Shown here: positions 1 to 64,000 of the stretch, piece after piece
Numbering within the stretch: the first letter of the stretch is position 1
How the letters are laid out: each line of letters opens with the position of its first letter
Origin: Escherichia coli
GTDB taxonomy: Bacteria > Pseudomonadota > Gammaproteobacteria > Enterobacterales > Enterobacteriaceae
Length of the DNA stretch: 64,000 nucleotides
Assembly (NCBI RefSeq): GCF_017348835.2
Contig: NZ_CP071375.1
Direction: 5' to 3' (one strand)
Made by a program: the position numbers and the translations under genes
Notes under the pieces: model-generated
What the model was told of the DNA's origin: nothing
The model's database searches: none
Seen by the model: only the letters and a program-made list of their open reading frames with translations

Positions 1-936
<936 letters not shown>

Positions 937-981
937 TCAACAGCGGAGATCCGTTAAGGATCTCCGTGAGACTAATAGAAT

Positions 982-1010
982 GCCTGATGCGCTACGCTCA
1001 TCAGGCCTAC
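982..1010. repeat. REP-like palindromic unit, preceded by a 9-bp-stem hairpin at 944-966
   Basis: gcctgatgcgctacgctcatcaggcctac is an imperfect palindrome of the E. coli REP type; cggagatcc-gttaa-ggatctccg hairpin lies just after the srlD stop. Confidence 0.55.
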
Positions 1011-1041
1011 AGGACTTCCGCCACTACATTAAGGAAAAGTT

Positions 1042-1401
1042 ATGGTATCCGCACTCATCACTGTCGCCGTTATCGCCTGGTGTGCGCAACTGGCCTTAGG
1101 CGGCTGGCAAATTTCTCGTTTTAACCGTGCCTTCGACACACTATGCCAGCAAGGGCGGGTTGGCGTGGGCCGTTCCAGCGGGCGCTTTAAACCGCGGGTC
1201 GTGGTCGCCATCGCGCTGGACGAGCAGCAGCGCATCGTCGACACCTTGTTTATGAAAGGACTGACCGTCTTCGCACGACCGCAAAAAATTCCCGCAATTA
1301 CGGGCATGCATTCTGCTGATTTACAGCCCGATGTGATCTTTCCCCATGATCCACTATCACAGAATGCTCTATCATTGGCGCTTAAACTGAAACGTGGATA
1401 A
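1042..1401 (+). CDS. gutM: glucitol operon activator
   Basis: 119-aa ORF between srlD and srlR, matching GutM in size and position. Confidence 0.88.
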   Translation: MVSALITVAVIAWCAQLALGGWQISRFNRAFDTLCQQGRVGVGRSSGRFKPRVVVAIALDEQQRIVDTLFMKGLTVFARPQKIPAITGMHSADLQPDVIFPHDPLSQNALSLALKLKRG

Positions 1402-1467
1402 TTTCGTTGTGAATGTTACTTGCTTGCGAAGTTATCATTTTGAAACCTAAATCAGGTAATCACGCCC

Positions 1468-2241
1468 ATGAAACCTCGTCAGCGTCAGGCCGCCATTCTG
1501 GAGTATCTGCAAAAGCAGGGTAAATGCTCGGTTGAAGAATTGGCGCAATACTTTGACACCACAGGCACAACCATTCGCAAAGATCTGGTCATTCTGGAAC
1601 ATGCAGGAACCGTCATTCGTACTTATGGCGGAGTGGTGTTGAATAAAGAGGAATCCGATCCGCCTATCGATCATAAAACACTCATCAACACCCACAAGAA
1701 AGAGCTGATTGCAGAAGCTGCCGTTAGTTTTATCCATGATGGCGATTCGATCATTCTTGATGCTGGCAGTACCGTTTTGCAGATGGTCCCCCTGCTCTCG
1801 CGCTTTAATAACATCACAGTGATGACCAACAGCCTGCATATCGTCAATGCGCTATCCGAACTGGATAACGAACAAACTATCCTGATGCCAGGCGGAACAT
1901 TTCGTAAAAAATCGGCCTCATTTCACGGGCAGCTGGCAGAGAATGCCTTCGAGCATTTCACCTTCGATAAATTGTTTATGGGCACCGACGGCATCGATCT
2001 CAATGCGGGCGTAACCACCTTCAACGAGGTTTATACCGTCAGTAAGGCAATGTGCAATGCCGCGCGCGAAGTGATTTTGATGGCGGACTCATCAAAGTTT
2101 GGCCGTAAAAGCCCCAATGTAGTTTGCAGTCTTGAAAGCGTCGATAAGCTAATTACCGACGCAGGTATCGATCCGGCGTTTCGTCAGGCGCTGGAAGAGA
2201 AAGGGATCGATGTGATCATAACCGGAGAGAGCAATGAGTGA
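1468..2241 (+). CDS. srlR: DeoR-family glucitol operon repressor
   Basis: 257-aa ORF with an N-terminal DeoR-type HTH and C-terminal sugar-phosphate-binding domain; 8-nt overlap with gutQ. Confidence 0.9.
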
Positions 2242-3199
2242 AGCACTACTGAACGCGGGACGTCAGACGTTAATGCTGGAGTTGCAGGAAGCAAGCCGCT
2301 TACCGGAACGTCTGGGCGATGATTTTGTTCGCGCCGCCAATATCATCCTGCACTGCGAAGGCAAAGTGGTGGTTTCGGGAATTGGCAAATCGGGCCACAT
2401 TGGTAAGAAAATCGCCGCAACGCTTGCCAGTACTGGCACACCGGCTTTTTTTGTCCATCCGGCAGAAGCACTGCACGGCGATCTGGGGATGATCGAAAGC
2501 CGCGATGTGATGCTGTTTATCTCTTACTCCGGTGGCGCGAAGGAACTGGATCTGATTATTCCGCGTCTGGAAGACAAATCTATCGCGCTGCTGGCAATGA
2601 CAGGAAAACCGACGTCACCGCTGGGCCTGGCAGCGAAAGCGGTACTGGATATTTCGGTAGAACGCGAAGCCTGTCCGATGCATCTTGCGCCGACCTCGAG
2701 CACCGTCAATACCCTGATGATGGGCGACGCGCTGGCGATGGCAGTCATGCAGGCGCGCGGTTTTAATGAAGAAGATTTTGCCCGTTCACATCCAGCTGGG
2801 GCACTGGGCGCTCGCTTGCTGAACAAAGTGCATCATCTGATGCGCCGTGATGACGCCATCCCGCAGGTGGCGGTAAATGCCAGTGTAATGGACGCGATGC
2901 TGGAACTCAGCCGCACCGGTCTGGGGCTGGTGGCGGTATGTGACGCTCAACAACAGGTACAAGGCGTCTTTACCGACGGCGATTTACGTCGCTGGCTGGT
3001 TGGCGGCGGCGCACTCACCACGCCAGTTAATGAAGCGATGACGACAGGCGGCACCACATTACAGGCGCAAAGTCGCGCCATCGACGCCAAAGAGATCCTG
3101 ATGAAGCGCAAAATCACTGCCGCACCGGTGGTGGATGAAAACGGCAAACTCACCGGAGCAATTAACCTGCAGGATTTCTATCAGGCCGGGATTATTTAA
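2234..3199 (+). CDS. gutQ: D-arabinose-5-phosphate isomerase (SIS + tandem CBS domains)
   Basis: 321-aa ORF with a SIS domain ([11 protein letters not shown]) and C-terminal CBS pair; last gene of the srl cluster. Confidence 0.9.
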
Positions 3200-4710
3200 T
3201 CCTTCAATCCCAGACGTTTCGCCAACCGATGCAGGTTGGCGACGTCAGTTTCCAGCATTCGCGCGCAGGCAGCCCAGTTGTGATGATTTTGTGCCAGTGC
3301 CTGACGAATAGTTTCACGCTGGAACGCTTCTGTCGCTTCACGCAGGTTTTGCTTAACAACGGGCACCGCCGCCGCTTCTGGCGGCGGTAACGTCACCTCA
3401 GGAAAAGCAAAATGTTGCGCCTCAAGAATCACTTCATCGCCGTTGCGGGTGGCTCTCGCCAACACTACCGCCCGATGAATAGCATGTTCCAGTTCGCGCA
3501 CGTTCCCCGGAAAACGATAGTGTTGCAGTAAATTTCGCGCTCCGGCACTTAATACCACGCGGGAGAGCCCCAGCCGCAAACGACACTGCTCGCAGAAATA
3601 CCCCGCCAGCAGAATGACATCATCGCCCCGCTCACGCAGCGGCGGCACCGAAAGTGGAAACACGCTCAGGCGGTGGAACAAGTCAGCGCGAAATCGCCCT
3701 GCCAGCACCTCTTCGCGTAAATCGCGGTTAGTCGCCGCCAGCACGCGCACATCGACCCGCAAACTACGGTCATCGCCAACGCGCTGAATATCGCCATACT
3801 GCAACACCCTCAGCAGCTTGGCCTGCAATGCCAACGACAACTCGCCGATCTCATCGAGAAACAGCGTGCCGTTATCCGCCATTTCAAACTTCCCACTGCG
3901 GTTACTGATAGCGCCAGTAAACGCTCCTTTCACATGCCCGAACAACTCACTTTCCGCCACACTTTCCGGCAGTGCGGCACAGTTGAGATAGACCAGCGGA
4001 TTCACCGCCCTTGGCGAGGCTTCATGAATCGCTTTCGCCACCAGCTCCTTACCGGTTCCCGTCTCACCGCTGATTAAGACGTTGAGATCGGACGCCGCCA
4101 CAATCTCAATCTCTTTTTTCAATTGCGTCATGCCTGGCGATAAGCCAATCATCTGCGTCTGTTTCACCGCTTCAAATGGAGCGGCATCGCCCGGCAGCAT
4201 ATTCTGGCTTTCCAGTTGCTCAATCAGCAACGCATTGCTTAACGCTCCCGCCGCCAGCGCAGCAATCAGCCGTAACTCTTCATCGCTGAAAACATCGAAC
4301 TGATCGGGCTGCATCCCGTCGAGCGTCAATGCGCCAATCAGGTTTTGCCCGGCAAACAACGGCAGACCAACGCAGGCGTGAACCTTCAGACTCTCCTGCC
4401 CTGGAATCAAACCGTCATAGGGATCGGGCAATTCGCTGTCTGCGGGAAAGCGCACCACGTCCCCGGCGCGGGCAATCGCTTCCAGCCGTGGATGACCTTC
4501 CAGCGCAAAGCGTCTACCGAGTACATCCTTCGCCAGCCCGTCGATGGCAAGCGGAATAAACTGCCGCGAGTCGTAACGTAGCAACGCAGACGCATCGCAC
4601 TCCAGCACCTGACGCAGCGTGGTGATCAGGCGCTGAAAACGATCCTGATGACCAATCCCACGCTGCAATTCGATGGCGATATTCGCCAGCACATCAACGG
4701 AAAAACTCAT
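3196..4710 (-). CDS. norR: sigma54-dependent nitric-oxide-responsive transcriptional activator
   Basis: 504 aa from MSFSVDV...; GAF domain, AAA+ sigma54-interaction domain ([14 protein letters not shown]) and C-terminal HTH; divergent from norV. The listed ORF starts 25 codons upstream at an earlier Met. Confidence 0.9.
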
Positions 4711-4722
4711 CTTTGCCTCACT

Positions 4723-4778
4723 GTCAATTTGACTATAGATATTGTCATATCGACCATTTGATTGATAGTCATTTTGAC
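4723..4778. promoter_or_regulatory. three NorR-type operator sites (GT-N7-AC) in the norR-norV intergenic region
   Basis: gtcaatttgac (4723-4733), gtcatatcgac (4744-4754) and gtcattttgac (4768-4778) are read directly; the GT-N7-AC pattern is the established NorR enhancer motif. Confidence 0.6.
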
Positions 4779-4833
4779 TACTCATTAATGAGCATAATTT
4801 TATTTATAGAGTAAAAACAATCAGATAAAAAAC

Positions 4834-4849
4834 TGGCACGCAATCTGCA
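4834..4849 (+). promoter_or_regulatory. sigma54 (-24/-12) promoter of norVW
   Basis: TGGCAC-gcaat-CTGCA fits TGGCAC-N5-TTGCW, about 50 bp upstream of the norV ATG and downstream of the NorR sites. Confidence 0.6.
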
Positions 4850-4896
4850 ATTAACAAGACATCTTTTTAGAACACGCTGAATAAATTGAGGTTGCT

Positions 4897-6336
4897 ATGT
4901 CTATTGTGGTGAAAAATAACATTCATTGGGTTGGTCAACGTGACTGGGAAGTGCGTGATTTTCACGGTACAGAATATAAAACGCTGCGCGGCAGCAGCTA
5001 CAACAGCTACCTCATCCGCGAAGAAAAAAACGCGCTGATCGACACCGTCGACCATAAATTCAGCCGCGAATTTGTGCAGAACCTGCGTAATGAAATCGAT
5101 CTGGCGGATATCGATTACATCGTGATTAACCATGCAGAAGAGGACCACGCCGGGGCGCTGACCGAACTGATGGCACAAATTCCCGATACGCCGATCTACT
5201 GTACAGCCAACGCTATCGACTCGATAAATGGTCATCACCATCATCCGGAGTGGAATTTTAATGTGGTGAAAACTGGCGACACGCTGGATATCGGCAACGG
5301 CAAACAGCTCATTTTTGTCGAAACACCAATGCTGCACTGGCCGGACAGCATGATGACTTACCTGACAGGCGACGCGGTGCTGTTCAGTAACGATGCTTTC
5401 GGTCAGCACTACTGCGACGAGCATCTGTTCAACGATGAAGTGGATCAGACGGAGCTTTTCGAGCAGTGCCAGCGTTACTACGCCAATATCCTGACGCCGT
5501 TCAGCCGCCTGGTAACGCCGAAAATTACCGAGATCCTGGGCTTTAACTTACCAGTCGATATGATAGCGACCTCCCACGGCGTGGTCTGGCGCGATAACCC
5601 GACGCAAATTGTCGAGCTGTACCTGAAGTGGGCCGCTGATTATCAGGAAGACAGAATCACCATTTTCTACGACACCATGTCGAATAACACCCGCATGATG
5701 GCTGACGCTATCGCCCAGGGGATTGCGGAAACCGACCCACGCGTGGCGGTGAAAATTTTCAACGTCGCCCGAAGCGATAAAAACGAAATCCTGACCAATG
5801 TCTTCCGCTCAAAAGGCGTGCTGGTCGGCACTTCGACGATGAATAACGTGATGATGCCGAAAATCGCCGGGCTGGTGGAGGAGATGACCGGATTACGCTT
5901 CCGTAACAAACGCGCCAGTGCTTTCGGCTCTCACGGCTGGAGCGGCGGTGCGGTGGATCGTCTTTCCACGCGCCTGCAGGATGCGGGTTTCGAAATGTCG
6001 CTTAGCCTGAAAGCGAAATGGCGACCAGACCAGGACGCTCTGGAGTTATGCCGTGAACACGGTCGCGAAATCGCCCGTCAGTGGGCGCTCGCGCCGCTGC
6101 CGCAGAGCACGGTGAATACGGTAGTTAAAGAAGAAACCTCTGCCACCACGACGGCTGACCTCGGCCCACGGATGCAGTGCAGCGTCTGCCAGTGGATTTA
6201 CGATCCGGCAAAAGGCGAGCCAATGCAGGACGTTGCGCCAGGAACGCCGTGGAGTGAAGTCCCGGATAACTTCCTGTGCCCGGAATGCTCCCTCGGCAAA
6301 GACGTCTTTGACGAACTGGCATCGGAGGCAAAATGA
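4897..6336 (+). CDS. norV: anaerobic nitric oxide reductase flavorubredoxin
   Basis: 479-aa ORF with a metallo-beta-lactamase-like di-iron domain, a flavodoxin domain and a C-terminal rubredoxin CxxC...CxxC; appears full-length. Confidence 0.93.
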
Positions 6337-7466
6337 GCAACGGCATTGTGATCATTGGTTCGGGCTTCGCCGCCCGCCAACTGGTGAAAAATATTCGCAA
6401 ACAGGACGCCAGTATTCCATTAACCCTGATTGCCGCCGACAGCATGGATGAGTACAACAAACCTGACCTCAGCCATGTTATCAGTCAGGGGCAACGTGCC
6501 GACGACCTTACCCGCCAGACGGCGGGTGAATTTGCCGAGCAGTTTAATCTGCTCCTGTTTCCGCAAACCTGGGTGACGGATATCGATGCCGAAGCCCGTG
6601 TGGTGAAAAGCCAGAATAATCAGTGGCGATACGACAAGCTAGTGCTGGCAACCGGTGCCAGCGCCTTTGTCCCGCCAGTGCCTGGGCGTGAGTTAATGCT
6701 GACGTTAAATAGTCAGCAAGAGTATCGCGCCTGTGAAACGCAACTGCGGGATGCCCGACGCGTGTTGATTGTTGGCGGTGGCTTGATTGGTAGCGAACTG
6801 GCGATGGATTTTTGTCATGCAGGCAAAGCGGTCACGCTAATCGACAACGCTGCCAGTATTCTGGCGTCGTTAATGCCACCAGAAGTAAGCAGCCGCTTGC
6901 AGCATCGGTTGACGGAGATGGGCGTTCATCTGCTGTTGAAATCTCAGTTGCAGGGGCTGGAAAAAACGGATTCTGGCATTCTGGCAACGCTGGACCGCCA
7001 GCGTAGCATCGAAGTGGATGCGGTAATTGCCGCCACCGGACTGCGCCCGGAAACCGCCCTGGCACGACGCGCCGGGCTGACGATTAATCGCGGCGTTTGC
7101 GTCGATAGTTATCTGCAAACCAGTAATGCCGATATTTACGCGCTGGGCGATTGCGCGGAAATTAACGGTCAGGTACTGCCGTTCCTGCAGCCGATTCAAC
7201 TTAGCGCGATGGTGCTGGCAAAAAATCTTCTCGGCAATAACACGCCGCTAAAACTACCGGCGATGCTGGTGAAAATCAAAACGCCGGAATTACCGCTGCA
7301 TCTGGCAGGCGAAACCCAGCGTCAGGATTTACGCTGGCAGATTAATACCGAAAGCCAGGGAATGGTGGCGCGCGGTGTTGACGATGCAGACCAGCTTCGC
7401 GCCTTTGTGGTCAGTGAGGATCGGATGAAAGAGGCATTTGGATTGTTGAAAACATTGCCGATGTAG
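6333..7466 (+). CDS. norW: NADH:flavorubredoxin oxidoreductase
   Basis: 377-aa ORF with two GxGxxG/A dinucleotide-binding motifs; 4-nt overlap with norV. Confidence 0.93.
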
Positions 7467-7484
7467 GTGGGCTACTGTGCCTAA

Positions 7485-7572
7485 AATGTCGGATGCGACG
7501 CTGGCGCGTCTTATCCGACCTACGGGGACGCATGTGTAGGCCGGATAAGGCATTTACGCCGCATCCGGCAAG
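7485..7572. repeat. REP element cluster
   Basis: Oppositely oriented REP-like palindromes (tcggatgcgacgctggcgcgtcttatccgacctac ... gtaggccggataaggcatttacgccgcatccggca) between convergent norW and hypF. Confidence 0.6.
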
Positions 7573-7593
7573 GGTGTCCAAATGCAACACGCT

Positions 7594-9846
7594 TTATCCG
7601 TTCTGGACTTCACCCGCTAACCAACGCGCCGCAGCAATAACCCCCTGCCCCAGAGACAAACCGCCATCACCCGCCGGTAAACTCTGTGGAAAGAGCAATG
7701 TGAAATCAGCGAGATAATGCGCCAGACGTGCACGCAGCAAACGGTTATGAATAACCCCGCCGCTAAATACCAGCGTAGTGATACCACGCATCGTGGCCTG
7801 CTCACGCATCAACGCGGCAAAACCCTGCGCCAGCGCATCATGAAACGCCCACGCGCGTTGATTAACCGGAGCCTGCCAGTTCAGCCACTGCTGCCAGAAA
7901 GTGGCGAGATCCAGTTGATTGTCCACCCGCGGCATCGTCACCGGATGCGTCACTCCGTCGCACGAATCTGCGAGCGCCTCCAGAGCACAAGCTGCTTCAC
8001 CTTCATAACTTAACGTGGCTGGCGCACAGCCCAGTGCCGCCGCCACAGCATCGAACAAACGCCCACACGATGACGCCAGCGGCGCGTTAATTCCACGCTC
8101 AATGGCCCGCGCCAGCACGCTCCAGTTTTGCTGTTGCACACTTGCCGTTTCAGGGTAATTCTGCCACTCCGGCACAAAGCGCAGGCACTGCGCCAGCAGG
8201 TTACGCCACGGCTGCTTCGCCGCCAAATCGCCACCCGGAAGCGCCACTGCAGGCAAGCCGCCCAGGTGCTCACATTCGCGATAGTTCACCCGCAGGCACT
8301 CGCCGCCCCACAAAGCGCCGTTCTCCCCCATACCGATACCGTCGAGCGTCAAAGCAATGACATCACCGCCATCCAGCGGCCACTGATGCTCTGCCAGACA
8401 CGCCGCTGCATGGGCATGATGATGCAGCACCGTTTGCGTCGGCAGATTCATTTCGCGCGCCCACTGGCTGGAGACATAGCCCGGATGCGCGTCATGCACA
8501 ACGTATTGCGGGGTAAAATCGTAGATGTTTTGCATCAGGCGTAACGCTTCGCGCCACTGCATCTGGATGCCATCGTCACTTAAATCGCCCAGATGCTGGC
8601 TCAACACCGCTTGTTCACCGCGCACCAGGCAGAAGGTATTTTTCAGATCCGCGCCGAGACACAGCACAGGCGGAACATTTTTAAAGCCCGGAGGCAAAGC
8701 CAGCGCATCCGGCACATACCCCCGCGAACGGCGCAGCATTTCGCCGCTTTCGCGCACCACCGAATCATCCATCCGCTGCACGATGTCGCGGTTATGTATC
8801 AAGAATCCGTCGGCAATGCCCTGCAAATCCGCCAGCGCCTGTTCGTTGCTGATAGCCGGTGGTTTACCGCTCAGGTTGCCAGAGGTCATCACCAGCGGGC
8901 ATTGCAGTTCCTGTAACAGCAAATGCTGGAGCGGGTTCGCAGGCAACATTACCCCGACTTCGTTAAGGTCAGGGGCGATATCATCACAAAGCTCAGGTAC
9001 GTATTTTTTATCCACCAGCACAATCGGCGCGGCGAGCGTGGTAAGCAACTGGCGCGCAGCGTCTGGTAAACCGTCAGCCACTGGCAACATGACCGCCAGC
9101 GGTTTCGCCGGGCGATGTTTGCGCGCCCGCAGTGTCGCCACCGCGTTACTGTTACGTGCATCGCAGGCAAGATGAAATCCGCCAATCCCTTTGATGGCGA
9201 CAATGTTGCCCATTTTTAACTGTGCGATAGCTGCCTGTAATGCCGCCTCTTGTTCCGCATGTTCACCATGACTTACCCATTCAAGATGCGGGCCACACTC
9301 CGGGCAGGCCACCGGCTGGGCGTGGAAGCGACGATCGAGCGGGTCGCGGTACTCTTTATCACAGGCTGGACACAGCGGAAACGCCGCCATCACGGTAAAC
9401 GGGCGATCGTAAGGCATGGCGCGAATAATGGTGAAGCGCGGGCCGCAGTGGGTACAGTTGATAAATGGATAACGATAACGCCGTTCGCCTGGGGTATTCA
9501 TTTCGGCAAGGCAAGCAGGGCAAGTGGCAGCATCGGGAACAATTTGCGTATTCATGGTGCCGCCTGTGCTCTGGCGGATGGTGAACTCGGTGGGCGGCTG
9601 TGACCAGATAAACGGCTTACGCTCGACGCTATCAATACGCGCCAGCGGCGGGCAGTGCTGATGCAATTGAACAAGAAACGTTTCCGGGTCTTCCAGCAGC
9701 CGGACTTCTACGCCATCGCCGTCATTACAGACATCGCCGTGAAGATTTAATTGCTGTGCCAGCTGCCAGACAAACGGACGAAAACCGACGCCCTGCACTT
9801 TGCCACGAATACGCAGTTGAACACCGCAAGATGTGTTTTTTGCCAT
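7594..9846 (-). CDS. hypF: [NiFe]-hydrogenase maturation carbamoyltransferase
   Basis: 750 aa from [25 protein letters not shown] (acylphosphatase domain), then two Zn-finger CxxC pairs, YrdC and Kae1-like domains. The listed ORF starts 24 codons upstream. Confidence 0.9.
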
Positions 9847-9998
9847 TGAGTTATTCCCGCCATCATGAATTGCGTAACCCGCCCTGCCGGACACGACAGC
9901 GTCGCATCCGGCAGTCACAGGTCGGCGATACCGCCCGCTCCGTATTCTACGAATATTTCCGGGAATTCCTTTGATGCCAGAACAGTTCTGTAAGATTT

Positions 9999-10526
9999 TT
10001 AGAACATCAGCGCCGTACGGCGGCGTTTTTCTGCGCTCAGTTGTTCAAGTTTATTACGATCGACACAAATCAGCGCATGAGTCGGGCAAGCCGCCATACA
10101 CGCCGGGCCGTCTTCACGATGGTTGCACAGGTCGCATTTATTGGCTTCGGCTTTGTCAGCCCGTACATTCAGACCCGCGCCGCTGTTGCGGATCACCGGA
10201 CGTACCACCACTTCCATCGCGCCATACGGGCAAGCCACAACGCAGGTTTTACAACCAATGCAACGTTCCTGCATCACATGAACAAACCCTTTATCACGGC
10301 TGATAGCACCATTCGGGTAGACGTTAGCGCACGGTGCATCTTCACACTGACGGCAAACTGTCGCCGTGGAAATGTTCACACCTTTAATGACATGGATACG
10401 CGGTAAAAATGTTTCCGGGGTCAGCGATGCACAGTCCTGATTTTCCTGATGAGAAACCACGCACGCCACTTCACAGGTACGGCAACCAATACATTTACTC
10501 GCGTCAGCAATGATGAAACGGTTCAT
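9999..10526 (-). CDS. hydN: 4Fe-4S ferredoxin-type electron transfer protein
   Basis: 175 aa from [22 protein letters not shown], with multiple CxxCxxCxxxCP clusters; immediately upstream of hypF on the same strand. Confidence 0.88.
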
Positions 10527-10674
10527 CAAATTCTCCAGCAATGACAGTTAATGCGCCGATACATTCACAAATCATGCCAGTTTTTAATTCACTGTTATTT
10601 AAGGAAATTAATTTCTATAATGCAGGAAAAAAGATGTCATCGACACTAGTGACGATGACATGTGATGACAATGT

Positions 10675-11688
10675 TTATCGCGAAAGAGCAATGAGTGAGT
10701 CGCGGCAGATCAGTTTTCCGCTGAAGGTTTTCGGCGGTGAGAAATCCCCGCCATCGAGCATAAAAATCAGCCGTCCAATAATTTCCTGAATCATCTCAGT
10801 CACCGGAATTTTTACGCTGGAGAGCGCCGGAACGATATAGGGGGCAATTGCGATATCATCGAATCCGATAACTGACACCTGCTCTGGCACCGCTACGCCG
10901 CGCTCGTGTAACGCTTTCATCGCACCTATCGCCATATCGTCGTTACTGGCAACTAACGCGCTAAATTTAGCCCCACGTTCGAGCAACGTTTCTACCCCTT
11001 CGGCCCCGCTGGCGGGCGTCCATTTACCGTTAGCGATAAGTTTTTCATTGAGCGCAATACCATGCTGCGCCAGCGCGTCTTTATATCCGGCAAGACGTTC
11101 AACGCTGGTGGGGGAATCCATCGAGCCGGTAAGAAAAGCAATCTCCTGATGCCCGGCGTTTATCAACTCTGCCACAGCGTTAAAGCTGGTCTGTTTATGA
11201 TCGCACCAGACGCTATGGCTGCTATTTTTGCGCAGGCGGCGATTAAGCACCATTATCGGCTGACTGTGCGCGTCAATGATGTCATCGATTTCATCCACAC
11301 TTAAAAAACGCGGGTAAATCATAATGGCGTCGCAGCGCAAATCCAGCAGATACTGAATCGCCTGGCGCTCTTCTTCGGCGCTGTGTTTACCATCTGCCAA
11401 TAGCAACTGCCGCCCTTTCTCTTCCGCCATTCGCGCGGCATGAAACAGTAATTCACTAAAATAAATGCCGTGGTAAAGCGTGTTAGTCACTACCAGCCCC
11501 AGCGTCTGGGTACTTTTCGCCGACAGATTGCGCGCCAGCAAGTTTGGACGGTAACCGCTCTCTTCTACCGCCTGAAACACGCGATCTTTAGTCTCCTGGC
11601 TGACGTAGCCATTACCTGAAAGCACGCGGGAAACGGTCGCTTTTGAAACCCCGGCGCGCTTCGCCACTTCCAGCATCGTCGTCATCAT
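10675..11688 (-). CDS. ascG: LacI-family repressor of the asc operon
   Basis: N-terminal LacI-type HTH (MTTMLEVAKRAGVSKATVSRVL) and periplasmic-binding-protein-like domain; divergent from ascF. Start is chosen among adjacent Met codons at 11694-11674 and is uncertain by a few codons. Confidence 0.85.
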   Translation of the reverse strand: MMTTMLEVAKRAGVSKATVSRVLSGNGYVSQETKDRVFQAVEESGYRPNLLARNLSAKSTQTLGLVVTNTLYHGIYFSELLFHAARMAEEKGRQLLLADGKHSAEEERQAIQYLLDLRCDAIMIYPRFLSVDEIDDIIDAHSQPIMVLNRRLRKNSSHSVWCDHKQTSFNAVAELINAGHQEIAFLTGSMDSPTSVERLAGYKDALAQHGIALNEKLIANGKWTPASGAEGVETLLERGAKFSALVASNDDMAIGAMKALHERGVAVPEQVSVIGFDDIAIAPYIVPALSSVKIPVTEMIQEIIGRLIFMLDGGDFSPPKTFSGKLICRDSLIALSR

Positions 11689-11944
11689 TTTCATCCCTTT
11701 ACACGCAATCAACGCAGTGTACTGCACCGTTTACCGATTGTCCTTGCGCAATCGGCGGGAAAAATATTCAGGTGACCGGTTTCACAAATATAAAAAATGA
11801 ACAACTAACTCTCTTGCTTATTTGGTTACAACTATTCATGATTTTGTGAAACCGGTTTCTTAATTCCGTTTCAGCATCGGCATTTTTCCGTCACGTCGAC
11901 TGATAACAACTACATCTTCCCTACTGATAACAGGATAAAATCCG

Positions 11945-14835
<2,891 letters not shown>

Positions 14836-14841
14836 GCAACC

Positions 14842-14923
14842 GTGCCGGATGCGGCGTGAACGCCTTATCCGGCCTACATGTCGCACGAACTATGCAGGCC
14901 CGATAAGCACTGCGCATCGGGCA
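14842..14923. repeat. REP element pair
   Basis: gtgccggatgcggcgtgaacgccttatccggcctac and gcaggcccgataagcactgcgcatcgggc palindromic units between ascB and the inserted genes. Confidence 0.55.
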
Positions 14924-14948
14924 ATCTGGAGTTTGGCATCAGTCAAAA

Positions 14949-15368
14949 TCAAAGAAACCATTCCGGCTTAACGCCAAATCGGGCTGAAAGTGCCTTAATG
15001 TGGGATATTGTCAGGGATCGTTGTCCAGACAAAATCTGACTAACCAGGGATTTAGAGCCGATTTCGTTCTTCAAATCCGCATAGGTCAGATTATGTTGAT
15101 CAATCAACGTGCGAAGTAACGCCACGCCAACCGGCATTGCCGCAACGGCTTTGTCGAACTCTGCAAACTTTTCGTTGTTGTTTTCATACTCTGCAATGCG
15201 GCTCGCCAGAAAGTCGATAAGTGGATTGGTGTCATCTTCTTCAATCAAATATTCGACCAGTTCCAGTGCTTCACGATAATCATCTTCTGAGTCACTGCCT
15301 CCCAGAAAGGGGACTGCATTGACCAGTTCTCTTGTTGCTTTAACAGCGCGTGCAGCATTAGCAGTCAT
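14949..15368 (-). CDS. HigA-like antitoxin (XRE-family HTH)
   Basis: 139-aa ORF with a C-terminal XRE-type HTH (LTYADLKNEIGSKSLVSQILSGQRSLTISHIKALSARFGV); 4-nt overlap with the upstream toxin-like ORF; resembles chromosomal HigA but sits at a different locus. Confidence 0.75.
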   Translation of the reverse strand: MTANAARAVKATRELVNAVPFLGGSDSEDDYREALELVEYLIEEDDTNPLIDFLASRIAEYENNNEKFAEFDKAVAAMPVGVALLRTLIDQHNLTYADLKNEIGSKSLVSQILSGQRSLTISHIKALSARFGVKPEWFL

Positions 15369-15676
15369 TCTTTGTTCTCTCTGTAGTAACGTGTCAGTTT
15401 GTCATACTCTGCGTGATTCGTTATGTGCTTCACAAAGAACCGCTTATTAACAAAGTTTATGTAGGCAATAACCCTAAGATTGTTCCCGCCGACATCCAGA
15501 ACGTACCATTTGTTGCGATATTTAAAATTGTCGAGGTTGGGAAACGCCGTTCGCATTTCTTCTGGCGTAGAAAAATCCGTTTCCTTAATAACCCGATACA
15601 ATGCCTGAAGAGCCAGAGCGTCGTTAGGATATTTACGCGCAGACTCTTCAAATGGCACTTTAGAAATGATGTGCAT
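15365..15676 (-). CDS. HigB-like (RelE/ParE superfamily) toxin
   Basis: 103-aa basic ORF upstream of, and translationally coupled to, the HTH antitoxin; contains a FPxLDNFKY...VGGN.LRV motif as in HigB-type toxins; toxin-first order typical of HigBA. Confidence 0.7.
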   Translation of the reverse strand: MHIISKVPFEESARKYPNDALALQALYRVIKETDFSTPEEMRTAFPNLDNFKYRNKWYVLDVGGNNLRVIAYINFVNKRFFVKHITNHAEYDKLTRYYRENKE

Positions 15677-15837
15677 TTTTAAGTTTTAACTTCCTTATAG
15701 TAAGTAAACAGCCACATCTGCGAGTTCTATCCTCATGTGTTCGGAAACTATAGCTCATCAAATCCAAGTTCACAATATGTAAACACTTGCGCGTGATATA
15801 ATTACCCCCAAAATCCTCATAACCACTCTGCAAAAAG

Positions 15838-16611
15838 TCAGTTCTGATTCACCCCATCAAGCACATCCCCCTTTATCAAGCAACGCTGCGTCAGCGACAG
15901 ATCTTCCGTTTGTGTGTCGCGCCCGGCGATGGGTTTGAGGACGAGTTTACGGTTGGGGGTATAAGTAAAGCGCGTGAGCGCGGGATAGCTTAACTTGCCA
16001 AACCAGCCGTGAACACGCTGCCATTTGGCGTCTTTTACCTGATACAGACTGGTTATCCAGTAACCAGAATTAAACTGCATATCCAGCAATTGCGTGTGAC
16101 CATTGCCTTGTAAATCCAGCAAATCATCTACGCCAGTTTTGCTTGCAGTGTAGAATCCCCAGGGTTCAAAGACACAGGGACGGCCTTCGTGCGTGAACGT
16201 CATGAGGATTAAATGTGCATAGGGCGCCAGACCATTACCGGCACTTGGCAACCAGATAACCAGATCCTGAATGCCGTTACGATCCAGATCGGCGCGATAG
16301 AGCTGCCCTTTGCCCGCCATATTTGCCAGCAACCCCACTGGCACCGTCCAGGATTTACCCGCGCGGTCTTTAGCGGTTAATTGCCAGTAATCCTCTTCAT
16401 TTGGCATCTTCTCAAGCGTCACGCCAGCAACGCCGATTTTTCTAAAATGCCAAGTTTGCTCGGTATAATAAGGCATGGTCAGGAGAGGTTTCAGCGCCCG
16501 CTTTTGCGCATATTCGCTGCCACTCATTGGCAGATATTCGGTAAAGCTGGTGGCCTGTGCAGACTGCACTAAGCTCAATAAAAAAGCGCACATCCCTGTT
16601 CTGATGTTCAA
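15838..16611 (-). CDS. hypothetical secreted protein with two D-x-D-x-N-G-x-x-D-like motifs
   Basis: 257-aa ORF with a predicted Sec signal peptide (MNIRTGMCAFLLSLVQSAQA); DLDRNGIQDLVIW and DLQGNGHTQLLD resemble FG-GAP/VCBS-type calcium-binding repeats. No family I can name with confidence. Confidence 0.55.
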   Translation of the reverse strand: MNIRTGMCAFLLSLVQSAQATSFTEYLPMSGSEYAQKRALKPLLTMPYYTEQTWHFRKIGVAGVTLEKMPNEEDYWQLTAKDRAGKSWTVPVGLLANMAGKGQLYRADLDRNGIQDLVIWLPSAGNGLAPYAHLILMTFTHEGRPCVFEPWGFYTASKTGVDDLLDLQGNGHTQLLDMQFNSGYWITSLYQVKDAKWQRVHGWFGKLSYPALTRFTYTPNRKLVLKPIAGRDTQTEDLSLTQRCLIKGDVLDGVNQN

Positions 16612-16635
16612 TTCCCTGAATTCCCTGATGAAGAA

Positions 16636-17106
16636 TTATTCTTCTTCCACCGCTAACTGCGCAAATCCGCCGTTCCCTTCCCAGCCTTCCAGTCGTTGAT
16701 AAACGGTTTCTACCGCATCTTTAATCGGCTGGGTCATTGGGTAGTAAAAGCCGACGATATCCGGCTGGATGCCGAGAAAAATCACCTCGCCAATATCTTC
16801 TTTCAACTGGTCGATAAGATAGTTCAGCGGCATGTTATGGGTAGTCATCATAAACATTTCGGCGATATCATCCGGATCGATGATGCGGATCTCGCCGGGG
16901 TTTAGCCCCATATCCGTGGCGTCGACAATCAGCAGTCGTGTCGGGCGCAGTTCGCGGATAGCGACAATGTCGTTTTCCGGTGCGCTACCGCCGTCAATCA
17001 CCACCCAGTTGCCTTTCGGCGCGGCGGCGCACTTTTCCGCCAGCAGCGGACCTGCGCCATCATCGCCCATCATGCTATTGCCAACACAGAGTAAAACGTC
17101 AGTCAC
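16636..17106 (-). CDS. hycI: hydrogenase 3 large-subunit maturation endopeptidase
   Basis: 156-aa ORF, last gene of the hyc operon; HycI/HybD-type protease signature. Confidence 0.9.
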   Translation of the reverse strand: MTDVLLCVGNSMMGDDGAGPLLAEKCAAAPKGNWVVIDGGSAPENDIVAIRELRPTRLLIVDATDMGLNPGEIRIIDPDDIAEMFMMTTHNMPLNYLIDQLKEDIGEVIFLGIQPDIVGFYYPMTQPIKDAVETVYQRLEGWEGNGGFAQLAVEEE

Positions 17107-17509
17107 GCAGTCTCCTCACCATCAAATAGATGGCGTTTTCCTGATGAATATCATGCAGCATACTTAACAGCATTGTACTCCATTCCTGCTGCTGCGAAGT
17201 TTGCGCTGCCCGGGCTTTATCGAATGCATTGGCCAGCATCGGCACATGGTTAATGTCGATGACGATCTCACCGTACTTCGGTACGCCTTCCATTTTGCGG
17301 CGGGCTTCGCTGCCCGCCTCCAGAGTGGCAATCCATGCCAGATATTCATCCCACGGGCAGGTGAGCGCCGCTTCCAGGCAATCGATAACCCCAAGGTGGT
17401 GACCAATCGCCAGGCTGTAATAGACCACCTGCTGCGCCTCGGCGGGCGTGGCATCGTTCTCATCAATAAATTTACGGCTCAGTTGACTGAACACCACCTT
17501 TTCACTCAT
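17099..17509 (-). CDS. hycH: formate hydrogenlyase maturation protein
   Basis: 136-aa ORF between hycG and hycI, overlapping both. Confidence 0.88.
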
Positions 17510-18273
17510 CGGATACGCGCCTCTTCAACAACATGATTCAGATGGCTGACAATCTCGTTCAGACGCGGATCGTTTTCCGCTTCCAGCCAGCGTGCAACCT
17601 GTTCTTCGCCCTGCCCTAACTGTGTAAGGTAATCATCGGCAATCTGACGACCGTAACGATAACCCGCCAGTCGACGTGCTTCGCGATCCACTTTCACACG
17701 CAGCGGCTGCACCATATCGCCATGCAGGATCTCCGCCGGTTGTTCATCCTGCTCACCCGGCCCACGGGCGTGAATTTTCTGCTCCAGCAGGCCGAGCGCC
17801 ATTGCAAAGCCGTACAGCGTGGCGGCAGGCGTTGGCGGGCACCCCGGAATGTAGACATCCACCGGGACGATTTTATCCGTACCGCCCCACACGCAGTAGA
17901 GATCGTGGAAGATCCCGCCGCTGTTACCGCAGGCACCGTAGGAGATACAAATTTTCGGGTCCGGCGCGGACTGCCACGCACGCAGCGCAGGGGATCGCAT
18001 TGCACGGGTGACCGCGCCGGTAAACAGTAAAATATCCGCATGACGCGGTGAAGGAACGACTTTAATGCCGAAGCGTTCTGCATCGAACAGCGGCGAAAGC
18101 GTGGCGAAAATTTCGATTTCGCAGCCGTTACAGCCGCCGCAGTCCACACGGTAAACGTAGGCAGAACGTTTGATTTTTTTCAGTAACGACGCCTTCATGC
18201 TGGCGATGGATTCATCCACCGTCATCGGGACCGGAATGCCGTTGGCGTCACGGGGGCCTAATAAATTGCTCAT
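17506..18273 (-). CDS. hycG: hydrogenase 3 small subunit (NuoB-like)
   Basis: 255-aa ORF with NuoB-like cysteine motifs (CGGCNGC...GCPP). Confidence 0.9.
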
Positions 18274-18815
18274 CAGATGGCCTCTTTCATATGGCGAGTC
18301 AGTTCAATACGGTCGGACGGCACCAGGCATTTCTGGCGCTTACATTCCGGGCAAGTCTCAAAGCTTTCGCGGTGGTTTTCCGCGCGGCTGTCACCATTGT
18401 GCTTAAGCAGCGCAATGGCGTAGTCTATCTCTTTCTGGACGGCGAAAGGACGATTGCAGACGCGGCAGTTGCACAGCGCGAAGCGGGACTGTTGCAGGAA
18501 GTCTTCTTTCTTCCACACCGCCAGTTCGTACTCTTGCGACAGTTTGATCGCCGCCGTCGGGCAGACTTCTTCGCAGCGTCCACAGAAGATGCAGCGACCG
18601 AGATTAAACTCCCAGGCAAGCTCTCCTGTGGCGAGGTCGGTTTCAACCGTTAAAGCGTTTGACGGGCAGGCATTGACGCAGGCCGCGCAGCCGATGCACT
18701 GCTGCGGGTTCTGCTCTGGCTTACCACGGAAGTTTTTATCAACCGCAATCGGCTCCAGCGGATAAGACGAGGTCGCCGTGCCGGTTTTGATGACTTTTTT
18801 GATAAAGGTAAACAT
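18273..18815 (-). CDS. hycF: formate hydrogenlyase 4Fe-4S subunit (NuoI-like)
   Basis: 180-aa ORF with two CxxCxxCxxxCP ferredoxin motifs. Confidence 0.9.
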
Positions 18816-18824
18816 GGCGATTCC

Positions 18825-20534
18825 TTATTTCAGCGGCGAGTTTTTACGCTCAATGCTGTAACGCTCGAGTTCTTTGTACGGCACCACTTTGCTCTTCTTC
18901 TTACGCACATCGACCACGGTCATGCGGTCGGTACAGGAGTAGCAAGGGTCGAGGCTACCGATAATCAGCGGCGCATCGGAAACGGTATTGCCACGCAGCA
19001 TGTAGCGCAGGGTCGGCCAGTTCGCGTAAGTCGCGGCACGGCAGCGCCAGCGGTACAGCTTCTGGTTGTCGCCGGTCATGCTCCAGTGGATATCGTCGCC
19101 GCGCGGCGCTTCGGCAAAGCCCAGCGCAAAGCGGTGCGGAATGTAGGTAAAGCCTTCCACCATCAGCGGGCCACCCGGCAGGTTATCCAGACCGTAGTCG
19201 ATCATGTTCAGCGCGGTATAGACTTCGTTGATACGCACTTTCAGACGGGAAATAACGTCGCAGCCCTGCTCGCTGTGGACTTCCATCGGCAGCAGGCCAT
19301 AACCGACAAACGGGTGATCGGCACGGGTATCGCGGGCGTGACCGCTGGCGCGGACCATCGGGCCGACGTTACTGAAGTCGCGGGCGATTTCCGGGTCCAG
19401 ACGACCAATGCCGACAGTGCGCTGTTCCATGTTCGGCGTACTCAACAGCACATCCACCAGCTCCTGCACTTCACGACGCATCTGTTGTGCCAGCTGGCGG
19501 GTCTGGATCATGTCGTCTTTCAGCAGATCGCGACGAATCCCGCCGATCAAGTTCAGGCCGTAGGTTTTACGCGCACCGGTAAGGATCTCTGCCATTTTCA
19601 TGGAGGTTTCACGCACGCGGAAGAACTGCATAAAACCGGAGTCGAAGCCGGTAAAGTGACAGGCCAGGCCGAGGTTGAGCAGATGCGAGTGCAGGCGTTC
19701 CACCTCCAGCAGAATGGCGCGGATCATCTGCGCTCGTTCTGGCACCTGAATACCCATCGCGTTTTCCACCGACGTGGTGTAGGCGGTGCTGTGGGCGAAG
19801 CCGCAGATTCCGCACACACGGTCAGAGAGGAAGGTCACTTCGTTGTAACCCATGCGGGTTTCCGCCAGTTTTTCCATGCCGCGATGGACGTAGAACAGAC
19901 GGTAGTCGGCGTCGATAATGTTTTCGCCATCGACGAACAGACGGAAGTGACCCGGTTCGTCGGAAGTGACGTGCAACGGACCAATCGGCACGACGTTGTT
20001 TTTCTTGTCGCCCAGTTCGTTGATGAACTCGTAGGTTTCAGCATCGGTGGTCGGTGCCGGACGCTGACGATAATCCATGCTGTCTTTACGCAGCGGATAA
20101 AGTTCATCCGGCCAGTCATCCGGCAGCACCAGACGGCGTTCATCCGGCAGACCAACCGGAATCAAACCGTACATATCGCGCACTTCGCGCTCGCCCCACA
20201 CCGCCGCCGGAACGCGCGGCGTTACGGACGGATATTCCGGTTTGTTGGCGTCAACTTCGACGCGCACCGTTACCCAACACTTAGTCCCCTTCTCCATCGA
20301 CAGCACGTAATAAACGGCGTAATGACCATTCAGTTTGCGTTCGTCGTTACCAAACAGCACCGACAGCCAGCCACCCTGTTTGTAGTAAAGAAACTCCACC
20401 ACTTCCGGCAGGTAGTTCACCTTTACGGTGACAGTCAGCTGATCTTTGGTCTGCCAGGCGTGGTCCAGCACGACGCCCGGAAATGCCTCATTCAGCGCGG
20501 CGAGATAATGTTGACCTAATTTTTCTTCAGACAT
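18825..20534 (-). CDS. hycE: hydrogenase 3 [NiFe] large subunit
   Basis: 569 aa from MSEEKLGQHYL; NuoC/NuoD-like fusion with N-terminal RxCGxCxxxH and C-terminal DPCxSCxxR nickel-binding motifs. The listed ORF starts 7 codons upstream. Confidence 0.9.
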   Translation of the reverse strand: MSEEKLGQHYLAALNEAFPGVVLDHAWQTKDQLTVTVKVNYLPEVVEFLYYKQGGWLSVLFGNDERKLNGHYAVYYVLSMEKGTKCWVTVRVEVDANKPEYPSVTPRVPAAVWGEREVRDMYGLIPVGLPDERRLVLPDDWPDELYPLRKDSMDYRQRPAPTTDAETYEFINELGDKKNNVVPIGPLHVTSDEPGHFRLFVDGENIIDADYRLFYVHRGMEKLAETRMGYNEVTFLSDRVCGICGFAHSTAYTTSVENAMGIQVPERAQMIRAILLEVERLHSHLLNLGLACHFTGFDSGFMQFFRVRETSMKMAEILTGARKTYGLNLIGGIRRDLLKDDMIQTRQLAQQMRREVQELVDVLLSTPNMEQRTVGIGRLDPEIARDFSNVGPMVRASGHARDTRADHPFVGYGLLPMEVHSEQGCDVISRLKVRINEVYTALNMIDYGLDNLPGGPLMVEGFTYIPHRFALGFAEAPRGDDIHWSMTGDNQKLYRWRCRAATYANWPTLRYMLRGNTVSDAPLIIGSLDPCYSCTDRMTVVDVRKKKSKVVPYKELERYSIERKNSPLK

Positions 20535-20551
20535 GCTCAAACTCTCTTTAA

Positions 20552-21475
20552 TCACGCCGCCAGCAAGGAGACGAACGCTAAAAATGCAAAGCCAAACCCA
20601 GCCCAGGTAATGCGCGGAGTAATATCAAGACGCAGACGGGCCATGCTGTTTTCGAACAGCGCGATAACCAGGACGCCGACCACCAGTTTGACGATGGCAA
20701 TCACCAACGCCAGCAGCAGCCCACCGACGGTGAAGGTTTCCATTTGTCCCCACGGAATAAACACCCCGACGAACATCTGCAGCACCACCAACTGTTTCAG
20801 GCTGATACCCCATTTCATGACGCCAAAGCCGCTGCCGCTGTACTCAGAGAGCGGACCTTCCTGCAACTCCTGCTCGGCTTCCGCCAGGTCGAACGGCAGT
20901 TTGCCCATTTCGATAAAAGTGGCGAACGCACAGGCACAAAGCGCAAGTACCAGCGGGATGCTCTGGCTCAGCGGCCAGTGATAAACGGTGTCGGTGATGT
21001 TGCTGATGTTGGTGGAACCGGCAACCTGTGCGGCAACCCACAGACCCAGCAGCAGCATCGGTTCGACCAGCACACCCAGCATCGCTTCACGACTCGCGCC
21101 GATAGCGGTAAACGGGCTACCGGTATCCAGACCAGAAATGGCAAAGAAGAAACGCGCGATGGCAAAGAGATACAGTAAGGTGATCAAATCACCCAGTTGC
21201 GGCAGCGGAGAACCGACGGTCACCACCGGCAGCGCAGTAGCGATAGTCAGCATGACGCCCACCATCACATACGGCGTCAGGCGGAACACCCAGCCGGAGG
21301 CATCCGGGCCAACGCTCTGGCGGCCCAGCAGTTTGAAAATGTCACGATACTCCTGCAACACACCCGGCCCACGACGGTTATGCAGACGGGCGCGCGCCAC
21401 GCGGGTAATACCGGAGAGCAGCGGCGCAACGGCAAATAACACCAGCGCCTGAATTAACGGATATAAAACACTCAT
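20552..21475 (-). CDS. hycD: formate hydrogenlyase membrane subunit (NuoH-like)
   Basis: 307-aa hydrophobic polytopic ORF in hyc operon order. Confidence 0.9.
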   Translation of the reverse strand: MSVLYPLIQALVLFAVAPLLSGITRVARARLHNRRGPGVLQEYRDIFKLLGRQSVGPDASGWVFRLTPYVMVGVMLTIATALPVVTVGSPLPQLGDLITLLYLFAIARFFFAISGLDTGSPFTAIGASREAMLGVLVEPMLLLGLWVAAQVAGSTNISNITDTVYHWPLSQSIPLVLALCACAFATFIEMGKLPFDLAEAEQELQEGPLSEYSGSGFGVMKWGISLKQLVVLQMFVGVFIPWGQMETFTVGGLLLALVIAIVKLVVGVLVIALFENSMARLRLDITPRITWAGFGFAFLAFVSLLAA

Positions 21476-21477
21476 TC

Positions 21478-23304
21478 TCAGGCTCCTCGTGAAACAATAA
21501 TCACCACCAGTACCGCCAGTTCAACCAGCGCCATCCGGCGGAACAGCAACGCACTACCTTCGCACTGCCAGCCCGGCACCAGCGACACCGGATTCAGCCA
21601 TTTGCGTAGTTTCAGCACCGGCGCAAACGCCTGTTTCACCGGCATGGCAAAACCGTGAGCAGTAATCACCATTGATTTTTCGTGGTCGTAGCCGCACACC
21701 CAGGCCGCGCCGCGGGAACGCGATGGCAAACGATCGCCTTTGCAAATCGCCATAATGATGAATGGCAGCAGCGGGCAGGCAATCAGCAGCAACGTGATCA
21801 TCGGTTGAGAAACGGTGGTGTTAGCAGGCTCCAGCGGCAGAGGTACAGCAGCAGACAGCATCGGCAGCAGCCACGGCGCAGCAACACCGCCAATTACGCA
21901 GCAAATAGCCAGTGCCACTACGCTTACGCTCATCAGGAGCGGCGCACAGGTGGCGTTTTCGGCTTCTTTGGTACGCGGCGCGCCGAGGAACGTGACGCCA
22001 TAGACTTTCGCCATACACATCACCGCCAGCGCACCGGTAATTGCCAGACCCACAGCGAGCAGCGGCCCCAGCAGACGGGCAACAAACGCGCCACTATTGC
22101 TCAGTTTGAAAAAGGATTGATAGATAACCCATTCCCCGGCAAACCCGTTCAGCGGCGGCAGCGCAGCCATTGCCATCAACCCGACTAACATGGCGATGGA
22201 GATAACCGGCATTTTCTTGCCAATACCACCGAGTTTTTCGATATCGCGATGACCGGTACGGAACCAGACGCTCCCCGCCCCGAGGAACAGTACGCTTTTG
22301 AACAGGCTATGGTTAAGCAGATGGTACAGACCACCGACCAGACCAAGGGCAATCAGCGCCGGTTGTTCGAGCGCGATACCCGTTACGCCAGCGCCCAGCC
22401 CCAGCAGGATGATGCCGATATTTTCCAGGGTGTGGTAAGCCAGCAGGCGCTGGATGTTGTGCTCCATCAGCGCATACAGACCACCGACAAACGCGGTGAT
22501 CATGCCGAGCACCAGCAGCGCGATCCCCCACCACAGCGGTGCATTACCGCCCAGCAGTGACAGGGTTAAAATGCCCAGCAGGCCAATTTTCATGACTACC
22601 GTAGAAAACAACGCGGCAGCTGGCGCAGAGGCGTTCGCATGTGCCTGCGGCACCCAGCCGTGCAGCGGAATAATCCCGGCCAGCAGGCCAAAGCCAATCA
22701 CACCGAGCAGCCAGATATCGGAACCGAGCGGCAGCTGTTGCATACGCATATCCAGCAGGCGCAGATCCAGCGTGCCGTAACGCTGCCACAGCAGCCAGCA
22801 AGCAATCGCCAGCAGCAGAGTGCCAAGACGCCCCAGCGCAAACCACAGTTTGCCCTCTTTACTGTTGCTGGTGAGGAACACCGCACACAGAGCCATGATT
22901 TCTGCCATTACCACGAACATACCGAGGTTGCTGGCGATGACGGCACAGACGGCAGCAGCCATCAACATATTGATCTGCAAACCGTTGCACTTCACCTGCG
23001 CATGGCGATGCCAGTCAATGTTGTAGAGGCTGACAAACAGACCGCACAGACCGAGCGTAATCAGCCAAATCGCGTTAAGCGGAGAGATTTGCACATCGTA
23101 GCTTACCAGCGACAGCGCACCGCTCACGCCAACCGCGCCAGTCAGTACAGTGAAGCCCGCGGCTGCCGTATACAGACTACCAACCGCGCCGCCAATTCCG
23201 GCTATCCAGCCGCTTAGCGCCTTTTGAAAAGAAAAGAGAAATGCCAGAACAGCGGCGGCGACAAACCACGCCACGCCGCTATTGATCAGGGAAATTGCGC
23301 TCAT
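21478..23304 (-). CDS. hycC: formate hydrogenlyase membrane subunit (NuoL/antiporter-like)
   Basis: 608-aa hydrophobic polytopic ORF. Confidence 0.9.
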   Translation of the reverse strand: MSAISLINSGVAWFVAAAVLAFLFSFQKALSGWIAGIGGAVGSLYTAAAGFTVLTGAVGVSGALSLVSYDVQISPLNAIWLITLGLCGLFVSLYNIDWHRHAQVKCNGLQINMLMAAAVCAVIASNLGMFVVMAEIMALCAVFLTSNSKEGKLWFALGRLGTLLLAIACWLLWQRYGTLDLRLLDMRMQQLPLGSDIWLLGVIGFGLLAGIIPLHGWVPQAHANASAPAAALFSTVVMKIGLLGILTLSLLGGNAPLWWGIALLVLGMITAFVGGLYALMEHNIQRLLAYHTLENIGIILLGLGAGVTGIALEQPALIALGLVGGLYHLLNHSLFKSVLFLGAGSVWFRTGHRDIEKLGGIGKKMPVISIAMLVGLMAMAALPPLNGFAGEWVIYQSFFKLSNSGAFVARLLGPLLAVGLAITGALAVMCMAKVYGVTFLGAPRTKEAENATCAPLLMSVSVVALAICCVIGGVAAPWLLPMLSAAVPLPLEPANTTVSQPMITLLLIACPLLPFIIMAICKGDRLPSRSRGAAWVCGYDHEKSMVITAHGFAMPVKQAFAPVLKLRKWLNPVSLVPGWQCEGSALLFRRMALVELAVLVVIIVSRGA

Positions 23305-23912
23305 TTAGCCTCTCCACTTTGAGCCTGCTGAAACAAGGTGAGATCGCCAAAGTCCGTGTTAAAGGTCAGCTCACGCTTACGTTTGCTGACGCGGGCGATA
23401 TCGGTGTTATCCACCAGATGCAGGGCTTTAGTCGGGCACATCCGCACGCAGGCCGGACCTTGTTCATCAAAGCTACAAAGGTCACATTTGACGGCGATCG
23501 CGCGAATACCTGGCACCCAGTCAAGCAATGTGCTGACACGCGCCGGAGCAGGCGGTGCCGGTGGCGCTTTCGGGGTATTGGCGTTTGCCGGAATATCCAG
23601 CGGACGGCTGCCGGAAAATTCAATTGCGCCAAACGGGCAGGCGATGCCGCACAGTTTGCAGCTTACGCACAGGCTTTCATTCAACTGCACGGCCCCATCA
23701 ACGCGGGTGATGGCGTTAACTGGGCAGACCACCGCGCAGGGTGCATCTTCACAGTGGTGACAGAGCTGCGGCGCAGATTCTTTTTCATTTAGCATCACTC
23801 TCAGGCGCGGCATTGATTGCAGGCCGTGCTGGCGATGCGTCTCTGAACAGGCGGCCTCACAAGTGTGGCAGCCGATACAGAGCGTGGAGTCAGCAATTAC
23901 AAAACGATTCAC
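23301..23912 (-). CDS. hycB: formate hydrogenlyase 4Fe-4S electron carrier
   Basis: 203-aa ORF with four ferredoxin-type Cys clusters. Confidence 0.9.
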   Translation of the reverse strand: MNRFVIADSTLCIGCHTCEAACSETHRQHGLQSMPRLRVMLNEKESAPQLCHHCEDAPCAVVCPVNAITRVDGAVQLNESLCVSCKLCGIACPFGAIEFSGSRPLDIPANANTPKAPPAPPAPARVSTLLDWVPGIRAIAVKCDLCSFDEQGPACVRMCPTKALHLVDNTDIARVSKRKRELTFNTDFGDLTLFQQAQSGEAK

Positions 23913-24036
23913 CAGGCATTCCTCAGGTGATTGTCATTTTTGACGAAAACATGCCGATGAAATGTCATTTTCGACACTCATCGACACGCCCATCCCCAAA
24001 CAGGCGTAACGCCTGCAAAACGGGCAAAGCCTCAGC

Positions 24037-24498
24037 TCATGCTGCCGGGCTTTGTCCCTTTACCAGTTGGCTTAAATTCACCGGCACATTGTTTTCAATG
24101 GCGGTGTATAAGCTGTCGTAAACGCCAGCGATTTTTTCGAGATAGTGTTCCAGAACCTGTTCGCGATCGCGGATGTTGACCTTGCCATCAATCATGCCGT
24201 CAATGCTCAGTTGCGCCTGTGCAATCCGCTGTTTGTCTTCGCCATCTTTTGTTTCGACGTAATACTCGATGATGTGGCTGTTAAAGCCATCCGCCAGGGT
24301 GACGTAAATACGAAAATGTTCAAAAAGGACGAAACAGAGTTCTTTGTCCGGCGCGCAGCTCATGGCGTGATGCAGGCGCGCTTTCGATAACGTGATCCCC
24401 TGAACCAGCGAATTACAGTAGATGTGCCACTGGTCCTGTAGGCGACGATGCCGCTGTGCGATGTAATCGGCTTTCTCGCTTATTTCCCAAATAGTCAT
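24037..24498 (-). CDS. hycA: formate hydrogenlyase regulatory protein
   Basis: 153-aa first gene of the hyc operon, divergent from hypA. Confidence 0.88.
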   Translation of the reverse strand: MTIWEISEKADYIAQRHRRLQDQWHIYCNSLVQGITLSKARLHHAMSCAPDKELCFVLFEHFRIYVTLADGFNSHIIEYYVETKDGEDKQRIAQAQLSIDGMIDGKVNIRDREQVLEHYLEKIAGVYDSLYTAIENNVPVNLSQLVKGQSPAA

Positions 24499-24533
24499 TG
24501 TCAGGTTACCCGTTTAACAGAGATGCCAGCTTT

Positions 24534-24550
24534 AAGCATTTTCTGTGCCA
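24534..24550 (-). promoter_or_regulatory. sigma54 promoter of the hyc operon
   Basis: The minus strand reads TGGCAC-agaaa-ATGCTT, placed 35-50 nt upstream of the hycA start. Confidence 0.5.
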
Positions 24551-24600
24551 ACTTTTAATTCATTGTTATTAAAACGATTTTTAAGCTAAAGATGAATTTC

Positions 24601-24640
24601 GTCGCCGTGTCGACGTGTCATTTCGACATCATCGACATTA
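24601..24640. promoter_or_regulatory. candidate FhlA upstream activating sequence between hyc and hyp
   Basis: Repeated TCGACA/TGTCGAC half-sites (gtcgacgtgtcatttcgacatcatcgacatt) midway between the two divergent sigma54 promoters; assignment to FhlA follows from known regulation of these operons. Confidence 0.45.
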
Positions 24641-24663
24641 TTCACCGCAGGGATAATCAACAC

Positions 24664-24679
24664 TGGCACAATTATTGCT
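24664..24679 (+). promoter_or_regulatory. sigma54 promoter of the hyp operon
   Basis: TGGCAC-aatta-TTGCT, about 30 bp upstream of the hypA ATG (SD GGAGG at 24701-24705). Confidence 0.55.
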
Positions 24680-24709
24680 TGTAGCTGGCAATAGTTAATG
24701 GGAGGCGAT

Positions 24710-25060
24710 ATGCACGAAATAACCCTCTGCCAACGGGCACTGGAATTGATCGAACAGCAGGCCGCAAAACACGGCGCAAAACGCGTAACTGGGGTCTGGC
24801 TCAAAATTGGCGCATTTTCTTGTGTCGAAACCAGCTCTCTTGCCTTTTGTTTTGATCTGGTTTGCCGCGGCAGCGTGGCGGAAGGTTGTAAACTGCACCT
24901 CGAAGAACAAGAGGCCGAATGCTGGTGTGAAACATGCCAACAGTATGTGACGCTACTGACCCAGCGCGTCCGCCGCTGTCCACAGTGTCATGGTGACATG
25001 CTACAGATTGTGGCAGACGACGGTTTACAGATTCGGCGGATAGAAATAGACCAGGAGTGA
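24710..25060 (+). CDS. hypA: hydrogenase nickel insertion protein
   Basis: 116 aa from MHEITLCQ with two C-terminal CxxC pairs (zinc site). The listed ORF starts 4 codons upstream. Confidence 0.9.
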   Translation: MHEITLCQRALELIEQQAAKHGAKRVTGVWLKIGAFSCVETSSLAFCFDLVCRGSVAEGCKLHLEEQEAECWCETCQQYVTLLTQRVRRCPQCHGDMLQIVADDGLQIRRIEIDQE

Positions 25061-25063
25061 GCG

Positions 25064-25936
25064 ATGTGTACAACATGCGGTTGCGGTGAAGGCAACCTGT
25101 ATATCGAGGGTGATGAACATAACCCTCATTCCGCGTTTCGTAGCGCGCCATTTGCCCCTGCGGCACGCCCGAAGATGAAAATCACCGGCATTAAAGCGCC
25201 TGAATTTACCCCCAGCCAGACTGAAGAAGGCGACCTGCATTACGGTCATGGCGAAGCGGGCACTCACGCACCGGGCATGAGCCAGCGTCGGATGCTGGAA
25301 GTCGAAATTGACGTGCTGGACAAAAATAACCGTCTGGCTGAACGCAACCGCGCGCGCTTTGCTGCCCGCAAGCAACTGGTGCTCAACCTGGTTTCCAGCC
25401 CTGGTTCCGGTAAAACCACCCTGCTGACGGAAACCTTAATGCGCCTGAAAGACAGCGTTCCGTGCGCAGTTATTGAAGGTGACCAGCAAACCGTGAACGA
25501 TGCCGCACGCATTCGCGCTACCGGCACACCAGCGATTCAGGTGAACACCGGTAAAGGCTGCCATCTTGACGCACAGATGATTGCCGACGCCGCACCGCGT
25601 CTGCCACTGGACGATAACGGTATTCTGTTTATCGAAAACGTTGGCAACCTCGTATGCCCGGCCAGCTTCGATCTCGGTGAAAAACACAAAGTGGCGGTGC
25701 TTTCCGTTACCGAAGGTGAAGACAAACCGCTGAAATATCCGCATATGTTTGCCGCCGCCTCGCTGATGCTGCTCAACAAAGTTGACCTGTTGCCGTATCT
25801 CAACTTTGACGTTGAGAAGTGCATCGCCTGCGCCCGCGAAGTCAATCCAGAAATTGAAATCATCCTTATTTCCGCCACCAGCGGCGAAGGGATGGACCAG
25901 TGGCTGAACTGGCTGGAGACACAGCGATGTGCATAG
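25064..25936 (+). CDS. hypB: hydrogenase nickel-incorporation GTPase
   Basis: 290-aa ORF with an N-terminal CxxCGC metal site, His-rich stretch and GTPase P-loop (GSPGSGKTT). Confidence 0.9.
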
Positions 25937-26199
25937 GCGTTCCCGGCCAGATCCGCACCATTGACGGCAACCAGGCGAAAGTCGACGTCTGCGGCATTCA
26001 GCGCGATGTCGATTTAACGTTAGTCGGCAGCTGCGATGAAAACGGTCAGCCGCGCGTGGGCCAGTGGGTACTGGTACACGTTGGCTTTGCCATGAGCGTA
26101 ATTAATGAAGCCGAAGCACGCGACACACTCGACGCCTTACAAAACATGTTTGACGTTGAGCCGGATGTCGGCGCGCTGTTGTATGGCGAGGAAAAATAA
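25927..26199 (+). CDS. hypC: hydrogenase maturation chaperone
   Basis: 90 aa starting MCIGVPGQI (conserved N-terminal Cys2); overlaps the hypB 3' end and the hypD start. Confidence 0.9.
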
Positions 26200-27320
26200 T
26201 GCGTTTTGTTGATGAATATCGCGCGCCGGAACAGGTGATGCAGTTAATTGAGCATCTGCGCGAACGTGCTTCACATCTCTCTTACACCGCCGAACACCCT
26301 CTGCGGATTATGGAAGTGTGCGGTGGTCATACCCACGCCATTTTTAAATTCGGCCTCGACCAGTTACTGCCTGAAAATGTTGAGTTTATCCACGGTCCGG
26401 GTTGCCCGGTGTGCGTACTGCCGATGGGCAGAATCGACACCTGCGTGGAGATTGCCAGCCATCCGGAAGTCATCTTCTGTACCTTTGGCGACGCCATGCG
26501 CGTGCCGGGGAAACAGGGATCGCTGTTGCAGGCAAAAGCACGCGGTGCCGATGTGCGCATCGTTTACTCGCCGATGGATGCGTTGAAACTGGCGCAGGAG
26601 AATCCAACCCGCAAAGTGGTGTTCTTCGGCTTAGGTTTTGAAACCACCATGCCGACCACCGCTATCACTCTGCAACAGGCGAAAGCCCGCGATGTGCAGA
26701 ATTTTTACTTCTTCTGCCAGCACATTACGCTTATCCCGACGCTTCGCAGTTTGCTGGAACAGCCGGATAACGGTATCGACGCGTTCCTCGCGCCGGGCCA
26801 CGTTAGTATGGTTATCGGCACTGATGCCTATAATTTTATCGCCAGCGATTTTCATCGTCCGCTGGTGGTCGCTGGTTTCGAACCCCTTGATCTACTGCAA
26901 GGCGTGGTCATGCTGGTGGAGCAGAAAATAGCGGCCCATAGCAAGGTAGAGAATCAGTATCGTCGGGTGGTGCCGGATGCCGGTAACCTGCTGGCGCAAC
27001 AGGCGATTGCCGATGTGTTCTGTGTCAACGGCGACAGCGAATGGCGCGGCTTAGGCGTGATTGAATCTTCTGGCGTGCACCTGACGCCGGATTATCAACG
27101 ATTCGATGCCGAAGCACATTTCCGCCCGGCACCGCAGCAGGTCTGCGATGACCCGCGTGCGCGTTGTGGTGAAGTATTAACGGGCAAATGTAAGCCGCAT
27201 CAATGCCCGCTGTTTGGTAACACCTGTAATCCTCAAACCGCGTTTGGTGCGCTGATGGTTTCCTCCGAAGGAGCGTGCGCCGCGTGGTATCAGTATCGTC
27301 AGCAGGAGAGTGAAGCGTGA
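26199..27320 (+). CDS. hypD: hydrogenase maturation Fe-S protein
   Basis: 373-aa ORF with CGxH, GPGCPVC and C-terminal CPxxC...CxxC motifs. Confidence 0.9.
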   Translation: MRFVDEYRAPEQVMQLIEHLRERASHLSYTAEHPLRIMEVCGGHTHAIFKFGLDQLLPENVEFIHGPGCPVCVLPMGRIDTCVEIASHPEVIFCTFGDAMRVPGKQGSLLQAKARGADVRIVYSPMDALKLAQENPTRKVVFFGLGFETTMPTTAITLQQAKARDVQNFYFFCQHITLIPTLRSLLEQPDNGIDAFLAPGHVSMVIGTDAYNFIASDFHRPLVVAGFEPLDLLQGVVMLVEQKIAAHSKVENQYRRVVPDAGNLLAQQAIADVFCVNGDSEWRGLGVIESSGVHLTPDYQRFDAEAHFRPAPQQVCDDPRARCGEVLTGKCKPHQCPLFGNTCNPQTAFGALMVSSEGACAAWYQYRQQESEA

Positions 27321-28327
27321 ATAATATCCAACTCGCCCACGGCAGCGGCGGCCAGGCGATGCAGCAATTAATCAACAGCCTGTTTATGGAAGCCTTTGCC
27401 AACCCGTGGCTGGCAGAGCAGGAAGATCAGGCACGTCTTGATCTGGCGCAACTGGTAGCGGAAGGCGACCGTCTGGCATTCTCCACCGACAGTTACGTTA
27501 TTGACCCGCTGTTCTTTCCTGGCGGTAATATCGGCAAGCTGGCGATTTGCGGCACTGCGAATGACGTTGCGGTCAGTGGCGCTATTCCGCGCTATCTCTC
27601 CTGTGGCTTTATCCTCGAAGAAGGACTGCCGATGGCGACACTGAAAGCCGTAGTGACCAGCATGGCAGAAACCGCCCGCACGGCAGGCATTGCCATCGTT
27701 ACTGGCGATACTAAAGTGGTGCAGCGCGGCGCGGCAGATAAACTGTTTATCAACACCGCGGGCATGGGCGCAATTCCGGCGAATATTCACTGGGGCGCAC
27801 AGACGCTAACCGCAGGCGATGTATTGCTGGTTAGCGGTACACTCGGCGACCACGGGGCGACTATCCTTAACCTGCGTGAGCAGCTGGGGCTGGATGGCGA
27901 ACTGGTCAGCGACTGCGCGGTGCTGACGCCGCTTATTCAGACGCTGCGTGACATTCCCGGCGTGAAAGCGCTGCGTGATGCCACCCGTGGTGGTGTAAAC
28001 GCGGTGGTACATGAGTTCGCGGCAGCCTGCGGTTGCGGTATTGAAATTTCTGAATCAGCGCTGCCGGTTAAACCTGCCGTGCGCGGCGTTTGCGAATTGC
28101 TGGGACTGGACGCCCTGAACTTTGCCAACGAAGGCAAACTGGTGATCGCCGTTGAACGCAACGCGGCAGAGCAAGTGCTGGCAGCGTTACATTCCCATCC
28201 ACTGGGGAAAGACGCGGCGCTGATTGGTGAAGTGGTGGAACGTAAAGGTGTTCGTCTTGCCGGTCTGTATGGCGTGAAACGAACCCTCGATTTACCACAC
28301 GCCGAACCGCTTCCGCGTATATGCTAA
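27317..28327 (+). CDS. hypE: carbamoyl dehydratase for hydrogenase cyanide ligand synthesis
   Basis: 336-aa PurM-like ORF ending ...PRIC. Confidence 0.9.
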   Translation: MNNIQLAHGSGGQAMQQLINSLFMEAFANPWLAEQEDQARLDLAQLVAEGDRLAFSTDSYVIDPLFFPGGNIGKLAICGTANDVAVSGAIPRYLSCGFILEEGLPMATLKAVVTSMAETARTAGIAIVTGDTKVVQRGAADKLFINTAGMGAIPANIHWGAQTLTAGDVLLVSGTLGDHGATILNLREQLGLDGELVSDCAVLTPLIQTLRDIPGVKALRDATRGGVNAVVHEFAAACGCGIEISESALPVKPAVRGVCELLGLDALNFANEGKLVIAVERNAAEQVLAALHSHPLGKDAALIGEVVERKGVRLAGLYGVKRTLDLPHAEPLPRIC

Positions 28328-28400
28328 TAAAATTCTAAATCTCCTATAGTTAGTCAATGACCTTTTGCACCGCTTTGCGGTGCTTTCCTGGAAGAACAAA

Positions 28401-30479
28401 ATGTCATATACACCGATGAGTGATCTCGGACAGCAAGGGTTGTTCGACATCACTCGGACACTATTGCAGCAGCCCGATCTGGCCTCGCTGTGTGAGGCTC
28501 TTTCGCAACTGGTAAAGCGTTCTGCGCTCGCCGACAACGCGGCTATTGTGTTGTGGCAAGCGCAGACTCAACGTGCGTCTTATTACGCATCGCGTGAAAA
28601 AGACACCCCCATTAAATATGAAGACGAAACTGTTCTGGCACACGGTCCGGTACGCAGCATTTTGTCGCGCCCTGATACGCTGCATTGCAGTTACGAAGAA
28701 TTTTGTGAAACCTGGCCGCAGCTGGCCGCAGGTGGGCTATACCCAAAATTTGGTCACTATTGCCTGATGCCACTGGCGGCGGAAGGGCATATTTTTGGTG
28801 GCTGTGAATTTATTCGTTATGACGATCGCCCCTGGAGCGAAAAAGAGTTCAATCGTCTGCAAACATTTACGCAGATCGTTTCTGTCGTCACCGAACAAAT
28901 CCAGAGCCGCGTCGTTAACAATGTCGACTATGAGTTGTTATGCCGGGAACGCGATAACTTCCGCATCCTGGTCGCCATCACCAACGCGGTGCTTTCCCGC
29001 CTGGATATGGACGAACTGGTCAGCGAAGTCGCCAAAGAAATCCATTACTATTTCGACATTGACGATATCAGCATCGTCTTACGCAGTCACCGTAAAAACA
29101 AACTCAACATCTACTCCACTCACTATCTTGATAAACAGCATCCCGCCCACGAACAGAGCGAAGTCGATGAAGCCGGAACCCTCACCGAACGCGTGTTCAA
29201 AAGTAAAGAGATGCTGCTGATTAATCTCCACGAGCGGGATGATTTAGCCCCCTATGAACGCATGTTGTTCGACACCTGGGGCAACCAGATTCAAACCTTG
29301 TGCCTGTTACCGCTGATGTCTGGCGACACCATGCTGGGCGTGCTGAAACTGGCGCAATGTGAAGAGAAAGTGTTTACCACTACCAATCTGAATTTACTGC
29401 GCCAGATTGCCGAACGTGTGGCAATCGCTGTCGATAACGCCCTCGCCTATCAGGAAATCCATCGTCTGAAAGAACGGCTGGTTGATGAAAACCTCGCCCT
29501 GACCGAGCAGCTCAACAATGTTGATAGTGAATTTGGCGAGATTATTGGCCGCAGCGAAGCCATGTACAGCGTGCTTAAACAAGTTGAAATGGTGGCGCAA
29601 AGTGACAGTACCGTGCTGATCCTCGGTGAAACTGGCACGGGTAAAGAGCTGATTGCCCGTGCTATCCATAATCTCAGTGGGCGTAATAATCGCCGCATGG
29701 TCAAAATGAACTGCGCGGCGATGCCTGCCGGATTGCTGGAGAGCGATCTGTTTGGTCATGAGCGTGGAGCTTTTACCGGTGCCAGCGCCCAGCGTATCGG
29801 TCGTTTTGAACTGGCGGATAAAAGCTCCCTGTTCCTCGACGAAGTGGGCGATATGCCACTGGAGTTACAGCCGAAGTTGCTGCGTGTATTGCAGGAACAG
29901 GAGTTTGAACGCCTCGGCAGCAACAAAATCATTCAGACGGACGTGCGTCTAATCGCCGCGACTAACCGCGATCTGAAAAAAATGGTCGCCGACCGTGAGT
30001 TCCGTAGCGATCTCTATTACCGCCTGAACGTATTCCCGATTCACCTTCCGCCACTACGCGAGCGTCCGGAAGATATTCCGCTGCTGGCGAAAGCCTTTAC
30101 CTTCAAAATTGCCCGTCGTCTGGGGCGCAATATCGACAGCATTCCTGCCGAGACGTTGCGCACCTTGAGCAATATGGAGTGGCCGGGTAACGTACGCGAA
30201 CTGGAAAACGTCATTGAGCGCGCGGTATTGCTAACACGCGGCAACGTGCTGCAGCTGTCATTGCCAGATATTGCTTTACCGGAGCCTGAAACGCCGCCTG
30301 CCGCAACGGTTGTCGCTCAGGAGGGCGAAGATGAATATCAGTTGATTGTTCGCGTGCTGAAAGAAACTAACGGCGTGGTTGCCGGGCCTAAAGGCGCTGC
30401 GCAACGTCTGGGGCTGAAACGCACGACCCTGCTGTCACGGATGAAGCGACTGGGAATTGATAAATCGGCATTGATTTAA
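28401..30479 (+). CDS. fhlA: formate hydrogenlyase sigma54-dependent transcriptional activator
   Basis: 692 aa from MSYTPMSDLGQQG; GAF domains, AAA+ sigma54-interaction domain ([14 protein letters not shown]) and C-terminal HTH. The listed ORF starts 12 codons upstream. Confidence 0.9.
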   Translation: MSYTPMSDLGQQGLFDITRTLLQQPDLASLCEALSQLVKRSALADNAAIVLWQAQTQRASYYASREKDTPIKYEDETVLAHGPVRSILSRPDTLHCSYEEFCETWPQLAAGGLYPKFGHYCLMPLAAEGHIFGGCEFIRYDDRPWSEKEFNRLQTFTQIVSVVTEQIQSRVVNNVDYELLCRERDNFRILVAITNAVLSRLDMDELVSEVAKEIHYYFDIDDISIVLRSHRKNKLNIYSTHYLDKQHPAHEQSEVDEAGTLTERVFKSKEMLLINLHERDDLAPYERMLFDTWGNQIQTLCLLPLMSGDTMLGVLKLAQCEEKVFTTTNLNLLRQIAERVAIAVDNALAYQEIHRLKERLVDENLALTEQLNNVDSEFGEIIGRSEAMYSVLKQVEMVAQSDSTVLILGETGTGKELIARAIHNLSGRNNRRMVKMNCAAMPAGLLESDLFGHERGAFTGASAQRIGRFELADKSSLFLDEVGDMPLELQPKLLRVLQEQEFERLGSNKIIQTDVRLIAATNRDLKKMVADREFRSDLYYRLNVFPIHLPPLRERPEDIPLLAKAFTFKIARRLGRNIDSIPAETLRTLSNMEWPGNVRELENVIERAVLLTRGNVLQLSLPDIALPEPETPPAATVVAQEGEDEYQLIVRVLKETNGVVAGPKGAAQRLGLKRTTLLSRMKRLGIDKSALI

Positions 30480-30488
30480 CTGCAAATT

Positions 30489-30512
30489 GCCGGACAGATC
30501 TGACTGTCCGGC
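30489..30512. terminator. hairpin between convergent fhlA and ygbA (possible bidirectional terminator)
   Basis: gccggacag-atctga-ctgtccggc, a 9-bp perfect stem 10 nt after the fhlA stop; no strong T-run, so termination function is inferred. Confidence 0.4.
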
Positions 30513-30515
30513 ATA

Positions 30516-30869
30516 CTATTCACGAGGTTTTTTCGGACGATATTTTTCCGGCAGTTCTGGCACCGGACGCTTGTCATCGATGAGATGACGCACGGTTAAG
30601 ATCGGATGACGCCACAGCATTCTCGGCCCGGCCCAACGCATAATCTGTTTCATCTCTTCACGCTTTGCAGGCTGGTAACAGTGCACCGGACACTGCTTAC
30701 AGGCTGGTTTCTCTTCGCCGAACACACATTTATCCAGCCGCTTTTGCGCGTAAACAAACAACGCCTCGTAATGCTCCGGCTCCGCTGACGCCTGCGGGCA
30801 TTTCGCTTGATAAAGATCGATCATTTTTTTAATCGTCAGTTTTTCACGAGAGATACGCTTGCCGGACAT
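30516..30869 (-). CDS. ygbA: conserved Cys-rich protein of the NO-responsive (NsrR) regulon
   Basis: 117-aa ORF with several Cys residues, convergent with fhlA and divergent from mutS. Confidence 0.85.
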   Translation of the reverse strand: MSGKRISREKLTIKKMIDLYQAKCPQASAEPEHYEALFVYAQKRLDKCVFGEEKPACKQCPVHCYQPAKREEMKQIMRWAGPRMLWRHPILTVRHLIDDKRPVPELPEKYRPKKPRE

Positions 30870-30896
30870 GCTGCCTCCATACTCTTAAGGTGTATT

Positions 30897-30919
30897 TATA
30901 CTACAACTTAATTTGAAAG
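30897..30919. promoter_or_regulatory. candidate NsrR operator upstream of ygbA
   Basis: aaggtgtatttatactacaactt is an imperfect inverted repeat of the AAGATGyATTT...AAATrCATCTT type, 28 bp upstream of the ygbA start. Confidence 0.45.
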
Positions 30920-31155
30920 GGGACTATGGCTCTGAAGGAGGAGGTTTATTCAACCGACGCAATTTTGCGTACTTGCTTCATAAGCATCACGCAAAAGCTG
31001 CAAAACAGCATCTTTCCCGGAACCAACATCAAGAACTCGCCGTTCGCTTCTTCCCCTGAAATGATTAACTCCGGTATCATGTGCGCCTTATGTGATTACA
31101 ACGAAAATAAAAACCATCACACCCCATTTAATATCAGGGAACCGGACATAACCCC

Positions 31156-33717
31156 ATGAGTGCAATAGAAAATTTCGACGCCCATACGCCCATGATGCAG
31201 CAGTATCTCAAGCTGAAAGCCCAGCATCCCGAGATCCTGCTGTTTTACCGGATGGGTGATTTTTATGAACTGTTTTATGACGACGCAAAACGCGCATCGC
31301 AACTGCTGGATATTTCACTGACCAAACGCGGTGCTTCGGCGGGAGAGCCGATCCCGATGGCGGGGATTCCCTACCATGCGGTGGAAAACTACCTCGCCAA
31401 ACTGGTGAATCAGGGCGAGTCCGTTGCCATCTGCGAACAAATTGGCGATCCGGCGACCAGCAAAGGTCCGGTTGAGCGCAAAGTTGTGCGTATCGTTACG
31501 CCAGGCACCATCAGCGATGAAGCCCTGTTGCAGGAGCGTCAGGACAACCTGCTGGCGGCTATCTGGCAGGACAGCAAAGGTTTCGGCTACGCGACGCTGG
31601 ATATCAGTTCCGGTCGTTTTCGCCTGAGCGAACCGGCTGACCGGGAAACGATGGCGGCAGAACTGCAACGCACTAATCCTGCGGAACTGCTGTATGCAGA
31701 AGATTTTGCTGAAATGTCGTTAATTGAAGGCCGTCGCGGCCTGCGCCGTCGCCCGCTGTGGGAGTTTGAAATCGACACCGCGCGCCAGCAGTTGAATCTG
31801 CAATTTGGGACCCGCGATCTGGTCGGTTTTGGCGTCGAGAACGCGCCGCGCGGACTTTGTGCTGCCGGTTGTCTGTTGCAGTATGCGAAAGATACCCAAC
31901 GTACGACTCTGCCGCATATTCGTTCCATCACCATGGAACGTGAGCAGGACAGCATCATTATGGATGCCGCGACGCGTCGTAATCTGGAAATCACCCAGAA
32001 CCTGGCGGGTGGTGCGGAAAATACGCTGGCTTCTGTGCTCGACTGCACCGTCACGCCGATGGGCAGCCGTATGCTGAAACGCTGGCTGCATATGCCAGTG
32101 CGCGATACCCGCGTGTTGCTTGAGCGCCAGCAAACTATTGGCGCATTGCAGGATTTCACCGCCGGGCTACAGCCGGTACTGCGTCAGGTCGGCGACCTGG
32201 AACGTATTCTGGCACGTCTGGCTTTACGAACTGCTCGCCCACGCGATCTGGCCCGTATGCGCCACGCTTTCCAGCAACTGCCGGAGCTGCGTGCGCAGTT
32301 AGAAACTGTCGCTAGTGCACCGGTACAGGCGCTACGTAAGAAGATGGGCGAGTTTGCCGAGCTGCGCGATCTGCTGGAGCGAGCAATCATCGACACACCG
32401 CCGGTGCTGGTACGCGACGGTGGTGTTATCGCATCGGGCTATAACGAAGAGCTGGATGAGTGGCGCGCGCTGGCTGACGGCGCGACCGATTATCTGGAGC
32501 GTCTGGAAGTCCGCGAGCGTGAACGTACCGGCCTGGACACGCTAAAAGTTGGCTTTAATGCGGTGCACGGCTACTACATTCAAATCAGCCGTGGGCAAAG
32601 CCATCTGGCACCTATCAACTATATGCGTCGCCAGACGCTGAAAAACGCCGAGCGCTACATCATTCCAGAGCTAAAAGAGTACGAAGATAAAGTCCTCACT
32701 TCAAAAGGCAAAGCACTGGCTCTGGAAAAACAGCTTTATGAAGAGCTGTTCGACCTGCTGTTGCCGCATCTGGAAGCGTTGCAACAGAGCGCGAGCGCGC
32801 TGGCGGAACTCGACGTGCTGGTGAACCTGGCGGAACGGGCCTATACCCTGAACTACACCTGCCCGACCTTCATTGATAAACCGGGCATTCGCATTACCGA
32901 AGGCCGCCATCCGGTGGTTGAACAGGTGCTGAACGAGCCATTTATCGCCAACCCGCTGAATCTGTCACCGCAGCGCCGGATGTTGATTATTACCGGTCCG
33001 AACATGGGCGGTAAAAGTACCTATATGCGCCAGACCGCACTGATTGCGCTGATGGCCTATATCGGCAGCTACGTACCGGCGCAAAAAGTCGAGATTGGCC
33101 CGATTGACCGTATCTTTACCCGCGTAGGGGCAGCGGATGATCTGGCTTCCGGGCGTTCAACCTTTATGGTGGAGATGACCGAAACCGCTAATATTCTGCA
33201 TAACGCCACCGAGTACAGTCTGGTGCTGATGGATGAGATTGGGCGCGGAACGTCCACTTACGATGGTCTGTCGCTGGCGTGGGCGTGCGCGGAAAATCTG
33301 GCGAATAAGATTAAGGCGTTGACGCTGTTTGCCACCCACTATTTCGAGCTGACCCAGTTACCGGAGAAAATGGAAGGCGTCGCCAACGTGCATCTCGATG
33401 CACTGGAGCACGGCGACACCATTGCCTTTATGCATAGCGTGCAGGATGGCGCGGCGAGCAAAAGCTACGGCCTGGCGGTTGCAGCTCTGGCCGGCGTGCC
33501 AAAAGAGGTTATTAAGCGCGCACGGCAAAAACTGCGTGAGCTGGAAAGCATTTCGCCGAACGCCGCCGCTACGCAAGTGGATGGTACGCAAATGTCTTTG
33601 CTGGCAGTGCCAGAAGAAACCTCGCCTGCGGTCGAGGCACTGGAAAACCTCGATCCGGATTCACTCACCCCGCGTCAGGCGCTGGAGTGGATTTATCGCT
33701 TGAAGAGTCTGGTATAA
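31156..33717 (+). CDS. mutS: DNA mismatch repair protein
   Basis: 853-aa ORF with the mismatch-binding N-terminus ([21 protein letters not shown]...GDFYELF), Walker A (GPNMGGKST) and C-terminal dimerisation region. Confidence 0.95.
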
Positions 33718-33822
33718 TTATAATTCCCGGTAGAAAAATACTATCGGGAATATTATCTACAGCTGACGAATCAAATAAAAATACCCTGTATAATAGGAAA
33801 GCTTATTTTACAGGGTAAAACC

Positions 33823-34479
33823 ATGCCATCTACACGCTATCAAAAAATCAATGCCCATCACTATCGCCATATATGGGTCGTTGGTGATATTCATGGTGAA
33901 TATCAGTTATTACAATCCCGCTTACATCAACTCTCTTTTTTCCCCGAAACCGACTTACTTATTTCTGTCGGCGATAATATTGATCGTGGGCCGGAGAGTC
34001 TTAACGTCCTGCGCCTGCTAAACCAGCCCTGGTTTATCTCCGTTAAAGGCAACCACGAAGCAATGGCGCTGGATGCGTTCGCGACCGGCGATGGCAATAT
34101 GTGGCTTGCCAGCGGTGGTGACTGGTTTTTCGATTTAAATGATTCAGAGCAAAAAGAAGCTACAGATCTGTTGCTGAAATTCCATCACCTTCCACATATT
34201 ATTGAAATCACTAACGACAACATAAAATATGTCATCGCACATGCAGATTATCCGGGGAGTGAATATCTCTTTGGTAAAGAAATAGCGGAGAGCGAATTAC
34301 TCTGGCCTGTTGATCGTGTGCAGAAATCGCTTAATGGCGAGTTACAACAAATAAACGGCGCTGATTATTTTATATTTGGACATATGATGTTTGATAACAT
34401 TCAGACGTTCGCTAACCAGATTTATATTGATACCGGATCGCCGAAAAGCGGGCGGCTGTCATTTTATAAAATAAAGTAA
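33823..34479 (+). CDS. pphB: serine/threonine protein phosphatase 2 (calcineurin-like)
   Basis: 218-aa ORF with GDIHG, GDxxDRG and GNHE metallophosphatase motifs. Confidence 0.88.
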   Translation: MPSTRYQKINAHHYRHIWVVGDIHGEYQLLQSRLHQLSFFPETDLLISVGDNIDRGPESLNVLRLLNQPWFISVKGNHEAMALDAFATGDGNMWLASGGDWFFDLNDSEQKEATDLLLKFHHLPHIIEITNDNIKYVIAHADYPGSEYLFGKEIAESELLWPVDRVQKSLNGELQQINGADYFIFGHMMFDNIQTFANQIYIDTGSPKSGRLSFYKIK

Positions 34480-34483
34480 TGAG

Positions 34484-34518
34484 GCCGGGTAAAGCAAAGC
34501 CACTACCCGGCACTTTTT
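34484..34518 (+). terminator. rho-independent terminator after pphB
   Basis: gccgggta-aagcaaagccac-tacccggc stem-loop followed by cacttttta, 5 nt after the pphB stop and abutting the stop of the convergent small-subunit gene. Confidence 0.55.
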
Positions 34519-34519
34519 A

Positions 34520-34756
34520 TTAGCGCTTACCTTCCGCCAGCAGCGGCGGGATGCTCGGCACCATTGGCGCGTCATCAATATCTTTCTGCGTCATGCGGAA
34601 CGCTTCGGGATAATGTTCGCGGCTGGTACGGCGCAGCGGTTCGGTATCGCGCCAGGTATAAAGGCAATGCTGGCACTGATATACCGTCCAGACATCTTTC
34701 ACCGGCGATTTCGCCATCACTTCAATCTGTTCATCGGCACAACGTGGACAAATCAT
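34520..34756 (-). CDS. ecdD: hydroxyarylic acid decarboxylase small subunit (VdcD/KpdD-like, Cys-rich)
   Basis: 78-aa ORF with CPRC...CQHC zinc-ribbon-like Cys pairs directly downstream of the UbiD-like gene; the O157-type mutS-rpoS segment is known to carry a 78-codon ORF here. Confidence 0.7.
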   Translation of the reverse strand: MICPRCADEQIEVMAKSPVKDVWTVYQCQHCLYTWRDTEPLRRTSREHYPEAFRMTQKDIDDAPMVPSIPPLLAEGKR

Positions 34757-34766
34757 CTTGTTCTCC

Positions 34767-36194
34767 TTATTTACGTGCGGCCAGCATAGCGGTCAGTTTT
34801 TCAGCCCAGGCTTTGGTTTCCGGCAAATCCACCACCGGCTGGCTGTAGTGACCACGGTTGTCCGGGGCGACAGGCGTGGTGGCGTCGATAATCAGCTTGT
34901 CGGTGATCCCCGCCTGGCTTGAGCCAGGGTCGAGTTCCAGCACGGACATATTCGGCAACTGCACCAAATCCCCTGCCGGATTTACTTTCGAGGAGAGCGC
35001 CCACATCACCTGCGGCAGGTTGAACGGGTCAACGTCTTCATCGACCATAATCACCATCTTTACGTAGCCCAGACCGTGCGGCGTGGTCATCGCACGCAGG
35101 CCCACCGCGCGGGCAAAGCCGCCGTAGCGTTTTTTGGTGGAGATAATCGCCAGCAGGCCGTGGGTGTACATGGCGTTTACCGCCTGCACTTCCGGGAACT
35201 CGGCTTTCAGTTGTTGATACAGCGGCACGCAGGTGGCAGGCCCCATCAGGTAGTCGATTTCGGTCCACGGCATGCCGAGGTACAGCGATTCGAAAATCGG
35301 CCTGGTGCGGTAAGAGACTTTATCGATGCGCACCACGGTCATGTTACGCCCGCCGGAGTAGTGTCCGGTAAACTCACCGAACGGCCCTTCGATTTCGCGT
35401 TTACGGCTTTCGATGACCCCTTCGAGGATCACTTCTGAACCCCACGGCACATCAAAACCGGTCAGCGGGGCGGTGGCGATCGGGTACGGGCTTTCACGCA
35501 GCGCGCCTGCCATTTCATACTCAGACTGATCGTATTTCAGCGGCGTGGCCCCCATCAGCGTGATGATCGGATCGTTACCGAGCGTGATCGCAATCGGCAG
35601 ATCTTCACCGCGCTCTTCTGCTTTATGCAGATGCAGGGCGATATCGTGCATCGGCACCGGTTGCAGGCCGAGCTTACGCTTGCCCTTCACTTCCATGCGG
35701 TAGATGCCGACGTTCTGCTTGCCGAAGTTATCCGGGTCGAGCGGATCGCGGGAAACCACGCAGGCTTTGTCGAGATAGAAACCGCCATCGCCATCGTTTA
35801 AACGAAACAGCGGCAGGATATCGAACAGGTTAATCTCGTCGCTATCAACGGTGTTCTGCGCCCAGGCAGGATTGGCGCGGCGCTCCGGGGCAATCGGGAA
35901 GTTATCCCAGCGGCGGATAAACTCATCAATCTGCTTTTTGACCGGGGTGTTTGGTGGCAGGCCAAGGGAAATCGCGTGGTTCTGCCAGGAACCGATGGTA
36001 TTCATCGCCACGCGGGCATCGGTAAAGCCGCGAATATTATCAAACCACAGCGCGGGCGCGCCGTCGCCGATACGCCCGGTGGCGTTAGCTGCTGCTGCCA
36101 GATCCGGTTCCGCGTTCACCTCTTCGCTGATTTTCAGTAACTGGCCGTGGTCATCAAGCGCCTGTAAAAAGCTGCGTAAATCATCAAATGCCAT
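34767..36194 (-). CDS. ecdC: UbiD-family reversible hydroxyarylic acid decarboxylase, large subunit
   Basis: 475-aa ORF of UbiD length and layout; middle gene of a ubiX-ubiD-small-subunit operon. Confidence 0.8.
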   Translation of the reverse strand: MAFDDLRSFLQALDDHGQLLKISEEVNAEPDLAAAANATGRIGDGAPALWFDNIRGFTDARVAMNTIGSWQNHAISLGLPPNTPVKKQIDEFIRRWDNFPIAPERRANPAWAQNTVDSDEINLFDILPLFRLNDGDGGFYLDKACVVSRDPLDPDNFGKQNVGIYRMEVKGKRKLGLQPVPMHDIALHLHKAEERGEDLPIAITLGNDPIITLMGATPLKYDQSEYEMAGALRESPYPIATAPLTGFDVPWGSEVILEGVIESRKREIEGPFGEFTGHYSGGRNMTVVRIDKVSYRTRPIFESLYLGMPWTEIDYLMGPATCVPLYQQLKAEFPEVQAVNAMYTHGLLAIISTKKRYGGFARAVGLRAMTTPHGLGYVKMVIMVDEDVDPFNLPQVMWALSSKVNPAGDLVQLPNMSVLELDPGSSQAGITDKLIIDATTPVAPDNRGHYSQPVVDLPETKAWAEKLTAMLAARK

Positions 36195-36787
36195 TATTCA
36201 TTCTCCTGAGAAAAATTCCGGGCCTGCGGCAATCCTTGCCAGCGCCTGGCGTGGGGATGTTCGAGGCCAAATTGATCCAGCACGCGGGCTACCACATGGT
36301 GGACAATGTCATCTACCGTTTCGGGATGGTTATAAAAGGCAGGCATCGGCGGCACCATCGCCACGCCCATGCGTGAAAGTGCGAGCATATTTTCGAGATG
36401 GATGGTGCTAAGCGGCATTTCACGCGGCACCAGCACCAGTTTGCGGCCTTCTTTGAGCACGACGTCCGCCGCGCGCCCTACCAGGCCATCAGCGTAACCA
36501 GCGCGGATACCGGCGAGCGTTTTCATACTGCACGGAATAACGATCATGCCGTCGGTACGAAAAGAACCTGAGGAGATGGTCGCCGCCTGATCCGCCGGTT
36601 TATGGCTGAAGTCAGCGAGGGCAGCAACATCGCGGGCGCTGTAAGGCGTTTCCAGTTCAATGGTGGTTTTCGCCCACTTCGACATCACCAGATGAGTCTC
36701 GACATTCGGCATCTCCCGCAGCGCTTGCAGTAATGCCACACCAAGAGGCGCACCGGTAGCCCCTGTCATCCCGACGATCAGTTTCAT
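36194..36787 (-). CDS. ecdB: UbiX/Pad1-family flavin prenyltransferase
   Basis: 197-aa ORF starting MKLIVGMTGATGAPLG (flavoprotein fold); stop overlaps the ecdC start. Confidence 0.8.
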   Translation of the reverse strand: MKLIVGMTGATGAPLGVALLQALREMPNVETHLVMSKWAKTTIELETPYSARDVAALADFSHKPADQAATISSGSFRTDGMIVIPCSMKTLAGIRAGYADGLVGRAADVVLKEGRKLVLVPREMPLSTIHLENMLALSRMGVAMVPPMPAFYNHPETVDDIVHHVVARVLDQFGLEHPHARRWQGLPQARNFSQENE

Positions 36788-36933
36788 TGCTTACTCTCTT
36801 AATTGTTCGTATACGAACGTTATTGTTAACATACTCCTTCATTTCCACAGCGGCAAGGATTGAAAAGTAACAACATCTTCTTCGTCACTAAAAAACCGCT
36901 ATGATAGCGACAGAGAATTAGCCCGGAGTTTAC

Positions 36934-37341
36934 ATGGCGTTACGAAAAAAAGCGTTCCATCAGTTACGACAGCTTTTTCAGCAGCACACGGCTCGCTGGC
37001 AGCACGAGTTACCTGACCTGACCAAACCACAGTATGCGGTGATGCGCGCCATTGCTGATAAGCCTGGTATCGAACAGGTGGCACTGATAGAAGCAGCAGT
37101 CAGCACCAAAGCAACGTTGGCAGAAATGTTGGCAAGAATGGAGAATCGTGGCTTAGTCAGACGTGAACATGATGTCGCTGACAAGCGGCGTCGCTTTGTC
37201 TGGCTGACTGCCGAAGGAGAAAAGATACTTGCTGCGGCGATACCGATTGGTGACAGCGTGGATGAGGAATTTTTGGGGCGTTTGAGTGTAGAAGAGCAGG
37301 AGCTGTTTATGCAGTTGGTGCGCAAGATGATGAGCACATAG
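36934..37341 (+). CDS. MarR/SlyA-family transcriptional regulator
   Basis: 135-aa ORF with a winged-helix MarR-like core, divergently oriented from the decarboxylase operon. Confidence 0.75.
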   Translation: MALRKKAFHQLRQLFQQHTARWQHELPDLTKPQYAVMRAIADKPGIEQVALIEAAVSTKATLAEMLARMENRGLVRREHDVADKRRRFVWLTAEGEKILAAAIPIGDSVDEEFLGRLSVEEQELFMQLVRKMMST

Positions 37342-37410
37342 AATGCTGATTGCCGGGTAGGACGCTGACGTGTCTTATCCAGGCGACAAAAACACAAGCT
37401 TCCCAAACAA

Positions 37411-37442
37411 AAGAAAAAGGCCAGCCTCGCTTGAGACTGGCC
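37411..37442 (-). terminator. rho-independent terminator of rpoS
   Basis: ggccagcctcgc-ttga-gactggcc hairpin (37419-37442) followed on the minus strand by a T-run (plus aagaaaaa), 19 nt after the rpoS stop. Confidence 0.6.
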
Positions 37443-37460
37443 TTTCTGACAGATGCTTAC

Positions 37461-38453
37461 TTATTCGCGGAACAGCGCTTCGATATTCAGCCCCTGCGTT
37501 TGCAGGATTTCGCGCAAACGGCGCAGGCCTTCAACCTGAATCTGGCGAACACGTTCACGGGTGAGGCCAATTTCACGACCTACATCTTCCAGTGTTGCCG
37601 CTTCGTACCCCAGCAAACCGAATCGACGTGCCAGCACTTCACGCTGTTTGGCGTTCAGCTCGAACAGCCATTTGACGATGCTCTGCTTCATATCGTCATC
37701 TTGCGTGGTATCTTCCGGACCGTTCTCTTTTTCATCGGCCAGGATGTCCAGCAACGCTTTTTCGGAATCACCACCCAGCGGGGTGTCTACCGAGGTAATG
37801 CGCTCGTTAAGACGAAGCATACGGCTGACGTCATCAACTGGCTTATCCAGTTGCTCTGCGATCTCTTCCGCACTTGGTTCATGGTCCAGTTTATGGGACA
37901 ACTCGCGTGCGGTTCGCAGGTAAACGTTCAGCTCCTTTACGATGTGAATCGGCAAACGAATAGTACGGGTTTGGTTCATAATCGCCCGTTCAATCGTCTG
38001 GCGAATCCACCAGGTTGCATATGTTGAGAAGCGGAAACCACGTTCCGGGTCAAACTTCTCTACCGCGCGGATCAGCCCCAGGTTGCCCTCTTCGATAAGG
38101 TCCAGCAACGCCAGACCACGATTGCCATAACGGCGGGCAATTTTTACCACCAGACGCAAGTTACTCTCGATCATCCGGCGGCGAGAGGCGACATCTCCAC
38201 GCAGTGCGCGACGCGCAAAATAAACTTCTTCTTCGGCCGTTAACAGTGGTGAATAACCAATCTCACCAAGGTAAAGCTGAGTCGCGTCCAACACACGTTG
38301 TGTGGCTCCCTGCGATAACAGTTCCTCTTCGGCCAAATCGTTATCACTGGGTTCCTCTTCTACTAAGGCCTTTTCGTCAAAAACCTCAACTCCGTTCTCA
38401 TCAAATTCCGCATCTTCATTTAAATCATGAACTTTCAGCGTATTCTGACTCAT
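37461..38453 (-). CDS. rpoS: RNA polymerase sigma factor sigma-S (sigma-38)
   Basis: 330 aa from [24 protein letters not shown]; sigma70-family regions 2-4; codon 33 is Glu (no amber). The listed ORF starts 12 codons upstream. Confidence 0.95.
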
Positions 38454-38515
38454 AAGGTGGCTCCTACCCGTGATCCCTTGACGGAACATTCAAGCAAAAG
38501 CCTGGTTCCGCCGAT

Positions 38516-39655
38516 TTATCGCTGCGGCAAATAACGCAGCGGGTTTACGGATTTCCCCTTGTAACGAATTTCAAAATGCAAGCGTGTTGAACTGGTTCCG
38601 GTGCTACCCATGGTTGCTATTTTTTGCCCCGCCTTCACTTCTTGTTGTTCCCGGACCAGCATTGTGTCGTTATGGGCGTAGGCACTCAGGTAATCATCAT
38701 TATGTTTGATGATAATCAGATTACCGTAGCCGCGCAGCGCGTTACCGGCATAAACAACGCGGCCATCTGCGGTCGCGATAATTGCCTGTCCTTTGCTGCC
38801 TGCGATATCAATCCCCTTGTTGCCCCCCTCAGAAGCGCCAAAGGTTTCGATCACTTTGCCCTCAGTCGGCCAGCGCCAGGTGGAGATAGGCGTACTGGTT
38901 GATGTACTGCTGACAGTCGGCTCGGTTGTGCTTGCTGTTGGTACCGTTACAGGCGCTGTGACCGTGGTCGCAGTTGGCTTGTTGTTCGGCAACATTTTGT
39001 TAGCACTCTGTTCACCCGAAGACTCAGAATACGTAATTGTCGGTTGCGACGCAACAGCAACGGTGGAATTTTGTGCAGGCTTGATCACAACTCCTTGCTC
39101 TGCTGCGTCGGCCTGGGTAATGGCATTTCCGCCAGTGATTGGCGTACCGGAAGCATTACCCACCTGCAAGGTCTGACCAACGTTCAGCGCGTATGGTGCC
39201 TGAATATTGTTGCGCTGAGCAAGGTCACGGAAATCGTTGCCAGTAATCCAGGCGATATAGAAAAGTGTGTCGCCTTTTTTCACGGTATAGGTACTGCCGC
39301 TATAACTGCCTTTCGGAATGTTCCCATACTGACGGTTGTAGACGATACGTCCGTTTTCCATCTGTACCGGCTGCTGAGCTACTGGCTGCACTGGCTGGAT
39401 TTGCGGTTGTTGAGTAGCCTGAATTTGTGGCTGCTGTACCGGCTGAATTTGCGGTTGCTGGGTTGTAGACGTCGTTCCCATTTTCGGCGGTGGCGTAATC
39501 AACATACCAGAATTGGTATTTGCTGGCGCATTGCCATTAACGGAGCTGACCGGTGCCGGTGGATTTGAAGTGTCAGAACAGCCTGCCAGCCATAGCGAAA
39601 CCAGTGACAAAGCCGCAATGCGGCGAACGGTGAATTTTGGGCTTCCCGCGCTCAT
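38516..39655 (-). CDS. nlpD: LysM/M23-domain lipoprotein, activator of cell-wall amidase
   Basis: 379-aa ORF with a lipoprotein signal (LAGCS), Q/P-rich repeats (QQPQIQ), LysM and a C-terminal M23 domain; immediately upstream of rpoS. Confidence 0.92.
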
Positions 39656-39794
39656 TTATCCCCCAGGAAAAATTGGTTAATAACCAGTGACATAATTACC
39701 GTGCAAGGCACCATACTGAACACTGGAAAAGATGTTCACGATACGCTGACCTACGGCAAAATAACCAGGAAAAATCCAGGTATTTCCTCACGTT

Positions 39795-41156
<1,362 letters not shown>

Positions 41157-41176
<20 letters not shown>

Positions 41177-42206
41177 AATCACCTGTTGTGTTGATAAGTT
41201 CCCTGACAACGCTGGTTGCAAAACTACCCGCAGGAAGCCAGAAACGGATCTCTACGGTGACGTCATCCCACCAGTTCCAGCTTAATTGTTGCGGATACAG
41301 CAGCATCGCTCTGCGCGCGGCTTCAACTTTTTCGCGCACCAGTAAGGTTTGTAATTCAGTTTCTGCGGCGACCGCTGCTTGTTCGAATGCCAACGCTTCA
41401 CGCTGAGTTCCCCATTCGCCACTGCCCGGCAATGCGGCGGTTATCATCAGCTCTTTATCGTTGACGCGACGCTGTAATTCCGCCAGTTCTTCGGTGGTTG
41501 CGACAAACCAGCTACCACGTCCGGCTAATTGTAGCGCATCGCCGTCAACAACTTGATTAACGTCTGCTTTTTTGAGGCGCTCAGCAACAATCTGATTAAA
41601 CAACGCACTGCGGGCTGCCGACAACCAAAAACTCCGTTTATTGCGATCGCGCACCGGAGTATTGGTTTGCGCCCAGCGCAGCGCGCCCTGCAAGTTGCTA
41701 CCGCCAATCCCAAAACGTTGGGCACCGAAGTAGTTCGGTACACCTTTTACGCAAATATCGATCAGACGTTGTTCAACGTCATCGCGATTGCTCACTTCGC
41801 GCAGAACCAGGGTAAAGGCGTTTCCTTTCAGCGCCCCTAAACGCAGCTTGCGCTTGTGCCGCGCATACTCCAGCACCTGGCAGCCTTCCAGTTGAAAGGC
41901 GCTCAGATCGGGCATTTCCTTGCCCGGCACGCGAGCGCATAACCACTGTTCCGTAACAGCATGTTTGTCTTTTTGCCCAGCGAAGCTGACTTCACGGGCA
42001 TGAATTTTCAGGAATTTCGCCAGTGCATCCGCCACAAAACGGGTATTGCAGCCGTTTTTGAGGATTCTAACCAGAATATGCTCACCTTCACCATCAGGCT
42101 CAAAGCCCAAATCTTCCACCACCACAAAGTCTTCCGGATTGGCTTTCAGCAGCCCGGTGCCTTGCGGTTTACCGTGGAGGTAAGTGAGATTATCAAACTC
42201 AATCAT
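41157..42206 (-). CDS. truD: tRNA pseudouridine(13) synthase
   Basis: 349-aa ORF in the conserved position between ispF and surE. Confidence 0.9.
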
Positions 42207-42682
42207 TTTGTTGCCTTAATGAGTAGCGCCACCGCTTCACAGGCAATCCCTTCCCCACGTCCGGTAAATCCAAGTTTTTCCGTAGTAGTGGCTTTCACGT
42301 TAACATCATCCATATGGCAGCCGAGATCTTCGGCAATAAACACGCGCATTTGTGGAATGTGCGGCAACATCTTCGGTGCCTGAGCGATGATAGTGACATC
42401 GACGTTGCCAAGGGTATAACCCTTCGCCTGAATACGACGCCAGGCTTCGCGTAGCAGCTCGCGGCTGTCGGCACCTTTAAATGCCGGATCGGTATCCGGG
42501 AACAGTTTGCCGATATCCCCCAGCGCCGCCGCGCCAAGCAATGCATCGGTCAACGCATGGAGCGCCACGTCGCCATCAGAATGCGCCAGCAATCCTTTTT
42601 TGTAAGGAATGCGTACGCCACCAATGATAATTGGGCCTTCACCGCCAAAGGCGTGTACGTCAAAACCGTGTCCAATTCGCAT
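42203..42682 (-). CDS. ispF: 2-C-methyl-D-erythritol 2,4-cyclodiphosphate synthase
   Basis: 159-aa ORF with the IspF N-terminal motif [12 protein letters not shown]. Confidence 0.93.
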
Positions 42683-43392
42683 TATGTATTCTCCTGATGG
42701 ATGGTTCGGGTGAGGTAAAACTCGGCCAGTGCCAAATCTTCCGGGCGCGTGACTTTAATGTTATCCGCGCGGCCTTCGACCAACTGAGGATGGAATCCGC
42801 AATATTCCAGCGCCGAGGCTTCATCGGTAATGGTAGCGCCTTCATTTAGAGCGCGCGTCAGGCAGTCATGTAACAGCTCACGAGGGAAAAATTGCGGCGT
42901 CAGCGCGTGCCATAAGCCGTTGCGATCAACGGTATGAGCAATGGCATTTTTGCCCGGTTCGGCACGTTTCATAGTATCGCGCACTGGTGCGGCGAGGATC
43001 CCCCCCGTGCGGCTGGTTTCGCTCAACGCCAACAATCGCGCGAGGTCATCCTGATGCAGACAAGGACGAGCGGCGTCATGCACCAATACCCACTGCGCGT
43101 CGCCAGCGGCTTTCAGACCTGCCAGCACGGAATCGGCACGCTCATCACCGCCATCTACAACGGTGATTTGCGGATGATTCGCCAGAGGAAGTTGTGCAAA
43201 ACGGCTATCGCCAGGACTTATGGCAATGACGACACGTTTCACCCGGGGATGCGCCAGCAGCGCATGCACCGAGTGTTCAAGAATGGTTTGATTACCGATT
43301 GAGAGATATTGCTTAGGACATTCCGTTTGCATTCGACGGCCAAATCCGGCCGCCGGAACCACGGCGCAAACATCCAAATGAGTGGTTGCCAT
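42682..43392 (-). CDS. ispD: 2-C-methyl-D-erythritol 4-phosphate cytidylyltransferase
   Basis: 236-aa ORF with a nucleotidyltransferase fold ([11 protein letters not shown]); stop overlaps the ispF start. Confidence 0.93.
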
Positions 43393-43410
43393 GTTAATTC
43401 CCGGGCTGAT

Positions 43411-43722
43411 TTATCGATTGTTTTGCCCCGCAGACTGTGCGCGCTTCGACGCGTCAGGTATCAGACGATAAAAAGTTTCGCCCGGCCTGGTCATGCTGAG
43501 TTCATTACGCGCACGCTCTTCGAGCGCCTCCTGGCCGCCATTGAGATCGTCAATTTCGGCAAAAAGTTGATCGTTTCGCGCTTTAAGTTTCGCGTTTGTA
43601 GCTTGCTGTGCCGCCACATCATCATTGACGCGGGTATAGTCATGTATACCGTTCTTACCGAACCACAGCGAATACTGTAGCCAGACCAGAATAGCCAGCA
43701 ACAGCAGCGTTAGTTTACCCAT
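43411..43722 (-). CDS. ftsB: cell division protein
   Basis: 103-aa ORF with an N-terminal TM segment and coiled coil. Confidence 0.9.
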
Positions 43723-43915
43723 CCTGCCCCCTGAAAAACGGCATCATCATCCCATGCATCCGAAGACGACTCTACATCCTCTGTTGGGGATACCGCGACA
43801 ACGCGGGCAAATGTACCACATTTGTCCATTGTTACGTATACCCAGGGCGTGCAGAACATAATCTCATTATTAGTTACGGTTTGAATTATGAACAGAGGAG
43901 ACAAGAAAGTACAAA

Positions 43916-44239
43916 TTAGCCCAGTAGCCACATAAACAGTGCGCCAAACATAATGCCTACTGTCATCAGGGTGAAAACAATACTGTAGCGTAGCTTTCCG
44001 TCCATCAATGAATGCAGCGCAATCCCCACCACTACCGCGACGGGCATCAGCGCAAGAAAGAAAGGCCAGGTGTAGATAAAGAAGAACAGCGTGTTAGAGC
44101 CATAAATCAACATCGGCATCGCCAGCGCAAATAACCAGGAGATAAAACCGACCACGGCACCAGGCAGTGACCATGTGGTTTCTTCATCCTCAGTAAGGCT
44201 GTCGTTATTTGTTAGTGTAATGTTATGGCTATTACGCAT
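43916..44239 (-). CDS. ygbE: small inner-membrane protein
   Basis: 107-aa hydrophobic ORF between cysC and ftsB. Confidence 0.8.
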   Translation of the reverse strand: MRNSHNITLTNNDSLTEDEETTWSLPGAVVGFISWLFALAMPMLIYGSNTLFFFIYTWPFFLALMPVAVVVGIALHSLMDGKLRYSIVFTLMTVGIMFGALFMWLLG

Positions 44240-44288
44240 ATTTGATCCTGTTACTTTGACGAACCGGGCATGGAAACCCGGTGGTGTC

Positions 44289-44894
44289 TCAGGATCTGAT
44301 AATATCGTTCTGTCTCAACAGATCTAATAATTGCTGTACCAAATTTGTTACTAATTGTTCACCATTGAGATGAATTTCTGCCGATTCAGGCGCTTCGTAA
44401 ACGGAATCTATTCCCGTAAAGTTGCGCAGTTCACCGGCACGCGCTTTCTTATATAAGCCTTTTGGATCGCGGGCTTCGCAAATCGCCAGCGGCGTATCGA
44501 CAAACACTTCGATAAAGCGCCCTTCTCCTACGCGTTCGCGAACCATCTGGCGTTCGGCGCGGTGTGGCGAGATAAATGCGGTCAGCACCACCAGTCCGGC
44601 TTCAACCATCAAATTCGCCACTTCACCGACGCGACGGATATTCTCTTTACGATCGGCATCGCTAAAACCGAGATCGCTGCATAATCCGTGGCGAACATTA
44701 TCGCCATCCAGCAGATACGTACTGACGCCGAGTTTATGTAACGTCTCCTCCAGCGCCCCGGCGACCGTTGATTTACCGGACCCGGAGAGGCCGGTAAACC
44801 ACAGCACTACACCACGATGACCGTGGTGTAGCTCGCGTTGTTGCACAGTGACCGGATGGCTATGCCAGACGACGTTTTCGTCATGCAGCGCCAT
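44289..44894 (-). CDS. cysC: adenylylsulfate kinase
   Basis: 201-aa ORF with a P-loop (GLSGSGKST). Confidence 0.93.
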
Positions 44895-46321
44895 TATTTA
44901 TCCCCCAGCAAATCGCGCGCGCCCCAGTGCGGAAAGTGGCGACGAACCAGGGCATTCAATTCCAGTTCGAATGCACTGAATTCAGATGGCGCAGCAGTTG
45001 CCTGGCTAACTGGCTCGTGCACCATACCGGCACCTACGGTCACATTGCTCAGGCGATCGATAAAAATCAGCCCACCGGTAACCGGGTTTTGCTGATAACG
45101 ATCTAACACCAGTGGCTCGTCAAAAGTGAGATCCACCAGGCCGATGCCGTTCAGCGGCAGGTTTTCAACTTCGCGTTGGGTAAGGTTATTAATATCAACC
45201 TGATAACGAATGCCATCAACACGAGCACGCGTCTTCTTACCGGCAATTTTGATGTCGTAACTCTGGCCCGGGGAAAGCGGCTGTTCCGCCATCCATACCA
45301 CATCCACCGACGCGCTCTGCACAGCTGGTAACGCTTCGTCTGCCGCCAGCAGCAGATCGCCACGGCTGATGTCGATCTCATCCGTCAGCACCAGGGTGAT
45401 CGCTTCTCCGGCAAAGGCTTCTTCGCGATCACCATCAAAAGTCACGATCCGCGCGACGTTTGATTCCACACCAGAGGGCAGCACTTTGACACGTTGCCCG
45501 ACTTCCACGCGACCGGATGCCAGCGTTCCGGCGTAGCCACGAAAATCGAGATTCGGGCGATTAACGTACTGCACCGGGAAGCGCATTGGCTGAGCATCCA
45601 CCACTCGCTGGATCTCCACGGTTTCCAGCACTTCGAGCAGTGTCGGACCGCTGTACCACGGCATACTTTCACTTTGCGAAGCCACGTTGTCACCTTCCAG
45701 TGCGGAGAGCGGCACAAAGCGGATATCCAGATTACCCGGCAGCTGCCCGGCAAAGGTCAGATAATCTTCACGAATACGGGTGAACGTCTCTTCACTGTAA
45801 TCCACCAGATCCATTTTGTTGATCGCCACGACCAGATGTTTGATCCCCAACAATGTGGAGATAAAACTGTGACGACGGGTTTGATCGAGCACGCCTTTAC
45901 GGGCATCGATCAGTAAAATCGCCAGTTCACATGTCGATGCGCCAGTCGCCATATTGCGGGTGTACTGCTCGTGTCCTGGGGTGTCGGCGATAATAAATTT
46001 ACGCTTCTCGGTAGAGAAATAGCGGTAGGCCACATCAATAGTGATGCCCTGTTCGCGCTCAGCTTGCAGGCCGTCCACCAGCAGTGCCAGATCCAGCTTT
46101 TCGCCCTGGGTGCCGTGACGTTTACTGTCGTTATGCAGCGATGAGAGCTGATCTTCGTAGATTTGGCGGGTATCGTGCAGCAGGCGACCAATCAGGGTAC
46201 TTTTGCCGTCATCGACGCTACCACAGGTCAGAAAACGCAGCAGGCTTTTATGTTGTTGCGCAATCATCCAGGCTTCGACGCCGCCTTCATTGGCGATTTG
46301 TTGTGCAAGTGCGGTGTTCAT
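44894..46321 (-). CDS. cysN: sulfate adenylyltransferase subunit 1 (GTPase)
   Basis: 475-aa EF-Tu-like GTPase ([18 protein letters not shown]). Confidence 0.93.
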
Positions 46322-46322
46322 C

Positions 46323-47231
46323 TTAAAAATACCCCTGACGTTTTTTCAGCTCCATAGACCCCGCCTGGTCGCGGTCAATCACGCGGCCCTGACGTTCACT
46401 GGTGGTGGAAACCAGCATCTCTTCGATGATTTCCGGCAGTGTTTGTGCATTTGACTCCACCGCACCGGTCAGCGGCCAGCAGCCCAGCGTACGGAAACGC
46501 ACCATCCGTTTTTTAATCACTTCGCCCGGTTGCAGGTCGATACGGTTGTCATCAATCATCATCAACATACCGTCGCGTTCCAGAACCGGACGTTCCGCAG
46601 CGAGATACAGCGGCACAATGTCGATATTTTCCAGCCAGATGTATTGCCAGATATCCTGCTCGGTCCAGTTAGAGAGCGGGAAGACGCGGATGCTTTCGCC
46701 TTTGTTAATTTGCCCGTTGTAGTTGTGCCACAGCTCCGGGCGCTGATTTTTCGGATCCCAGCGATGGAAGCGGTCACGGAAAGAGTAGATTCGCTCTTTA
46801 GCGCGGGATTTCTCTTCGTCACGGCGCGCACCACCGAAGGCGGCATCAAAACCGTATTTGTTCAGCGCCTGTTTCAGGCCTTCAGTTTTCATAATATCGG
46901 TATGTTTCGCGCTGCCGTGCACGAATGGATTAATCCCCATCGCCACGCCTTCCGGGTTTTTATGCACCAGCAGCTCGCAGCCGTAGGCTTTCGCCGTACG
47001 ATCGCGGAACTCATACATCTCGCGGAATTTCCAGCCGGTATCGACATGCAGCAACGGGAAAGGCAGCGTACCTGGATAAAACGCCTTGCGCGCCAGATGC
47101 AGCATGACGCTGGAATCTTTACCGATAGAGTAGAGCATCACCGGATTTGAGAATTCTGCCGCCACCTCGCGAATAATGTGGATACTTTCCGCCTCCAGTT
47201 GCTGCAGGTGAGTAAGTCGTTTTTGATCCAT
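46323..47231 (-). CDS. cysD: sulfate adenylyltransferase subunit 2
   Basis: 302-aa PAPS-reductase-fold ORF, first gene of cysDNC. Confidence 0.93.
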
Positions 47232-47482
47232 AACCGTTCCTTTGCAATACCGCTATTTTCTTGCCATCAGATGTTTCGACTATAGGGAGCGTAAGAGAAC
47301 GAATGAAATTACCAATTAGAATGAGTAGTTCCTTAACGGAATAACGATTTGGCAAAGCTAATATCAAAAAGTGCTTAAGGCACCGGATTTCGGGCGTTTA
47401 GGAAGATTTGAAATTGTTTTAGCGCAGCGGCAGTTTCATACTATGGCGGTAAAAAAATTTGCATGGTATTTAAGGACTCACT

Positions 47483-48520
47483 ATGTTTTCCGCATTGCGC
47501 CACCGTACCGCTGCCCTGGCGCTCGGCGTATGCTTTATTCTCCCCGTACACGCCTCGTCACCTAAACCTGGCGATTTTGCTAATACTCAGGCACGACATA
47601 TTGCTACTTTCTTTCCGGGACGCATGACCGGAACTCCTGCAGAAATGTTATCTGCCGATTATATTCGCCAACAGTTTCAGCAAATGGGTTATCGCAGTGA
47701 TATTCGGACATTTAATAGTCGGTATATTTATACCGCCCGCGATAATCGTAAGAGCTGGCATAACGTGACAGGAAGTACGGTGATTGCCGCTCATGAAGGC
47801 AAAGCGCCGCAGCAGATCATCATTATGGCGCATCTGGATACTTACGCCCCGCTGAGCGATGCTGACGCCGATGCCAATCTCGGCGGGCTGACGTTACAAG
47901 GAATGGATGATAACGCCGCAGGTTTAGGTGTCATGCTGGAATTGGCAGAACGCCTGAAAAATACGCCTACCGAGTATGGTATTCGATTTGTGGCGACCAG
48001 CGGCGAAGAGGAAGGGAAATTAGGCGCTGAGAATTTACTCAAGCGGATGAGTGACACCGAAAAGAAAAATACGCTGCTGGTGATTAATCTCGATAACTTA
48101 ATTGTTGGCGATAAATTGTATTTCAACAGCGGTGTAAAAACCCCTGAAGCAGTAAGGAAATTAACGCGCGACAGGGCGCTGGCAATTGCGCGCAGTCATG
48201 GAATTGCCGCAACGACCAATCCGGGTTTGAATAAAAATTATCCGAAAGGCACTGGGTGTTGTAATGACGCAGAAATATTCGACAAAGCGGGCATTGCTGT
48301 ACTTTCGGTGGAAGCGACTAACTGGAATCTTGGGAATAAGGATGGTTATCAGCAACGCGCAAAAACAGCCGCATTCCCTGCGGGAAATAGCTGGCATGAT
48401 GTAAGGCTTGATAATCAACAGCATATTGATAAGGCACTTCCTGGAAGAATAGAACGTCGCTGCCGTGATGTTATGCGGATAATGCTACCACTGGTGAAGG
48501 AGCTGGCGAAGGCGTCTTGA
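47483..48520 (+). CDS. iap: alkaline phosphatase isozyme conversion aminopeptidase
   Basis: 345-aa ORF with a signal peptide and M28-like peptidase core, adjacent to the CRISPR array. Confidence 0.88.
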   Translation: MFSALRHRTAALALGVCFILPVHASSPKPGDFANTQARHIATFFPGRMTGTPAEMLSADYIRQQFQQMGYRSDIRTFNSRYIYTARDNRKSWHNVTGSTVIAAHEGKAPQQIIIMAHLDTYAPLSDADADANLGGLTLQGMDDNAAGLGVMLELAERLKNTPTEYGIRFVATSGEEEGKLGAENLLKRMSDTEKKNTLLVINLDNLIVGDKLYFNSGVKTPEAVRKLTRDRALAIARSHGIAATTNPGLNKNYPKGTGCCNDAEIFDKAGIAVLSVEATNWNLGNKDGYQQRAKTAAFPAGNSWHDVRLDNQQHIDKALPGRIERRCRDVMRIMLPLVKELAKAS

Positions 48521-48540
48521 TGGGTTTGAAAATGGGAGCT

Positions 48541-48814
48541 GGGAGTTCTACCGCAGGGGCGGGGAATTCTCAGTGATATCCATCATCGCATCCAGTGCGC
48601 CCGGTTTATCCCCGCTGGCGCGGGGAACACTGCAGGTTTTTAGGGATAGTCACTGCAATACGCGGTTTATCCCCGCTGGCGCGGGGAACACGCAAGCCGC
48701 CCATTTGACGGTCACGCCAGTTACCGGTTTATCCCCGCTGGCGCGGGGAACACCCGGGATAGCCGATAACGATGGCGGCTCTGGGCGGTTTATCCCCGCT
48801 GGCGCGGGGAACAC
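48541..48814 (-). CRISPR. short type I-E CRISPR array: 4 intact 29-bp repeats plus one degenerate terminal repeat, 4 spacers
   Basis: CGGTTTATCCCCGCTGGCGCGGGGAACAC occurs at 48602-48630, 48663-48691, 48725-48753 and 48786-48814, with spacers of 32, 33 and 32 bp. A degenerate copy (18/29) lies at 48541-48569, leaving a 32-bp spacer at 48570-48601. Minus-strand repeat is GTGTTCCCCGCGCCAGCGGGGATAAACCG. Confidence 0.92.
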
Positions 48815-48910
48815 ACTAAGCATACATATCTGTTTTTAAACAAATTTATTCCACATCAACAATCTACCAACTAAATTCAAACATTTCCTTATTTTTAAAG
48901 AACACATAAC
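48815..48910 (-). promoter_or_regulatory. AT-rich CRISPR leader
   Basis: About 96 bp of AT-rich sequence between the last intact repeat and the cas2 remnant, the normal leader position for an E. coli I-E array. Confidence 0.55.
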
Positions 48911-49237
<327 letters not shown>

Positions 49238-49241
<4 letters not shown>

Positions 49242-50800
49242 TCAGCAGCCTCCTGCTTTTTCTCCCTGGCGGCTTTAGCACTTTGCTTCTCCGCCGATGT
49301 TGTAAAATATTTCTTGCGCGCGGTCATGACGCGTTCCAAATCAACGGGCTCATAAGGATTGGTGAATACACGCTCGTCAAAATCCTGACGTGCGAATAAC
49401 CAAATTTCCTTTTGCCATTTGCCGAGTAATTCATCCGCATCCTGACCTTCTTCAATTTGGCGCACTAACCTCAGGAAGCGATGCTGAGTTTTGTTCCAGA
49501 AGTCGATATCCACAAAACTGAAATCACCCCTTGCACCTTTTGGATCGGAGAACCATGCTTCTTTCAATGCACTCCGTAACAGACTCAGAATCCGTGAAGC
49601 CGTTTGCGCAGCCAGCCGCAGCTTCGGTATCTGGCCTTCTTTTTTATTGAGCAATAGAGGGAAATGGTGTTCGTACCAACAGCGAACCTTCATATCTTCG
49701 AAATCATAACCAAATCCCCACAAGCCTATTTTTGTCTGCTTTAGATTGCTGGCATTGAAAAGCTTCACTACCTGTGCGGGGAGTTCAGTATTGTTTTTTG
49801 ATTTACCTTCCTCTATGAGGCCTAACCAGTCGCGCCAGATTAAACCACCTGGTTGTGGTTTAACTGAGTAAAACTCTCCTCCCTCTTTAAGCGGCATACG
49901 GTAAGGTGTTAGAGGATGCCTCCACATGACGTATTGCACCCCATTGTTTTTAAGTGCCATCAAGCTCAATAGAGCGCCGCTCTGACTACCGCAAATATCG
50001 CAGTTGCCAATTGAGGTTGTCTTAAAATCAATACGAATACGCCGAGGCATTCCCCAGTAGGCCTGAAGTTTATTGACTTGTTCATCGGTTATCACAGCAC
50101 CATCCAGTTCACTGGTACGCGTCGGTGCAAGCCAGGGAAAGACCAGGTCATCAAAGGTTTTTGGTAAAGGTAAATCGGCTTCATCCTGTGGCATTACGTT
50201 AAGCCACAGCTTGCGCCACAAAGGGGGTTGTGGATTGCCCTGATACTCCAGCAATTCTATAAGTGTGGTCAGCGGCCCCCCGCCACGTAACCCCGGATAG
50301 TAACCGCGTCCACCTTTGGGAGCATTCAGCTGGATTGAAAAAAGTGCTAAAGGCACACAATGCAGGCATATATGCTGAATTGTATCTCGCTTAATAAAAT
50401 GGTCTTTATTTCGTTCTTTTGTTTGTTTTCCTGGTATGTCAGGAAGAAGCGAAGCAATAGAACTAACCTTAACTCTTAATTCTTCGAAATCCTGCATAAA
50501 TGAAGGTGAATCTGGCCCGAACTGGAAAGCATGTTCTAATAACAGCAATGCTTCCCGTAGCTTTTCGGCTTCCAGTCCGTCTTCCCAGATATCATCCCAA
50601 CGACGATGATCTTTTGGCGCGAAGCTGGTTTGTAGTAACCCCAGCAAAAACTGCCAGGCCGCCCCCTGGAGATCTGCCCGCGGCGCAGCGATATCGACAA
50701 CATTTTCATCCGCCAGATCGACTGGCGCCAGTTTGCCTGTCGTTCCGTCTTTAAAACGAACGGGCAACCACGGGGTTGTCAGAAGTGAAAACGAGTTCAT
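49238..50800 (-). CDS. casA: Cascade large subunit Cse1/CasA (variant distinct from the K-12 allele)
   Basis: 520 aa from MNSFSLLTTPWLPVRFKDGTTGKLAPVDL, a Cse1-type N-terminus; sits between cas3 and the cse2 start with the usual ATGA overlap. The start could instead be the upstream Met at 50860. Confidence 0.7.
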
Positions 50801-53538
50801 ACGCATCCTCTCGTAAAAAAGACCATCCAGGTCGGTTATCCATCCTTTTCGGTGTATCAACTATTCAGAGAGTCTCTGTCGCAGGCATCTCAATCAACCT
50901 TGCCAATCAATCCCTCCCTGGCCGAATACCCGCAACTTTCGTCATCAGTGACTAAAATCACGTTTGCCATCTCCGGATCTTGCCGTTGTTCAACACACCA
51001 CTGCCTGAACGCTTCCCCTTCCAGTAAAGAAAATTCATCCCGATGTTTTTTCCACCAGCTTCGACGCACTCTGGCAACGCTCATTTCCCATGCGTGAGCA
51101 CCGCTGGCATAAGGCTTCACCACACCGTCAATACAGGTAGCCAGCCACAGGGAAACAGACTCTTCAGCCAGACGTGTCGACAGCTTTTCCGGGAGGTAAT
51201 CGTTGATATTGGCGGCATAGCCGGGCCTGAAGTTCAGCATAAACTTTTTAGCCATTGCGCGATCGCAGTAATATTTGCCCACTTGCTCCTGCTCGCTGCG
51301 GGCAAATCCTTCCGGCATTACCACGTCCTCACCGTAGACGGATTCAATAAGAAGCCGGGCTGCGTGTGGCATCTGAATAGCGCCTTGCTCACGCAATACT
51401 CGCTGCGTCAGCCAGATTCGCCCATGATCGGGGTAGACATATGCGCTGTTACGCATCGCACTGCCAAACCATTCGTCACCCGGAGAGTCGTCCCAGACGG
51501 GGGCCAGAATCAGCAATTCAGGAGGGGAACGCTCGTCTTTTCCATCACGCTTTAACTGACCATTAATATCGCGAATATGCCGTTGTAATCGCCCCGCTCG
51601 CTGGATCAGCAAATCAATGGGGGCCAGGTCGGAGATCATTTCGTCCAGGTCAATATCCACACTTTGCTCAATTACTTGTGTACAAACAATGACTTGAGAT
51701 GATCTTTTTAAACTACAATTTTTACCAAAGCGTGCCAGCGTTTCCGTTTCAATTCGCTGGCGATCGCTAAAAGCAAAGCGGCTATGAAAAAGTGAAAGGC
51801 TGGAAGCAGGAATGACGCCGCGGGCAAGTAACTGACGATAAACCTTAATAGCGTCATCGACAGAATTCCGGATCCAGGCGATGCATTTCCCCTGACTTAC
51901 CGCTGATTCGATACGCGCAATACATTCTTGTTCGCTATGAAGCCAACCCACGCTCACGCTACGCTCAACGTCTTTGCGCGTCGCTACCCGGTGCGAATGC
52001 ACATCGGATTTCGTGACATGCGTCAGCCAGGGGTAATCATCCTTTTCCAGGAACGGAGCTTCTTGCTGGCCCTCTGTGCCACGCGCAAAGGCGGCGACAA
52101 GTTTGTCGCGCTGCTGTTGAGATAACGTAGCAGAAAGCAAAATGACGCTGTTTCCGCCACGCACCTGTCGCTCAATCAACCCTTCAAGAATGTACGACAT
52201 GTAAGCGTCACAGGCGTGGATCTCATCAGCCAGCAGGATTTTGTTACTCAACCCCAGAAGCCGCAGATTATTATGTTTAAACGGCATCACTGCCATCATC
52301 GCCTGATCCAGCGTGCCGACGCCAATTTCAGCCAGTAAAGCCTTCTTGTTACTGTCGGCAAACCAGGCTGCACATCCTTGACTGAACGCTTGTTCATCCG
52401 GTTCTTCTGACCCGACTAAATCACCGGACCAGAGTGATTCATTAAAGCGTTCCATTAATGTACGGGCGCTGTGTGCCAGCACCAGGCTGGGGCGGGATTC
52501 TGGCGAAAAGAAAGCAAGCCAGGTTTTGACCAGCCGATCGTACATGGCATTGGCCGTTGCCATTGTTGGCAGGCCAAAAAACAAACCCTGTGCTTTCCTC
52601 GCAGCCATCAACCTGTGCGCCAGGATAAGCGCCGCTTCTGTTTTACCTGCGCCAGTCACGTCTTCCAGAATAAATAACTTTGGCCCTGGCTGGCTGATAT
52701 CCAGATCCAGCACCTTTTGCTGTAATGGTGTCGGGTGCTCAATAAAAGGAAACAGCGTATTAATTCCGGTGAAAGGTGCGGTTTCTGCTTTTGGAGGAAA
52801 GACGGTTAAGGCGTTTTGAGCCTGAACTAAAGTTTTCTGCCAGTAATCTTTAATATCCATTGGGTGTGCGACGCGTGGAAAAAATCGCGTTGACGAACCC
52901 GTCCAGTCTGCGAGTACGACTGTTGCAGAGATATACCAGGAAAGTTGTTTTAAAAGTTCAACGCCCTCGTCATCATCCCAGAATGTGGGAATCTCTATGA
53001 GCGGAAACAGTGCCTTGATTTCAAGGAGAAAATCTCGCGCGGCAGCTTTGTCTTCAGGCAGAAAATTATCCAGCTCATCAATACGGTCAGGTGGTCGACC
53101 ATGATGCCCGGTAGTTATGGACATCCACATCTCTATTACACGTGTAAGTTTACGAGAAGAGAGTGAAGATGAAGGAAGCAACTCCTCACATTCACTTAAA
53201 TAATAATTCCACAGCCAGTAACCCAGCGTTGAATGAGAGATCTTTTCGTAATTCTTTCTGGAACCTTCCGGAATCTTGAGTTCAGGGGCCAGGTAAAGTT
53301 GCTGAAAAGAGCGGGCAAATTTTCCAATATCGTGCCAGCACAACAACCAGGCGAAAAATTGAGCCGCCTGTTCCTTGTCAGAAATCCCTAATTGACGAAA
53401 ATAATCAGCCAGCCCGAAGCAATTTCTTTTAACCATTAAATAGCCCATCGCGGCCACATCCAGCGAATGCCAGCAAAGAAGGTGTGAACCGCCCCGGAAA
53501 TCCTGGAGACTAAACTCCCTGAGAAAGAGGTAAACAGG

Positions 53539-53865
53539 ATGACTAAAAATACTCGTTTTTCCCCCGAAGTCCGTCAGCGGGCGATTCGTATGGTTCTGGA
53601 AAGTCAGGATGAATATGACTCACAGTGGGCGGCAATTTGTTCCATTGCCCCAAAGATTGGCTGTACGCCGGAGACTCTGCGTGTCTGGGTTCGCCAGCAT
53701 GAGCGGGATACCGGGAGTGGTGATGGTGGACTCACCACCGCTGAACGTCAGCGTCTGAAAGAGCTGGAACGTGAAAATCGTGAACTGCGCCGCAGTAACG
53801 ATATCCTTCGCCAGGCTTCCGCTTATTTTGCGAAGGCGGAGTTCGACCGCCTCTGGAAAAAATAA
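53539..53865 (+). CDS. IS3-family transposase OrfA (HTH / leucine zipper)
   Basis: 108-aa [25 protein letters not shown]... that I recognise as IS629/IS1203-type OrfA. Confidence 0.85.
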
Positions 53866-54752
53866 TGCCACTGCTGGATAAGCTGCGTGAGCAGTACGGG
53901 GTCGGACCGGTATGCAGCGAACTGCATATTGCCCCGTCAACGTATTACCATTGTCAGCAACAGCGACATCATCCGGATAAACGCAGTGCCCGTGCGCAGC
54001 ACGATGACTGGCTGAAGAAAGAGATACAGCGCGTATACGATGAAAATCACCAGGTATACGGTGTGCGTAAAGTCTGGCGTCAGTTGTTACGGGAAGGTAT
54101 CAGAGTGGCCAGATGCACTGTGGCACGTCTCATGGCAGTTATGGGACTTGCCGGTGTTCTCCGGGGTAAAAAGGTCCGCACTACCGTCAGCCGGAAAGCC
54201 GTTGCCGCATGCGACCGCGTAAACCGTCAGTTCGTGGCAGAACGTCCAGACCAGTTGTGGGTGGCTGATTTTACCTGGGTAAGCACATGGCAGGGCTTCG
54301 TTTATGTGGCGTTCATCATTGATGTGTTCGCCGGATACATCGTGGGATGGCAGGTCTCATCATCCATGGAAACAACATTCGTGCTGGATGCACTGGAGCA
54401 GGCGTTGTGGGCCCGTCGGCCGTCCGGCACAATCCATCACAGTGATAAAGGTTCTCAGTATGTATCGCTGGCCTACACGCAGCGGCTTAAGGAAGCCGGA
54501 TTACTGGCATCAACAGGGAGTACTGGCGACTCGTATGACAACGCGATGGCTGAGAGCATCAATGGTCTTTACAAAGCGGAGGTAATACACCGTAAGAGCT
54601 GGAAAAACCGGACAGAAGTGGAACTGGCCACACTAACGTGGGTGGACTGGTATAACAATCGACGATTGCTGGAAAGGCTGGGCCATATTCCTCCGGCAGA
54701 AGCAGAAAAAGCTTATTATGCTTCCATCGGAAATAATGATCTGGCAGCCTGA
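53865..54752 (+). CDS. IS3-family transposase OrfB (DDE integrase core)
   Basis: 295-aa ORF with an rve-type catalytic core (...HHSDKGSQY...YDNAMAESINGLYKAE...); its ATG overlaps the orfA stop (TAATG). Confidence 0.85.
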   Translation: MPLLDKLREQYGVGPVCSELHIAPSTYYHCQQQRHHPDKRSARAQHDDWLKKEIQRVYDENHQVYGVRKVWRQLLREGIRVARCTVARLMAVMGLAGVLRGKKVRTTVSRKAVAACDRVNRQFVAERPDQLWVADFTWVSTWQGFVYVAFIIDVFAGYIVGWQVSSSMETTFVLDALEQALWARRPSGTIHHSDKGSQYVSLAYTQRLKEAGLLASTGSTGDSYDNAMAESINGLYKAEVIHRKSWKNRTEVELATLTWVDWYNNRRLLERLGHIPPAEAEKAYYASIGNNDLAA

Positions 54753-55067
54753 GTTCACAGATAAAACACTCTCCAGGAAACCCGGGGCGGTTCAGTGATA
54801 GTCGTCACCCCCTTCTTTCTCGTCGCGTCGGGTTTTTCCCCAGAAATCAAAGAAAGTCACAATATTTTTATCCTTCAGTAAACTTAAAGGATATTTACGC
54901 ATATTTTAAAAATTATCTGTGATATATATCAGCCAATAAAACATTTATATTGTGAATAAATTTATGATTTTCATTTGAAATTCATAATAATAAATAGAGA
55001 CAATATATTCACATAAAAAATATAAATTTAAAAAAGGGTGCAGGAGACCAAACCATCACAATTCAAT

Positions 55068-55089
55068 ACGCGGGGTTTTACCCCCGCGT
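55068..55089 (-). terminator. hairpin terminator downstream of the hok-like gene
   Basis: acgcggggttttacccccgcgt stem-loop 6 nt after the hok stop, followed on the minus strand by a T-rich tract. Confidence 0.5.
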
Positions 55090-55094
55090 GGTGG

Positions 55095-55247
55095 CTACTT
55101 CTTCGATTCGTAAGCGAGAACAGCCTTAAACTCCATACCACGTTCCCTGATACTCAACTCACACAACGAGTCGCCTACCATCAGCGTGAATCCCAGTACT
55201 GTACAACACAGTACGATGATTGCCACAAGGGCATATTTTGTCAGCAT
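55095..55247 (-). CDS. Hok/Gef-family small membrane toxin
   Basis: 50-aa [53 protein letters not shown] with an N-terminal TM helix and the conserved SLCE...AYES C-terminal pattern; not in the supplied ORF track because it is below the size cutoff. Confidence 0.75.
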
Positions 55248-55308
55248 GTCTGTGTAAGTTCACAGAGATATTGCAATTGCCTCCGGATAAGTAAGGGGAG
55301 ATTGCACT

Positions 55309-56330
55309 ATGCAAATGCAGCATCTGATGGTTGGCTATCCTAAGTACTACCAAACGGCCGATTATGCGTTGAGGCTTTCAGTGATGGCTGATATAGCAAC
55401 AATGAGAATGAAGGCTCTGCACTTCTGGGATAAACACGGTATTTCTGCAGCTTCTGAAGCCTTTGGCGTGTCCTGCCGCACGCTTTACTGGTGGCGTCAG
55501 TTACTGAACAAGGAAGGACCTGAGGGGCTAATCCCGCACAGTAAGGCACCTCTGGTGCGACGAAAAAAACACTGGCATCCCGATGTGCTGAAAGAGATTC
55601 GACGCCTCAGGACAGAGCTGCCGAACCTCGGTAAAGAGCAGATTTTTGTTCGCCTGAAGCCCTGGTGCGAACAGCGCTATCTGGCCTGTCCGAGTGTTTC
55701 CACCATCGGCAGAATGATCGCTGCCGCACATGATAAAATGCGGATGATACCTGTGCGTCTGGGATCGCGGGGGAAGGCACTGCTTGTCAAAAAGCGGTCT
55801 GCCAAACCCCGCAGGCCAAAGCACTACCGCCCGGTAAAGACAGGTGAGCTCATTGGGATGGACGCCATTGAGCTCAGAATGGGCGAACTGCGTCGCTATG
55901 TCATCACCATGATCGACGAATGCAGCAATTACGCGCTGGCTGTGCCGTCACTCAACAGTGATATCGTCAATCACTTCTTCAGCCGCGCAGCCCGGTTGTT
56001 CCCGGTCGGTATCAGCCAGATAATCACAGATAACGGAAAAGAGTTCCTGGGAAACTTCGACAAAACGCTGCAGGAAGCCGCTATCAAACACCTCTGGACC
56101 TATCCCTACACGCCAAAAATGAACGCTATCTGTGAACGTTTTAACCGGACGTTAAGAGAGCAGTTTATTGAATTTAATGAGATTTTACTCTTTGAAGATC
56201 TGGCGCTATTTAACCAGAAGCTGGCGGAATATCTGGTGCTGTATAACAGCAAAAGACCCCACAAGGCGCTCGCACTAATGACGCCCGTGGAATATATTTT
56301 AAAAGAGAATAAAAATTGCAATATGTGGTG
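55309..56330 (+). CDS. DDE (rve/integrase-core) transposase, IS481-family-like; element ends not resolved
   Basis: N-terminal HTH (ISAASEAFGVSCRTLYWW) followed by an integrase core (ITDNGKEF...YTPKMNAICERFNRTLREQ...YNSKRPHKAL). The listed ORF runs on to 56739 into cysH antisense, which I take as read-through; the true 3' end is estimated near 56300-56330. Confidence 0.6.
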
Positions 56331-56606
56331 GACCCATACAATGTCTTGCCTCCCTGCAAAGAAGAGACTAACATTCGAATTGCTTAGGTTCGAACGCTGG
56401 CCTCAGGTTGATAGAAATATCGCCTGGGGCTTTTGTCCATCTGGAACCTCGCGAATGCTTAACGCCAGACAGCCTCAAGCACCCGACGCCATTCTATACC
56501 TGATAATTCTTCCAGCGGCGTTCACGTTTAAAATCAGGAATGCTGCTCGCAAAATAAAAACGCCCCCATCATTTCTGACAGAGGCGTTTAATTTATCCGG
56601 CAATAT

Positions 56607-57341
56607 TTACCCTTCGTGTAACCCACATTCCCTTTTTAAGCCAAAGAAACGCGTTTCTTCTTCCGCCATGCCAGGTTCCCATTTACGGGTTGTATGGGTA
56701 TCACCGACCGATAAATATCCTTCGTCCCATAATGGGTGATATTTCAGGCCATGCTTTTGCAGATACTGATATATCGTTCGGTTATCCCAATCGATAATCG
56801 GTAGCACTTTAAATACGCCACGCTGAATTGTCAGCACCGGTAAATTGGCGCGGCTGCCGGATTGTTCGCGGCGCAGGCCAGCAAACCACGTTTGCGCGTT
56901 AAGTTCTTTCAGCGCCCGGTTCATCGGTTCGACTTTGTTGATGTCATTGTACTTTTCAATGCCTTCAACGCCCTGCTCCCACAGTTTTCCGTAGCGTGCT
57001 TCCTGCCAGGCTGCGCTTTCGGTAGCACGGTACACTTTCAGGTTGAGCTTGAGTTTGTCCGTTAACTCGTCAATAAAGCGGTAGGTTTCCGGGAACAAGT
57101 AACCGGTATCGGTGAGGATCACTGGAATATCCGGGCGAATCTGATTCACCAGATGCAGGCTCACCGCCGCCTGAATGCCGAAGCTGGAAGAAAGCACATA
57201 TTCACCGGGCAGATTATCCAGCGCCCAGGCTACGCGGCCTTCAGCGTCCAGTTTTTCCAGTTGGGCGTTAGTTTCCGCCAGCGCCAGAATGCGATCTACC
57301 TTCGGCAGTTCGTTCAGGGCGTTTAGATCGAGTTTGGACAT
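56607..57341 (-). CDS. cysH: phosphoadenosine phosphosulfate reductase
   Basis: 244 aa from [22 protein letters not shown] with C-terminal ECGLH. The listed ORF starts 51 codons upstream. Confidence 0.93.
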
Positions 57342-57362
57342 AGATTCCTCACTGTTTGCCTT

Positions 57363-57398
57363 GCCTGATGCGACGCTCACGCGTCTTATCAGGCCTAC
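57363..57398. repeat. REP element between cysI and cysH
   Basis: gcctgatgcgacgctcacgcgtcttatcaggcctac palindromic unit. Confidence 0.55.
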
Positions 57399-57414
57399 AA
57401 GACCGGGCTGATGG

Positions 57415-59127
57415 TTAATCCCACAAATCGCGCGCCGGATCGAGCACCGGGCGAATGATGCCCGCACGCACCGTAAAGTCGCCGAAGCCTTCACCCGCTT
57501 CGCGCTCTTTCGCCCAGCGCCCTATCAGTTCATCAAGCGACGCCAGGATTTCCGGCTCGGTGATGTTTTCTTTATACATCCGTGGGATACGTGTCCCAAT
57601 ACGGTTGCCGCCAAGATGCAGGTTGTAGCGACCCGGCGCTTTACCCACCAGCCCCACTTCCGCCAGCATCGCGCGACCACAACCGTTCGGGCAGCCTGTT
57701 ACACGCATCACGATATGCTCATCGCTGACACCATGTTTCGCCATTAAATTATCGATGTTGTCGATAAAAGACGGCAGGAAACGCTCCGCTTCCGCCATCG
57801 CCAGCGGGCAAGTCGGGAATGACACGCAGGCCATTGAGTTTTCACGCTGCGGCGTGACGGCATTCATTAACCCGCTCTCTTTAGCGATCTTCTCGATCTT
57901 CGCTTTCTCGCTTTCCGGCACACCGGCGATGATCAGATTCTGGTTCGCCGTAATGCGGAAATCACCTTTGTGGATCTTCGCGATCTCCAGCAGGCCGGTT
58001 TTCAGCGGACGCCCCGGATAATCAAGGATGCGACCATTTTCGATAAACAGCGTCAGGTGCCAGTTATCATCAATGCCCTTAACCCAGCCAATACGATCTC
58101 CACGTCCGGTGAACTCATACGGACGGATCGGTTCAAATTTGATCCCCGCGCGACGTTCCACTTCCGCTTTAAATGTCTCAACACCCACGCGCTCCAGCGT
58201 GTATTTGGTTTTGGCATTTTTACGATCGGTACGGTTACCCCAATCGCGCTGAGTCGTCACGACGGCTTCCGCCACCGCCAGGGTATGCTCCAGCGGCAGA
58301 TAACCAAACTCGCTCGCCGTGCGGGCGTAGGTTTTCTTATTACCGTGTTCGATGGAAAGCCCGCCGCCCACCAGCAGGTTAAAGCCTACCAGCTTGCCGT
58401 TTTCGGCGATTGCCACGAAGTTCATGTCGTTGGCATGCAGATCGATATCGTTCTGCGGCGGGATCACTACCGTGGTTTTGAATTTACGCGGCAAATAAGT
58501 CTGACCGAGGATCGGTTCTTCATCGGTGGTGGCGACTTTTTCCTGATCGAGCCAGATCTCCGCATACGCGCGGGTACGCGGCAGCAGATGTTCAGAGATT
58601 TTCTTCGCCCATTCATACGCTTCCGCGTGTAGCTGCGACTCGTAAGGGTTCGAGGTACAGAGTACGTTACGGTTCATGTCGTTAGCGGTCGCCAGCGCAT
58701 CAAGACCGACTGAGTGCAGCATCTGGTGCACCGGTTTGACGTTCTTTTTCAGAATGCCGTGGAACTGAAACGTCTGGCGGTTGGTCAGGCGAATGCTGCC
58801 ATAGATGGTGTTTTCACCGGCAAATTTGTCGATCGCCTGCCACTGTTTAGTGGTAATCACCCCACCCGGCAGACGGCAGCGCAACAGCATCGCGTGGCGC
58901 GGCTCCAGCTTCTGTTCAGCACGTTCGGCGCGGATGTCGCGGTCATCCTGCTGATACATGCCGTGGAAGCGGATCAGCAGGAAGTTGTCGCCCTTAAAGC
59001 CGCCGGTCAGACCGTCGTTTAAATCTTCCGCAATGGTGCCGCGCAGGTAGTTGCTTTCAAGCTTCATGCGCTCGGCGTCTGTCAGTTTTCCTTCGACCAC
59101 TAAAGGCCCTGGATGTTTTTCGCTCAT
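57415..59127 (-). CDS. cysI: sulfite reductase hemoprotein beta subunit
   Basis: 570-aa ORF with siroheme/4Fe-4S Cys motifs (CPNGC...C). Confidence 0.93.
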
Positions 59128-60926
59128 TAGTAGACATCTCGCTGATAACGGCGCTCTACGCGCAGCTCACTTAAAAATTCATCCGCCGCTTCGGTGTCCA
59201 TGCCACCAAATTCGGCAATCACTTCCAGAAGTGCCTGCTCAACGTCTTTCGCCATGCGATTAGCGTCGCCGCAGACATAAATGTGGGCACCGTCATTGAT
59301 CCAGCGCCACAGCTCCGCGCCCTGTTCGCGCAGTTTATCTTGTACGTAAACTTTTTCTTTTTGGTCGCGCGACCAGGCGAGATCGATCCGCGTCAGCACA
59401 CCCTCTTTGACGTAGCGCTGCCACTCCACCTGATACAGGAAGTCTTCCGTAAAATGCGGATTGCCAAAGAACAGCCAGTTTTTACCTGGCGCTTCGTCAG
59501 CGGCGCGTTGCTGCATAAAGGCGCGGAACGGCGCAATACCGGTGCCTGGGCCAATCATAATCACCGGGGTTTCCGGGTTAGCGGGCAGGCGGAAGTTATC
59601 GTTATGTTCGATAAATACGCGGACTTCGCCCTCTTCTTCCACGCGGTCCGCGAGGAAGCTGGAGGCACCACCAGCACGGGCGCGGCCTTCCACGTCGTAA
59701 CGCACCACACCAACGGTGACGTGTACTTCGTTCTCGACTTCCGCCTGCGAGGAGGCAATGGAATAGAGACGCGGCGTCAGCGGGCGCAGCAGATTAATTA
59801 GCGCTTCGGCATCAAGCTGTGCCGGGGAGAAACGCACCATGTCAACAATCGGCGTCGTCGCGGCGTAATGCTGTAACTTCGCTTTATCGCCCACCAGCGG
59901 CAGCAGTGTTTCACTGCGGGTAAGCGTGGCGTAATTCTCAACAATGTTGGCGGTGTTGACGGTCAGTTCGAAGTGCCACTGTAGCGCTTCGTTCAGAGGC
60001 AACGTTTTGCCCTCGACGGTGACAGGTTCATCGCCTTTCAGCCACAGCAGTTCGACAAGTTCTTTCACTAGTGCCGGATCGTTCTGATACCAGACACCCA
60101 GCGCGTCACCCGGCTGGTAACGCAGGCCCGAGTCACCTAAGTCAATTTCGATATGGCGAACGTCTTTTTCAGAGTTACGCCCGGTAATTTTCTGGTTAAC
60201 CGAAAGGCTCGCCACCAGCGGCGCGTCTTTGCTGTACGGGCTGGTGTGGATTTCATTTACCACGCCAGTAGCGACGGATTGCAAAGGTGCCGCGACAGGC
60301 GCACGCGATTTAAGCGCATCAACCACGCGGGCGCGCCACTCGCTGGCAGCAGCCTGGTATTCAACGTCGGCGTCGACACGGTCGAGCAGGCGTTCACCGC
60401 CCAGTTCCGCCAGCTTGCTGTCGAAATCTTTCCCGGACTGGCAGAAAAATTCATAAGAACTATCGCCGAGGCTAAACACGGCAAAAGCGGTATTTTCCAG
60501 CTTCGGCGCTTTTTTGGAGAACAGGAACTTATGCAGCGCGACGGCTTCTTCCGGCGGTTCCCCTTCTCCTTGCGTTGACGTCACCACGATAAGCAGTTTT
60601 TCGCTGGCGATTTGTTTGAATTTATAGTCGCCCGCGTTCACCAGCTTAACGTTCAGTTTTGCCGTCAATAAATCATCGCGTAATGCTTCAGCAACCCGGC
60701 GCGCATTGCCGGTTTGCGAAGCAGAGATAATAGTTATACCCGGCATTTCTGCGGCTGGCGCTGGCGTCGCTGCAAGCGCAGCAGGCTGCTGATTGAGCAC
60801 GCCCCAGAAATAGCCAGAAACCCAGGCAAGCTGGGTGGGAGTTAAATCGGTCGTGGCCGCCTGAAGGCGTGCCAGTTGCTCCGGGTTCAACGGAAGCAAC
60901 GCGGAAGGTGGGACCTGTGTCGTCAT
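59127..60926 (-). CDS. cysJ: sulfite reductase flavoprotein alpha subunit
   Basis: 599-aa ORF with flavodoxin-like and FAD/NADPH-binding domains. Confidence 0.93.
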
Positions 60927-61241
60927 GCGTCGTTATGTTCCAGTAAGCAAAGCTGTTTCTGCGCCCTGTCAGCGCCCATAAAACAGAAGAGAAGGTAAGG
61001 TTAACGGGGTGAACGGTGTGGATTAAAGACGGGATAGCGATAACTAATAACCAAATCGACTAACCTGTTTTAGCAATAGTCTTTAACAACAAAATAGATT
61101 AACCAACCTAATGAAAAACAAATGAATTTAGCCAATCATTAAGATAAATCAGCGATTTTGCGCAACAAAGTCGTTTTAGATAATGCGAAAAAACAGCCTT
61201 TCCGGTACTCTACGGCGGTTTTATCGTCCTGTAGAGAAATT

Positions 61242-61607
61242 ATGATGTCCACCACGTTATTTAAAGATTTCACCTTCGAAGCCGCTCACCGCTTACCACA
61301 CGTCCCGGAAGGGCATAAATGTGGTCGCCTGCACGGGCATTCCTTTATGGTGCGACTGGAAATTACCGGGGAAGTCGATCCGCATACGGGCTGGATTATC
61401 GATTTCGCTGAACTAAAAGCGGCGTTTAAGCCAACTTATGAGCGCCTCGATCACCATTATCTCAATGATATTCCAGGTCTGGAAAACCCAACTAGCGAAG
61501 TTTTAGCAAAATGGATTTGGGATCAGGTTAAACCCGTTGTGCCGCTGTTAAGTGCGGTGATGGTAAAAGAAACCTGCACCGCAGGGTGCATCTATCGCGG
61601 CGAATGA
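61242..61607 (+). CDS. queD: 6-carboxy-5,6,7,8-tetrahydropterin synthase
   Basis: 121 aa from [35 protein letters not shown] (QueD CxxxHGH signature). The listed ORF starts 28 codons upstream. Confidence 0.9.
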
Positions 61608-61684
61608 TAAGAGTGTGTCGGCGGTCAATTTCCCTTAAGTAACGCTATGTTAGGGTGTTGTGTTCAGGATATCTGGGGCATGAC

Positions 61685-62956
61685 ATGGAAGACGACTGCG
61701 ACATTATTATTATTGGTGCCGGTATTGCAGGCACCGCTTGTGCGTTACGCTGCGCGCGAGCGGGTTTATCCGTTTTGTTACTGGAACGCGCTGAAATCCC
61801 CGGCAGCAAAAATCTTTCCGGCGGGCGGTTATATACCCATGCACTCGCGGAACTCCTCCCGCAATTTCATCTGACCGCGCCTCTTGAACGACGCATCACT
61901 CACGAAAGCCTTTCCCTGTTAACGCCGGATGGCGCAACGACGTTTTCCAGCTTACAGCCCGGCGGTGAATCCTGGAGTGTATTACGTGCACGGTTCGATC
62001 CGTGGCTGGTTGCCGAAGCCGAAAAAGAAGGTGTCGAATGCATCCCTGGTGCGACGGTGGATGCACTGTATGAAGAAAACGGCAGGGTGTGTGGTGTCAT
62101 TTGTGGTGACGATATTCTCCGCGCCCGTTATGTGGTGCTGGCAGAAGGTGCCAACAGCGTCCTGGCTGAACGTCACGAGTTAGTGACTCGTCCTGCTGGC
62201 GAAGCGATGGCGTTGGGGATCAAAGAAGTGCTGTCGCTGGAAACATCCGCTATTGAAGAACGTTTTCATCTGGAGAATAACGAAGGCGCAGCGTTGCTGT
62301 TCAGTGGCGGAATCTGTGATGACTTTCCCGGCGGCGCATTTCTTTATACTAATCAACAAACGCTCTCGTTAGGGATTGTTTGCCCGCTCTCTTCCCTTAC
62401 GCAAAGCCGTGTTCCGGCAAGCGAGCTGCTGACTCGCTTTAAAGCGCATCCGGCAGTGCGCCCGCTTATCAAAAACACGGAATCACTGGAGTATGGTGCG
62501 CATCTGGTGCCAGAAGGTGGCTTGCACAGTATGCCGGTACAATACGCCGGTAACGGCTGGCTGCTGGTGGGCGATGCGTTACGCAGTTGCGTCAATACCG
62601 GAATCTCCGTGCGCGGCATGGATATGGCGCTGACTGGCGCACAGGCGGCGGCACAAACGCTGATAAGCGCCTGCCAGCACCGCGAGCCGCAAAATCTGTT
62701 TCCGCTTTATCATCACAACGTAGAGCGCAGCCTGCTGTGGGATGTTCTACAGCGTTATCAGCATGTTCCGGCGCTTTTGCAACGCCCTGGCTGGTATCGG
62801 GCGTGGCCTGCGTTAATGCAGGATATTTCCCGCGATTTATGGGATCAGGGTGATAAACCTGTTCCACCGCTGCGCCAATTATTCTGGCGTCATTTACATC
62901 GTCACGGCCTGTGGCATCTGGCGGGCGATTTTATCAGGAGTCTGCGATGTCTGTAG
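61685..62956 (+). CDS. ygcN: FAD-dependent oxidoreductase (ETF-QO/FixC-like)
   Basis: 423 aa from MEDDCDIIIIGAGIAGTACA (FAD-binding GxGxxG). Confidence 0.85.
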   Translation: MEDDCDIIIIGAGIAGTACALRCARAGLSVLLLERAEIPGSKNLSGGRLYTHALAELLPQFHLTAPLERRITHESLSLLTPDGATTFSSLQPGGESWSVLRARFDPWLVAEAEKEGVECIPGATVDALYEENGRVCGVICGDDILRARYVVLAEGANSVLAERHELVTRPAGEAMALGIKEVLSLETSAIEERFHLENNEGAALLFSGGICDDFPGGAFLYTNQQTLSLGIVCPLSSLTQSRVPASELLTRFKAHPAVRPLIKNTESLEYGAHLVPEGGLHSMPVQYAGNGWLLVGDALRSCVNTGISVRGMDMALTGAQAAAQTLISACQHREPQNLFPLYHHNVERSLLWDVLQRYQHVPALLQRPGWYRAWPALMQDISRDLWDQGDKPVPPLRQLFWRHLHRHGLWHLAGDFIRSLRCL

Positions 62957-63207
62957 CCCGTAATCTCTGGCGCGTTGCTGATGCGCCACACATTGTTCCG
63001 GCTGACTCCGTTGAGCGCCAGACGGTACAACGGTTGATTAATGCCTGTCCGGCAGGTCTTTTTTCGCTCACACCGGAAGGTGACTTACGCGTTGATTATC
63101 ACGGCTGCCTGGAGTGTGGCACCTGCCGTCTGCTGTGCGACGAAAAAACACTACAACAGTGGCGCTATCCGCCTTCCGGATTCGGCATCACCTACCGCTT
63201 TGGATAA
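62947..63207 (+). CDS. ygcO: ferredoxin-like protein (FixX-like)
   Basis: 86 aa from MSVARNLWRV with a CxxC...C cluster; overlaps the ygcN 3' end. Confidence 0.8.
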   Translation: MSVARNLWRVADAPHIVPADSVERQTVQRLINACPAGLFSLTPEGDLRVDYHGCLECGTCRLLCDEKTLQQWRYPPSGFGITYRFG

Positions 63208-63223
63208 ATAATAAGGATAATTT

Positions 63224-63799
63224 ATGCCCCTCTTACACCTGCTCCGCCAGAATCCGGTGATTGCTGCCGTTAAAGATAATGCCAGCCTGCAACTGGCAAT
63301 CGATTCTGAATGCCAATTTATTTCCGTGTTGTACGGCAATATCTGCACCATCAGTAATATCGTTAAAAAGATTAAGAACGCCGGGAAATATGCTTTTATT
63401 CATGTTGATTTGCTGGAAGGCGCGTCAAATAAAGAAGTCGTTATTCAGTTTTTGAAACTGGTGACCGAGGCGGACGGCATTATCAGTACCAAAGCCTCAA
63501 TGTTGAAAGCGGCAAGAGCGGAAGGTTTTTTCTGTATTCATCGCCTGTTTATTGTTGATTCGATTTCGTTTCACAACATTGATAAGCAAGTTGCGCAATC
63601 GAATCCGGATTGTATTGAGATCCTGCCAGGCTGCATGCCCAAAGTGCTGGGCTGGGTGACGGAAAAAATCCGCCAACCGCTGATTGCTGGCGGGCTGGTA
63701 TGCGATGAAGAAGATGCGCGTAATGCGATTAACGCGGGTGTCGTGGCGCTTTCCACCACGAATACCGGAGTCTGGACGTTAGCGAAAAAATTGCTTTGA
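63224..63799 (+). CDS. ygcP: GlpP-like putative antiterminator
   Basis: 191-aa ORF in conserved order after ygcNO. Confidence 0.8.
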   Translation: MPLLHLLRQNPVIAAVKDNASLQLAIDSECQFISVLYGNICTISNIVKKIKNAGKYAFIHVDLLEGASNKEVVIQFLKLVTEADGIISTKASMLKAARAEGFFCIHRLFIVDSISFHNIDKQVAQSNPDCIEILPGCMPKVLGWVTEKIRQPLIAGGLVCDEEDARNAINAGVVALSTTNTGVWTLAKKLL

Positions 63800-63836
63800 C
63801 GGGATAATCGTAACCAATTGAATTTGGTTTGATTTG

Positions 63837-63902
63837 TAGGCCGCACGCCACATCCGACATTCAGCGCCTGATGCGACGCTTAACACGTCTTATCAGGCCT
63901 AC
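63837..63902. repeat. REP element pair
   Basis: gtaggccgcacgccacatccgacattcagcgcctgatgcgacgcttaacacgtcttatcaggcctac contains two inverted REP-like units. Confidence 0.55.
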
Positions 63903-64000
63903 AGGTCCCCAGTCCAGAACCGTAGGCAGGATCATCCGGCAACACGTTATTGGCAATCTGCGTGAATGGTTGTCACCAGTGCCTCCAGCACCACTTTCCA

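Follow-up and report, generated by a model that had tools for sequence, protein, structure and literature searches.

The window (the whole analysed stretch of 64,000 nucleotides of Escherichia coli DNA, contig NZ_CP071375.1) harbors a short type I-E CRISPR array located beside the iap gene. On the left, cysD and cysN precede iap (47483-48520; NF007568, E-value 1.7e-212), and from there the gene order is iap, array, leader, cas2 remnant, casB stub, casA, cas3, an insertion sequence (IS) and then cysH. The array contains four 29-nt repeats, all of which are identical and read CGGTTTATCCCCGCTGGCGCGGGGAACAC on the plus strand. Transcribed from the minus strand, they are found at 48602-48630, 48663-48691, 48725-48753 and, closest to the leader, 48786-48814, and their transcribed sense, GTGTTCCCCGCGCCAGCGGGGATAAACCG, is the 'type A' repeat of the non-K12 I-E variant. 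The repeats start 61, 62 and 61 nt apart, with unique spacers between them; repeats of ~29 nt with a palindromic core, a regular period of ~61 nt and unique spacers are all features of a type I-E array. When up to three mismatches were allowed, the repeat was found four times in the window, as compared with 0.00 occurrences expected from 100 shuffles. Thus, the array is not a product of chance.

The array is transcribed on the minus strand, with both the leader and the cas2 remnant lying to its right. The AT-rich leader (48815-48910, minus strand) stands between the first repeat and a region matching the Cas2e model (TIGR01873), and it is identical to the stretch that separates the intact cas2 from the first repeat in E. 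coli TUM13936. At the opposite end, facing iap, the array is closed by a degenerate terminal repeat (48541-48569, minus strand), which is identical to the consensus at about 19 of 29 positions and adjoins the stop codon of iap; an equivalent of this repeat is present in TUM13936. The four spacers, all of them on the minus strand and given here in the transcribed sense, are S4, the oldest one (48570-48601; 32 nt; GGCGCACTGGATGCGATGATGGATATCACTGA), S3 (48631-48662; 32 nt; CGTATTGCAGTGACTATCCCTAAAAACCTGCA), S2 (48692-48724; 33 nt; GTAACTGGCGTGACCGTCAAATGGGCGGCTTGC) and S1, the newest one (48754-48785; 32 nt; CCCAGAGCCGCCATCGTTATCGGCTATCCCGG). An earlier, sequence-only reading of this DNA had given the same four spacers, and all of its sequences and positions proved to be exact, lying between four identical 29-nt repeats. 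Its statement that the spacer at 48754-48785 is leader-proximal holds as well, since the leader and then cas2 are found on the right, the leader is that of TUM13936, the degenerate repeat is on the iap side, and the protospacer of S3 (see below) has an AAG PAM, which is compatible with minus-strand transcription only.

A simple sigma-70 scan of the leader, which is uninformative on transcription, found no promoter-like site. The Rfam search at gathering thresholds (positions 47000-50000) yielded no CRISPR-DR family, and the array was missed by Tandem Repeats Finder, its 61-nt units being too unlike each other; neither outcome has a bearing on whether the array is real. In the RefSeq records (PGAP annotation) of E. 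coli PE164 and F2_81, which carry the same array, no CRISPR feature is annotated at this place, and PGAP calls a 57-aa 'hypothetical protein' (WP_404853007.1; window 48650-48823, minus strand) across the repeats and spacers. The latter is a spurious ORF and, as such, an annotation error.

At the variant position, the base of the repeat is A, not T, and the plus-strand repeat ends with ...GGGGAACAC. The K-12 repeat, GAGTTCCCC..., differs from the repeat of the window at one position. The CasA protein encoded to the right of the array scores 88 bits on the K-12-type model (cutoff, 576) vs. 554 bits on the general Cse1 model. Based on the repeat base and the CasA model scores, the locus is assigned to the iap-adjacent type I-E array of E. 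coli (CRISPR1 or CRISPR2.1) in its non-K12 variant, with the type-A repeat, leader-A and cas-EO genes, according to the CRISPR-A / leader-A / cas-EO nomenclature of Diez-Villasenor et al. 2013 (PMC3737337). The non-K12 I-E variant accepts CWT (= AWG) motifs (PMC3737337). At the leader-proximal spacer end, such a PAM is found for S3 (AAG); for S2, the triplet is GTG in array orientation and becomes AAG only if the spacer is reversed.

Remains of the cas operon

On the minus strand, the array is accompanied by the leader, the cas2e remnant, the casB stub, casA and cas3, in that order. Out of the full type I-E gene set (cas3, cse1, cse2, cas7, cas5, cas6e, cas1 and cas2), casA alone is intact. 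This gene (cse1; 49238-50800, minus strand; TIGR02547, E-value 3.4e-166) is an apparently complete copy of the non-K12 variant. The cas2e remnant (48911-49135, minus strand) lacks its first ~22-23 codons, which correspond to strand beta-1 and a part of helix alpha-1, as judged from the alignment to the intact locus, and the Cas2e model (TIGR01873; Pfam PF09707) covers only residues 19-85 of the cas2 ORF. The 5' stub of casB (cse2; 49136-49241, minus strand) comprises ~35 codons (105 nt) and is fused to cas2 out of frame.

Alignment to the intact locus places the deletion junction at about position 49136 of the window, where casB is retained up to ...GACGGTTA and cas2 continues from CTGGAAGTG..., fusing casB codon ~35 to cas2 codon ~23. 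The junction sequence, GACGGTTACTGGAAGTG, has a 2-nt TA microhomology, and the casB frame enters cas2 out of frame and then stops. The deletion took away cas7, cas5, cas6e and cas1 in full, together with the remainder of casB and the initial ~22 codons of cas2; judging by the lengths of the lost genes, it spans an estimated ~4 kb. The tblastn search with Cas1e across the whole 64-kb window revealed no Cas1 homologue (best E-value, 2.7). The description of the locus as one without adaptation machinery, put forward in the sequence-only reading, is thus right in substance, with cas1 absent from both the locus and the window, but it understates the loss, as cas6e, cas7, cas5 and most of casB are gone too. 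What remains of the cas genes is a truncated cas2, the casB stub, the intact casA and a cas3 split by an IS.

The IS3-family element responsible for this split (53485-54794, plus strand; 1310 bp) lies inside cas3, is flanked by a 3-bp target-site duplication (GTG), and severs the cas3 body (50890-53484, minus strand) from its first ~36 codons and promoter, the displaced 5' fragment of cas3 being found at 54795-54902 (minus strand). While the IS3 family was established with sequence analysis tools, the element is probably IS629/IS1203-like, judging by its length of 1310 bp and its terminal sequence. The IS splits cas3 after about codon 36 in the window and in PE164. In F2_81, the IS is absent and cas3 has its full 2700 nt, the locus being otherwise identical, which indicates that the insertion is recent. 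Two further genes are found between cas3 and cysH (window ~55000-56700): one encodes a hok/gef toxin, and the other, IS481-like and labelled 'integrase core domain', is annotated as intact in F2_81 but is a pseudogene in PE164.

As judged from this gene content, crRNA processing, interference and adaptation would be impossible from the locus of the window. With Cas6e and Cascade lost, neither crRNA maturation nor interference is expected to take place, and, because of the ~4-kb cas deletion and the IS-split cas3, the spacers would be inert. They had been called fossils of past encounters in the sequence-only reading, a term that the deletion of cas1, cas6e, cas7 and cas5 supports.

With the cas-EO variant of E. 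coli CRISPR1/CRISPR2.1, the array of the window shares its place in the chromosome, a 29-nt repeat with A at the variant position, the leader seen in intact loci such as TUM13936, spacers of 32-33 nt, the AAG PAM of S3 and the terminal spacer S4. It differs in having just four spacers and in the state of its cas genes: most of casB and all of cas7, cas5, cas6e and cas1 are gone, cas2 is truncated, and cas3 is split by the IS.

Independent deletions with other breakpoints are found within the same operon in H3 (casA to cas2), EC596 (casA to leader) and VTB96935v (cas6e/cas5 region). Erosion of the type I-E operon is recurrent in E. coli, and the window resembles the eroded or orphan arrays of these strains in its partial cas deletion. 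The casB-to-cas2 breakpoint itself, however, was seen in PE164 and F2_81 only, among the inspected records (a part of the 19 high-coverage ones): these two were the sole records identical across the junction, whereas H3, EC596, VTB96935v and OkiPb01679 differ.

Origin of the spacers

All four spacers were BLASTed against 50,697 phage genomes, yielding matches with an E-value of 6 only, and a full-text search of the literature for the spacer sequences returned no paper. No self-target was detected: in the window, the best off-array match has at least 10 mismatches, and in the complete genomes of PE164 and F2_81 the spacers occur in one place each, the array itself. The target of all four spacers had been described as unknown in the sequence-only reading. 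This still applies to S1 and S4, but not to S3, which matches a P2 capsid gene (32/32, with AAG), nor to S2, which matches a gpA terminase gene (31/33). The use in strain typing, proposed there for the spacers as a group, suits S1 and S2 (PE164 and F2_81 only) and not S4 (78% of genomes), while S3 occurs in four arrays.

Spacer S4 was found in 4,241 of 5,426 complete E. coli genomes (78%), including those of K-12 MG1655 and O157:H7, in one copy each and always on the chromosome. In the three places inspected, namely the window, TUM13936 and plasmid pIOMTU792, it occupies the terminal position beside iap. From this distribution, S4 is regarded as the ancestral anchor spacer of E. coli, and, being present in 78% of the complete genomes, it carries no typing information. 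No protospacer of S4 was found in phages, plasmids or IMG/VR. Among the 50,697 phage genomes, a match to a fecal phage contig (E-value, 6) was rejected as chance. In the plasmid search, S4 was the sole spacer with matches, four records in total, three of which are chromosome-sized entries filed as plasmids. None of these was accepted as a target, since in pIOMTU792 the match was checked and is an array, and the other records are chromosome-sized. Plasmid pIOMTU792 (NZ_LC542972.1, 242939-250966) is a conjugative IncHI2A plasmid carrying cas7e-cas5e-cas6e-cas1e-cas2e, an array and iap ~2 kb from blaCTX-M-15; the resistance plasmid seems to have captured this CRISPR-Cas block from a chromosome.

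Spacer S3 is present in eleven genomes, in four of them within arrays (PE164, F2_81, TUM13936 and OZ197100) and in the other seven as a capsid-gene match. In these seven E. coli genomes, it matches, at 32/32, a prophage gene annotated as 'phage major capsid protein, P2 family' (E-value, 1e-7 against 28 Gb). The matched prophage of 40EC has genes for portal, terminase, GPO scaffold, capsid, gpM, ogr/Delta-like and replication endonuclease proteins, and its capsid gene product belongs to the Pfam family Phage_cap_P2 (E-value, 3.7e-85). In 40EC, the protospacer directly follows a canonical AAG PAM (...ggtAAG, then cgtattgc...). One IMG/VR contig (32.9 kb) also matches S3 at 32/32 and likewise has AAG, so that AAG was found at both of the two sites inspected. 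Based on these matches, S3 is traced to a divergent P2-family prophage, specifically to its gene for the major capsid protein. None of the 50,697 sequenced phage genomes has a capsid gene close to this one (identity of at most ~70-80%, confined to parts of its length), and it is because of this lack of a close capsid relative among the sequenced phages that the direct phage search missed the source of S3. The target prophage (a 24 kb region in 40EC) accordingly represents a P2-family lineage that is still uncharacterised and has been seen only in prophage form or as a viral contig. None of the eleven genomes contains both the S3 spacer and its protospacer, but these counts are too small to speak on immunity.

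Among the complete E. coli genomes, S1 was found in PE164 and F2_81 only. Its source was detected neither in plasmids, nor in IMG/VR (exact search and three wobble-degenerate codon phases), nor among the GTDB species representatives (exact search), and a search of the JGI metagenomes with N at every sixth position of S1 gave nothing. The matches of S1 to Aeromonas, Caulobacter and Pseudomonas phages among the 50,697 phage genomes (E-value, 6) were rejected as chance.

Spacer S2 is also confined to PE164 and F2_81 among the complete E. coli genomes, in which no protospacer was found. The first lead to its source was a weak 22/24 match (E-value, 6) to Enterobacter phage Arya and Klebsiella phage KA2-1, within their gene for the large terminase. 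Upon ungapped extension, S2 and these phages agree at 27 of 33 positions; of the six mismatches, four occupy the third position of a codon, and the S2 peptide, ASRPFDGHASY, corresponds to ATRPFDGHASY in Arya and KA2-1. A wobble-degenerate scan of the JGI metagenomes revealed a 31/33 match to contig RCUO01009298.1, in which the two mismatches fall on third codon positions and are synonymous, leaving the peptide unchanged (11/11); the per-site chance of a match of at least 31/33 is ~7e-17. On this contig, which originates from a compost enrichment culture from Goettingen (PMC7228900), a gene for a Nu1-type small terminase precedes one for a gpA-type large terminase (GpA_ATPase, 3.5e-74; GpA_nuclease, 5.5e-17). 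It shares ~70% nucleotide identity with a number of ~41-kb phages, i.e., KA2-1, HeidiAbel_Bas97, Salmonella PT1, ECOO78, ECO1230-10, ep3 and Arya. HeidiAbel_Bas97 carries an integrase, an excisionase and a CI-like repressor, which indicates that the phage group of the S2 source has temperate gene content; on account of this relative, a virulent phage, which would not fit the idea of temperate phages as the only targets of E. coli spacers, was rejected as the source. No DNA related to RCUO01009298.1 was found in the 5,426 E. coli genomes. Judging by these matches, S2 derives from a relative of the Jilinvirus-like coliphages, a temperate-type phage, and more precisely from its gpA-type large-terminase gene. 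Exact and wobble-degenerate scans of IMG/VR for S2 gave nothing, and a peptide-level scan of IMG/VR with RPFDGHASY returned Arya-type contigs only. A GTDB peptide-pattern match in an Elusimicrobia MAG, which has a stop codon inside, was rejected as chance.

The orientation of S2 can be read from its surroundings in RCUO01009298.1, i.e., from a 31/33 relative and not from the true source. In array orientation, the triplet upstream of the S2 site is GTG, not AWG, in both RCUO01009298.1 and Arya. On the opposite strand, the site reads ...ggaAAG, then CAAGCC..., and the G of this PAM together with the following 32 nt makes up exactly the 33-nt spacer. The opposite-strand AAG and this fit suggest that S2 was probably integrated in reverse orientation, which would require a prespacer 1 nt longer than normal. 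Alternatively, S2 may be normally oriented, a 33-nt spacer that was acquired with 'slippage' beside a GTG PAM departing from the consensus, a reading to which we attach a smaller, though still considerable, probability. The GTG triplet does lie upstream in both the source contig and Arya, its G would, as is normal, become the final base of the repeat, and motif-less insertions are common in naive adaptation (17 of 59 in K12 and 8 of 45 in O157:H7; PMC3737337). However, normal orientation leaves to coincidence that an AAG on the opposite strand is placed so that G plus 32 nt equals the 33-nt spacer, the two A's before that G having a chance of ~1/16, and reversed spacers are on record, having been documented experimentally (PMC3737337).

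The reverse orientation of S2 would be part of a broader reading, in which S2 is a natural, chromosomally fixed reversed spacer that was acquired next to AAG from a Nu1/gpA temperate-type lineage never seen as an E. coli prophage; we consider the chances of this reading to be about even. Reversed ('flipped') spacers in E. coli I-E adaptation were reportedly described by Shmakov et al. in 2014. S2 would resemble them in having its AAG-adjacent end distal to the leader, but it would differ in being a natural chromosomal example, not a laboratory acquisition, and in exceeding the canonical length by 1 nt. The crRNA of S2 would face no consensus PAM in either of the two orientations; a GTG PAM is not known to permit interference. 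If S2 is indeed reversed, mis-oriented, non-protective acquisitions would persist in wild cas-EO arrays.

Proposed history of the locus

The region 47400-53600 of the window is 100% identical, over its full length, to that of E. coli PE164 (pig, Nanjing, China), and it shares 100% identity over 6,085 bases with E. coli F2_81 (pig rectal swab, Australia). PE164 and F2_81 have the same array and the same deletion, and zero spacers have been gained since their divergence, while the IS is present in PE164 only. The locus is very probably an ancestral type I-E array which obtained its spacers from temperate phages and was then frozen by the casB-cas2 deletion.

According to this model, the spacers would have been gained singly at the leader end by Cas1-Cas2, when the operon was intact. 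S4 would be inherited from the species ancestor, as the ancestral terminal spacer carried by most of the species. S3 would have been gained next, before the split from TUM13936-type arrays, from the capsid gene of a P2-family temperate phage with the canonical AAG PAM. Subsequently, S2 and then S1 may have been added in the PE164/F2_81 lineage with Cas1-Cas2 still intact. S2 would stem from the gpA large-terminase gene of a distant relative of the Jilinvirus-like coliphages, a temperate-type phage with Nu1/gpA packaging, and was probably integrated in reverse, whereas S1 would come from a source not yet sequenced. A single ~4 kb deletion from casB to cas2 would then have frozen the array and put an end to crRNA processing and interference, and the IS629-like insertion in cas3, limited to the PE164 branch, would be the latest event.

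A different possibility is that the array is still used, with Cascade, Cas6e and Cas1 provided in trans by another I-E operon of the genome or of a plasmid, so that both immunity and array growth persist. Suitable components do exist, as IncHI2A plasmid pIOMTU792 with cas7e through cas2e, an array and iap is found in E. coli, casA is intact in the window, and cas3 is intact in F2_81. Nevertheless, use in trans is very unlikely, given that the array is identical, with no additions, in isolates of two continents, no Cas1 is encoded in the 64-kb window, and E. coli normally has a single I-E operon, which is located at the iap locus and is H-NS-silenced even when intact. It is next to inconceivable that the matches of S2 and S3 are coincidental and the true sources lie elsewhere: although the curated phage collection gave only matches with an E-value of 6 for every spacer, this explanation is effectively refuted by the match statistics, the PAM and the codon-phase pattern, with S3 matching at 32/32 (E-value, 1e-7 against 28 Gb), always in the same capsid gene and with AAG at both inspected sites, and S2 matching at 31/33, with synonymous changes only and homologous terminase codons in several related phages. 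The frozen array with spacers of temperate-phage origin thus remains the preferred explanation.

According to the literature, E. coli spacers mostly target prophages, with capsid genes among the top targets, and seldom match sequenced phages (PMC10910852), while ~41% of E. coli spacer clusters are unmatched (Dion et al. 2024, PMC10910852). The array of the window agrees with this in that S3 is absent from phage genomes and matches perfectly a capsid gene of E. coli prophages, the nearest relatives of the S2 source are temperate in gene content, and two of the four spacers are unmatched. It differs in that the source of S2 was found in a compost-enrichment metagenome only, none of the 5,426 E. 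coli genomes having it as a prophage.

The feature is already known in kind, and its exact sequence is already in RefSeq. What is added here are the source assignments of S2 and S3, the likely reversal of S2, and the mis-annotation in RefSeq. As typing markers, S1 and S2 point to a pig-associated lineage found in both Australia and China; S4 is uninformative in this respect. These results agree with published descriptions of E. coli I-E arrays as stable, slow-changing records of temperate-phage encounters, and the importance of a textbook array beside a decayed operon is small beyond annotation.

A comparison of TUM13936 (1480-1660) with the window (48570-48662) revealed an additional spacer, TCAGCAACAATTATTTTCGTCGCATCGTCATA, between S3 and S4 in the former. 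Because of this extra spacer, an internal spacer loss is probable in the lineage of the window. TUM13936 and the window further differ in the degenerate terminal repeat and in the final 2 nt of S4.

Follow-up and report, generated by a model that had tools for sequence, protein, structure and literature searches.

The insertion sequences IS629, IS1203 and IS3411 of E. coli and Shigella have been treated as isoforms (PMC3271280); they share a length of 1310 bp, TG...CA ends, a 3-bp target-site duplication and an orfA/orfB pair that carries an ALIL pseudoknot and is joined by a -1 frameshift. For IS629, duplications of 3–4 bp have been published and no strict target sequence has been reported (PMC3271280). 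The element described here, which lies in a 64-kb stretch of DNA (the window) from E. coli PE164, a strain from a pig in China, is alike in all these features, with no structural difference. Natural inactivation of cas genes by insertion sequences has also been described (Nat Commun 2023, PMC10359306), and PE164 resembles those cases in that the IS lies inside a type I-E cas gene and that removal in silico of the element and one copy of the duplication restores the gene. There, however, the IS is presented as the event that disabled immunity, possibly under selection, whereas in PE164 a 3.87-kb deletion came first and the IS struck a relic. The locus is also like other decayed type I-E loci of E. 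coli in its position (iap – CRISPR1 – cas – hok/sok – cysH), its repeat sequence and its short array, and in other strains the same genes have been hit by insertion sequences or carry frameshifts or internal stops; what sets PE164 apart is the combination of its casB-cas2 deletion with an IS629 at codon 36 of cas3, which occurs in one of 5426 complete E. coli genomes. We regard this allele as very probably the product of a recent, simple transposition of a known IS629-type element into the relic cas3 of an already disabled system.

The IS629-type element and its identity

By direct reading of the sequence, the element occupies positions 53485–54794 on the + strand (1310 bp), opening with TGAACCGCCCCGG... 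at 53485 and closing with ...CCGGGGCGGTTCA at 54794. Its left flank ends in ...AAGGTG, the last three letters of which (53482–53484; CAC on the - strand, codon 36 of cas3) form the left copy of the target-site duplication, and the right flank opens with the other GTG (54795–54797), placed both by direct reading and by the empty site in the sister strain F2_81. The left terminal inverted repeat (53485–53509, + strand, 25 nt) starts with 5'-TG and is 88% complementary to the right one (54770–54794, - strand), with which it pairs and which ends in CA-3'. The inverted repeats described in an earlier note on this DNA were borne out on re-inspection: a perfect core of 13 nt extends into imperfect arms of 25 nt that match at 22 of 25 positions (TGAACC...GGTTCA), and the 13-mer is present at just two places in the window, both of them ends of the element (chance expectation, 0.05). 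The 3-bp match between the flanks would by itself have a chance probability of 1/64, but these very 3 bp are what the two flanks have in common when aligned to the naturally empty site of F2_81. The GTG duplication that had been claimed on both sides thus holds, and at 3 bp it falls in the published range for IS629. The length (within the ~1.2–1.55 kb of the IS3 family), the imperfect inverted repeats with 5'-TG...CA-3' termini and the short (3–4 bp) direct duplication, which is represented by a single GTG in F2_81, are all those of the IS3 family. Further IS629 ends, which would point to a composite element or a rearrangement, were sought in the window and none was found.

The coding content is equally typical of that family. 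Two ORFs that overlap in different frames (0 and -1) lie on the + strand and hence opposite to cas3, as had been stated before: orfA (53539–53865; 108 aa, HTH_Tnp_1) and orfB (53865–54752; 295 aa, HTH_21 and the rve DDE integrase core), the latter shifted by -1 against orfA. The orfA stop and the orfB start overlap in TAATG, within a + strand region (53820–53936) that matches the ALIL frameshift-stimulating pseudoknot (Rfam RF01497, 120.3 bits; gathering score, 50), and a slippery A6 run stands at 53857–53862; an A-rich slip site with a downstream structure is again the IS3 arrangement. The domain matches are those of an rve-type DDE transposase with an N-terminal HTH (Pfam: rve 8.8e-25, HTH_21 4.4e-18, HTH_Tnp_1 1.9e-10), and the fused 404-aa OrfAB covers the IS3 transposase model NF033516 from 1 to 369 of 369 in one stretch, at 362 bits (cutoff 160).

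The designation of the 1310-bp element as IS629-like was likewise upheld. Over all 1310 bp it is 99.5% identical to the copy annotated as 'OrfA/OrfB of IS629' in phage BP-4795, which places it, judged against that copy, at the isoform level of ~95% nucleotide identity or more. Its identity is 100% with copies from other E. coli genomes, 98.3% with those of O157 Stx2a phages and 95.8% with the 13TMH22 copy named 'IS1203 family' by PGAP, the last value being inside the published 4–5% spread of IS629 subtypes. The name rests on the depositor's annotation of BP-4795 and on the published treatment of IS629, IS1203 and IS3411 as isoforms (PMC3271280), not on the ISfinder type sequence, whose source is Shigella sonnei. 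PE164 carries an expanded IS629 population of about 30 chromosomal matches (32 matching places in its chromosome and 27 in that of F2_81). With intact ORFs and inverted repeats, a young insertion and ~30 copies in the genome, the copy in cas3 is putatively active in transposition.

The split cas3 gene and the surrounding locus

The type I-E cas3 gene lies on the - strand and is split after codon 36. Its ATG stands at 54902–54900, so that the duplicated triplet, GTG on the + strand, reads as the CAC (His) of codon 36, which is where the earlier note had placed the insertion. The 5' stub (54795–54902, - strand; codons 1–36 from the ATG at 54902), a partial pseudogene in RefSeq, reads MRKYPLSLLKDKNIVTFFDFWGKTRRDEKEGGDDYH*, and the TGA directly after codon 36 comes from the IS end. 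The body (50890–53484, - strand) runs from the other copy of codon 36 to the stop and encodes the HD nuclease and SF2 helicase without a promoter or start codon, its earliest canonical in-frame start being the GTG at 53457 (residue 45). Excision of 53485–54797 in silico gives a single open frame of 899 codons (...GGDDYH-LLCWHSLDVAAMGYL...), in agreement with what had been claimed. The restored 899-aa protein has the domain arrangement of a type I-E Cas3, an N-terminal HD nuclease (cas3_HD, TIGR01596; 92 bits, cutoff 43.45; residues 38–233) followed by an SF2 helicase core (cas3_core, TIGR01587; 227 bits, cutoff 102.45; residues 306–676).

PE164 itself has no uninterrupted, expressible cas3. 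RefSeq (PGAP) nevertheless calls an 886-aa 'Cas3' CDS, without a pseudogene flag, from an ATT at 53550 inside the IS, into the left end of which the cas3 frame remains open for 45 codons. We considered this CDS as a real hybrid gene and rejected it: it begins on ATT, the conserved N-terminus is absent, and an ATG, GTG or TTG sought in the cas3 frame upstream of residue 45 was not found. A - strand promoter for the cas3 body was sought in the left end of the IS, also with a negative result, and promoter-like matches in the region are no commoner than in shuffled sequence. The 886-aa 'Cas3' is a mis-annotation, and the reading frames suggest that the insertion is a cas3 null allele with loss of function. 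The earlier note had the element separating both the promoter and the first 36 codons from the HD-helicase body; this stands for the codons, while the promoter is a presumed one, the sole upstream promoter-like match being no better than those in shuffled sequence.

From iap to cysH the genes keep the conserved order. The full set of a type I-E system (cas3, casA–E, that is, cse1, cse2, cas7, cas5 and cas6e, with cas1, cas2 and an array) is no longer complete. The array, CRISPR1 (48602–48814, - strand), is present with four type I-E repeats (GTGTTCCCCGCGCCAGCGGGGATAAACCG), past which come one last spacer and a terminal repeat that is degenerate, and casA (cse1; 49238–50800, - strand) is intact. 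Between them, a deletion of 3.87 kb (3870 bp by BLAST against the intact locus L004), which the earlier reading did not include, has removed most of casB and all of cas7, cas5, cas6e and cas1, leaving a casB'-'cas2 remnant (48911–49241, - strand; junction at ~49133–49137) in which 36 codons of casB are fused to cas2 without its first ~22 codons. This junction is found in PE164 and F2_81 only; on this comparison the deletion was present in the common ancestor of the two strains and predates the IS. Because cas7, cas5, cas6e and cas1 had been deleted earlier, both interference and adaptation were gone before the IS arrived, and the insertion is not what disabled CRISPR-Cas.

A second, IS481-like element lies ~450 bp from the IS629, between hok and sok. 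An ORF of 476 aa at 55309–56739 was rejected as a gene, being an IS481-like transposase frame that runs out of the element across sok.

The empty site and alternative explanations

F2_81 holds the excised 2703-nt sequence in a single piece at 100% identity and is collinear with PE164 for 18.7 kb, a stretch in which the two differ by 1 SNP and 2 small indels; its empty site has one GTG, common to both alignment pieces (3-bp overlap). With an identical uninterrupted sequence and both flanks collinear in this strain, the view that the insertion was simple and involved no rearrangement is confirmed. The filled site is found in one of the 5426 complete genomes, PE164, in keeping with the recent and lineage-private event proposed before. 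In 2424 genomes at least 80% of this cas3 type is covered at one place, a measure that tolerates an insertion of up to ~1.85 kb, and among the genomes listed the cas3 type is uninterrupted in a single piece in all but PE164. Judged by their titles and abstracts, the papers that mention IS629 together with cas3, which survey the genomes of UPEC and of isolates from pigs, do not deal with this allele.

That the change was an insertion in PE164, and not a precise excision in F2_81, would follow from parsimony. The casB-cas2 deletion is found in two genomes only, so that polarity cannot be read from that pair alone, and excision of IS629 in EHEC is reportedly enhanced, as Kusumoto et al. are said to have found in 2011; an ancestral insertion could on this account have been excised precisely in F2_81, for instance via an IS-excision enhancer, making its empty site secondary. 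We consider this very unlikely, given that, of the genomes searched, PE164 is the one with a filled site, that the other genomes listed with this cas3 type have it uninterrupted and that the IS is 100% identical to copies elsewhere, as a young insertion would be; under either polarity, moreover, the element came by the same simple transposition. Misplacement of a repeated IS into cas3 by the assembler is less probable still. Some 30 near-identical copies are a typical setting for misassembly, and three positions elsewhere in the window do not agree with the RefSeq record, which suggests more than one assembly version, but RefSeq assembly version 2 has the same junctions as the window, the 3-bp duplication is perfect and as long as expected of IS629, and the flanks join exactly at the natural empty site. 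Plentiful IS copies are also substrates for recombination, and the element might mark a rearrangement between two of them or a composite transposon; this is the most remote of the alternatives, already refuted by the collinearity of F2_81, with matching duplications, a conserved iap-to-cysH order and flanks that adjoin each other in F2_81, strain Res13-Sevr-PER07-33 and thousands more genomes.

The simple insertion into a relic might instead have been functional and not neutral, either selected against a costly orphan Cas3 or expressed as the hybrid 886-aa Cas3 from the ATT at 53550. In its favour are the frame open into the IS and the PGAP call, the published inactivation of cas genes by IS under selection (PMC10359306) and independent IS629-family hits in type I-E cas genes, namely in cas3 of 13TMH22 (duplication TTC) and in casA of EL361 and O103:H2 strain 129. 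On the other hand, the hybrid frame offers no ATG, GTG or TTG before residue 45 and no - strand promoter-like site in the IS left end, the hybrid would be without the conserved N-terminal 35 residues, and without Cascade there is no complex to recruit Cas3. Mixed lesions of the kind typical of relaxed selection are also seen in other loci under decay; in EL361, cas7 has an internal stop and cas3 is frameshifted. We therefore hold a functional insertion to be highly improbable. Only a little more credence is given to the broader proposal of non-neutrality, that an orphan Cas3 was costly once Cascade was lost or that an N-terminally swapped Cas3 is involved, with the repeated IS629-family hits in cas genes reflecting selection or target preference and not chance. 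The strains in this repeated-hit set are PE164, 13TMH22, EL361 and O103:H2 strain 129.

A likely course of events and its significance

The reading that we prefer, transposition into an already relic cas3, takes its chemistry from the established biology of the IS3 family. With the ALIL pseudoknot as its stimulator, a -1 programmed frameshift on the A6 slip site would yield the OrfAB transposase, and a 3-bp staggered cut at integration would have duplicated GTG. The 5' stub now codes for a 36-aa peptide stopped by the TGA of the IS terminus, and the HD-helicase body is cut off from its presumed promoter, its ribosome-binding site and its start codon. By that time the system was past making Cascade, processing crRNA and acquiring spacers, and the IS hit an orphan cas3; the insertion was most likely a neutral step of decay in a genome where IS629 has expanded.

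The significance of the insertion is little more than bookkeeping. It could serve as a lineage-specific PCR marker for PE164 against F2_81-like strains, and the unflagged 886-aa 'Cas3' in RefSeq means that automated surveys could score the strain as cas3-positive. For E. coli type I-E loci it is a case of routine gene decay, which is known biology and of low interest.

A complete IS629-type element in cas3

The minus-strand type I-E cas3 gene of strain PE164 is split after codon 36 by an IS3-family element of 1310 bp (53485-54794, plus strand) that begins TGAACCGCCCCGG and ends CCGGGGCGGTTCA. It is flanked by two copies of GTG, at 53482-53484 and 54795-54797; these boundaries come from direct reading of 53200-55100 and from script indexing. 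A repeat finder gave terminal inverted repeat arms of 25 nt with 88% complementarity, so that the length, inverted repeats and flanking GTG described in the earlier note were confirmed by reading, script and repeat finder. The terminal 13-mer has only two sites in the 64-kb window, both at the element ends (0.05 matches expected by chance). A copy in Stx phage BP-4795, annotated by its depositors as 'OrfA/OrfB of IS629', matches the element at 99.5% identity along all 1310 bp, as the earlier note's IS629-like label would predict; the copies of many O157 Stx2a phages match it at 98.3%, and several other E. coli genomes carry 100% identical copies. IS629 makes target duplications of 3-4 bp, its subtypes diverge by 4-5%, and IS1203 and IS3411 are its isoforms (Rump et al., PMC3271280). 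The name 'IS629-type', which rests on annotation and literature, is well supported. Matching places number about 30 in the PE164 chromosome versus 27 in the sister strain F2_81.

The transposase genes lie opposite to cas3, as had been noted: orfA (108 aa, 53539-53865) and orfB (295 aa, 53865-54752) are both on the plus strand, with orfB in the -1 frame and overlapping orfA in TAATG. A six-A run (53857-53862) precedes the orfA stop, and the Rfam ALIL pseudoknot, an IS3-family frameshift stimulator, matches at 53820-53936 (120.3 bits; gathering score 50). Fused at the A run, the two frames encode a 404-aa OrfAB with the Pfam domains HTH_Tnp_1, HTH_21 and rve, which aligns in a single stretch with positions 1-369 of 369 of NCBIfam's model for IS3 transposases (362 bits; cutoff 160). 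Together, the A run, the pseudoknot, this full-length match and the domains support a programmed frameshift. The copy is intact and has all parts needed for transposition. By analogy with the established biology of the IS3 family (IS911, IS2 and IS3), OrfAB would be made through a -1 frameshift, copy-out would yield a circular intermediate with abutted ends, and this would be pasted in at a 3-bp staggered cut.

Cas3 reading frames and the empty site

From its ATG (54902-54900), cas3 runs through codons 1-36 (MRKYPLSLLKDKNIVTFFDFWGKTRRDEKEGGDDYH) up to the element, whose terminus contributes a TGA directly afterwards, leaving a 36-aa truncated peptide. Beyond the element the frame resumes as HLLCWHSLDVAAMGYL and stops at 50890. 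In-silico removal of 53485-54797, the check proposed in the earlier note, restored one 899-codon frame whose protein passed the curated cutoffs of two Cas3 models: cas3_HD scored 92 bits against 43.45, over residues 38-233, and cas3_core 227 bits against 102.45. In the interrupted body the earliest canonical in-frame start is a GTG at residue 45, past the start of the HD match. As read from the sequence, the HD-helicase body is left without a start codon and, with the promoter placed in the upstream region by inference, without a promoter. The earlier claim that the element separates the promoter and first 36 codons from this body stands for the 36 codons, the promoter's location being presumptive: the sole promoter-like match upstream of cas3 (54932-54903, minus strand) was no better than shuffled sequence.

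The excised cas3 (2703 nt) is present in one piece at 100% identity in F2_81 (pig, Australia; NZ_CP043542.1), which has a natural empty site. By BLAST, 18.7 kb of F2_81 aligns with the window as two collinear pieces (1-10595 with 42890-53484, and 10593-18703 with 54795-62907), differing by one SNP and two small indels. The pieces overlap by 3 bp, exactly GTG, which settles a simple insertion with target duplication, as the earlier note had it; a rearrangement is excluded by the same duplication and collinearity. Misassembly of the element into cas3 is unlikely, given that the duplication has the correct length and that the RefSeq record shows the same junctions. The right 24.9 kb of the window is 100% identical to PE164 (pig, Nanjing; NZ_CP114128.1); against window 1-39521, that RefSeq record (assembly version 2) has three single-base mismatches in the left 39.5 kb, so that the window may represent a different version of the assembly or an almost identical isolate. 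When a junction-spanning query was run against 5426 complete genomes, the filled site was found in PE164 only, which bears out the suggestion of a recent event; the insertion is young. Precise excision in F2_81 would be unparsimonious, with one filled site among the 5426 and with 2424 genomes in which a single place matches 80% or more of PE164-type cas3, a count that can take in genes with a short insertion, PE164's own row being an example. By parsimony, the insertion took place in the PE164 lineage.

The RefSeq annotation pipeline (PGAP) calls an 886-aa 'CRISPR-associated helicase Cas3'' (WP_410054725.1; 50890-53550, minus strand; no pseudogene flag). The call arises because the frame stays open for 45 codons into the element. 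Its start, however, is an ATT at 53550, inside the left end, the element part of the frame has no canonical start, and a promoter-like site sought in the left end was not found. A functional hybrid Cas3 is therefore not supported, and WP_410054725.1 is an artefact of annotation and could lead automated surveys of cas3 astray.

An older deletion and the surrounding features

The earlier account did not include a casB-cas2 deletion shared by both strains. RefSeq shows casA in PE164 and F2_81 alike, then a 105-nt casB fragment overlapping a shortened cas2. Relative to the intact locus of strain Res13-Sevr-PER07-33, 3870 bp is missing, with loss of cas7, cas5, cas6e and cas1; in the remnant (48911-49241, junction about 49133-49137 by comparison with that locus), casB codons 1-36 are fused to a cas2 without about 22 codons. 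Among the 5426 genomes this junction occurs in PE164 and F2_81 only. As the deletion is common to both strains and the element is in PE164 only, the deletion came first and the IS629 insertion second. With Cascade, Cas6e and Cas1 absent, neither interference nor adaptation is possible, and the element struck an orphan gene. In PI12, a third strain from pig, this interval carries another lesion, which differs from the deletion and apparently arose independently.

A short CRISPR1 array survives, with four perfect repeats at 48602-48814 and, beyond them, a last spacer and a degenerate terminal repeat, yet the annotation of neither PE164 nor F2_81 includes a CRISPR feature. A RefSeq 'hypothetical protein' (WP_404853007.1; 48650-48823, minus strand) sits wholly over these repeats and spacers; as an ORF it is almost certainly spurious.

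An IS481-like element of 1089 bp (55252-56340; TGTA...TACA-type ends, 6-bp target duplication ATGTCT, plus-strand transposase ORF from 55309) has inserted upstream of hok (55095-55247, minus strand), 4 bp from its start codon, and sets hok apart from sok RNA (56335-56484, minus strand; Rfam match). PE164 and F2_81 both carry this element; strain 13TMH22 and the intact Res13-Sevr-PER07-33 locus do not. A 476-aa ORF (55309-56739), rejected as a gene, is the transposase frame running out of the element across sok. At 55933, PE164 has one copy fewer of a 6-bp GCGCTG tandem than F2_81, and 8 bp (ATGTCTTG) beside the element is missing from F2_81. Elsewhere, the interval from hycI to ascB has an annotated toxin-antitoxin pair, a HigB-family toxin with an HTH antitoxin (about 14949-15676, minus strand). 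The mutS-rpoS region is polymorphic among E. coli strains; here it (about 34520-37341) holds a MarR-family regulator and three non-oxidative hydroxyarylic acid decarboxylase subunit genes.

Insertions in other cas loci

IS insertion into cas genes has been published (PMC10359306). In 13TMH22, an IS1203-type copy (locus positions 4001-5310; 95.8% identical) lies mid-cas3 with a TTC target duplication, in the same orientation as in PE164. Strain EL361 has an IS629-family copy in casA (locus positions about 6012-7324); its cas7 also contains an internal stop, and its cas3 is frameshifted. O103:H2 strain 129 appears, going only by the features given with its match, to have such a copy in casA too. 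Hits of this family in the same E. coli I-E locus, independent of that in PE164, are thus readily found. The PE164 insertion is a textbook example: real, recent, correctly read in the earlier note, and ordinary.

Follow-up and report, generated by a model that had tools for sequence, protein, structure and literature searches.

An AT-rich tract as the probable 5' regulatory region of a non-K-12 type I-E cas3 gene interrupted by IS629 in Escherichia coli

RESULTS AND DISCUSSION

An extremely AT-rich tract lies between hok and cas3

The AT-rich, noncoding tract at positions 54861 to 55030 of the stretch of Escherichia coli DNA analyzed here (64,000 nucleotides, referred to as the window) is probably the native 5' regulatory region of a non-K-12 type I-E cas3 gene. 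Comparison across enterobacterial genera supports this reading through a palindrome that keeps a similar distance from the start codon in most lineages. At least from position 39521 to position 60310, the window matches the E. coli PE164 sequence (NZ_CP114128) with 100% identity. Along the minus strand, the order is cysH, the sok/mok region, an IS481-family element, hok, the hok 3' hairpin with its T-run, and the AT-rich tract, which is followed by the 5' end of cas3, IS629, the remainder of cas3 down to position 50890, and casA.

54861 to 55030, minus strand: AT-rich noncoding tract, 170 bp, 17.1% GC; probable upstream regulatory region and 5' untranslated region (UTR) of the non-K-12 type I-E cas3

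The original prediction described positions 54903 to 55067 as strongly AT-rich with A/T tracts, and the composition agrees with this. The interval has a GC content of 20.6%, versus 52.9% for the whole 64-kb window, and its core (54903 to 55030) has only 14.8%. Six A/T homopolymer runs of at least 4 nt are present in the tract, W-runs reach 23 nt, and TpA steps occur 15.9 times per 100 nt, versus 4.0 in the window, a fourfold difference. In a scan of the 64 kb, 0.08% of all 165-bp segments had a GC content this low, every one of them overlapping this locus, which is also the single patch in the window with a GC content of ≤25% over 128 bp. The limits of the interval fared less well than its composition. 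The 165-bp segment with the lowest GC content in the 64 kb has its left edge exactly at 54861, and the right-hand 37 nt of the predicted interval (55031 to 55067) have a GC content of 40.5% and belong to the hok 3' UTR, since strains without cas genes keep the hok-side sequence down to 55029. The AT-rich patch is real, and its best limits are probably 54861 and 55030 rather than 54903 and 55067.

Within the tract, Rfam gave no match at an E value of ≤1 (the whole Rfam output consisted of ALIL in IS629, sok beyond the second insertion sequence [IS] element, and subthreshold noise), and the list of open reading frames (ORFs) contained none of at least 25 amino acids (aa). Both results speak against an unannotated item encoded here, for example, a small RNA or protein or a promoter on the plus strand that reads antisense to hok. 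Two plus-strand consensus promoter matches at 54975 to 55009 could be read in favor of such an item, as could the frequency with which spurious promoters arise in AT-rich DNA; with the number of promoter matches in the region at chance level, it is nevertheless very improbable.

The cas3 start codon is very probably GTG 54860

The following elements at the 5' end of cas3 bear on the position of its start codon.

54858 to 54860, minus strand: GTG, the probable true cas3 start; position conserved in 13 species, codon 15 of the annotated ORF
54871 to 54875, minus strand: AAGGA, Shine-Dalgarno (SD)-like, read from the sequence, 10 nt upstream of GTG 54860
54900 to 54902, minus strand: ATG, the RefSeq-annotated cas3 start, probably inside the 5' UTR

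A cas3 start codon at 54902, as assumed in the original prediction, did not stand up to comparison with homologs in 13 species, which start at the position of GTG 54860. The SD-like sequence, the N termini of homologs, the 13 species, the alleles with an additional T described below, and the edge of the lowest-GC segment at 54861 together indicate that GTG 54860 is very probably the cas3 start and that ATG 54902 is an annotation artifact. No SD sequence was found upstream of ATG 54902 when the sequence was inspected. In all 13 species, which were recovered with a degenerate DNA pattern, a GTG, TTG, or ATG codon is present at the position of GTG 54860 or one codon downstream. Cas3 homologs in other Enterobacteriaceae have their N termini 5 to 6 residues before a conserved WGK (MSIYNYWGK, MELFDYWGK, and MYQYWGK), which corresponds to the GTG position; the protein search with the Cas3 N terminus returned mostly fragments and is informative for N-terminal ends only. 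In addition, the upstream ATG is missing or out of frame in E. albertii, E. coli SCPM-O-B-8794, Escherichia sp. MOD1, a Pseudocitrobacter contig, and about 130 E. coli genomes.

One additional T is present between the ATG and the GTG in about 130 complete E. coli genomes, Escherichia sp. MOD1, and the Pseudocitrobacter contig, which read AAGTTTTAC where others have AAGTTTAC (the equivalent of 54878 to 54884). All three of the inspected E. coli cas3 genes with this insertion are labeled "frameshifted" by PGAP. Two alleles with the additional T preserve the 885-codon ORF from the GTG while being 137 substitutions apart, and their pN/pS ratio of 0.155 is comparable to the values of 0.15 to 0.21 between pairs of "intact" cas3 alleles. 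This pattern suggests that the ORF from the GTG is under purifying selection in these genes and that the "frameshifted" labels are probably false pseudogene calls.

A CRP/FNR-like palindrome keeps its distance from the start codon

Two allele groups of the region were found in E. coli, with approximately 96 to 97% and 89 to 90% identity to the window. In an alignment of seven alleles, the proximal ~60 nt and the distal ~25 nt of the region were nearly invariant, and the central ~50 nt diverged between the groups. Four candidate elements precede the GTG.

54918 to 54933, strand not assigned: CRP/FNR-family-like palindrome GCTGATATATATCACA, 8 of 10 matches to TGTGA-N6-TCACA
54912 to 54917, minus strand: GATAAT, a -10-like hexamer 1 nt downstream of the palindrome, invariant in the seven E. 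coli alleles
54903 to 54932, minus strand: CTGATA-18-TAAAAT, a promoter candidate from the consensus scan, 9 of 12 matches
54891 to 54897, minus strand: TAAATAT, a weak -10-like sequence that would place the palindrome center near -41.5/-42.5 (class II geometry)

The inner part of the palindrome, TGATATATATCA, is perfectly palindromic. The best CRP-like 16-mer is centered 63 to 68 nt upstream of the start codon in 9 to 10 of 15 enterobacterial lineages (P ≤ 0.004 per lineage against a shuffling null, with shared ancestry ignored). The lineages with a site at this position are E. coli, E. albertii, Phytobacter, Pluralibacter, Salmonella, Intestinirhabdus, a Citrobacter metagenome-assembled genome (MAG), K. 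grimontii, and two metagenomic contigs. The consensus of the positioned site across genera is [G/T]TGA-N6-TCA[C/A], with flanks too diverged for alignment by eye. In a site-anchored comparison of 10 lineages, G-5, A-4, T+4, C+5, and A+6 were invariant and the flanks carried little information; anchoring on the best CRP match is partly circular, and the independent evidence is the distance to the start codon. Constancy of this distance across genera is expected of a real regulatory region. Among E. coli alleles, the right half, TCACA, shows no variation, and the left half-site is degraded in the group 2 alleles and in E. albertii. C. sedlakii, K. indica, Erwinia oleae, and one E. coli lineage lack the palindrome or have it at another place. 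In the 13 species and the metagenomic contigs, the 200 nt preceding cas3 are AT-rich, with a GC content of 21 to 34% in most lineages. Any regulator acting at 54918 to 54933 may be CRP, an FNR-type protein, or another protein.

The core promoter is less clearly marked than the palindrome. Promoter prediction by a sigma-70 consensus scan of 54600 to 55450 yielded 4 sites, versus 2.3 ± 1.3 expected by shuffling, which is not above chance. Among CTGATA-18-TAAAAT, GATAAT, and TAAATAT, there is no -35/-10 pair that is both strong and conserved across alleles, and the -35 element of the first is missing from the group 2 alleles. A TATAAT hexamer occurs at a place similar to that of GATAAT in Phytobacter and Pluralibacter. 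In several taxa, -10-like hexamers would set the palindrome center at -38.5 to -44.5, near class II CRP geometry, with centers of -38.5 to -41.5 in E. albertii, K. grimontii, locus L015, and the Citrobacter MAG. Class II geometry would be compatible with a transcription start site (TSS) about 24 nt before the GTG, which would imply a 5' UTR of about 20 to 25 nt containing the SD sequence. Where a near-consensus -10 element (GATAAT or TATAAT) lies 1 to 4 nt past the site, as it does in E. coli, a protein bound to the palindrome would be a repressor. A terminator scan of 54600 to 55450 found one terminator-like match, located in the IS end, and a literature search for TSS, ChIP, or reporter data on the non-K-12 cas3 variant found none. 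The proposal of a promoter region upstream of cas3 thus gains comparative support from the position of the palindrome and from the inheritance of the tract with cas, with sigma-70 matches remaining at chance level.

The chance-level count of promoter-like sites would also suit a tract without function, a junction that remained after the cas island was acquired horizontally; such filler would attract H-NS and IS elements, and cas3 would be silent or expressed from another place. E. coli type I-E systems are largely silent, the central ~50 nt diverges freely between the allele groups, and insertions of IS421 and IS629 cluster around the tract. However, filler would not account for the near invariance of the proximal ~60 nt in E. 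coli, for a palindrome-to-start distance kept across genera whose flanks are otherwise unalignable, or for the SD sequence and conserved start codon downstream of the palindrome, and we consider this reading unlikely. A native cas3 regulatory region remains the preferred one.

As a separate observation, the distal conserved block AATTTATATTkTTTATGTGAATAT (55003 to 55033) includes another TGTGA half-site, which lies about 78 bp farther upstream than the main palindrome and is conserved in both allele groups of E. coli.

The tract is inherited with cas3 and not with hok

The cas3 5' end, the tract, and the hok terminator occur together in 2768 of the 5426 complete E. coli genomes. In cas-less B2 strains, F11, 536, and Nissle among them, hok is kept down to window position 55029 and is then joined directly to iap. 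Because these strains keep hok but lack 54861 to 55028, the tract travels with the cas3 module and not with hok.

55031 to 55094, minus strand: hok 3' UTR, with a GC-rich hairpin at 55069 to 55088 and a T-run at 55031 to 55036
55095 to 55247, minus strand: hok toxin coding sequence, 50 aa, annotated by PGAP as the Hok/Gef family protein WP_000956458.1

The NCBIfam HokA match of this gene (53 bits) is below the cutoff of 89 bits, and Rfam places sok at 56335 to 56484 with 105 bits (gathering score, 59). A Hok toxin and a sok/mok 5' region are thus both present, as in a hok/sok type I toxin-antitoxin locus, which is split here by the IS481-family element. The tract lies directly downstream of hok, and in a predicted fold the U-run at 55031 to 55037 is base-paired with the final codons of hok, as might be expected if the tract were a 3' UTR or fold-back element of hok/sok rather than part of cas3. 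Such an assignment is extremely improbable in view of the cas-less strains, in which hok ends at 55029 and 54861 to 55028 are missing; Rfam and hok homology stop at the same boundary, and within 54903 to 55067 only 55031 to 55067 is hok sequence. A role for hok/sok as an addiction module for cas was considered and rejected as lacking support, since hok is unchanged in cas-less strains.

The hok hairpin has no immediate U-run, the U-run being 32 nt further on, so that termination may leak. Since hok, cysH, and cas3 are all on the minus strand, cas3 could be expressed mainly by read-through from its codirectional neighbors, with the tract acting only as an H-NS-bound roadblock or attenuator. In other genera, however, the palindrome and the AT-rich tract sit behind different upstream neighbors (a cysH terminator or unrelated genes), and the cas3 genes of K-12 and, according to a literature summary, S. 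Typhi have promoters of their own (PMC7019758, PMC8039139). Read-through is therefore quite unlikely to be the main source of cas3 transcripts, and a promoter region belonging to cas3 itself remains favored.

In E. coli ws5-3 and O169:H41 F6326-C1 (loci L004 and L006), an IS421 (IS4-like) element is inserted in the hok 3' hairpin, at the equivalent of approximately position 55084. IS elements appear to target the junction between hok and cas3 repeatedly.

Comparison with known cas3 and cas promoters and the possible role of H-NS

The original prediction likened the tract to sequences that H-NS silences at E. coli cas promoters. In composition the tract is of the H-NS type, being AT-rich, rich in TpA steps, and far below the window in GC content (17.1% versus 52.9%, over 170 bp). 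A search for the H-NS motif TCGATAAATT (tCGATAAATT-like) with up to two mismatches found one match, with two mismatches, at 54953 to 54962; such matches are common across the window and are not discriminating. By composition and by analogy with K-12 and S. Typhi, silencing of the tract by H-NS is plausible. In K-12, cas3 mRNA is 8-fold higher in Δhns cells, in stationary phase only (PMC4782391), and deletion of hns had a slight effect on a cas3 reporter (PMC7019758). The S. Typhi cas3 gene is an independent transcription unit silenced by H-NS, as reported in a summary (PMC8039139) of the work of Medina-Aparicio et al. (2017).

The K-12 cas3 (ygcB) promoter region occupies the same slot (cysH, hok/sok remnant, cas3), lying between the sokX remnant and cas3. 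It has a CRP-type site and shows a modest, growth phase-dependent H-NS effect (PMC7019758, PMC4782391), and the promoter, which is activated by CRP, lies within about 90 bp of the ORF (PMC7019758). The reports on CRP and cas3 are in conflict (PMC8616872), and the S. Typhi gene is cited, after Medina-Aparicio (2017), as not being regulated by CRP in minimal medium (bioRxiv 10.64898/2026.02.26.708173). The cas3 variant of K-12 is another one, and its upstream sequence, with 34 to 37% GC compared with 17% for the tract, is unrelated except for a short shared string, GCTGATAT...GATAAT. Homology of the tract to the K-12 upstream region was rejected, as the two are unalignable except for GCTGATAT..GATAAT. 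The CRP site reported in K-12 (TATGAGCAGCATCGAA) differs from the palindrome in the window, the K-12 gene starts with ATG after a strong GGGAGG SD sequence whereas the cas3 in the window has GTG and AAGGA, and hok is deleted in K-12 but present here. The closest variant is the S. Typhi cas3, with about 64% identity in the N-terminal region; in Salmonella, the palindrome position and the GTG start are as in the window, but hok is absent upstream of the S. Typhi gene.

Another AT-rich cas regulatory region resembling the tract is found in K-12, where the cas3-casA spacer of 414 bp (29.5% GC) houses Pcas, the casA promoter; H-NS is described as silencing this promoter and LeuO as lifting the silencing (Pul 2010 and Westra 2010, as cited in PMC4782391). 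Pcas is, however, a different promoter in a different place. The cas3-casA spacer in the window (50793 to 50889) is 97 bp long with a GC content of 46%, which leaves the tract in front of cas3 as the sole strongly AT-rich patch of the cas locus in the window. This short spacer contains a small hairpin and a T-run (GACCTGGATGGTCTTTTTT), and it raises the questions of where transcription of casA to cas2 starts and whether the genes beyond cas3 likewise depend on the tract.

The arrangement of these elements suggests how an intact allele might work, with the promoter activity, the identity of the regulator, and H-NS binding inferred from sequence. The hok 3' hairpin and T-run would insulate cas3 against upstream transcription, and the approximately 95 bp of extremely AT-rich DNA that follow (54934 to 55030) would be a likely platform for H-NS nucleation. 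The putative CRP/FNR-family operator at 54918 to 54933 would overlap or adjoin weak sigma-70 elements (GATAAT, TAAAAT, and TAAATAT), and a short 5' UTR with the AAGGA SD sequence would lead to translation of cas3 from GTG 54860. Expression of cas3 would then be low and regulated, through a weak start codon, a weak core promoter, and activator dependence and/or H-NS silencing.

Cas3 is the limiting factor for type I-E interference in K-12. Our tentative generalization, which falls short of an even chance, is that the non-K-12 type I-E cas3 genes of Enterobacteriaceae share a conserved, undescribed control architecture composed of an operator, a non-ATG start, and an H-NS-type AT tract. Its operator would be of the CRP/FNR family, with its center about 65 bp before the conserved non-ATG start codon (GTG in most cases), a detail that we put forward with the same reserve. 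If this is true, the RefSeq ATG for this cas3 in the inspected E. coli genomes is wrong by 14 codons, and about 130 E. coli cas3 genes with the additional T are intact genes. The annotated start of this common E. coli variant probably lies 14 codons too far upstream, so that an indel in the 5' UTR is read as a false "frameshift pseudogene" in about 130 complete genomes and counts of strains with "intact CRISPR-Cas" are affected. The position-conserved CRP/FNR-like site would also be a testable handle on cas3 regulation in O157:H7 and in about half of the complete E. coli genomes, which have this variant. The tract itself is an uncharacterized ortholog of known cas3 promoter regions and an ordinary relic, not a new kind of element, and the points that might interest specialists are the start codon correction and the conserved operator only.

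IS629 separates the tract from the cas3 body in PE164

As originally predicted, an IS629 element separates the tract from the body of cas3.

53485 to 54794, plus strand: IS629 (IS3 family), 1310 bp, with the transposase on the strand opposite to cas3
54795 to 54860, minus strand: cas3 5' stub, 22 codons from the GTG (36 from ATG 54902), ending with CAC (54795 to 54797) and then TGA
50890 to 53484, minus strand: cas3 body, without a promoter, SD sequence, or start codon of its own

The element is IS629 by its length, ends, frameshift signal, target duplication, and near identity to a known copy. Along its full 1310 bp it shares 99.5% identity with the IS629 copy annotated in phage BP-4795, its ends are TGAACCGCCCCGG (terminal repeats), and alignment to intact alleles shows a 3-bp target duplication, CAC, at 53482 to 53484 and 54795 to 54797. 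The ALIL frameshift pseudoknot scored 120 bits in Rfam, and the IS3 transposase match scored 312 bits in NCBIfam. The stub and the body rejoin exactly as in intact alleles (loci L002 and L007). Homologs of this cas3 contain PF18019 (Cas3_HD), and its 5' end encodes an N-terminal HD domain (WGK ... HLLxWHSLDVA) that is contiguous with the helicase body in intact alleles.

The stub-IS629 junction was found in 1 of the 5426 complete E. coli genomes, that of PE164, and one strain with a 100% identical tract (locus L007) has an intact cas3. The insertion is therefore recent. Res13-Sevr-PER07-33, a strain with an intact allele, matches the window at 100% over 301 bp comprising the tract and its flanks, and O157:H7 likewise has an intact allele. 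IS629 inactivates chromosomal genes elsewhere in Shiga toxin-producing (STEC) and other E. coli strains, and the present case is alike, with a full-length element, a 3-bp duplication, and an interrupted coding region. Apart from its occurrence only in PE164 among the 5426 genomes, nothing notable sets it apart.

The predicted 36-codon stub reading into the IS end exists as an ORF from ATG 54902, and its stop codon, TGA (54792 to 54794), is formed by the first three bases of the IS629 end. Since the evidence favors GTG 54860 as the start, the stub most likely has 22 codons and 54861 to 54902 is 5' UTR. The idea that the region can now drive only a stub holds for translation; transcription would continue antisense into IS629. 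In PE164, where IS629 follows codon 22, translation from the region would yield no more than a peptide of 22 aa, or of 36 aa with the ATG as the start, terminated by the TGA at the IS end; past the stub, the transcript would be untranslated and antisense through 1.3 kb of IS629. The plus-strand GC skew is positive across 53950 to 54650, so the antisense RNA would be C-rich and G-poor. We infer Rho-dependent polarity here; termination by Rho is likely, as it is favored by an RNA that is untranslated, C-rich, and G-poor.

Outward transcription from IS629 into the cas3 body, which had been raised as possible, has no sequence support: no minus-strand sigma-70-like site pointing into the body was found in 53300 to 54850, which covers IS629 and its left end. 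In the body, a canonical in-frame start is first encountered at GTG 53457, past His41 of the first HD motif. PGAP annotates an 886-aa "Cas3'" (WP_410054725.1) that begins at ATT 53550 on the minus strand, inside IS629. This ATT was rejected as a genuine cas3 start; it has no SD sequence and is probably an annotation artifact made to span the disrupted gene. The cas3 body in PE164 would thus be neither properly transcribed nor translatable.

The CRISPR-Cas system of PE164 is defunct regardless of the IS629 insertion. In the identical PE164 record, PGAP annotates a 105-nt casB remnant overlapping cas2e, with the casB/cas2 junction at approximately 49137 to 49165. It follows that a deletion has removed cas7, cas5, cas6e, and cas1 along with the larger part of casB; the CRISPR repeats left at approximately 48600 to 48870 number 4 to 5. 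For PE164 itself, the orphaned cas3 promoter region is a relic in a dead CRISPR locus and of little consequence.

Further observations on the region

In Pseudocitrobacter vendiensis CPO20170097T (NZ_CALSBS010000035.1; locus L031), the hok terminator, the tract, and the cas3 5' end are nearly identical to those of the E. coli group 2 alleles, which suggests either a recent transfer between genera or assembly contamination.

The IS481-family element at 55252 to 56340 is 1089 bp long, and its NCBIfam match (213.9 bits) is just below the cutoff of 224 bits. It is flanked by a target site duplication, ATGTCT, at 55246 to 55251 and 56341 to 56346, is inserted 4 nt upstream of the hok ATG, and lies between hok and the mok/sok 5' region that belongs to it. 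The transposase ORF runs out of the element without meeting a stop codon and continues to 56739.

Follow-up and report, generated by a model that had tools for sequence, protein, structure and literature searches.

Introduction

The best described relatives of the locus reported here are the hok/mok/sok system of R1 and the hokB/mokB/sokB system of K-12, which share with hokX a Hok toxin, an RF01794 leader and an antisense Sok gene overlapping that leader. From what is known of R1 hok, hok mRNAs are expected to carry a pairing between their two ends, tac and fbi. In K-12, hokA is disrupted by IS150 and hokE by IS186.

The names hokX and sokX have been used in surveys of toxin-antitoxin (TA) systems (PMC11598369), including TADB-based ones. 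A hok gene together with sokX was found beside cysH in 90% of UPEC strains, and sokX alone in K-12-like strains (PMC12736100). A study of AIEC located hokX in the cysH-iap region and reported that an insertion element has put the hokX gene of E. coli B out of action (PMC7232551). The same study cites Pedersen and Gerdes (1999) for the statement that insertion elements, point mutations or rearrangement have made the hok loci of K-12 non-functional (cited in PMC7232551).

Here we describe a stretch of 64,000 nucleotides of Escherichia coli DNA (contig NZ_CP071375.1), referred to below as the window, which very probably carries the chromosomal type I TA locus hokX/sokX between cysH and cas3, disrupted in this strain by an insertion sequence (IS). 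The locus occupies the same cysH-cas3 position and encodes the same protein (WP_000956458.1) as the hokX/sokX already known, but in the window it is split between the Shine-Dalgarno sequence (SD) and the ATG of hok by a 1090-bp element of the IS481 family. The hokX locus and the IS-disrupted state of hok genes are thus already known, and only the particular IS and its position are lineage-specific.

Results and discussion

Identity of the toxin gene

The hokX toxin ORF (55095-55247, minus strand) is an intact frame of 50 codons whose product is the same as WP_000956458.1, labelled 'Hok/Gef family protein' in RefSeq. An earlier reading of the window from the sequence only had placed a Hok/Gef ORF of 50 amino acids on the minus strand at this position, and both the translation and the family profiles bear this out. 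In the profile search which that reading had suggested, Pfam HOK_GEF (PF01848) matched the product over the whole model (positions 1-42 of 42, E=6.3e-10). The NCBIfam models for HokA (E=2.6e-14) and for the Hok family (E=3.6e-10) were matched as well, both under their curated equivalog/subfamily cut-offs, and the protein is therefore a Hok but not HokA. It has the usual Hok/Gef form, with about 50 amino acids, an N-terminal hydrophobic helix and a C-terminal L-C-E...R...E...A-Y-E-S region. When aligned with K-12 HokB (33% identity) and K-12 HokC (39% identity), HokX retains the L-x-E...R...E...A-x-x-S positions and a (Y/T)-x-S tail, and residues M1, V8, C14, T16, L22, L28, E30, R34, E39, A45 and S48 are invariant in all three proteins. 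The protein was the same in five further genomes examined (F2_81, PapRG-04-4, ATCC 43894, PBP8 and EC5654), and WP_000956458.1 was present in all hok-bearing genomes opened except BL21-RIPL, which has WP_000956460.1. Judged by its translation and family membership, the ORF is a genuine Hok/Gef-family gene, known as hokX.

A probable IS481-family element within the locus

Directly upstream of the hok start lies an insertion sequence of the IS481 family (55251-56340, plus strand), 1090 bp long, with TGT...ACA ends and imperfect terminal inverted repeats of about 28 bp. The insertion point is the 6-nt spacer between the hok SD and the hok ATG, where the pentanucleotide GACAT has been duplicated; reading of the junctions places one copy at 56341-56345 and the other, which takes in the AT of the hok ATG, at 55246-55250 (both minus strand). 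The transposase matched NF033577 (transpos_IS481) with E=3.3e-63 and 213.9 bits, just under the curated cut-off of 224. An independent copy on plasmid p2 of strain E2 is annotated by PGAP as 'IS481 family transposase', and its sampled end segments match the IS of the window, the identity ending at the right terminal nucleotide and within 2 nt at the left. This plasmid copy bears its own 5-bp duplication, CACTC. As read from these ends and junctions, a 1090-bp element, probably of the IS481 family, is shown to have transposed between the SD and the ATG of hok.

The transposase ORF (55309-56739, plus strand) has 344 codons in the IS, followed by a read-through of 132 codons. It finds no stop within the element, and its read-through passes over sokX, the leader and promoter of hok and the terminator of cysH before it enters the 3' end of the cysH gene, to which it is antisense. 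PGAP treats the window-type copy in the pig isolate PE164 as a pseudogene, and in the p2 copy the ORF terminates 9 nt beyond its IS.

Copies of the element also differ in length and at the right end. At 55933 (plus strand), inside the transposase gene, the IS of the window is without 6 bp (GCGCTG, in frame) that are present in the 1096-bp copies of F2_81 and p2. Deletions of 8-9 bp directly at the right end of the IS were seen in four IS-bearing genomes (window 56341-56348). That of F2_81 (8 bp, ATGTCTTG) takes out one copy of the duplication and half of the sokX -35 element, and shortens the transposase read-through, which stops there at window-equivalent 56385.

The displaced leader and the sokX gene

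Beyond the IS lies the 5' leader of the hokX mRNA (56341-56484, minus strand), with tac, the Sok target region, the start of an upstream ORF (uORF) and the hok SD, now cut off from the toxin ORF. It was recognized through Rfam family RF01794, which is named 'sok' and in practice represents the hok mRNA leader in the sense orientation, ending at the hok AUG. The match (56335-56484, minus strand) scored 105 bits against a gathering score of 59 (E=8e-24), and its terminal 6 nt (TGTATG) are IS sequence. It sits 1.09 kb upstream of the hokX ORF on the same strand, and the Rfam scan gave no second hok/sok locus in the whole 64-kb window. The leader differs from the K-12 sokX region by 4 mismatches up to the ATG.

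Weak Rfam matches below their gathering scores to ctRNA_p42d (56549-56591), sR19 (55320-55393) and naRNA4 (57354-57395) were set aside as chance or REP matches. The last of these falls on a REP-like palindrome (57354-57395) between cysI and cysH, where the sub-threshold naRNA4 match occurs on both strands.

The leader starts at GGGTGCTTGAGG (56484), 6 nt downstream of a probable -10 hexamer of the hok promoter, TAGAAT (56491-56496, minus strand). This hexamer aligns with the TATAAT upstream of K-12 hokC and was not picked up by the strict promoter scan. The tac-like 5' end (GGGUGCUUGAGGCU) occupies 56471-56484 (minus strand), and the hok SD, GGAGG, lies at 56349-56353 (minus strand); its distance to the hok ATG is 6 nt in intact alleles but 1101 nt in the window.

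The sokX antisense RNA gene (56382-56440, plus strand) is complete, as transferred by alignment from the K-12 annotation b4701. The predicted fold of SokX (-22.7 kcal/mol, z=-3.6) has a terminator-like hairpin followed by UUUUGU. Its probable promoter (56346-56374, plus strand) consists of a -35 element TTGCCT (56346-56351), a 17-nt spacer and a -10 element TAACAT (56369-56374); these hexamers, read from the sequence according to their position, were not found by the strict promoter scan. The IS ends 5 nt short of the -35 element, and sokX with its core promoter therefore survives.

Nearly all differences between hokX leaders are concentrated on a single hairpin, GCGTTCGAA-loop-TTCGAATGT, where they affect its loop and its flanks (alignment columns 141-165). 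Since this variable stretch corresponds to the 5' single-stranded tail of SokX (56382-56400, plus strand), the recognition region varies while the rest is invariant.

The mok-like frame and the uORF

The sequence-only reading had also described an overlapping frame, arranged like mok, that can start at a GTG and ends at a TGA within hok. The frame does exist (55159-55353, minus strand, 64 codons), with the in-frame GTG at 55263-55261, the TGA within hok, and the phase relative to hok that K-12 mokB has. It is, however, composed of two parts, a relic of the mok frame in hok (55159-55250) and a stretch of the IS (55251-55353) that runs antisense to the beginning of the transposase gene. The GTG belongs to the terminal inverted repeat of the IS, and all possible starts further upstream are also in the IS, so that the frame is a hok/IS chimera and not a mok gene. 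It is open over 64 codons in the window because it continues into the IS. In the hok-retaining alleles, the mok-phase frame is closed by a TAG 10 sense codons ahead of the codon that overlaps the hok ATG, and no ATG, GTG or TTG start was found between that TAG and the hok ATG in the restored locus or in any of the hok-retaining alleles.

The mokB frame of K-12 opens 58 nt before hokB and closes within it. The position of the mokB ATG is TCG in hokX, and 8 nt present in hokB are missing from hokX, which shifts the frame. A search for a mok of the R1 or mokB type found none, either in the restored locus or in the five further alleles examined.

Unlike the R1 and hokB systems with their long mok, hokX has a uORF of 12 codons (MLVSSLQGGKTC) that stops on the hok start. 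The start codon of the uORF, ATG (56372-56374, minus strand), is conserved, and in intact alleles the stop codon, TGA or TAA, overlaps codons 2-3 of hok. Both start and stop were conserved in the five hok-retaining alleles that were fetched, and K-12 retains the ATG. In O157, hok codon 2 is changed from CTG to CTA, which is silent in hok and turns the uORF stop from TGA into TAA. The first codons of the uORF align in frame with mokB codons. From this alignment and conservation we infer that the uORF is a shortened mok, which could couple translation by termination-reinitiation and is the only candidate for a coupling ORF. In the window it runs into the IS and lies beyond it, on the far side from the hok ORF.

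The 3' untranslated region and the pairing of the mRNA ends

Immediately after the hok stop, a stem-loop (ACGCGGGG-GTAAAA-CCCCGCGT; 55068-55089, minus strand) is read from the sequence and also forms in the predicted fold, with a GC-rich stem of 8 bp (55082-55089 paired with 55068-55075). It had been described earlier as a GC-rich hairpin terminator following hok. The hairpin is there, but the term terminator does not hold, as no U-run follows, the next bases being ATTGAATTG, and the hairpin was not among the calls of the terminator scan. An equivalent stem-loop follows the stop codon in K-12 hokB and hokC. The hairpin is an internal stem of the 3' UTR and not a canonical terminator.

The probable 3' end of the mRNA lies further on (55030-55049, minus strand), where an fbi-like element (GGUCUCCUGCACCC, 55036-55049) is followed by a run of six T (55030-55035). 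The fbi element is kept in five of the six full-length sequences aligned, with one G-U-compatible change in O157, and is lost in BL21 to an IS186-type end. In the restored mRNA of 360 nt (-130.6 kcal/mol, z=-3.7), nucleotides 1-6 and 9-14 pair with fbi in both the MFE and the centroid structure. Among the alleles there were no compensatory changes between tac and fbi; the only change was from G-C to G-U, in O157. hokX has the post-stop stem-loop in common with the R1 and K-12 hokB systems, and a tac-fbi pairing like theirs is predicted for it. A comparison of RNA structure with hok mRNAs, also suggested earlier, thus recovers the leader and a predicted tac-fbi pairing in the restored mRNA, but these are not contiguous with the ORF in the window, where tac and fbi are about 1.45 kb apart.

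Empty sites and distribution of the alleles

Removal of the IS and one GACAT from the window restores ...GGGAGGCAAGACATGCTGACAAAA... and brings the hok SD (GGAGG) back to within 6 nt of its ATG. A 405-nt query restored in this way was searched in 5426 complete E. coli genomes and was found in one piece in 4147 of them, the best match being 99.8% identical. Each of the 40 matches listed carries a Hok/Gef annotation, and the intact alleles among the matches listed agree with the restored sequence at 99.3-99.8% identity. In the empty-site genomes that were opened, the locus adjoins cysH. The two actual hok-IS junctions, on the other hand, were present in 35 and 36 of the 5426 genomes, including E2348/69 (O127:H6), O103:H2 strains and isolates from pig, cattle, poultry, dog and baboon. 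Window positions 54900-56800 are identical to the sequence of the pig isolate PE164, with the same gene order. The precise empty site, together with junctions in few genomes, supports that the insertion is real and precise and that it represents a minority allele.

The state known from K-12, with leader and sokX kept and hok gone, was found in 1173 of the 5426 genomes, in agreement with the earlier statement that K-12 has only a sok-like RNA gene (sokX) near cysH. The same reading had considered an intact hok ORF at this place notable. This no longer stands, as the window is not K-12, roughly three in four complete E. coli genomes have a cysH-linked hok, and hokX had already been named.

K-12 homology ends right after ...GGAGGCAAGACATG, and this junction is common to the 1173 genomes. 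The sequence of K-12 past the break showed no significant similarity to the ends of this IS or to the DNA upstream of cas3 in the window (local alignment scores of 16-24, against a mean of 19 and a maximum of 27 for shuffled sequences).

The K-12-type break also falls within 1 nt of the IS insertion site of the window (K-12 4310-4353 compared with window 56341-56345). That the SD-ATG junction of hokX is a recurrent breakpoint is conceivable, though we consider it unlikely. If true, it would fit a K-12 state brought about by an IS, for instance through deletion, or repeated selection for disarming hok beside CRISPR-Cas.

Comparison with other disrupted hok loci

The IS-inactivated hok loci of K-12 and E. 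coli B resemble that of the window in that an intact or nearly intact ORF remains while the architecture of the regulatory RNA is broken by an IS. In K-12 and E. coli B, however, the insertions are on the 3' side and remove fbi and the 3' end, whereas that of the window is on the 5' side, removes the promoter, leader and SD, and belongs to the IS481 family. In K-12 hokC, IS186A lies 20 bp past the stop.

In hokX of BL21-RIPL (~1000-1040; window equivalent 55076-55081), an IS186-type end (ATAAGCGCTAACTTAAGGGTTG...) is located in the loop or 3' arm of the post-stop hairpin. This end has the same terminal sequence as the IS186A beside K-12 hokC. In BL21, tRNA-Lys and cpoB follow in place of cas3 or iap, and the region has thus been rearranged.

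The neighbouring cas region

Further changes were observed on the cas side of the locus. The cas3 gene is split after about codon 36 by an IS3-family element of 1310 bp (53485-54794, plus strand), which leaves cas3 pieces at 50890-53484 and 54795-54902 (minus strand). This element has inverted repeats TGAACCGCCCCGG... and a 3-bp duplication, GTG, and its transposase is of the programmed-frameshift type with an ALIL pseudoknot (53820-53936). F2_81 has the empty site for the IS3-family element and an intact cas3. The type I-E cas operon is degraded, as seen at window 48911-49240 (transferred from PE164 752-1082); the annotation of PE164 shows casA and then a partial casB fused next to cas2e, and cas7, cas5, cas6e and cas1 of the K-12 set are missing. 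The whole iap-cysH interval is decaying in this strain.

Functional state of the locus

The toxin ORF and its 3' UTR, with stem-loop and fbi, are on one side of the IS, and the hok promoter, the leader (tac, Sok target, uORF and SD) and the complete sokX with its promoter are on the other side, 1.09 kb upstream. The locus had been called an intact hok locus by the sequence-only reading, but intactness applies only to the ORF, the promoter, leader, Sok target and SD being 1.09 kb off across the IS. In the window, the hok ATG is preceded by AACTTACACAGAC (...GTGAACTTACACAGAC-ATG), which contains no SD. Neither the sequence nor the promoter scan gave a minus-strand promoter facing outward from the IS, or an SD, in the stretch ahead of the hok ATG, and the sole minus-strand promoter-like site near this end (55244-55216) begins inside the hokX ORF. 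As the hok ORF has neither an SD nor a promoter that can be recognised as its own, the toxin is most likely no longer made, and hokX is here most likely a silenced remnant.

In an intact locus, the pairing of tac at the 5' end with fbi at the 3' end would hold the hok mRNA closed, the SokX antisense RNA would pair with the leader, and translation of hok would rely on the upstream SD and the uORF. In the split locus, transcription of sokX probably continues, without a translatable target, and transcription from the hok promoter would now enter the transposase gene in antisense orientation. No disabling mutation is present in the hok ORF, which indicates that the insertion is recent or that the ORF is still tolerated.

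A different possibility is that the split locus still makes toxin, from a read-through mRNA, transcribed from the hok promoter or from the IS, that would still begin with tac and finish with fbi, by coupling from the IS-derived frame that starts, for example, at ATG 55324-55322 or GTG 55263-55261 and stops at TGA 55161-55159, in which case Hok might be outside Sok control. On the minus strand of the IS the terminator scan gave no candidate site, so that transcripts from the hok promoter could cross the element and carry the hok ORF, and the ORF, fbi, tac and the hok promoter region are all undamaged. That the IS allele persists in at least 35 genomes of different hosts, its ORF undecayed, would also be compatible with residual toxin, and the chimeric 64-codon frame over the hok start could in principle provide weak coupled translation. 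Nevertheless, there is no SD at the hok ATG and no convincing SD ahead of the chimeric frame, and such a transcript would run opposite to a transposase gene that is expressed. Unregulated Hok would moreover be lethal, and the persistence of the allele therefore argues rather for silence, while the identity of the ORF to that of intact alleles fits a recent insertion over selection. We consequently hold continued toxin synthesis to be improbable.

It is very hard to maintain that 55068-55263 forms an intact and functional hok/mok/sok module, with the GTG frame as mok and the hairpin as terminator. Such a module would agree with the whole ORF of a clear Hok member and with an overlapping frame in the phase of K-12 mokB, but the GTG and all starts upstream of it lie within the IS, the same frame is closed by TAG and startless in intact alleles, the hairpin has no U-run, and the leader, Sok target, SD and sokX are found past the IS, at 56341-56484. 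Small ORFs are common, with 20 ORFs of at least 20 codons overlapping 1.2 kb here, and the toxin ORF might on these grounds be taken for a chance open frame or a decayed pseudogene unrelated to any toxin-antitoxin system. We give this practically no credence, considering the full-length match to PF01848 (E=6e-10), the unchanged protein in F2_81, PapRG-04-4, ATCC 43894, PBP8 and EC5654, the cognate leader and antisense gene close by, and the 33-39% identity to HokB and HokC with the L-x-E motif, the Arg and the (Y/T)-x-S tail. The silenced remnant of a hokX/sokX locus is thus the reading which we prefer.

Implications

The window adds a further case of a chromosomal hok gene disarmed by an IS, in this instance by another IS family and from the 5' side. 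Against the distribution of alleles in complete genomes, the 'sokX orphan' of K-12 is a minority state, and this strain represents a third state, in which hok is present but unplugged. The insertion would also make a new antisense layout, with the hok promoter facing across the transposase gene and a stopless transposase ORF running through sokX. The finding has little import beyond annotation, where the label 'intact' on a small toxin ORF can mislead. For type I toxin loci the ORF by itself is not a sufficient basis for judgement, which has to take in the whole RNA architecture of promoter, leader, antisense gene, SD and 3' pairing element.

Follow-up and report, generated by a model that had tools for sequence, protein, structure and literature searches.

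IS481 of Bordetella pertussis is an insertion sequence of about 1 kb with TGT tips, a single-ORF DDE transposase similar to OrfB of IS3, and a short target duplication; it duplicates 6 bp at NCTAGN. The hok mRNAs have tac and fbi features that are known from the R1 system. ISKpn28, which resides on Klebsiella plasmids, is a 1,096-bp member of the IS481 family (PMC12816380). The hok gene in the interval between cysH and iap/cas3 of Escherichia coli has been named hokX (PMC7232551), and in E. coli B an insertion element is reported to have inactivated this gene (PMC7232551, PMC2654758). Several hok loci of K-12 and B (hokA, hokC, hokE and hokX) are likewise disrupted by mobile elements. In the K-12 cases, which Pedersen & Gerdes are said to have described in 1999, IS150 and IS186 reportedly lie downstream of hok. 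The locus presented here very probably represents a related event of a different kind, in which an IS481-type element has inserted at the edge of the Sok -35 box of hokX, displacing an intact leader, as is the habit of the ISKpn28 group.

The stretch of E. coli DNA that we analyzed (hereafter the window; 64,000 nucleotides of contig NZ_CP071375.1) contains an IS481-family insertion sequence of the ISKpn28 group at 55251-56340 on the plus strand, delimited by the empty-site allele, by copies elsewhere and by a 5-bp duplication. The left inverted repeat (TGTGTAAGTTCACAGAGATATTGCAATTG, 55251-55279) has a TGT tip and is kept in all copies, and the transposase reading frame passes straight through the right inverted repeat (reverse complement TGTATGGGTCCACCACATATTGCAATTTT, 56312-56340). 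The repeats are imperfect, having in common the TGT tips and an 11-bp core, ATATTGCAATT, that at 55268-55278 is 100% complementary to 56314-56324. The left tip TGTGTAAG starts at 55251 and the right end reads CCATACA up to 56340; the element thus begins TGTGTAAGTTCAC... and ends ...GGACCCATACA. One copy of the target duplication, ATGTC, occupies 55246-55250, where it shares the A and T of the hok start codon (minus strand), and the other, recognized by comparison with the empty site, occupies 56341-56345. The empty site, CAGCATGTCTTGCC, has only one ATGTC and occurs in almost every E. coli genome (the wider empty-allele sequence is ...GTCAGCATGTCTTGCCTCC...). The ends and duplications of the element are borne out in five contexts, with perfect 5-bp duplications in 15 of 20 distinct complete insertions. 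TGT-tipped repeats, a length in the range of ~1.0-1.3 kb and a short direct target duplication, which are structural features of the IS481 family, are all found here. The window copy is 1,090 bp long because 6 bp of the canonical 1,096 bp are missing. Alignment to a canonical copy places this in-frame deletion at 55927-55938 (plus strand), where one unit of the tandem GCGCTGGCGCTG (a GCGCTG repeat) is gone, so that ALAL is shortened to AL in the part of the transposase between its first and second catalytic aspartates. The deletion is the sole difference between the window copy and the 1,096-bp copies.

These boundaries replace those of an earlier note on the same DNA, which had placed the element at 55264-56606 and had seen no convincing inverted repeats or target duplication. 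That span is wrong at both ends, and both the repeats and a 5-bp duplication (ATGTC) exist; it was the comparison with the empty-site allele, which the note itself proposed, that together with the other copies defined 55251 and 56340 as the ends. Two short motifs that it offered as suggestive fared differently. ATTGCAAT at 55270 is indeed part of the inverted repeats, forming their core, although its second copy starts at 56315 and not 56316. TTGCCTCC is present at 55277 and 56346 but is no duplication: the first occurrence lies within the element, while the second is the Sok -35 box together with the complement of the hok Shine-Dalgarno sequence.

The transposase is encoded, without a frameshift, by the only ORF of the element. 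In the window this ORF extends from 55309 to 56739 on the plus strand (476 aa) and has the Pfam domains HTH_28/HTH_32 and rve/rve_3; its best NCBIfam match is the IS481-family model NF033577 (212.5 bits, cutoff 224). The transposase of the canonical copy scores 221.6 bits to NF033577, just below the equivalog cutoff of 224, while scores to the IS3 model (92-98 bits) are far below those to the IS481 model. The motifs GMDAI (residue 183), TDNGKEF (240) and ICERFN (274) are all present in the window transposase, and from what is known of rve-fold transposases we take them to be the DD(35)E triad. A PDB sequence search with the transposase returned retroviral integrase cores only, giving no structural hint on targeting. 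A consensus scan of the left end of the element found no transposase promoter, and inspection by eye found no convincing promoter at a circle junction.

The element has no stop codon of its own for this ORF. Within the element lie 343 codons (to 56337, with the last codon ending at 56340), and the 133 further codons are made up of sok, the hok leader and antisense cysH. Across the right end the frame reads ACC CAT ACA | NNN NNT TGN, so that an adjoining -35 box beginning TTGA provides an in-frame TGA stop 9 nt further on; the box of hokX begins TTGC, and the frame therefore continues to 56739, 399 nt past the element. The CDS annotated in E2348/69 ends 9 nt after the element and encodes 348 aa, and in other copies the annotated CDS ends 33 or 42 nt beyond the element, varying with the flank. 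The cluster of transposase proteins at 90% identity has 2,164 members of many lengths. Judged from these reading frames, the absent stop is apparently a design feature of the element. With the stop codon placed in the flank, NCBI labels some copies ‘IS481 family transposase’ and others ‘incomplete, missing C-terminus’ (names for the E. coli element also include ‘integrase core domain-containing protein’); for transposases with a flank-borne stop, the ‘incomplete’ label would be a systematic annotation artefact that can be corrected. If the stop is borrowed from the TTGA box, the length of the transposase, and possibly its activity, would vary with the site. At the window site, transcripts ending at the Sok terminator would carry no stop and the level of transposase could drop; the C-terminal extension and the 6-bp deletion might also influence transposase activity.

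The hokX ORF itself is intact (55095-55247, minus strand, 50 aa; Pfam HOK_GEF PF01848, 39.1 bits, cutoff 22), and its product, WP_000956458.1, is the same in empty-site genomes. E. coli PE164, which is identical here, is annotated with cas3, an IS3-family element, hok, an incomplete integrase-core protein and cysH-cysI-cysJ. Other elements also occur near hokX, namely IS421 in strain 573 and an IS629-like element in the window. The insertion has parted the hok ATG from its Shine-Dalgarno sequence: the element starts (55251) 3 bp from the ATG, and its other end lies 5 bp ahead of the Sok -35 box. On the other side of the element is the complete hok mRNA leader of 144 nt (56341-56484, minus strand; Rfam RF01794), with a tac-like 5' end, GGGUGCUUGAGGC, at 56472-56484 (minus) and the hok Shine-Dalgarno GGAGG at 56349-56353 (minus). 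The leader is identical to the empty allele across the aligned stretch (56341-56460) and is now separated from the hok ATG by 1,090 bp. When the two parts are rejoined in silico, the uninterrupted hok transcript is ~355 nt long, with the AUG at +143 and GGAGG 7 nt ahead of it. Positions 1-14 and 341-354 of this transcript form 12 of 14 pairs, as judged by sequence complementarity alone; by analogy with the R1 hok/sok model, the latter segment (55036-55049, minus strand) is a candidate fbi-like 3' fold-back element pairing with the 5' end of the mRNA. The rejoined transcript lacks a long mok of the R1 type and has just a 12-codon upstream ORF, MLVSSLQGGKTC, whose TGA overlaps the hok ATG.

The sokX promoter (56346-56374, plus strand) consists of the -35 box TTGCCT (56346-56351), a 17-bp spacer and the -10 box TAACAT (56369-56374). 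It aligns with the R1 Sok promoter, TTGCGC-17-TATCCT; a flank equivalent to TTGCGC-17-TATCCT was found in our insertion set (L051). A generic promoter scan did not flag the sokX promoter because only 8 of 12 positions match. From the fold, the promoter position and the Rfam match, the predicted Sok antisense RNA covers approximately 56381-56445 (plus strand), beginning at a putative transcription start; its fold has -23.8 kcal/mol and its terminal hairpin is followed by CUUUUGU.

With the locus laid out in this way, the remaining statements of the earlier note can be placed. Its IS481-like ORF from 55309 with an HTH and an rve core is confirmed by the Pfam domains and by the best-matching IS481 model, the 61 bases (55248-55308) that it counted between the hok ATG and the listed transposase ATG are exact, and it correctly saw that the ORF has no in-element stop and runs into cysH antisense, ending at 56739. 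Neither of the two arrangements that it considered for the control region holds. A truncated hok/sok control region is contradicted by the complete leader and the sok gene with its promoter at 56341-56484, and a partly retained leader with a transposase start at an internal Met (55384-55408) by the start of the element at 55251, whichever Met is used. The search that it recommended for a Sok promoter and RNA beside the element located both on the cysH side, where the Rfam sok model (RF01794, built in the sense of the hok mRNA leader) has a minus-strand hit at 56335-56484 that scores 105 bits, the gathering score being 59 (model positions 1-157).

The full occupied stretch is present in 34 of 5,426 complete E. 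coli genomes, and its flanks are present in essentially all of them. Strains with an occupied hokX site include E2348/69 (iap-hokX, without cas genes), O103:H2 (cas3-hokX) and the window strain; the neighbour of the occupied hokX is iap in E2348/69 and RM14723 and cas3 in O103:H2 and PE164. The element copies of E2348/69 and O103:H2 show 0 differences in 1,096 positions, while the flanks of the occupied hokX diverge by 4-8% between lineages. Compared to an empty flank from its own lineage, the occupied flank has 1 difference in 1,150 positions in O103:H2 (versus EH031) and 10 in 1,150 in E2348/69 (versus ST131). Identical elements within lineage-matched flanks indicate independent, recent insertions into one site rather than shared ancestry, which points to the same 5 bp of hokX having been struck independently in several E. 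coli lineages. An element that is ancestral and continuous with hok, the case that the earlier note named as refuting its reading, is not what the genomes present, given its occurrence in 34 of 5,426, the match of the flanks to own-lineage empty alleles and the identity of the copies.

For a wider view of target choice, metagenome contigs were scanned with the 30-nt right end of the element (119 loci) and viral contigs with a 25-nt version of it (41 loci); a scan of genome contigs gave a single locus. Including the E. coli loci, the pooled set has 172 insertions with 89 distinct right flanks in 56 site clusters, many of the hok/sok sites being mutually homologous and so not fully independent in sequence. 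Because the right-end sequence is common to ISKpn28, the set mixes the E. coli type, a 93%-identical variant and ISKpn28. In 29 of 56 clusters TTG directly follows the 5-bp duplication, at positions +6 to +8 (background 1.5%, p = 5e-38), and it is enriched at no offset other than +6. In 18 of the 29 TTG clusters the pattern xAxxxT follows exactly 17 bp after the hexamer (background 6.5%, p = 7e-15; against a non-ORF background of 8.6%, p = 9e-13). The spacing of this -10 pattern among 25 TTG sites is 17 bp in 16 cases and 18 bp in 6, with 0-2 cases each at 15, 16 and 19 bp. Among distinct insertions verified by their duplications, 14 of 15 have the TTG and all 14 of these have the -10 pattern; a mirror motif on the left side occurs in none of the 15, showing that orientation is fixed. 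The viral-contig set, which is independent, replicates the target pattern.

Clusters of the E. coli element type taken alone have TTG in 16 of 20 cases, and in a further three a good -10 box accompanies TTTACT, TTTTCA or GTGACA (the GTGACA cluster is a deletion derivative of the hokX site). The signature is also borne by insertion L128, which lies close to the 3' end of a phage gene. About half of the site clusters in the pooled set are without TTG; the majority of them look rearranged and yield no duplication that can be verified, and some may be genuine non-promoter insertions. Hybrid duplications such as that of L180, TCTCC/CCTCC, reveal recombination between copies. Some genomes are rich in copies, among them IAL7255 with 37-38 and the UTME strains. 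Reconstructed empty sites were found at 100% identity in 1,314 genomes for an agrB-like site and in 2,813 for hokA.

Small-RNA promoters are prominent among the targets. Rfam families located directly downstream of insertions are sok, AgrB and STnc100, and in E2348/69 (L005) AgrB starts at 2637, about where TTGAAT-17-TATAAT would put the transcription start. Right flanks resembling hok leaders account for 62 of the 172 insertions, placing about a third of them at Sok promoters. At hokX, hokA, R1-like loci and two prophage loci, one of which is in a P2-like prophage, the hok ORF begins 3-15 nt away from the left end, and ISKpn28 adjoins Hok genes on Klebsiella and Raoultella plasmids. Sok and AgrB are type I antitoxin RNAs, and the small-RNA promoters used are strong and constitutive. 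The heavy use of Sok, AgrB and STnc100 suggests that the elements are drawn to small-RNA promoters, many of which are on plasmids and prophages. If this is true, insertion disarms a toxin, spares the antitoxin and brings the element onto mobile DNA.

The events at the window locus were very probably as follows. A 1,096-bp element of the IS481 family, a distinct member of the ISKpn28 group, transposed into the chromosomal hokX/sokX locus, making the 5-bp ATGTC duplication next to the Sok -35 hexamer and between the hok Shine-Dalgarno sequence and start codon. This follows the general mode of the group, whose members insert one way round, with the duplication bordering a TTG-type -35 box on its upstream side and a -10 box 17 bp further along, and have repeatedly struck Sok, AgrB and STnc100 promoters. 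The insertion split hok from its promoter, leader, ribosome-binding site and small leader ORF and spared sokX. The present sequence agrees in that hok has kept its ORF and lost its promoter, leader, ribosome-binding site and 12-codon upstream ORF; cut off from the control region, the hokX coding sequence is most likely silent. sokX, with its own promoter and terminator, would be left as an orphan antitoxin RNA that probably continues to be expressed. In K-12, sokX alone remains at the locus. We considered whether that orphan sokX is a remnant of the element and rejected the idea, as only ATACA before CATGTC is common to both, which is consistent with chance.

It is improbable that the insertion has instead deregulated hok, with the toxin expressed from element-derived or read-through transcription and free of Sok. 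The hok ORF and the 3' fold-back element are intact, outward promoters are documented in the IS481 family (PMC9330008), and read-through from the hok promoter across the element could still transcribe the gene. The hok ATG is now preceded by ACTTACACAGAC, however, which has no Shine-Dalgarno sequence (the next GGAGG is 33 nt upstream), and a consensus scan found no promoter-like site facing hok in the left end of the element. Retention of the occupied allele in 34 genomes from several lineages is also hard to square with an unregulated membrane toxin. Similarly improbable, in our view, is ordinary near-random insertion in which toxin-inactivating or intergenic hits were merely tolerated and retained. 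Chromosomal hok loci do gather insertion sequences, according to Pedersen & Gerdes (1999) as related in PMC7232551 and PMC2654758, and the IS421 and IS629-like elements near hokX fit that picture. Insertions do no harm when they disable the toxin and leave the antitoxin in place, so selection inflates the hok/sok share; survivorship must add to that large share, and part of the enrichment may reflect tolerance. Near-random insertion does not account, however, for the use of the same 5 bp in different lineages by identical element copies, for TTG enrichment at offset +6 only, for a -10 pattern chiefly at 17 bp, or for one orientation in 15 of 15 verified insertions. The signature at L128, near the 3' end of a phage gene, speaks against it as well. 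Intergenic survivorship as the source of the -10 signal is ruled out by the non-ORF background, against which the enrichment stands. The base-pair precision, fixed orientation and -10 spacing are beyond what selection explains.

Tentatively, and at somewhat less than even odds, we suggest that the ISKpn28 group selects functional sigma-70 promoters and not just TTG, inserting one way round and making its 5-bp staggered cut at about -40 to -36. The transpososome might read the -35/-10 architecture, or it might contact promoter-bound RNA polymerase or polymerase-bent DNA upstream of the -35 box. Targeting by sequence only, which we regard as possible though rather doubtful, would have a transposase domain that binds ATTGCAAT in both repeats also capture TTGC/TTGA-like hexamers, with no role for the polymerase or for promoter function. 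TTGCAA does lie ~20 nt from the tip in both inverted repeats, at the fourth position of the target hexamer 15 clusters have C and 10 have A (nearer to TTGCAA than to the TTGACA consensus), and several targets are exactly TTGCAA. Such binding does not explain why unrelated sites have a strong -10 signal at 17 bp, why TTTACT, GTGACA and TTTTCA are paired with good -10 boxes, or why there is a bias towards small-RNA promoters. Recognition of promoter architecture is the reading that we favour.

Among described elements, ISKpn28 is the nearest to the E. coli element. Both are 1,096 bp long and their nucleotide identity is 74.8% over the full length. The outer ~14 nt on the left (TGTGTAAGTTCACA) and the last 30 nt on the right (AAAAATTGCAATATGTGGTGGACCCATACA) are the same; over 29 nt, the left ends differ at one base. 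ISKpn28 also has no in-element stop, makes 5-bp duplications and inserts adjacent to hok at the Sok -35 box. By ISfinder convention, isoforms have at least about 95% nucleotide identity; at 74.8% the E. coli element is thus related to ISKpn28 but distinct from it and not an isoform. Neither the literature nor a protein-cluster look-up gave an ISfinder-type name for it, and ISErp1 (PMC6963479), considered as a candidate name, is a different element. The literature full texts, which do not cover ISfinder, contained no link between IS481 and hok/sok, no promoter-edge targeting, no preference for antitoxin promoters and no borrowed stop. The copies of ISKpn28 in different hok loci recombine, so that plasmid evolution is touched as well.

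Like the IS481 prototype, the window element has a single DDE ORF, TGT tips, a length of ~1 kb and a short duplication. Unlike IS481, it duplicates 5 bp without a fixed sequence, which are placed by adjacent promoter hexamers. The K-12 cases of IS150 and IS186 differ in that the insertion described here is upstream, at the junction of the start codon and the Sok -35 box, and is made by an element that uses such sites systematically. Disruption of hok by insertion sequences is well known. The target selection is unusual and statistically well supported; it would help account for the frequent disruption of hok/sok loci.

Bacterial insertion sequences with base-pair-precise, oriented targeting of a general functional element are rare. 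Target-selective elements include Tn7 at attTn7, IS1397 and ISKpn1 at REP sequences, the res-hunting Tn5053-type transposons, and Ty3 at Pol III start sites. The E. coli element resembles them in inserting in one orientation at defined functional DNA, plausibly as a safe haven or as a route onto mobile DNA. None among these is known to use the upstream edge of sigma-70 -35 hexamers. The element, with its single ORF, encodes no accessory targeting protein. Promoter-edge homing would give a tractable system in which a one-protein transposon reads promoter architecture or polymerase occupancy.

In K-12-type genomes (locus L178, EV36, 1500-1520 vs. window 56336-56345), homology to the hokX locus starts exactly at CATGTC, which is the hok start codon. 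The body of hok is missing, leaving sokX as an orphan, and the endpoint of this deletion falls within a few bp of the target site of the IS481-family element. The motif ATACA, common to the K-12-type locus and the element end, is probably a chance match. The hokX copy of the element in strain RM14723 (L174) has also undergone deletion: the bases adjoining its right end are absent, the flank begins CCTCCCTGC, and the TTG of the Sok -35 hexamer has been removed, so that Sok expression was probably lost as well in this derivative. In other strains (locus L177 in strain 573, and H17, a match from the search of 5,426 complete E. coli genomes), the IS4-like element IS421 is found on the 3' side of hokX, between this gene and cas3, and an insertion element is reported to interrupt hokX in E. 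coli B as well (PMC7232551). The hokX locus is thus a target of several unrelated elements.

The Rfam model ‘sok’ (RF01794) represents the same strand as the hok mRNA leader and runs from the 5' end of that mRNA to the hok AUG (window 56335-56484); its matches therefore give the strand opposite to Sok RNA. A strong terminator hairpin on the minus strand (window 56558-56589), probably that of cysH, precedes the start of the hok mRNA by approximately 70 bp. Inspection by eye of the interval between this hairpin and the hok mRNA start identified no convincing hok promoter. On the cas3 side of hokX there is an IS3-family element of 1,310 bp (window 53485-54794). Its ends (TGAACCGCCCCGG...) are of the IS629/IS1203 type, and it is flanked by a 3-bp duplication, GTG. 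The insertion seems to have hit the 5' portion of cas3, which would mean that the window strain has a broken type I-E cas3 gene and that the small partial ORF on the hokX side (window 54795-54902), listed in the annotation simply as a hypothetical protein, is a remnant of it.

A 93%-identical variant of the IS481-family element occurs between iss and iroB on ColV-type plasmids (L004/L070) and between galF and yegH (L003). In the plasmid copy the reading frame is broken by a frameshift, and the two flanks show no matching duplication. The left flank terminates in ATACACAG, which repeats the right tip of the element itself and may be what is left of a tandem arrangement or of a circle junction. 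For copies of ISKpn28 on Klebsiella and Raoultella plasmids (L180, L181), the duplications on the two sides do not agree (TCTCC/CCTCC and CCTCC/ATAGC), which implies that copies residing in different hok loci have recombined. Such recombination offers plasmids a way to rearrange or fuse.

Outside hok loci, the promoter TTGAAA-17-TAAATT is a frequent insertion site in five prophage contigs (L132, L137, L013, L019, L141), where the Rfam sRNA STnc100 (RF02076, 80-108 bits) is encoded directly downstream. ISErp1, another IS481-family element in E. coli, is flanked by a 7-bp duplication, TATAATG, that contains a perfect -10 hexamer (table in PMC6963479); this hints that an affinity for promoter elements could be wider within the IS481 family.
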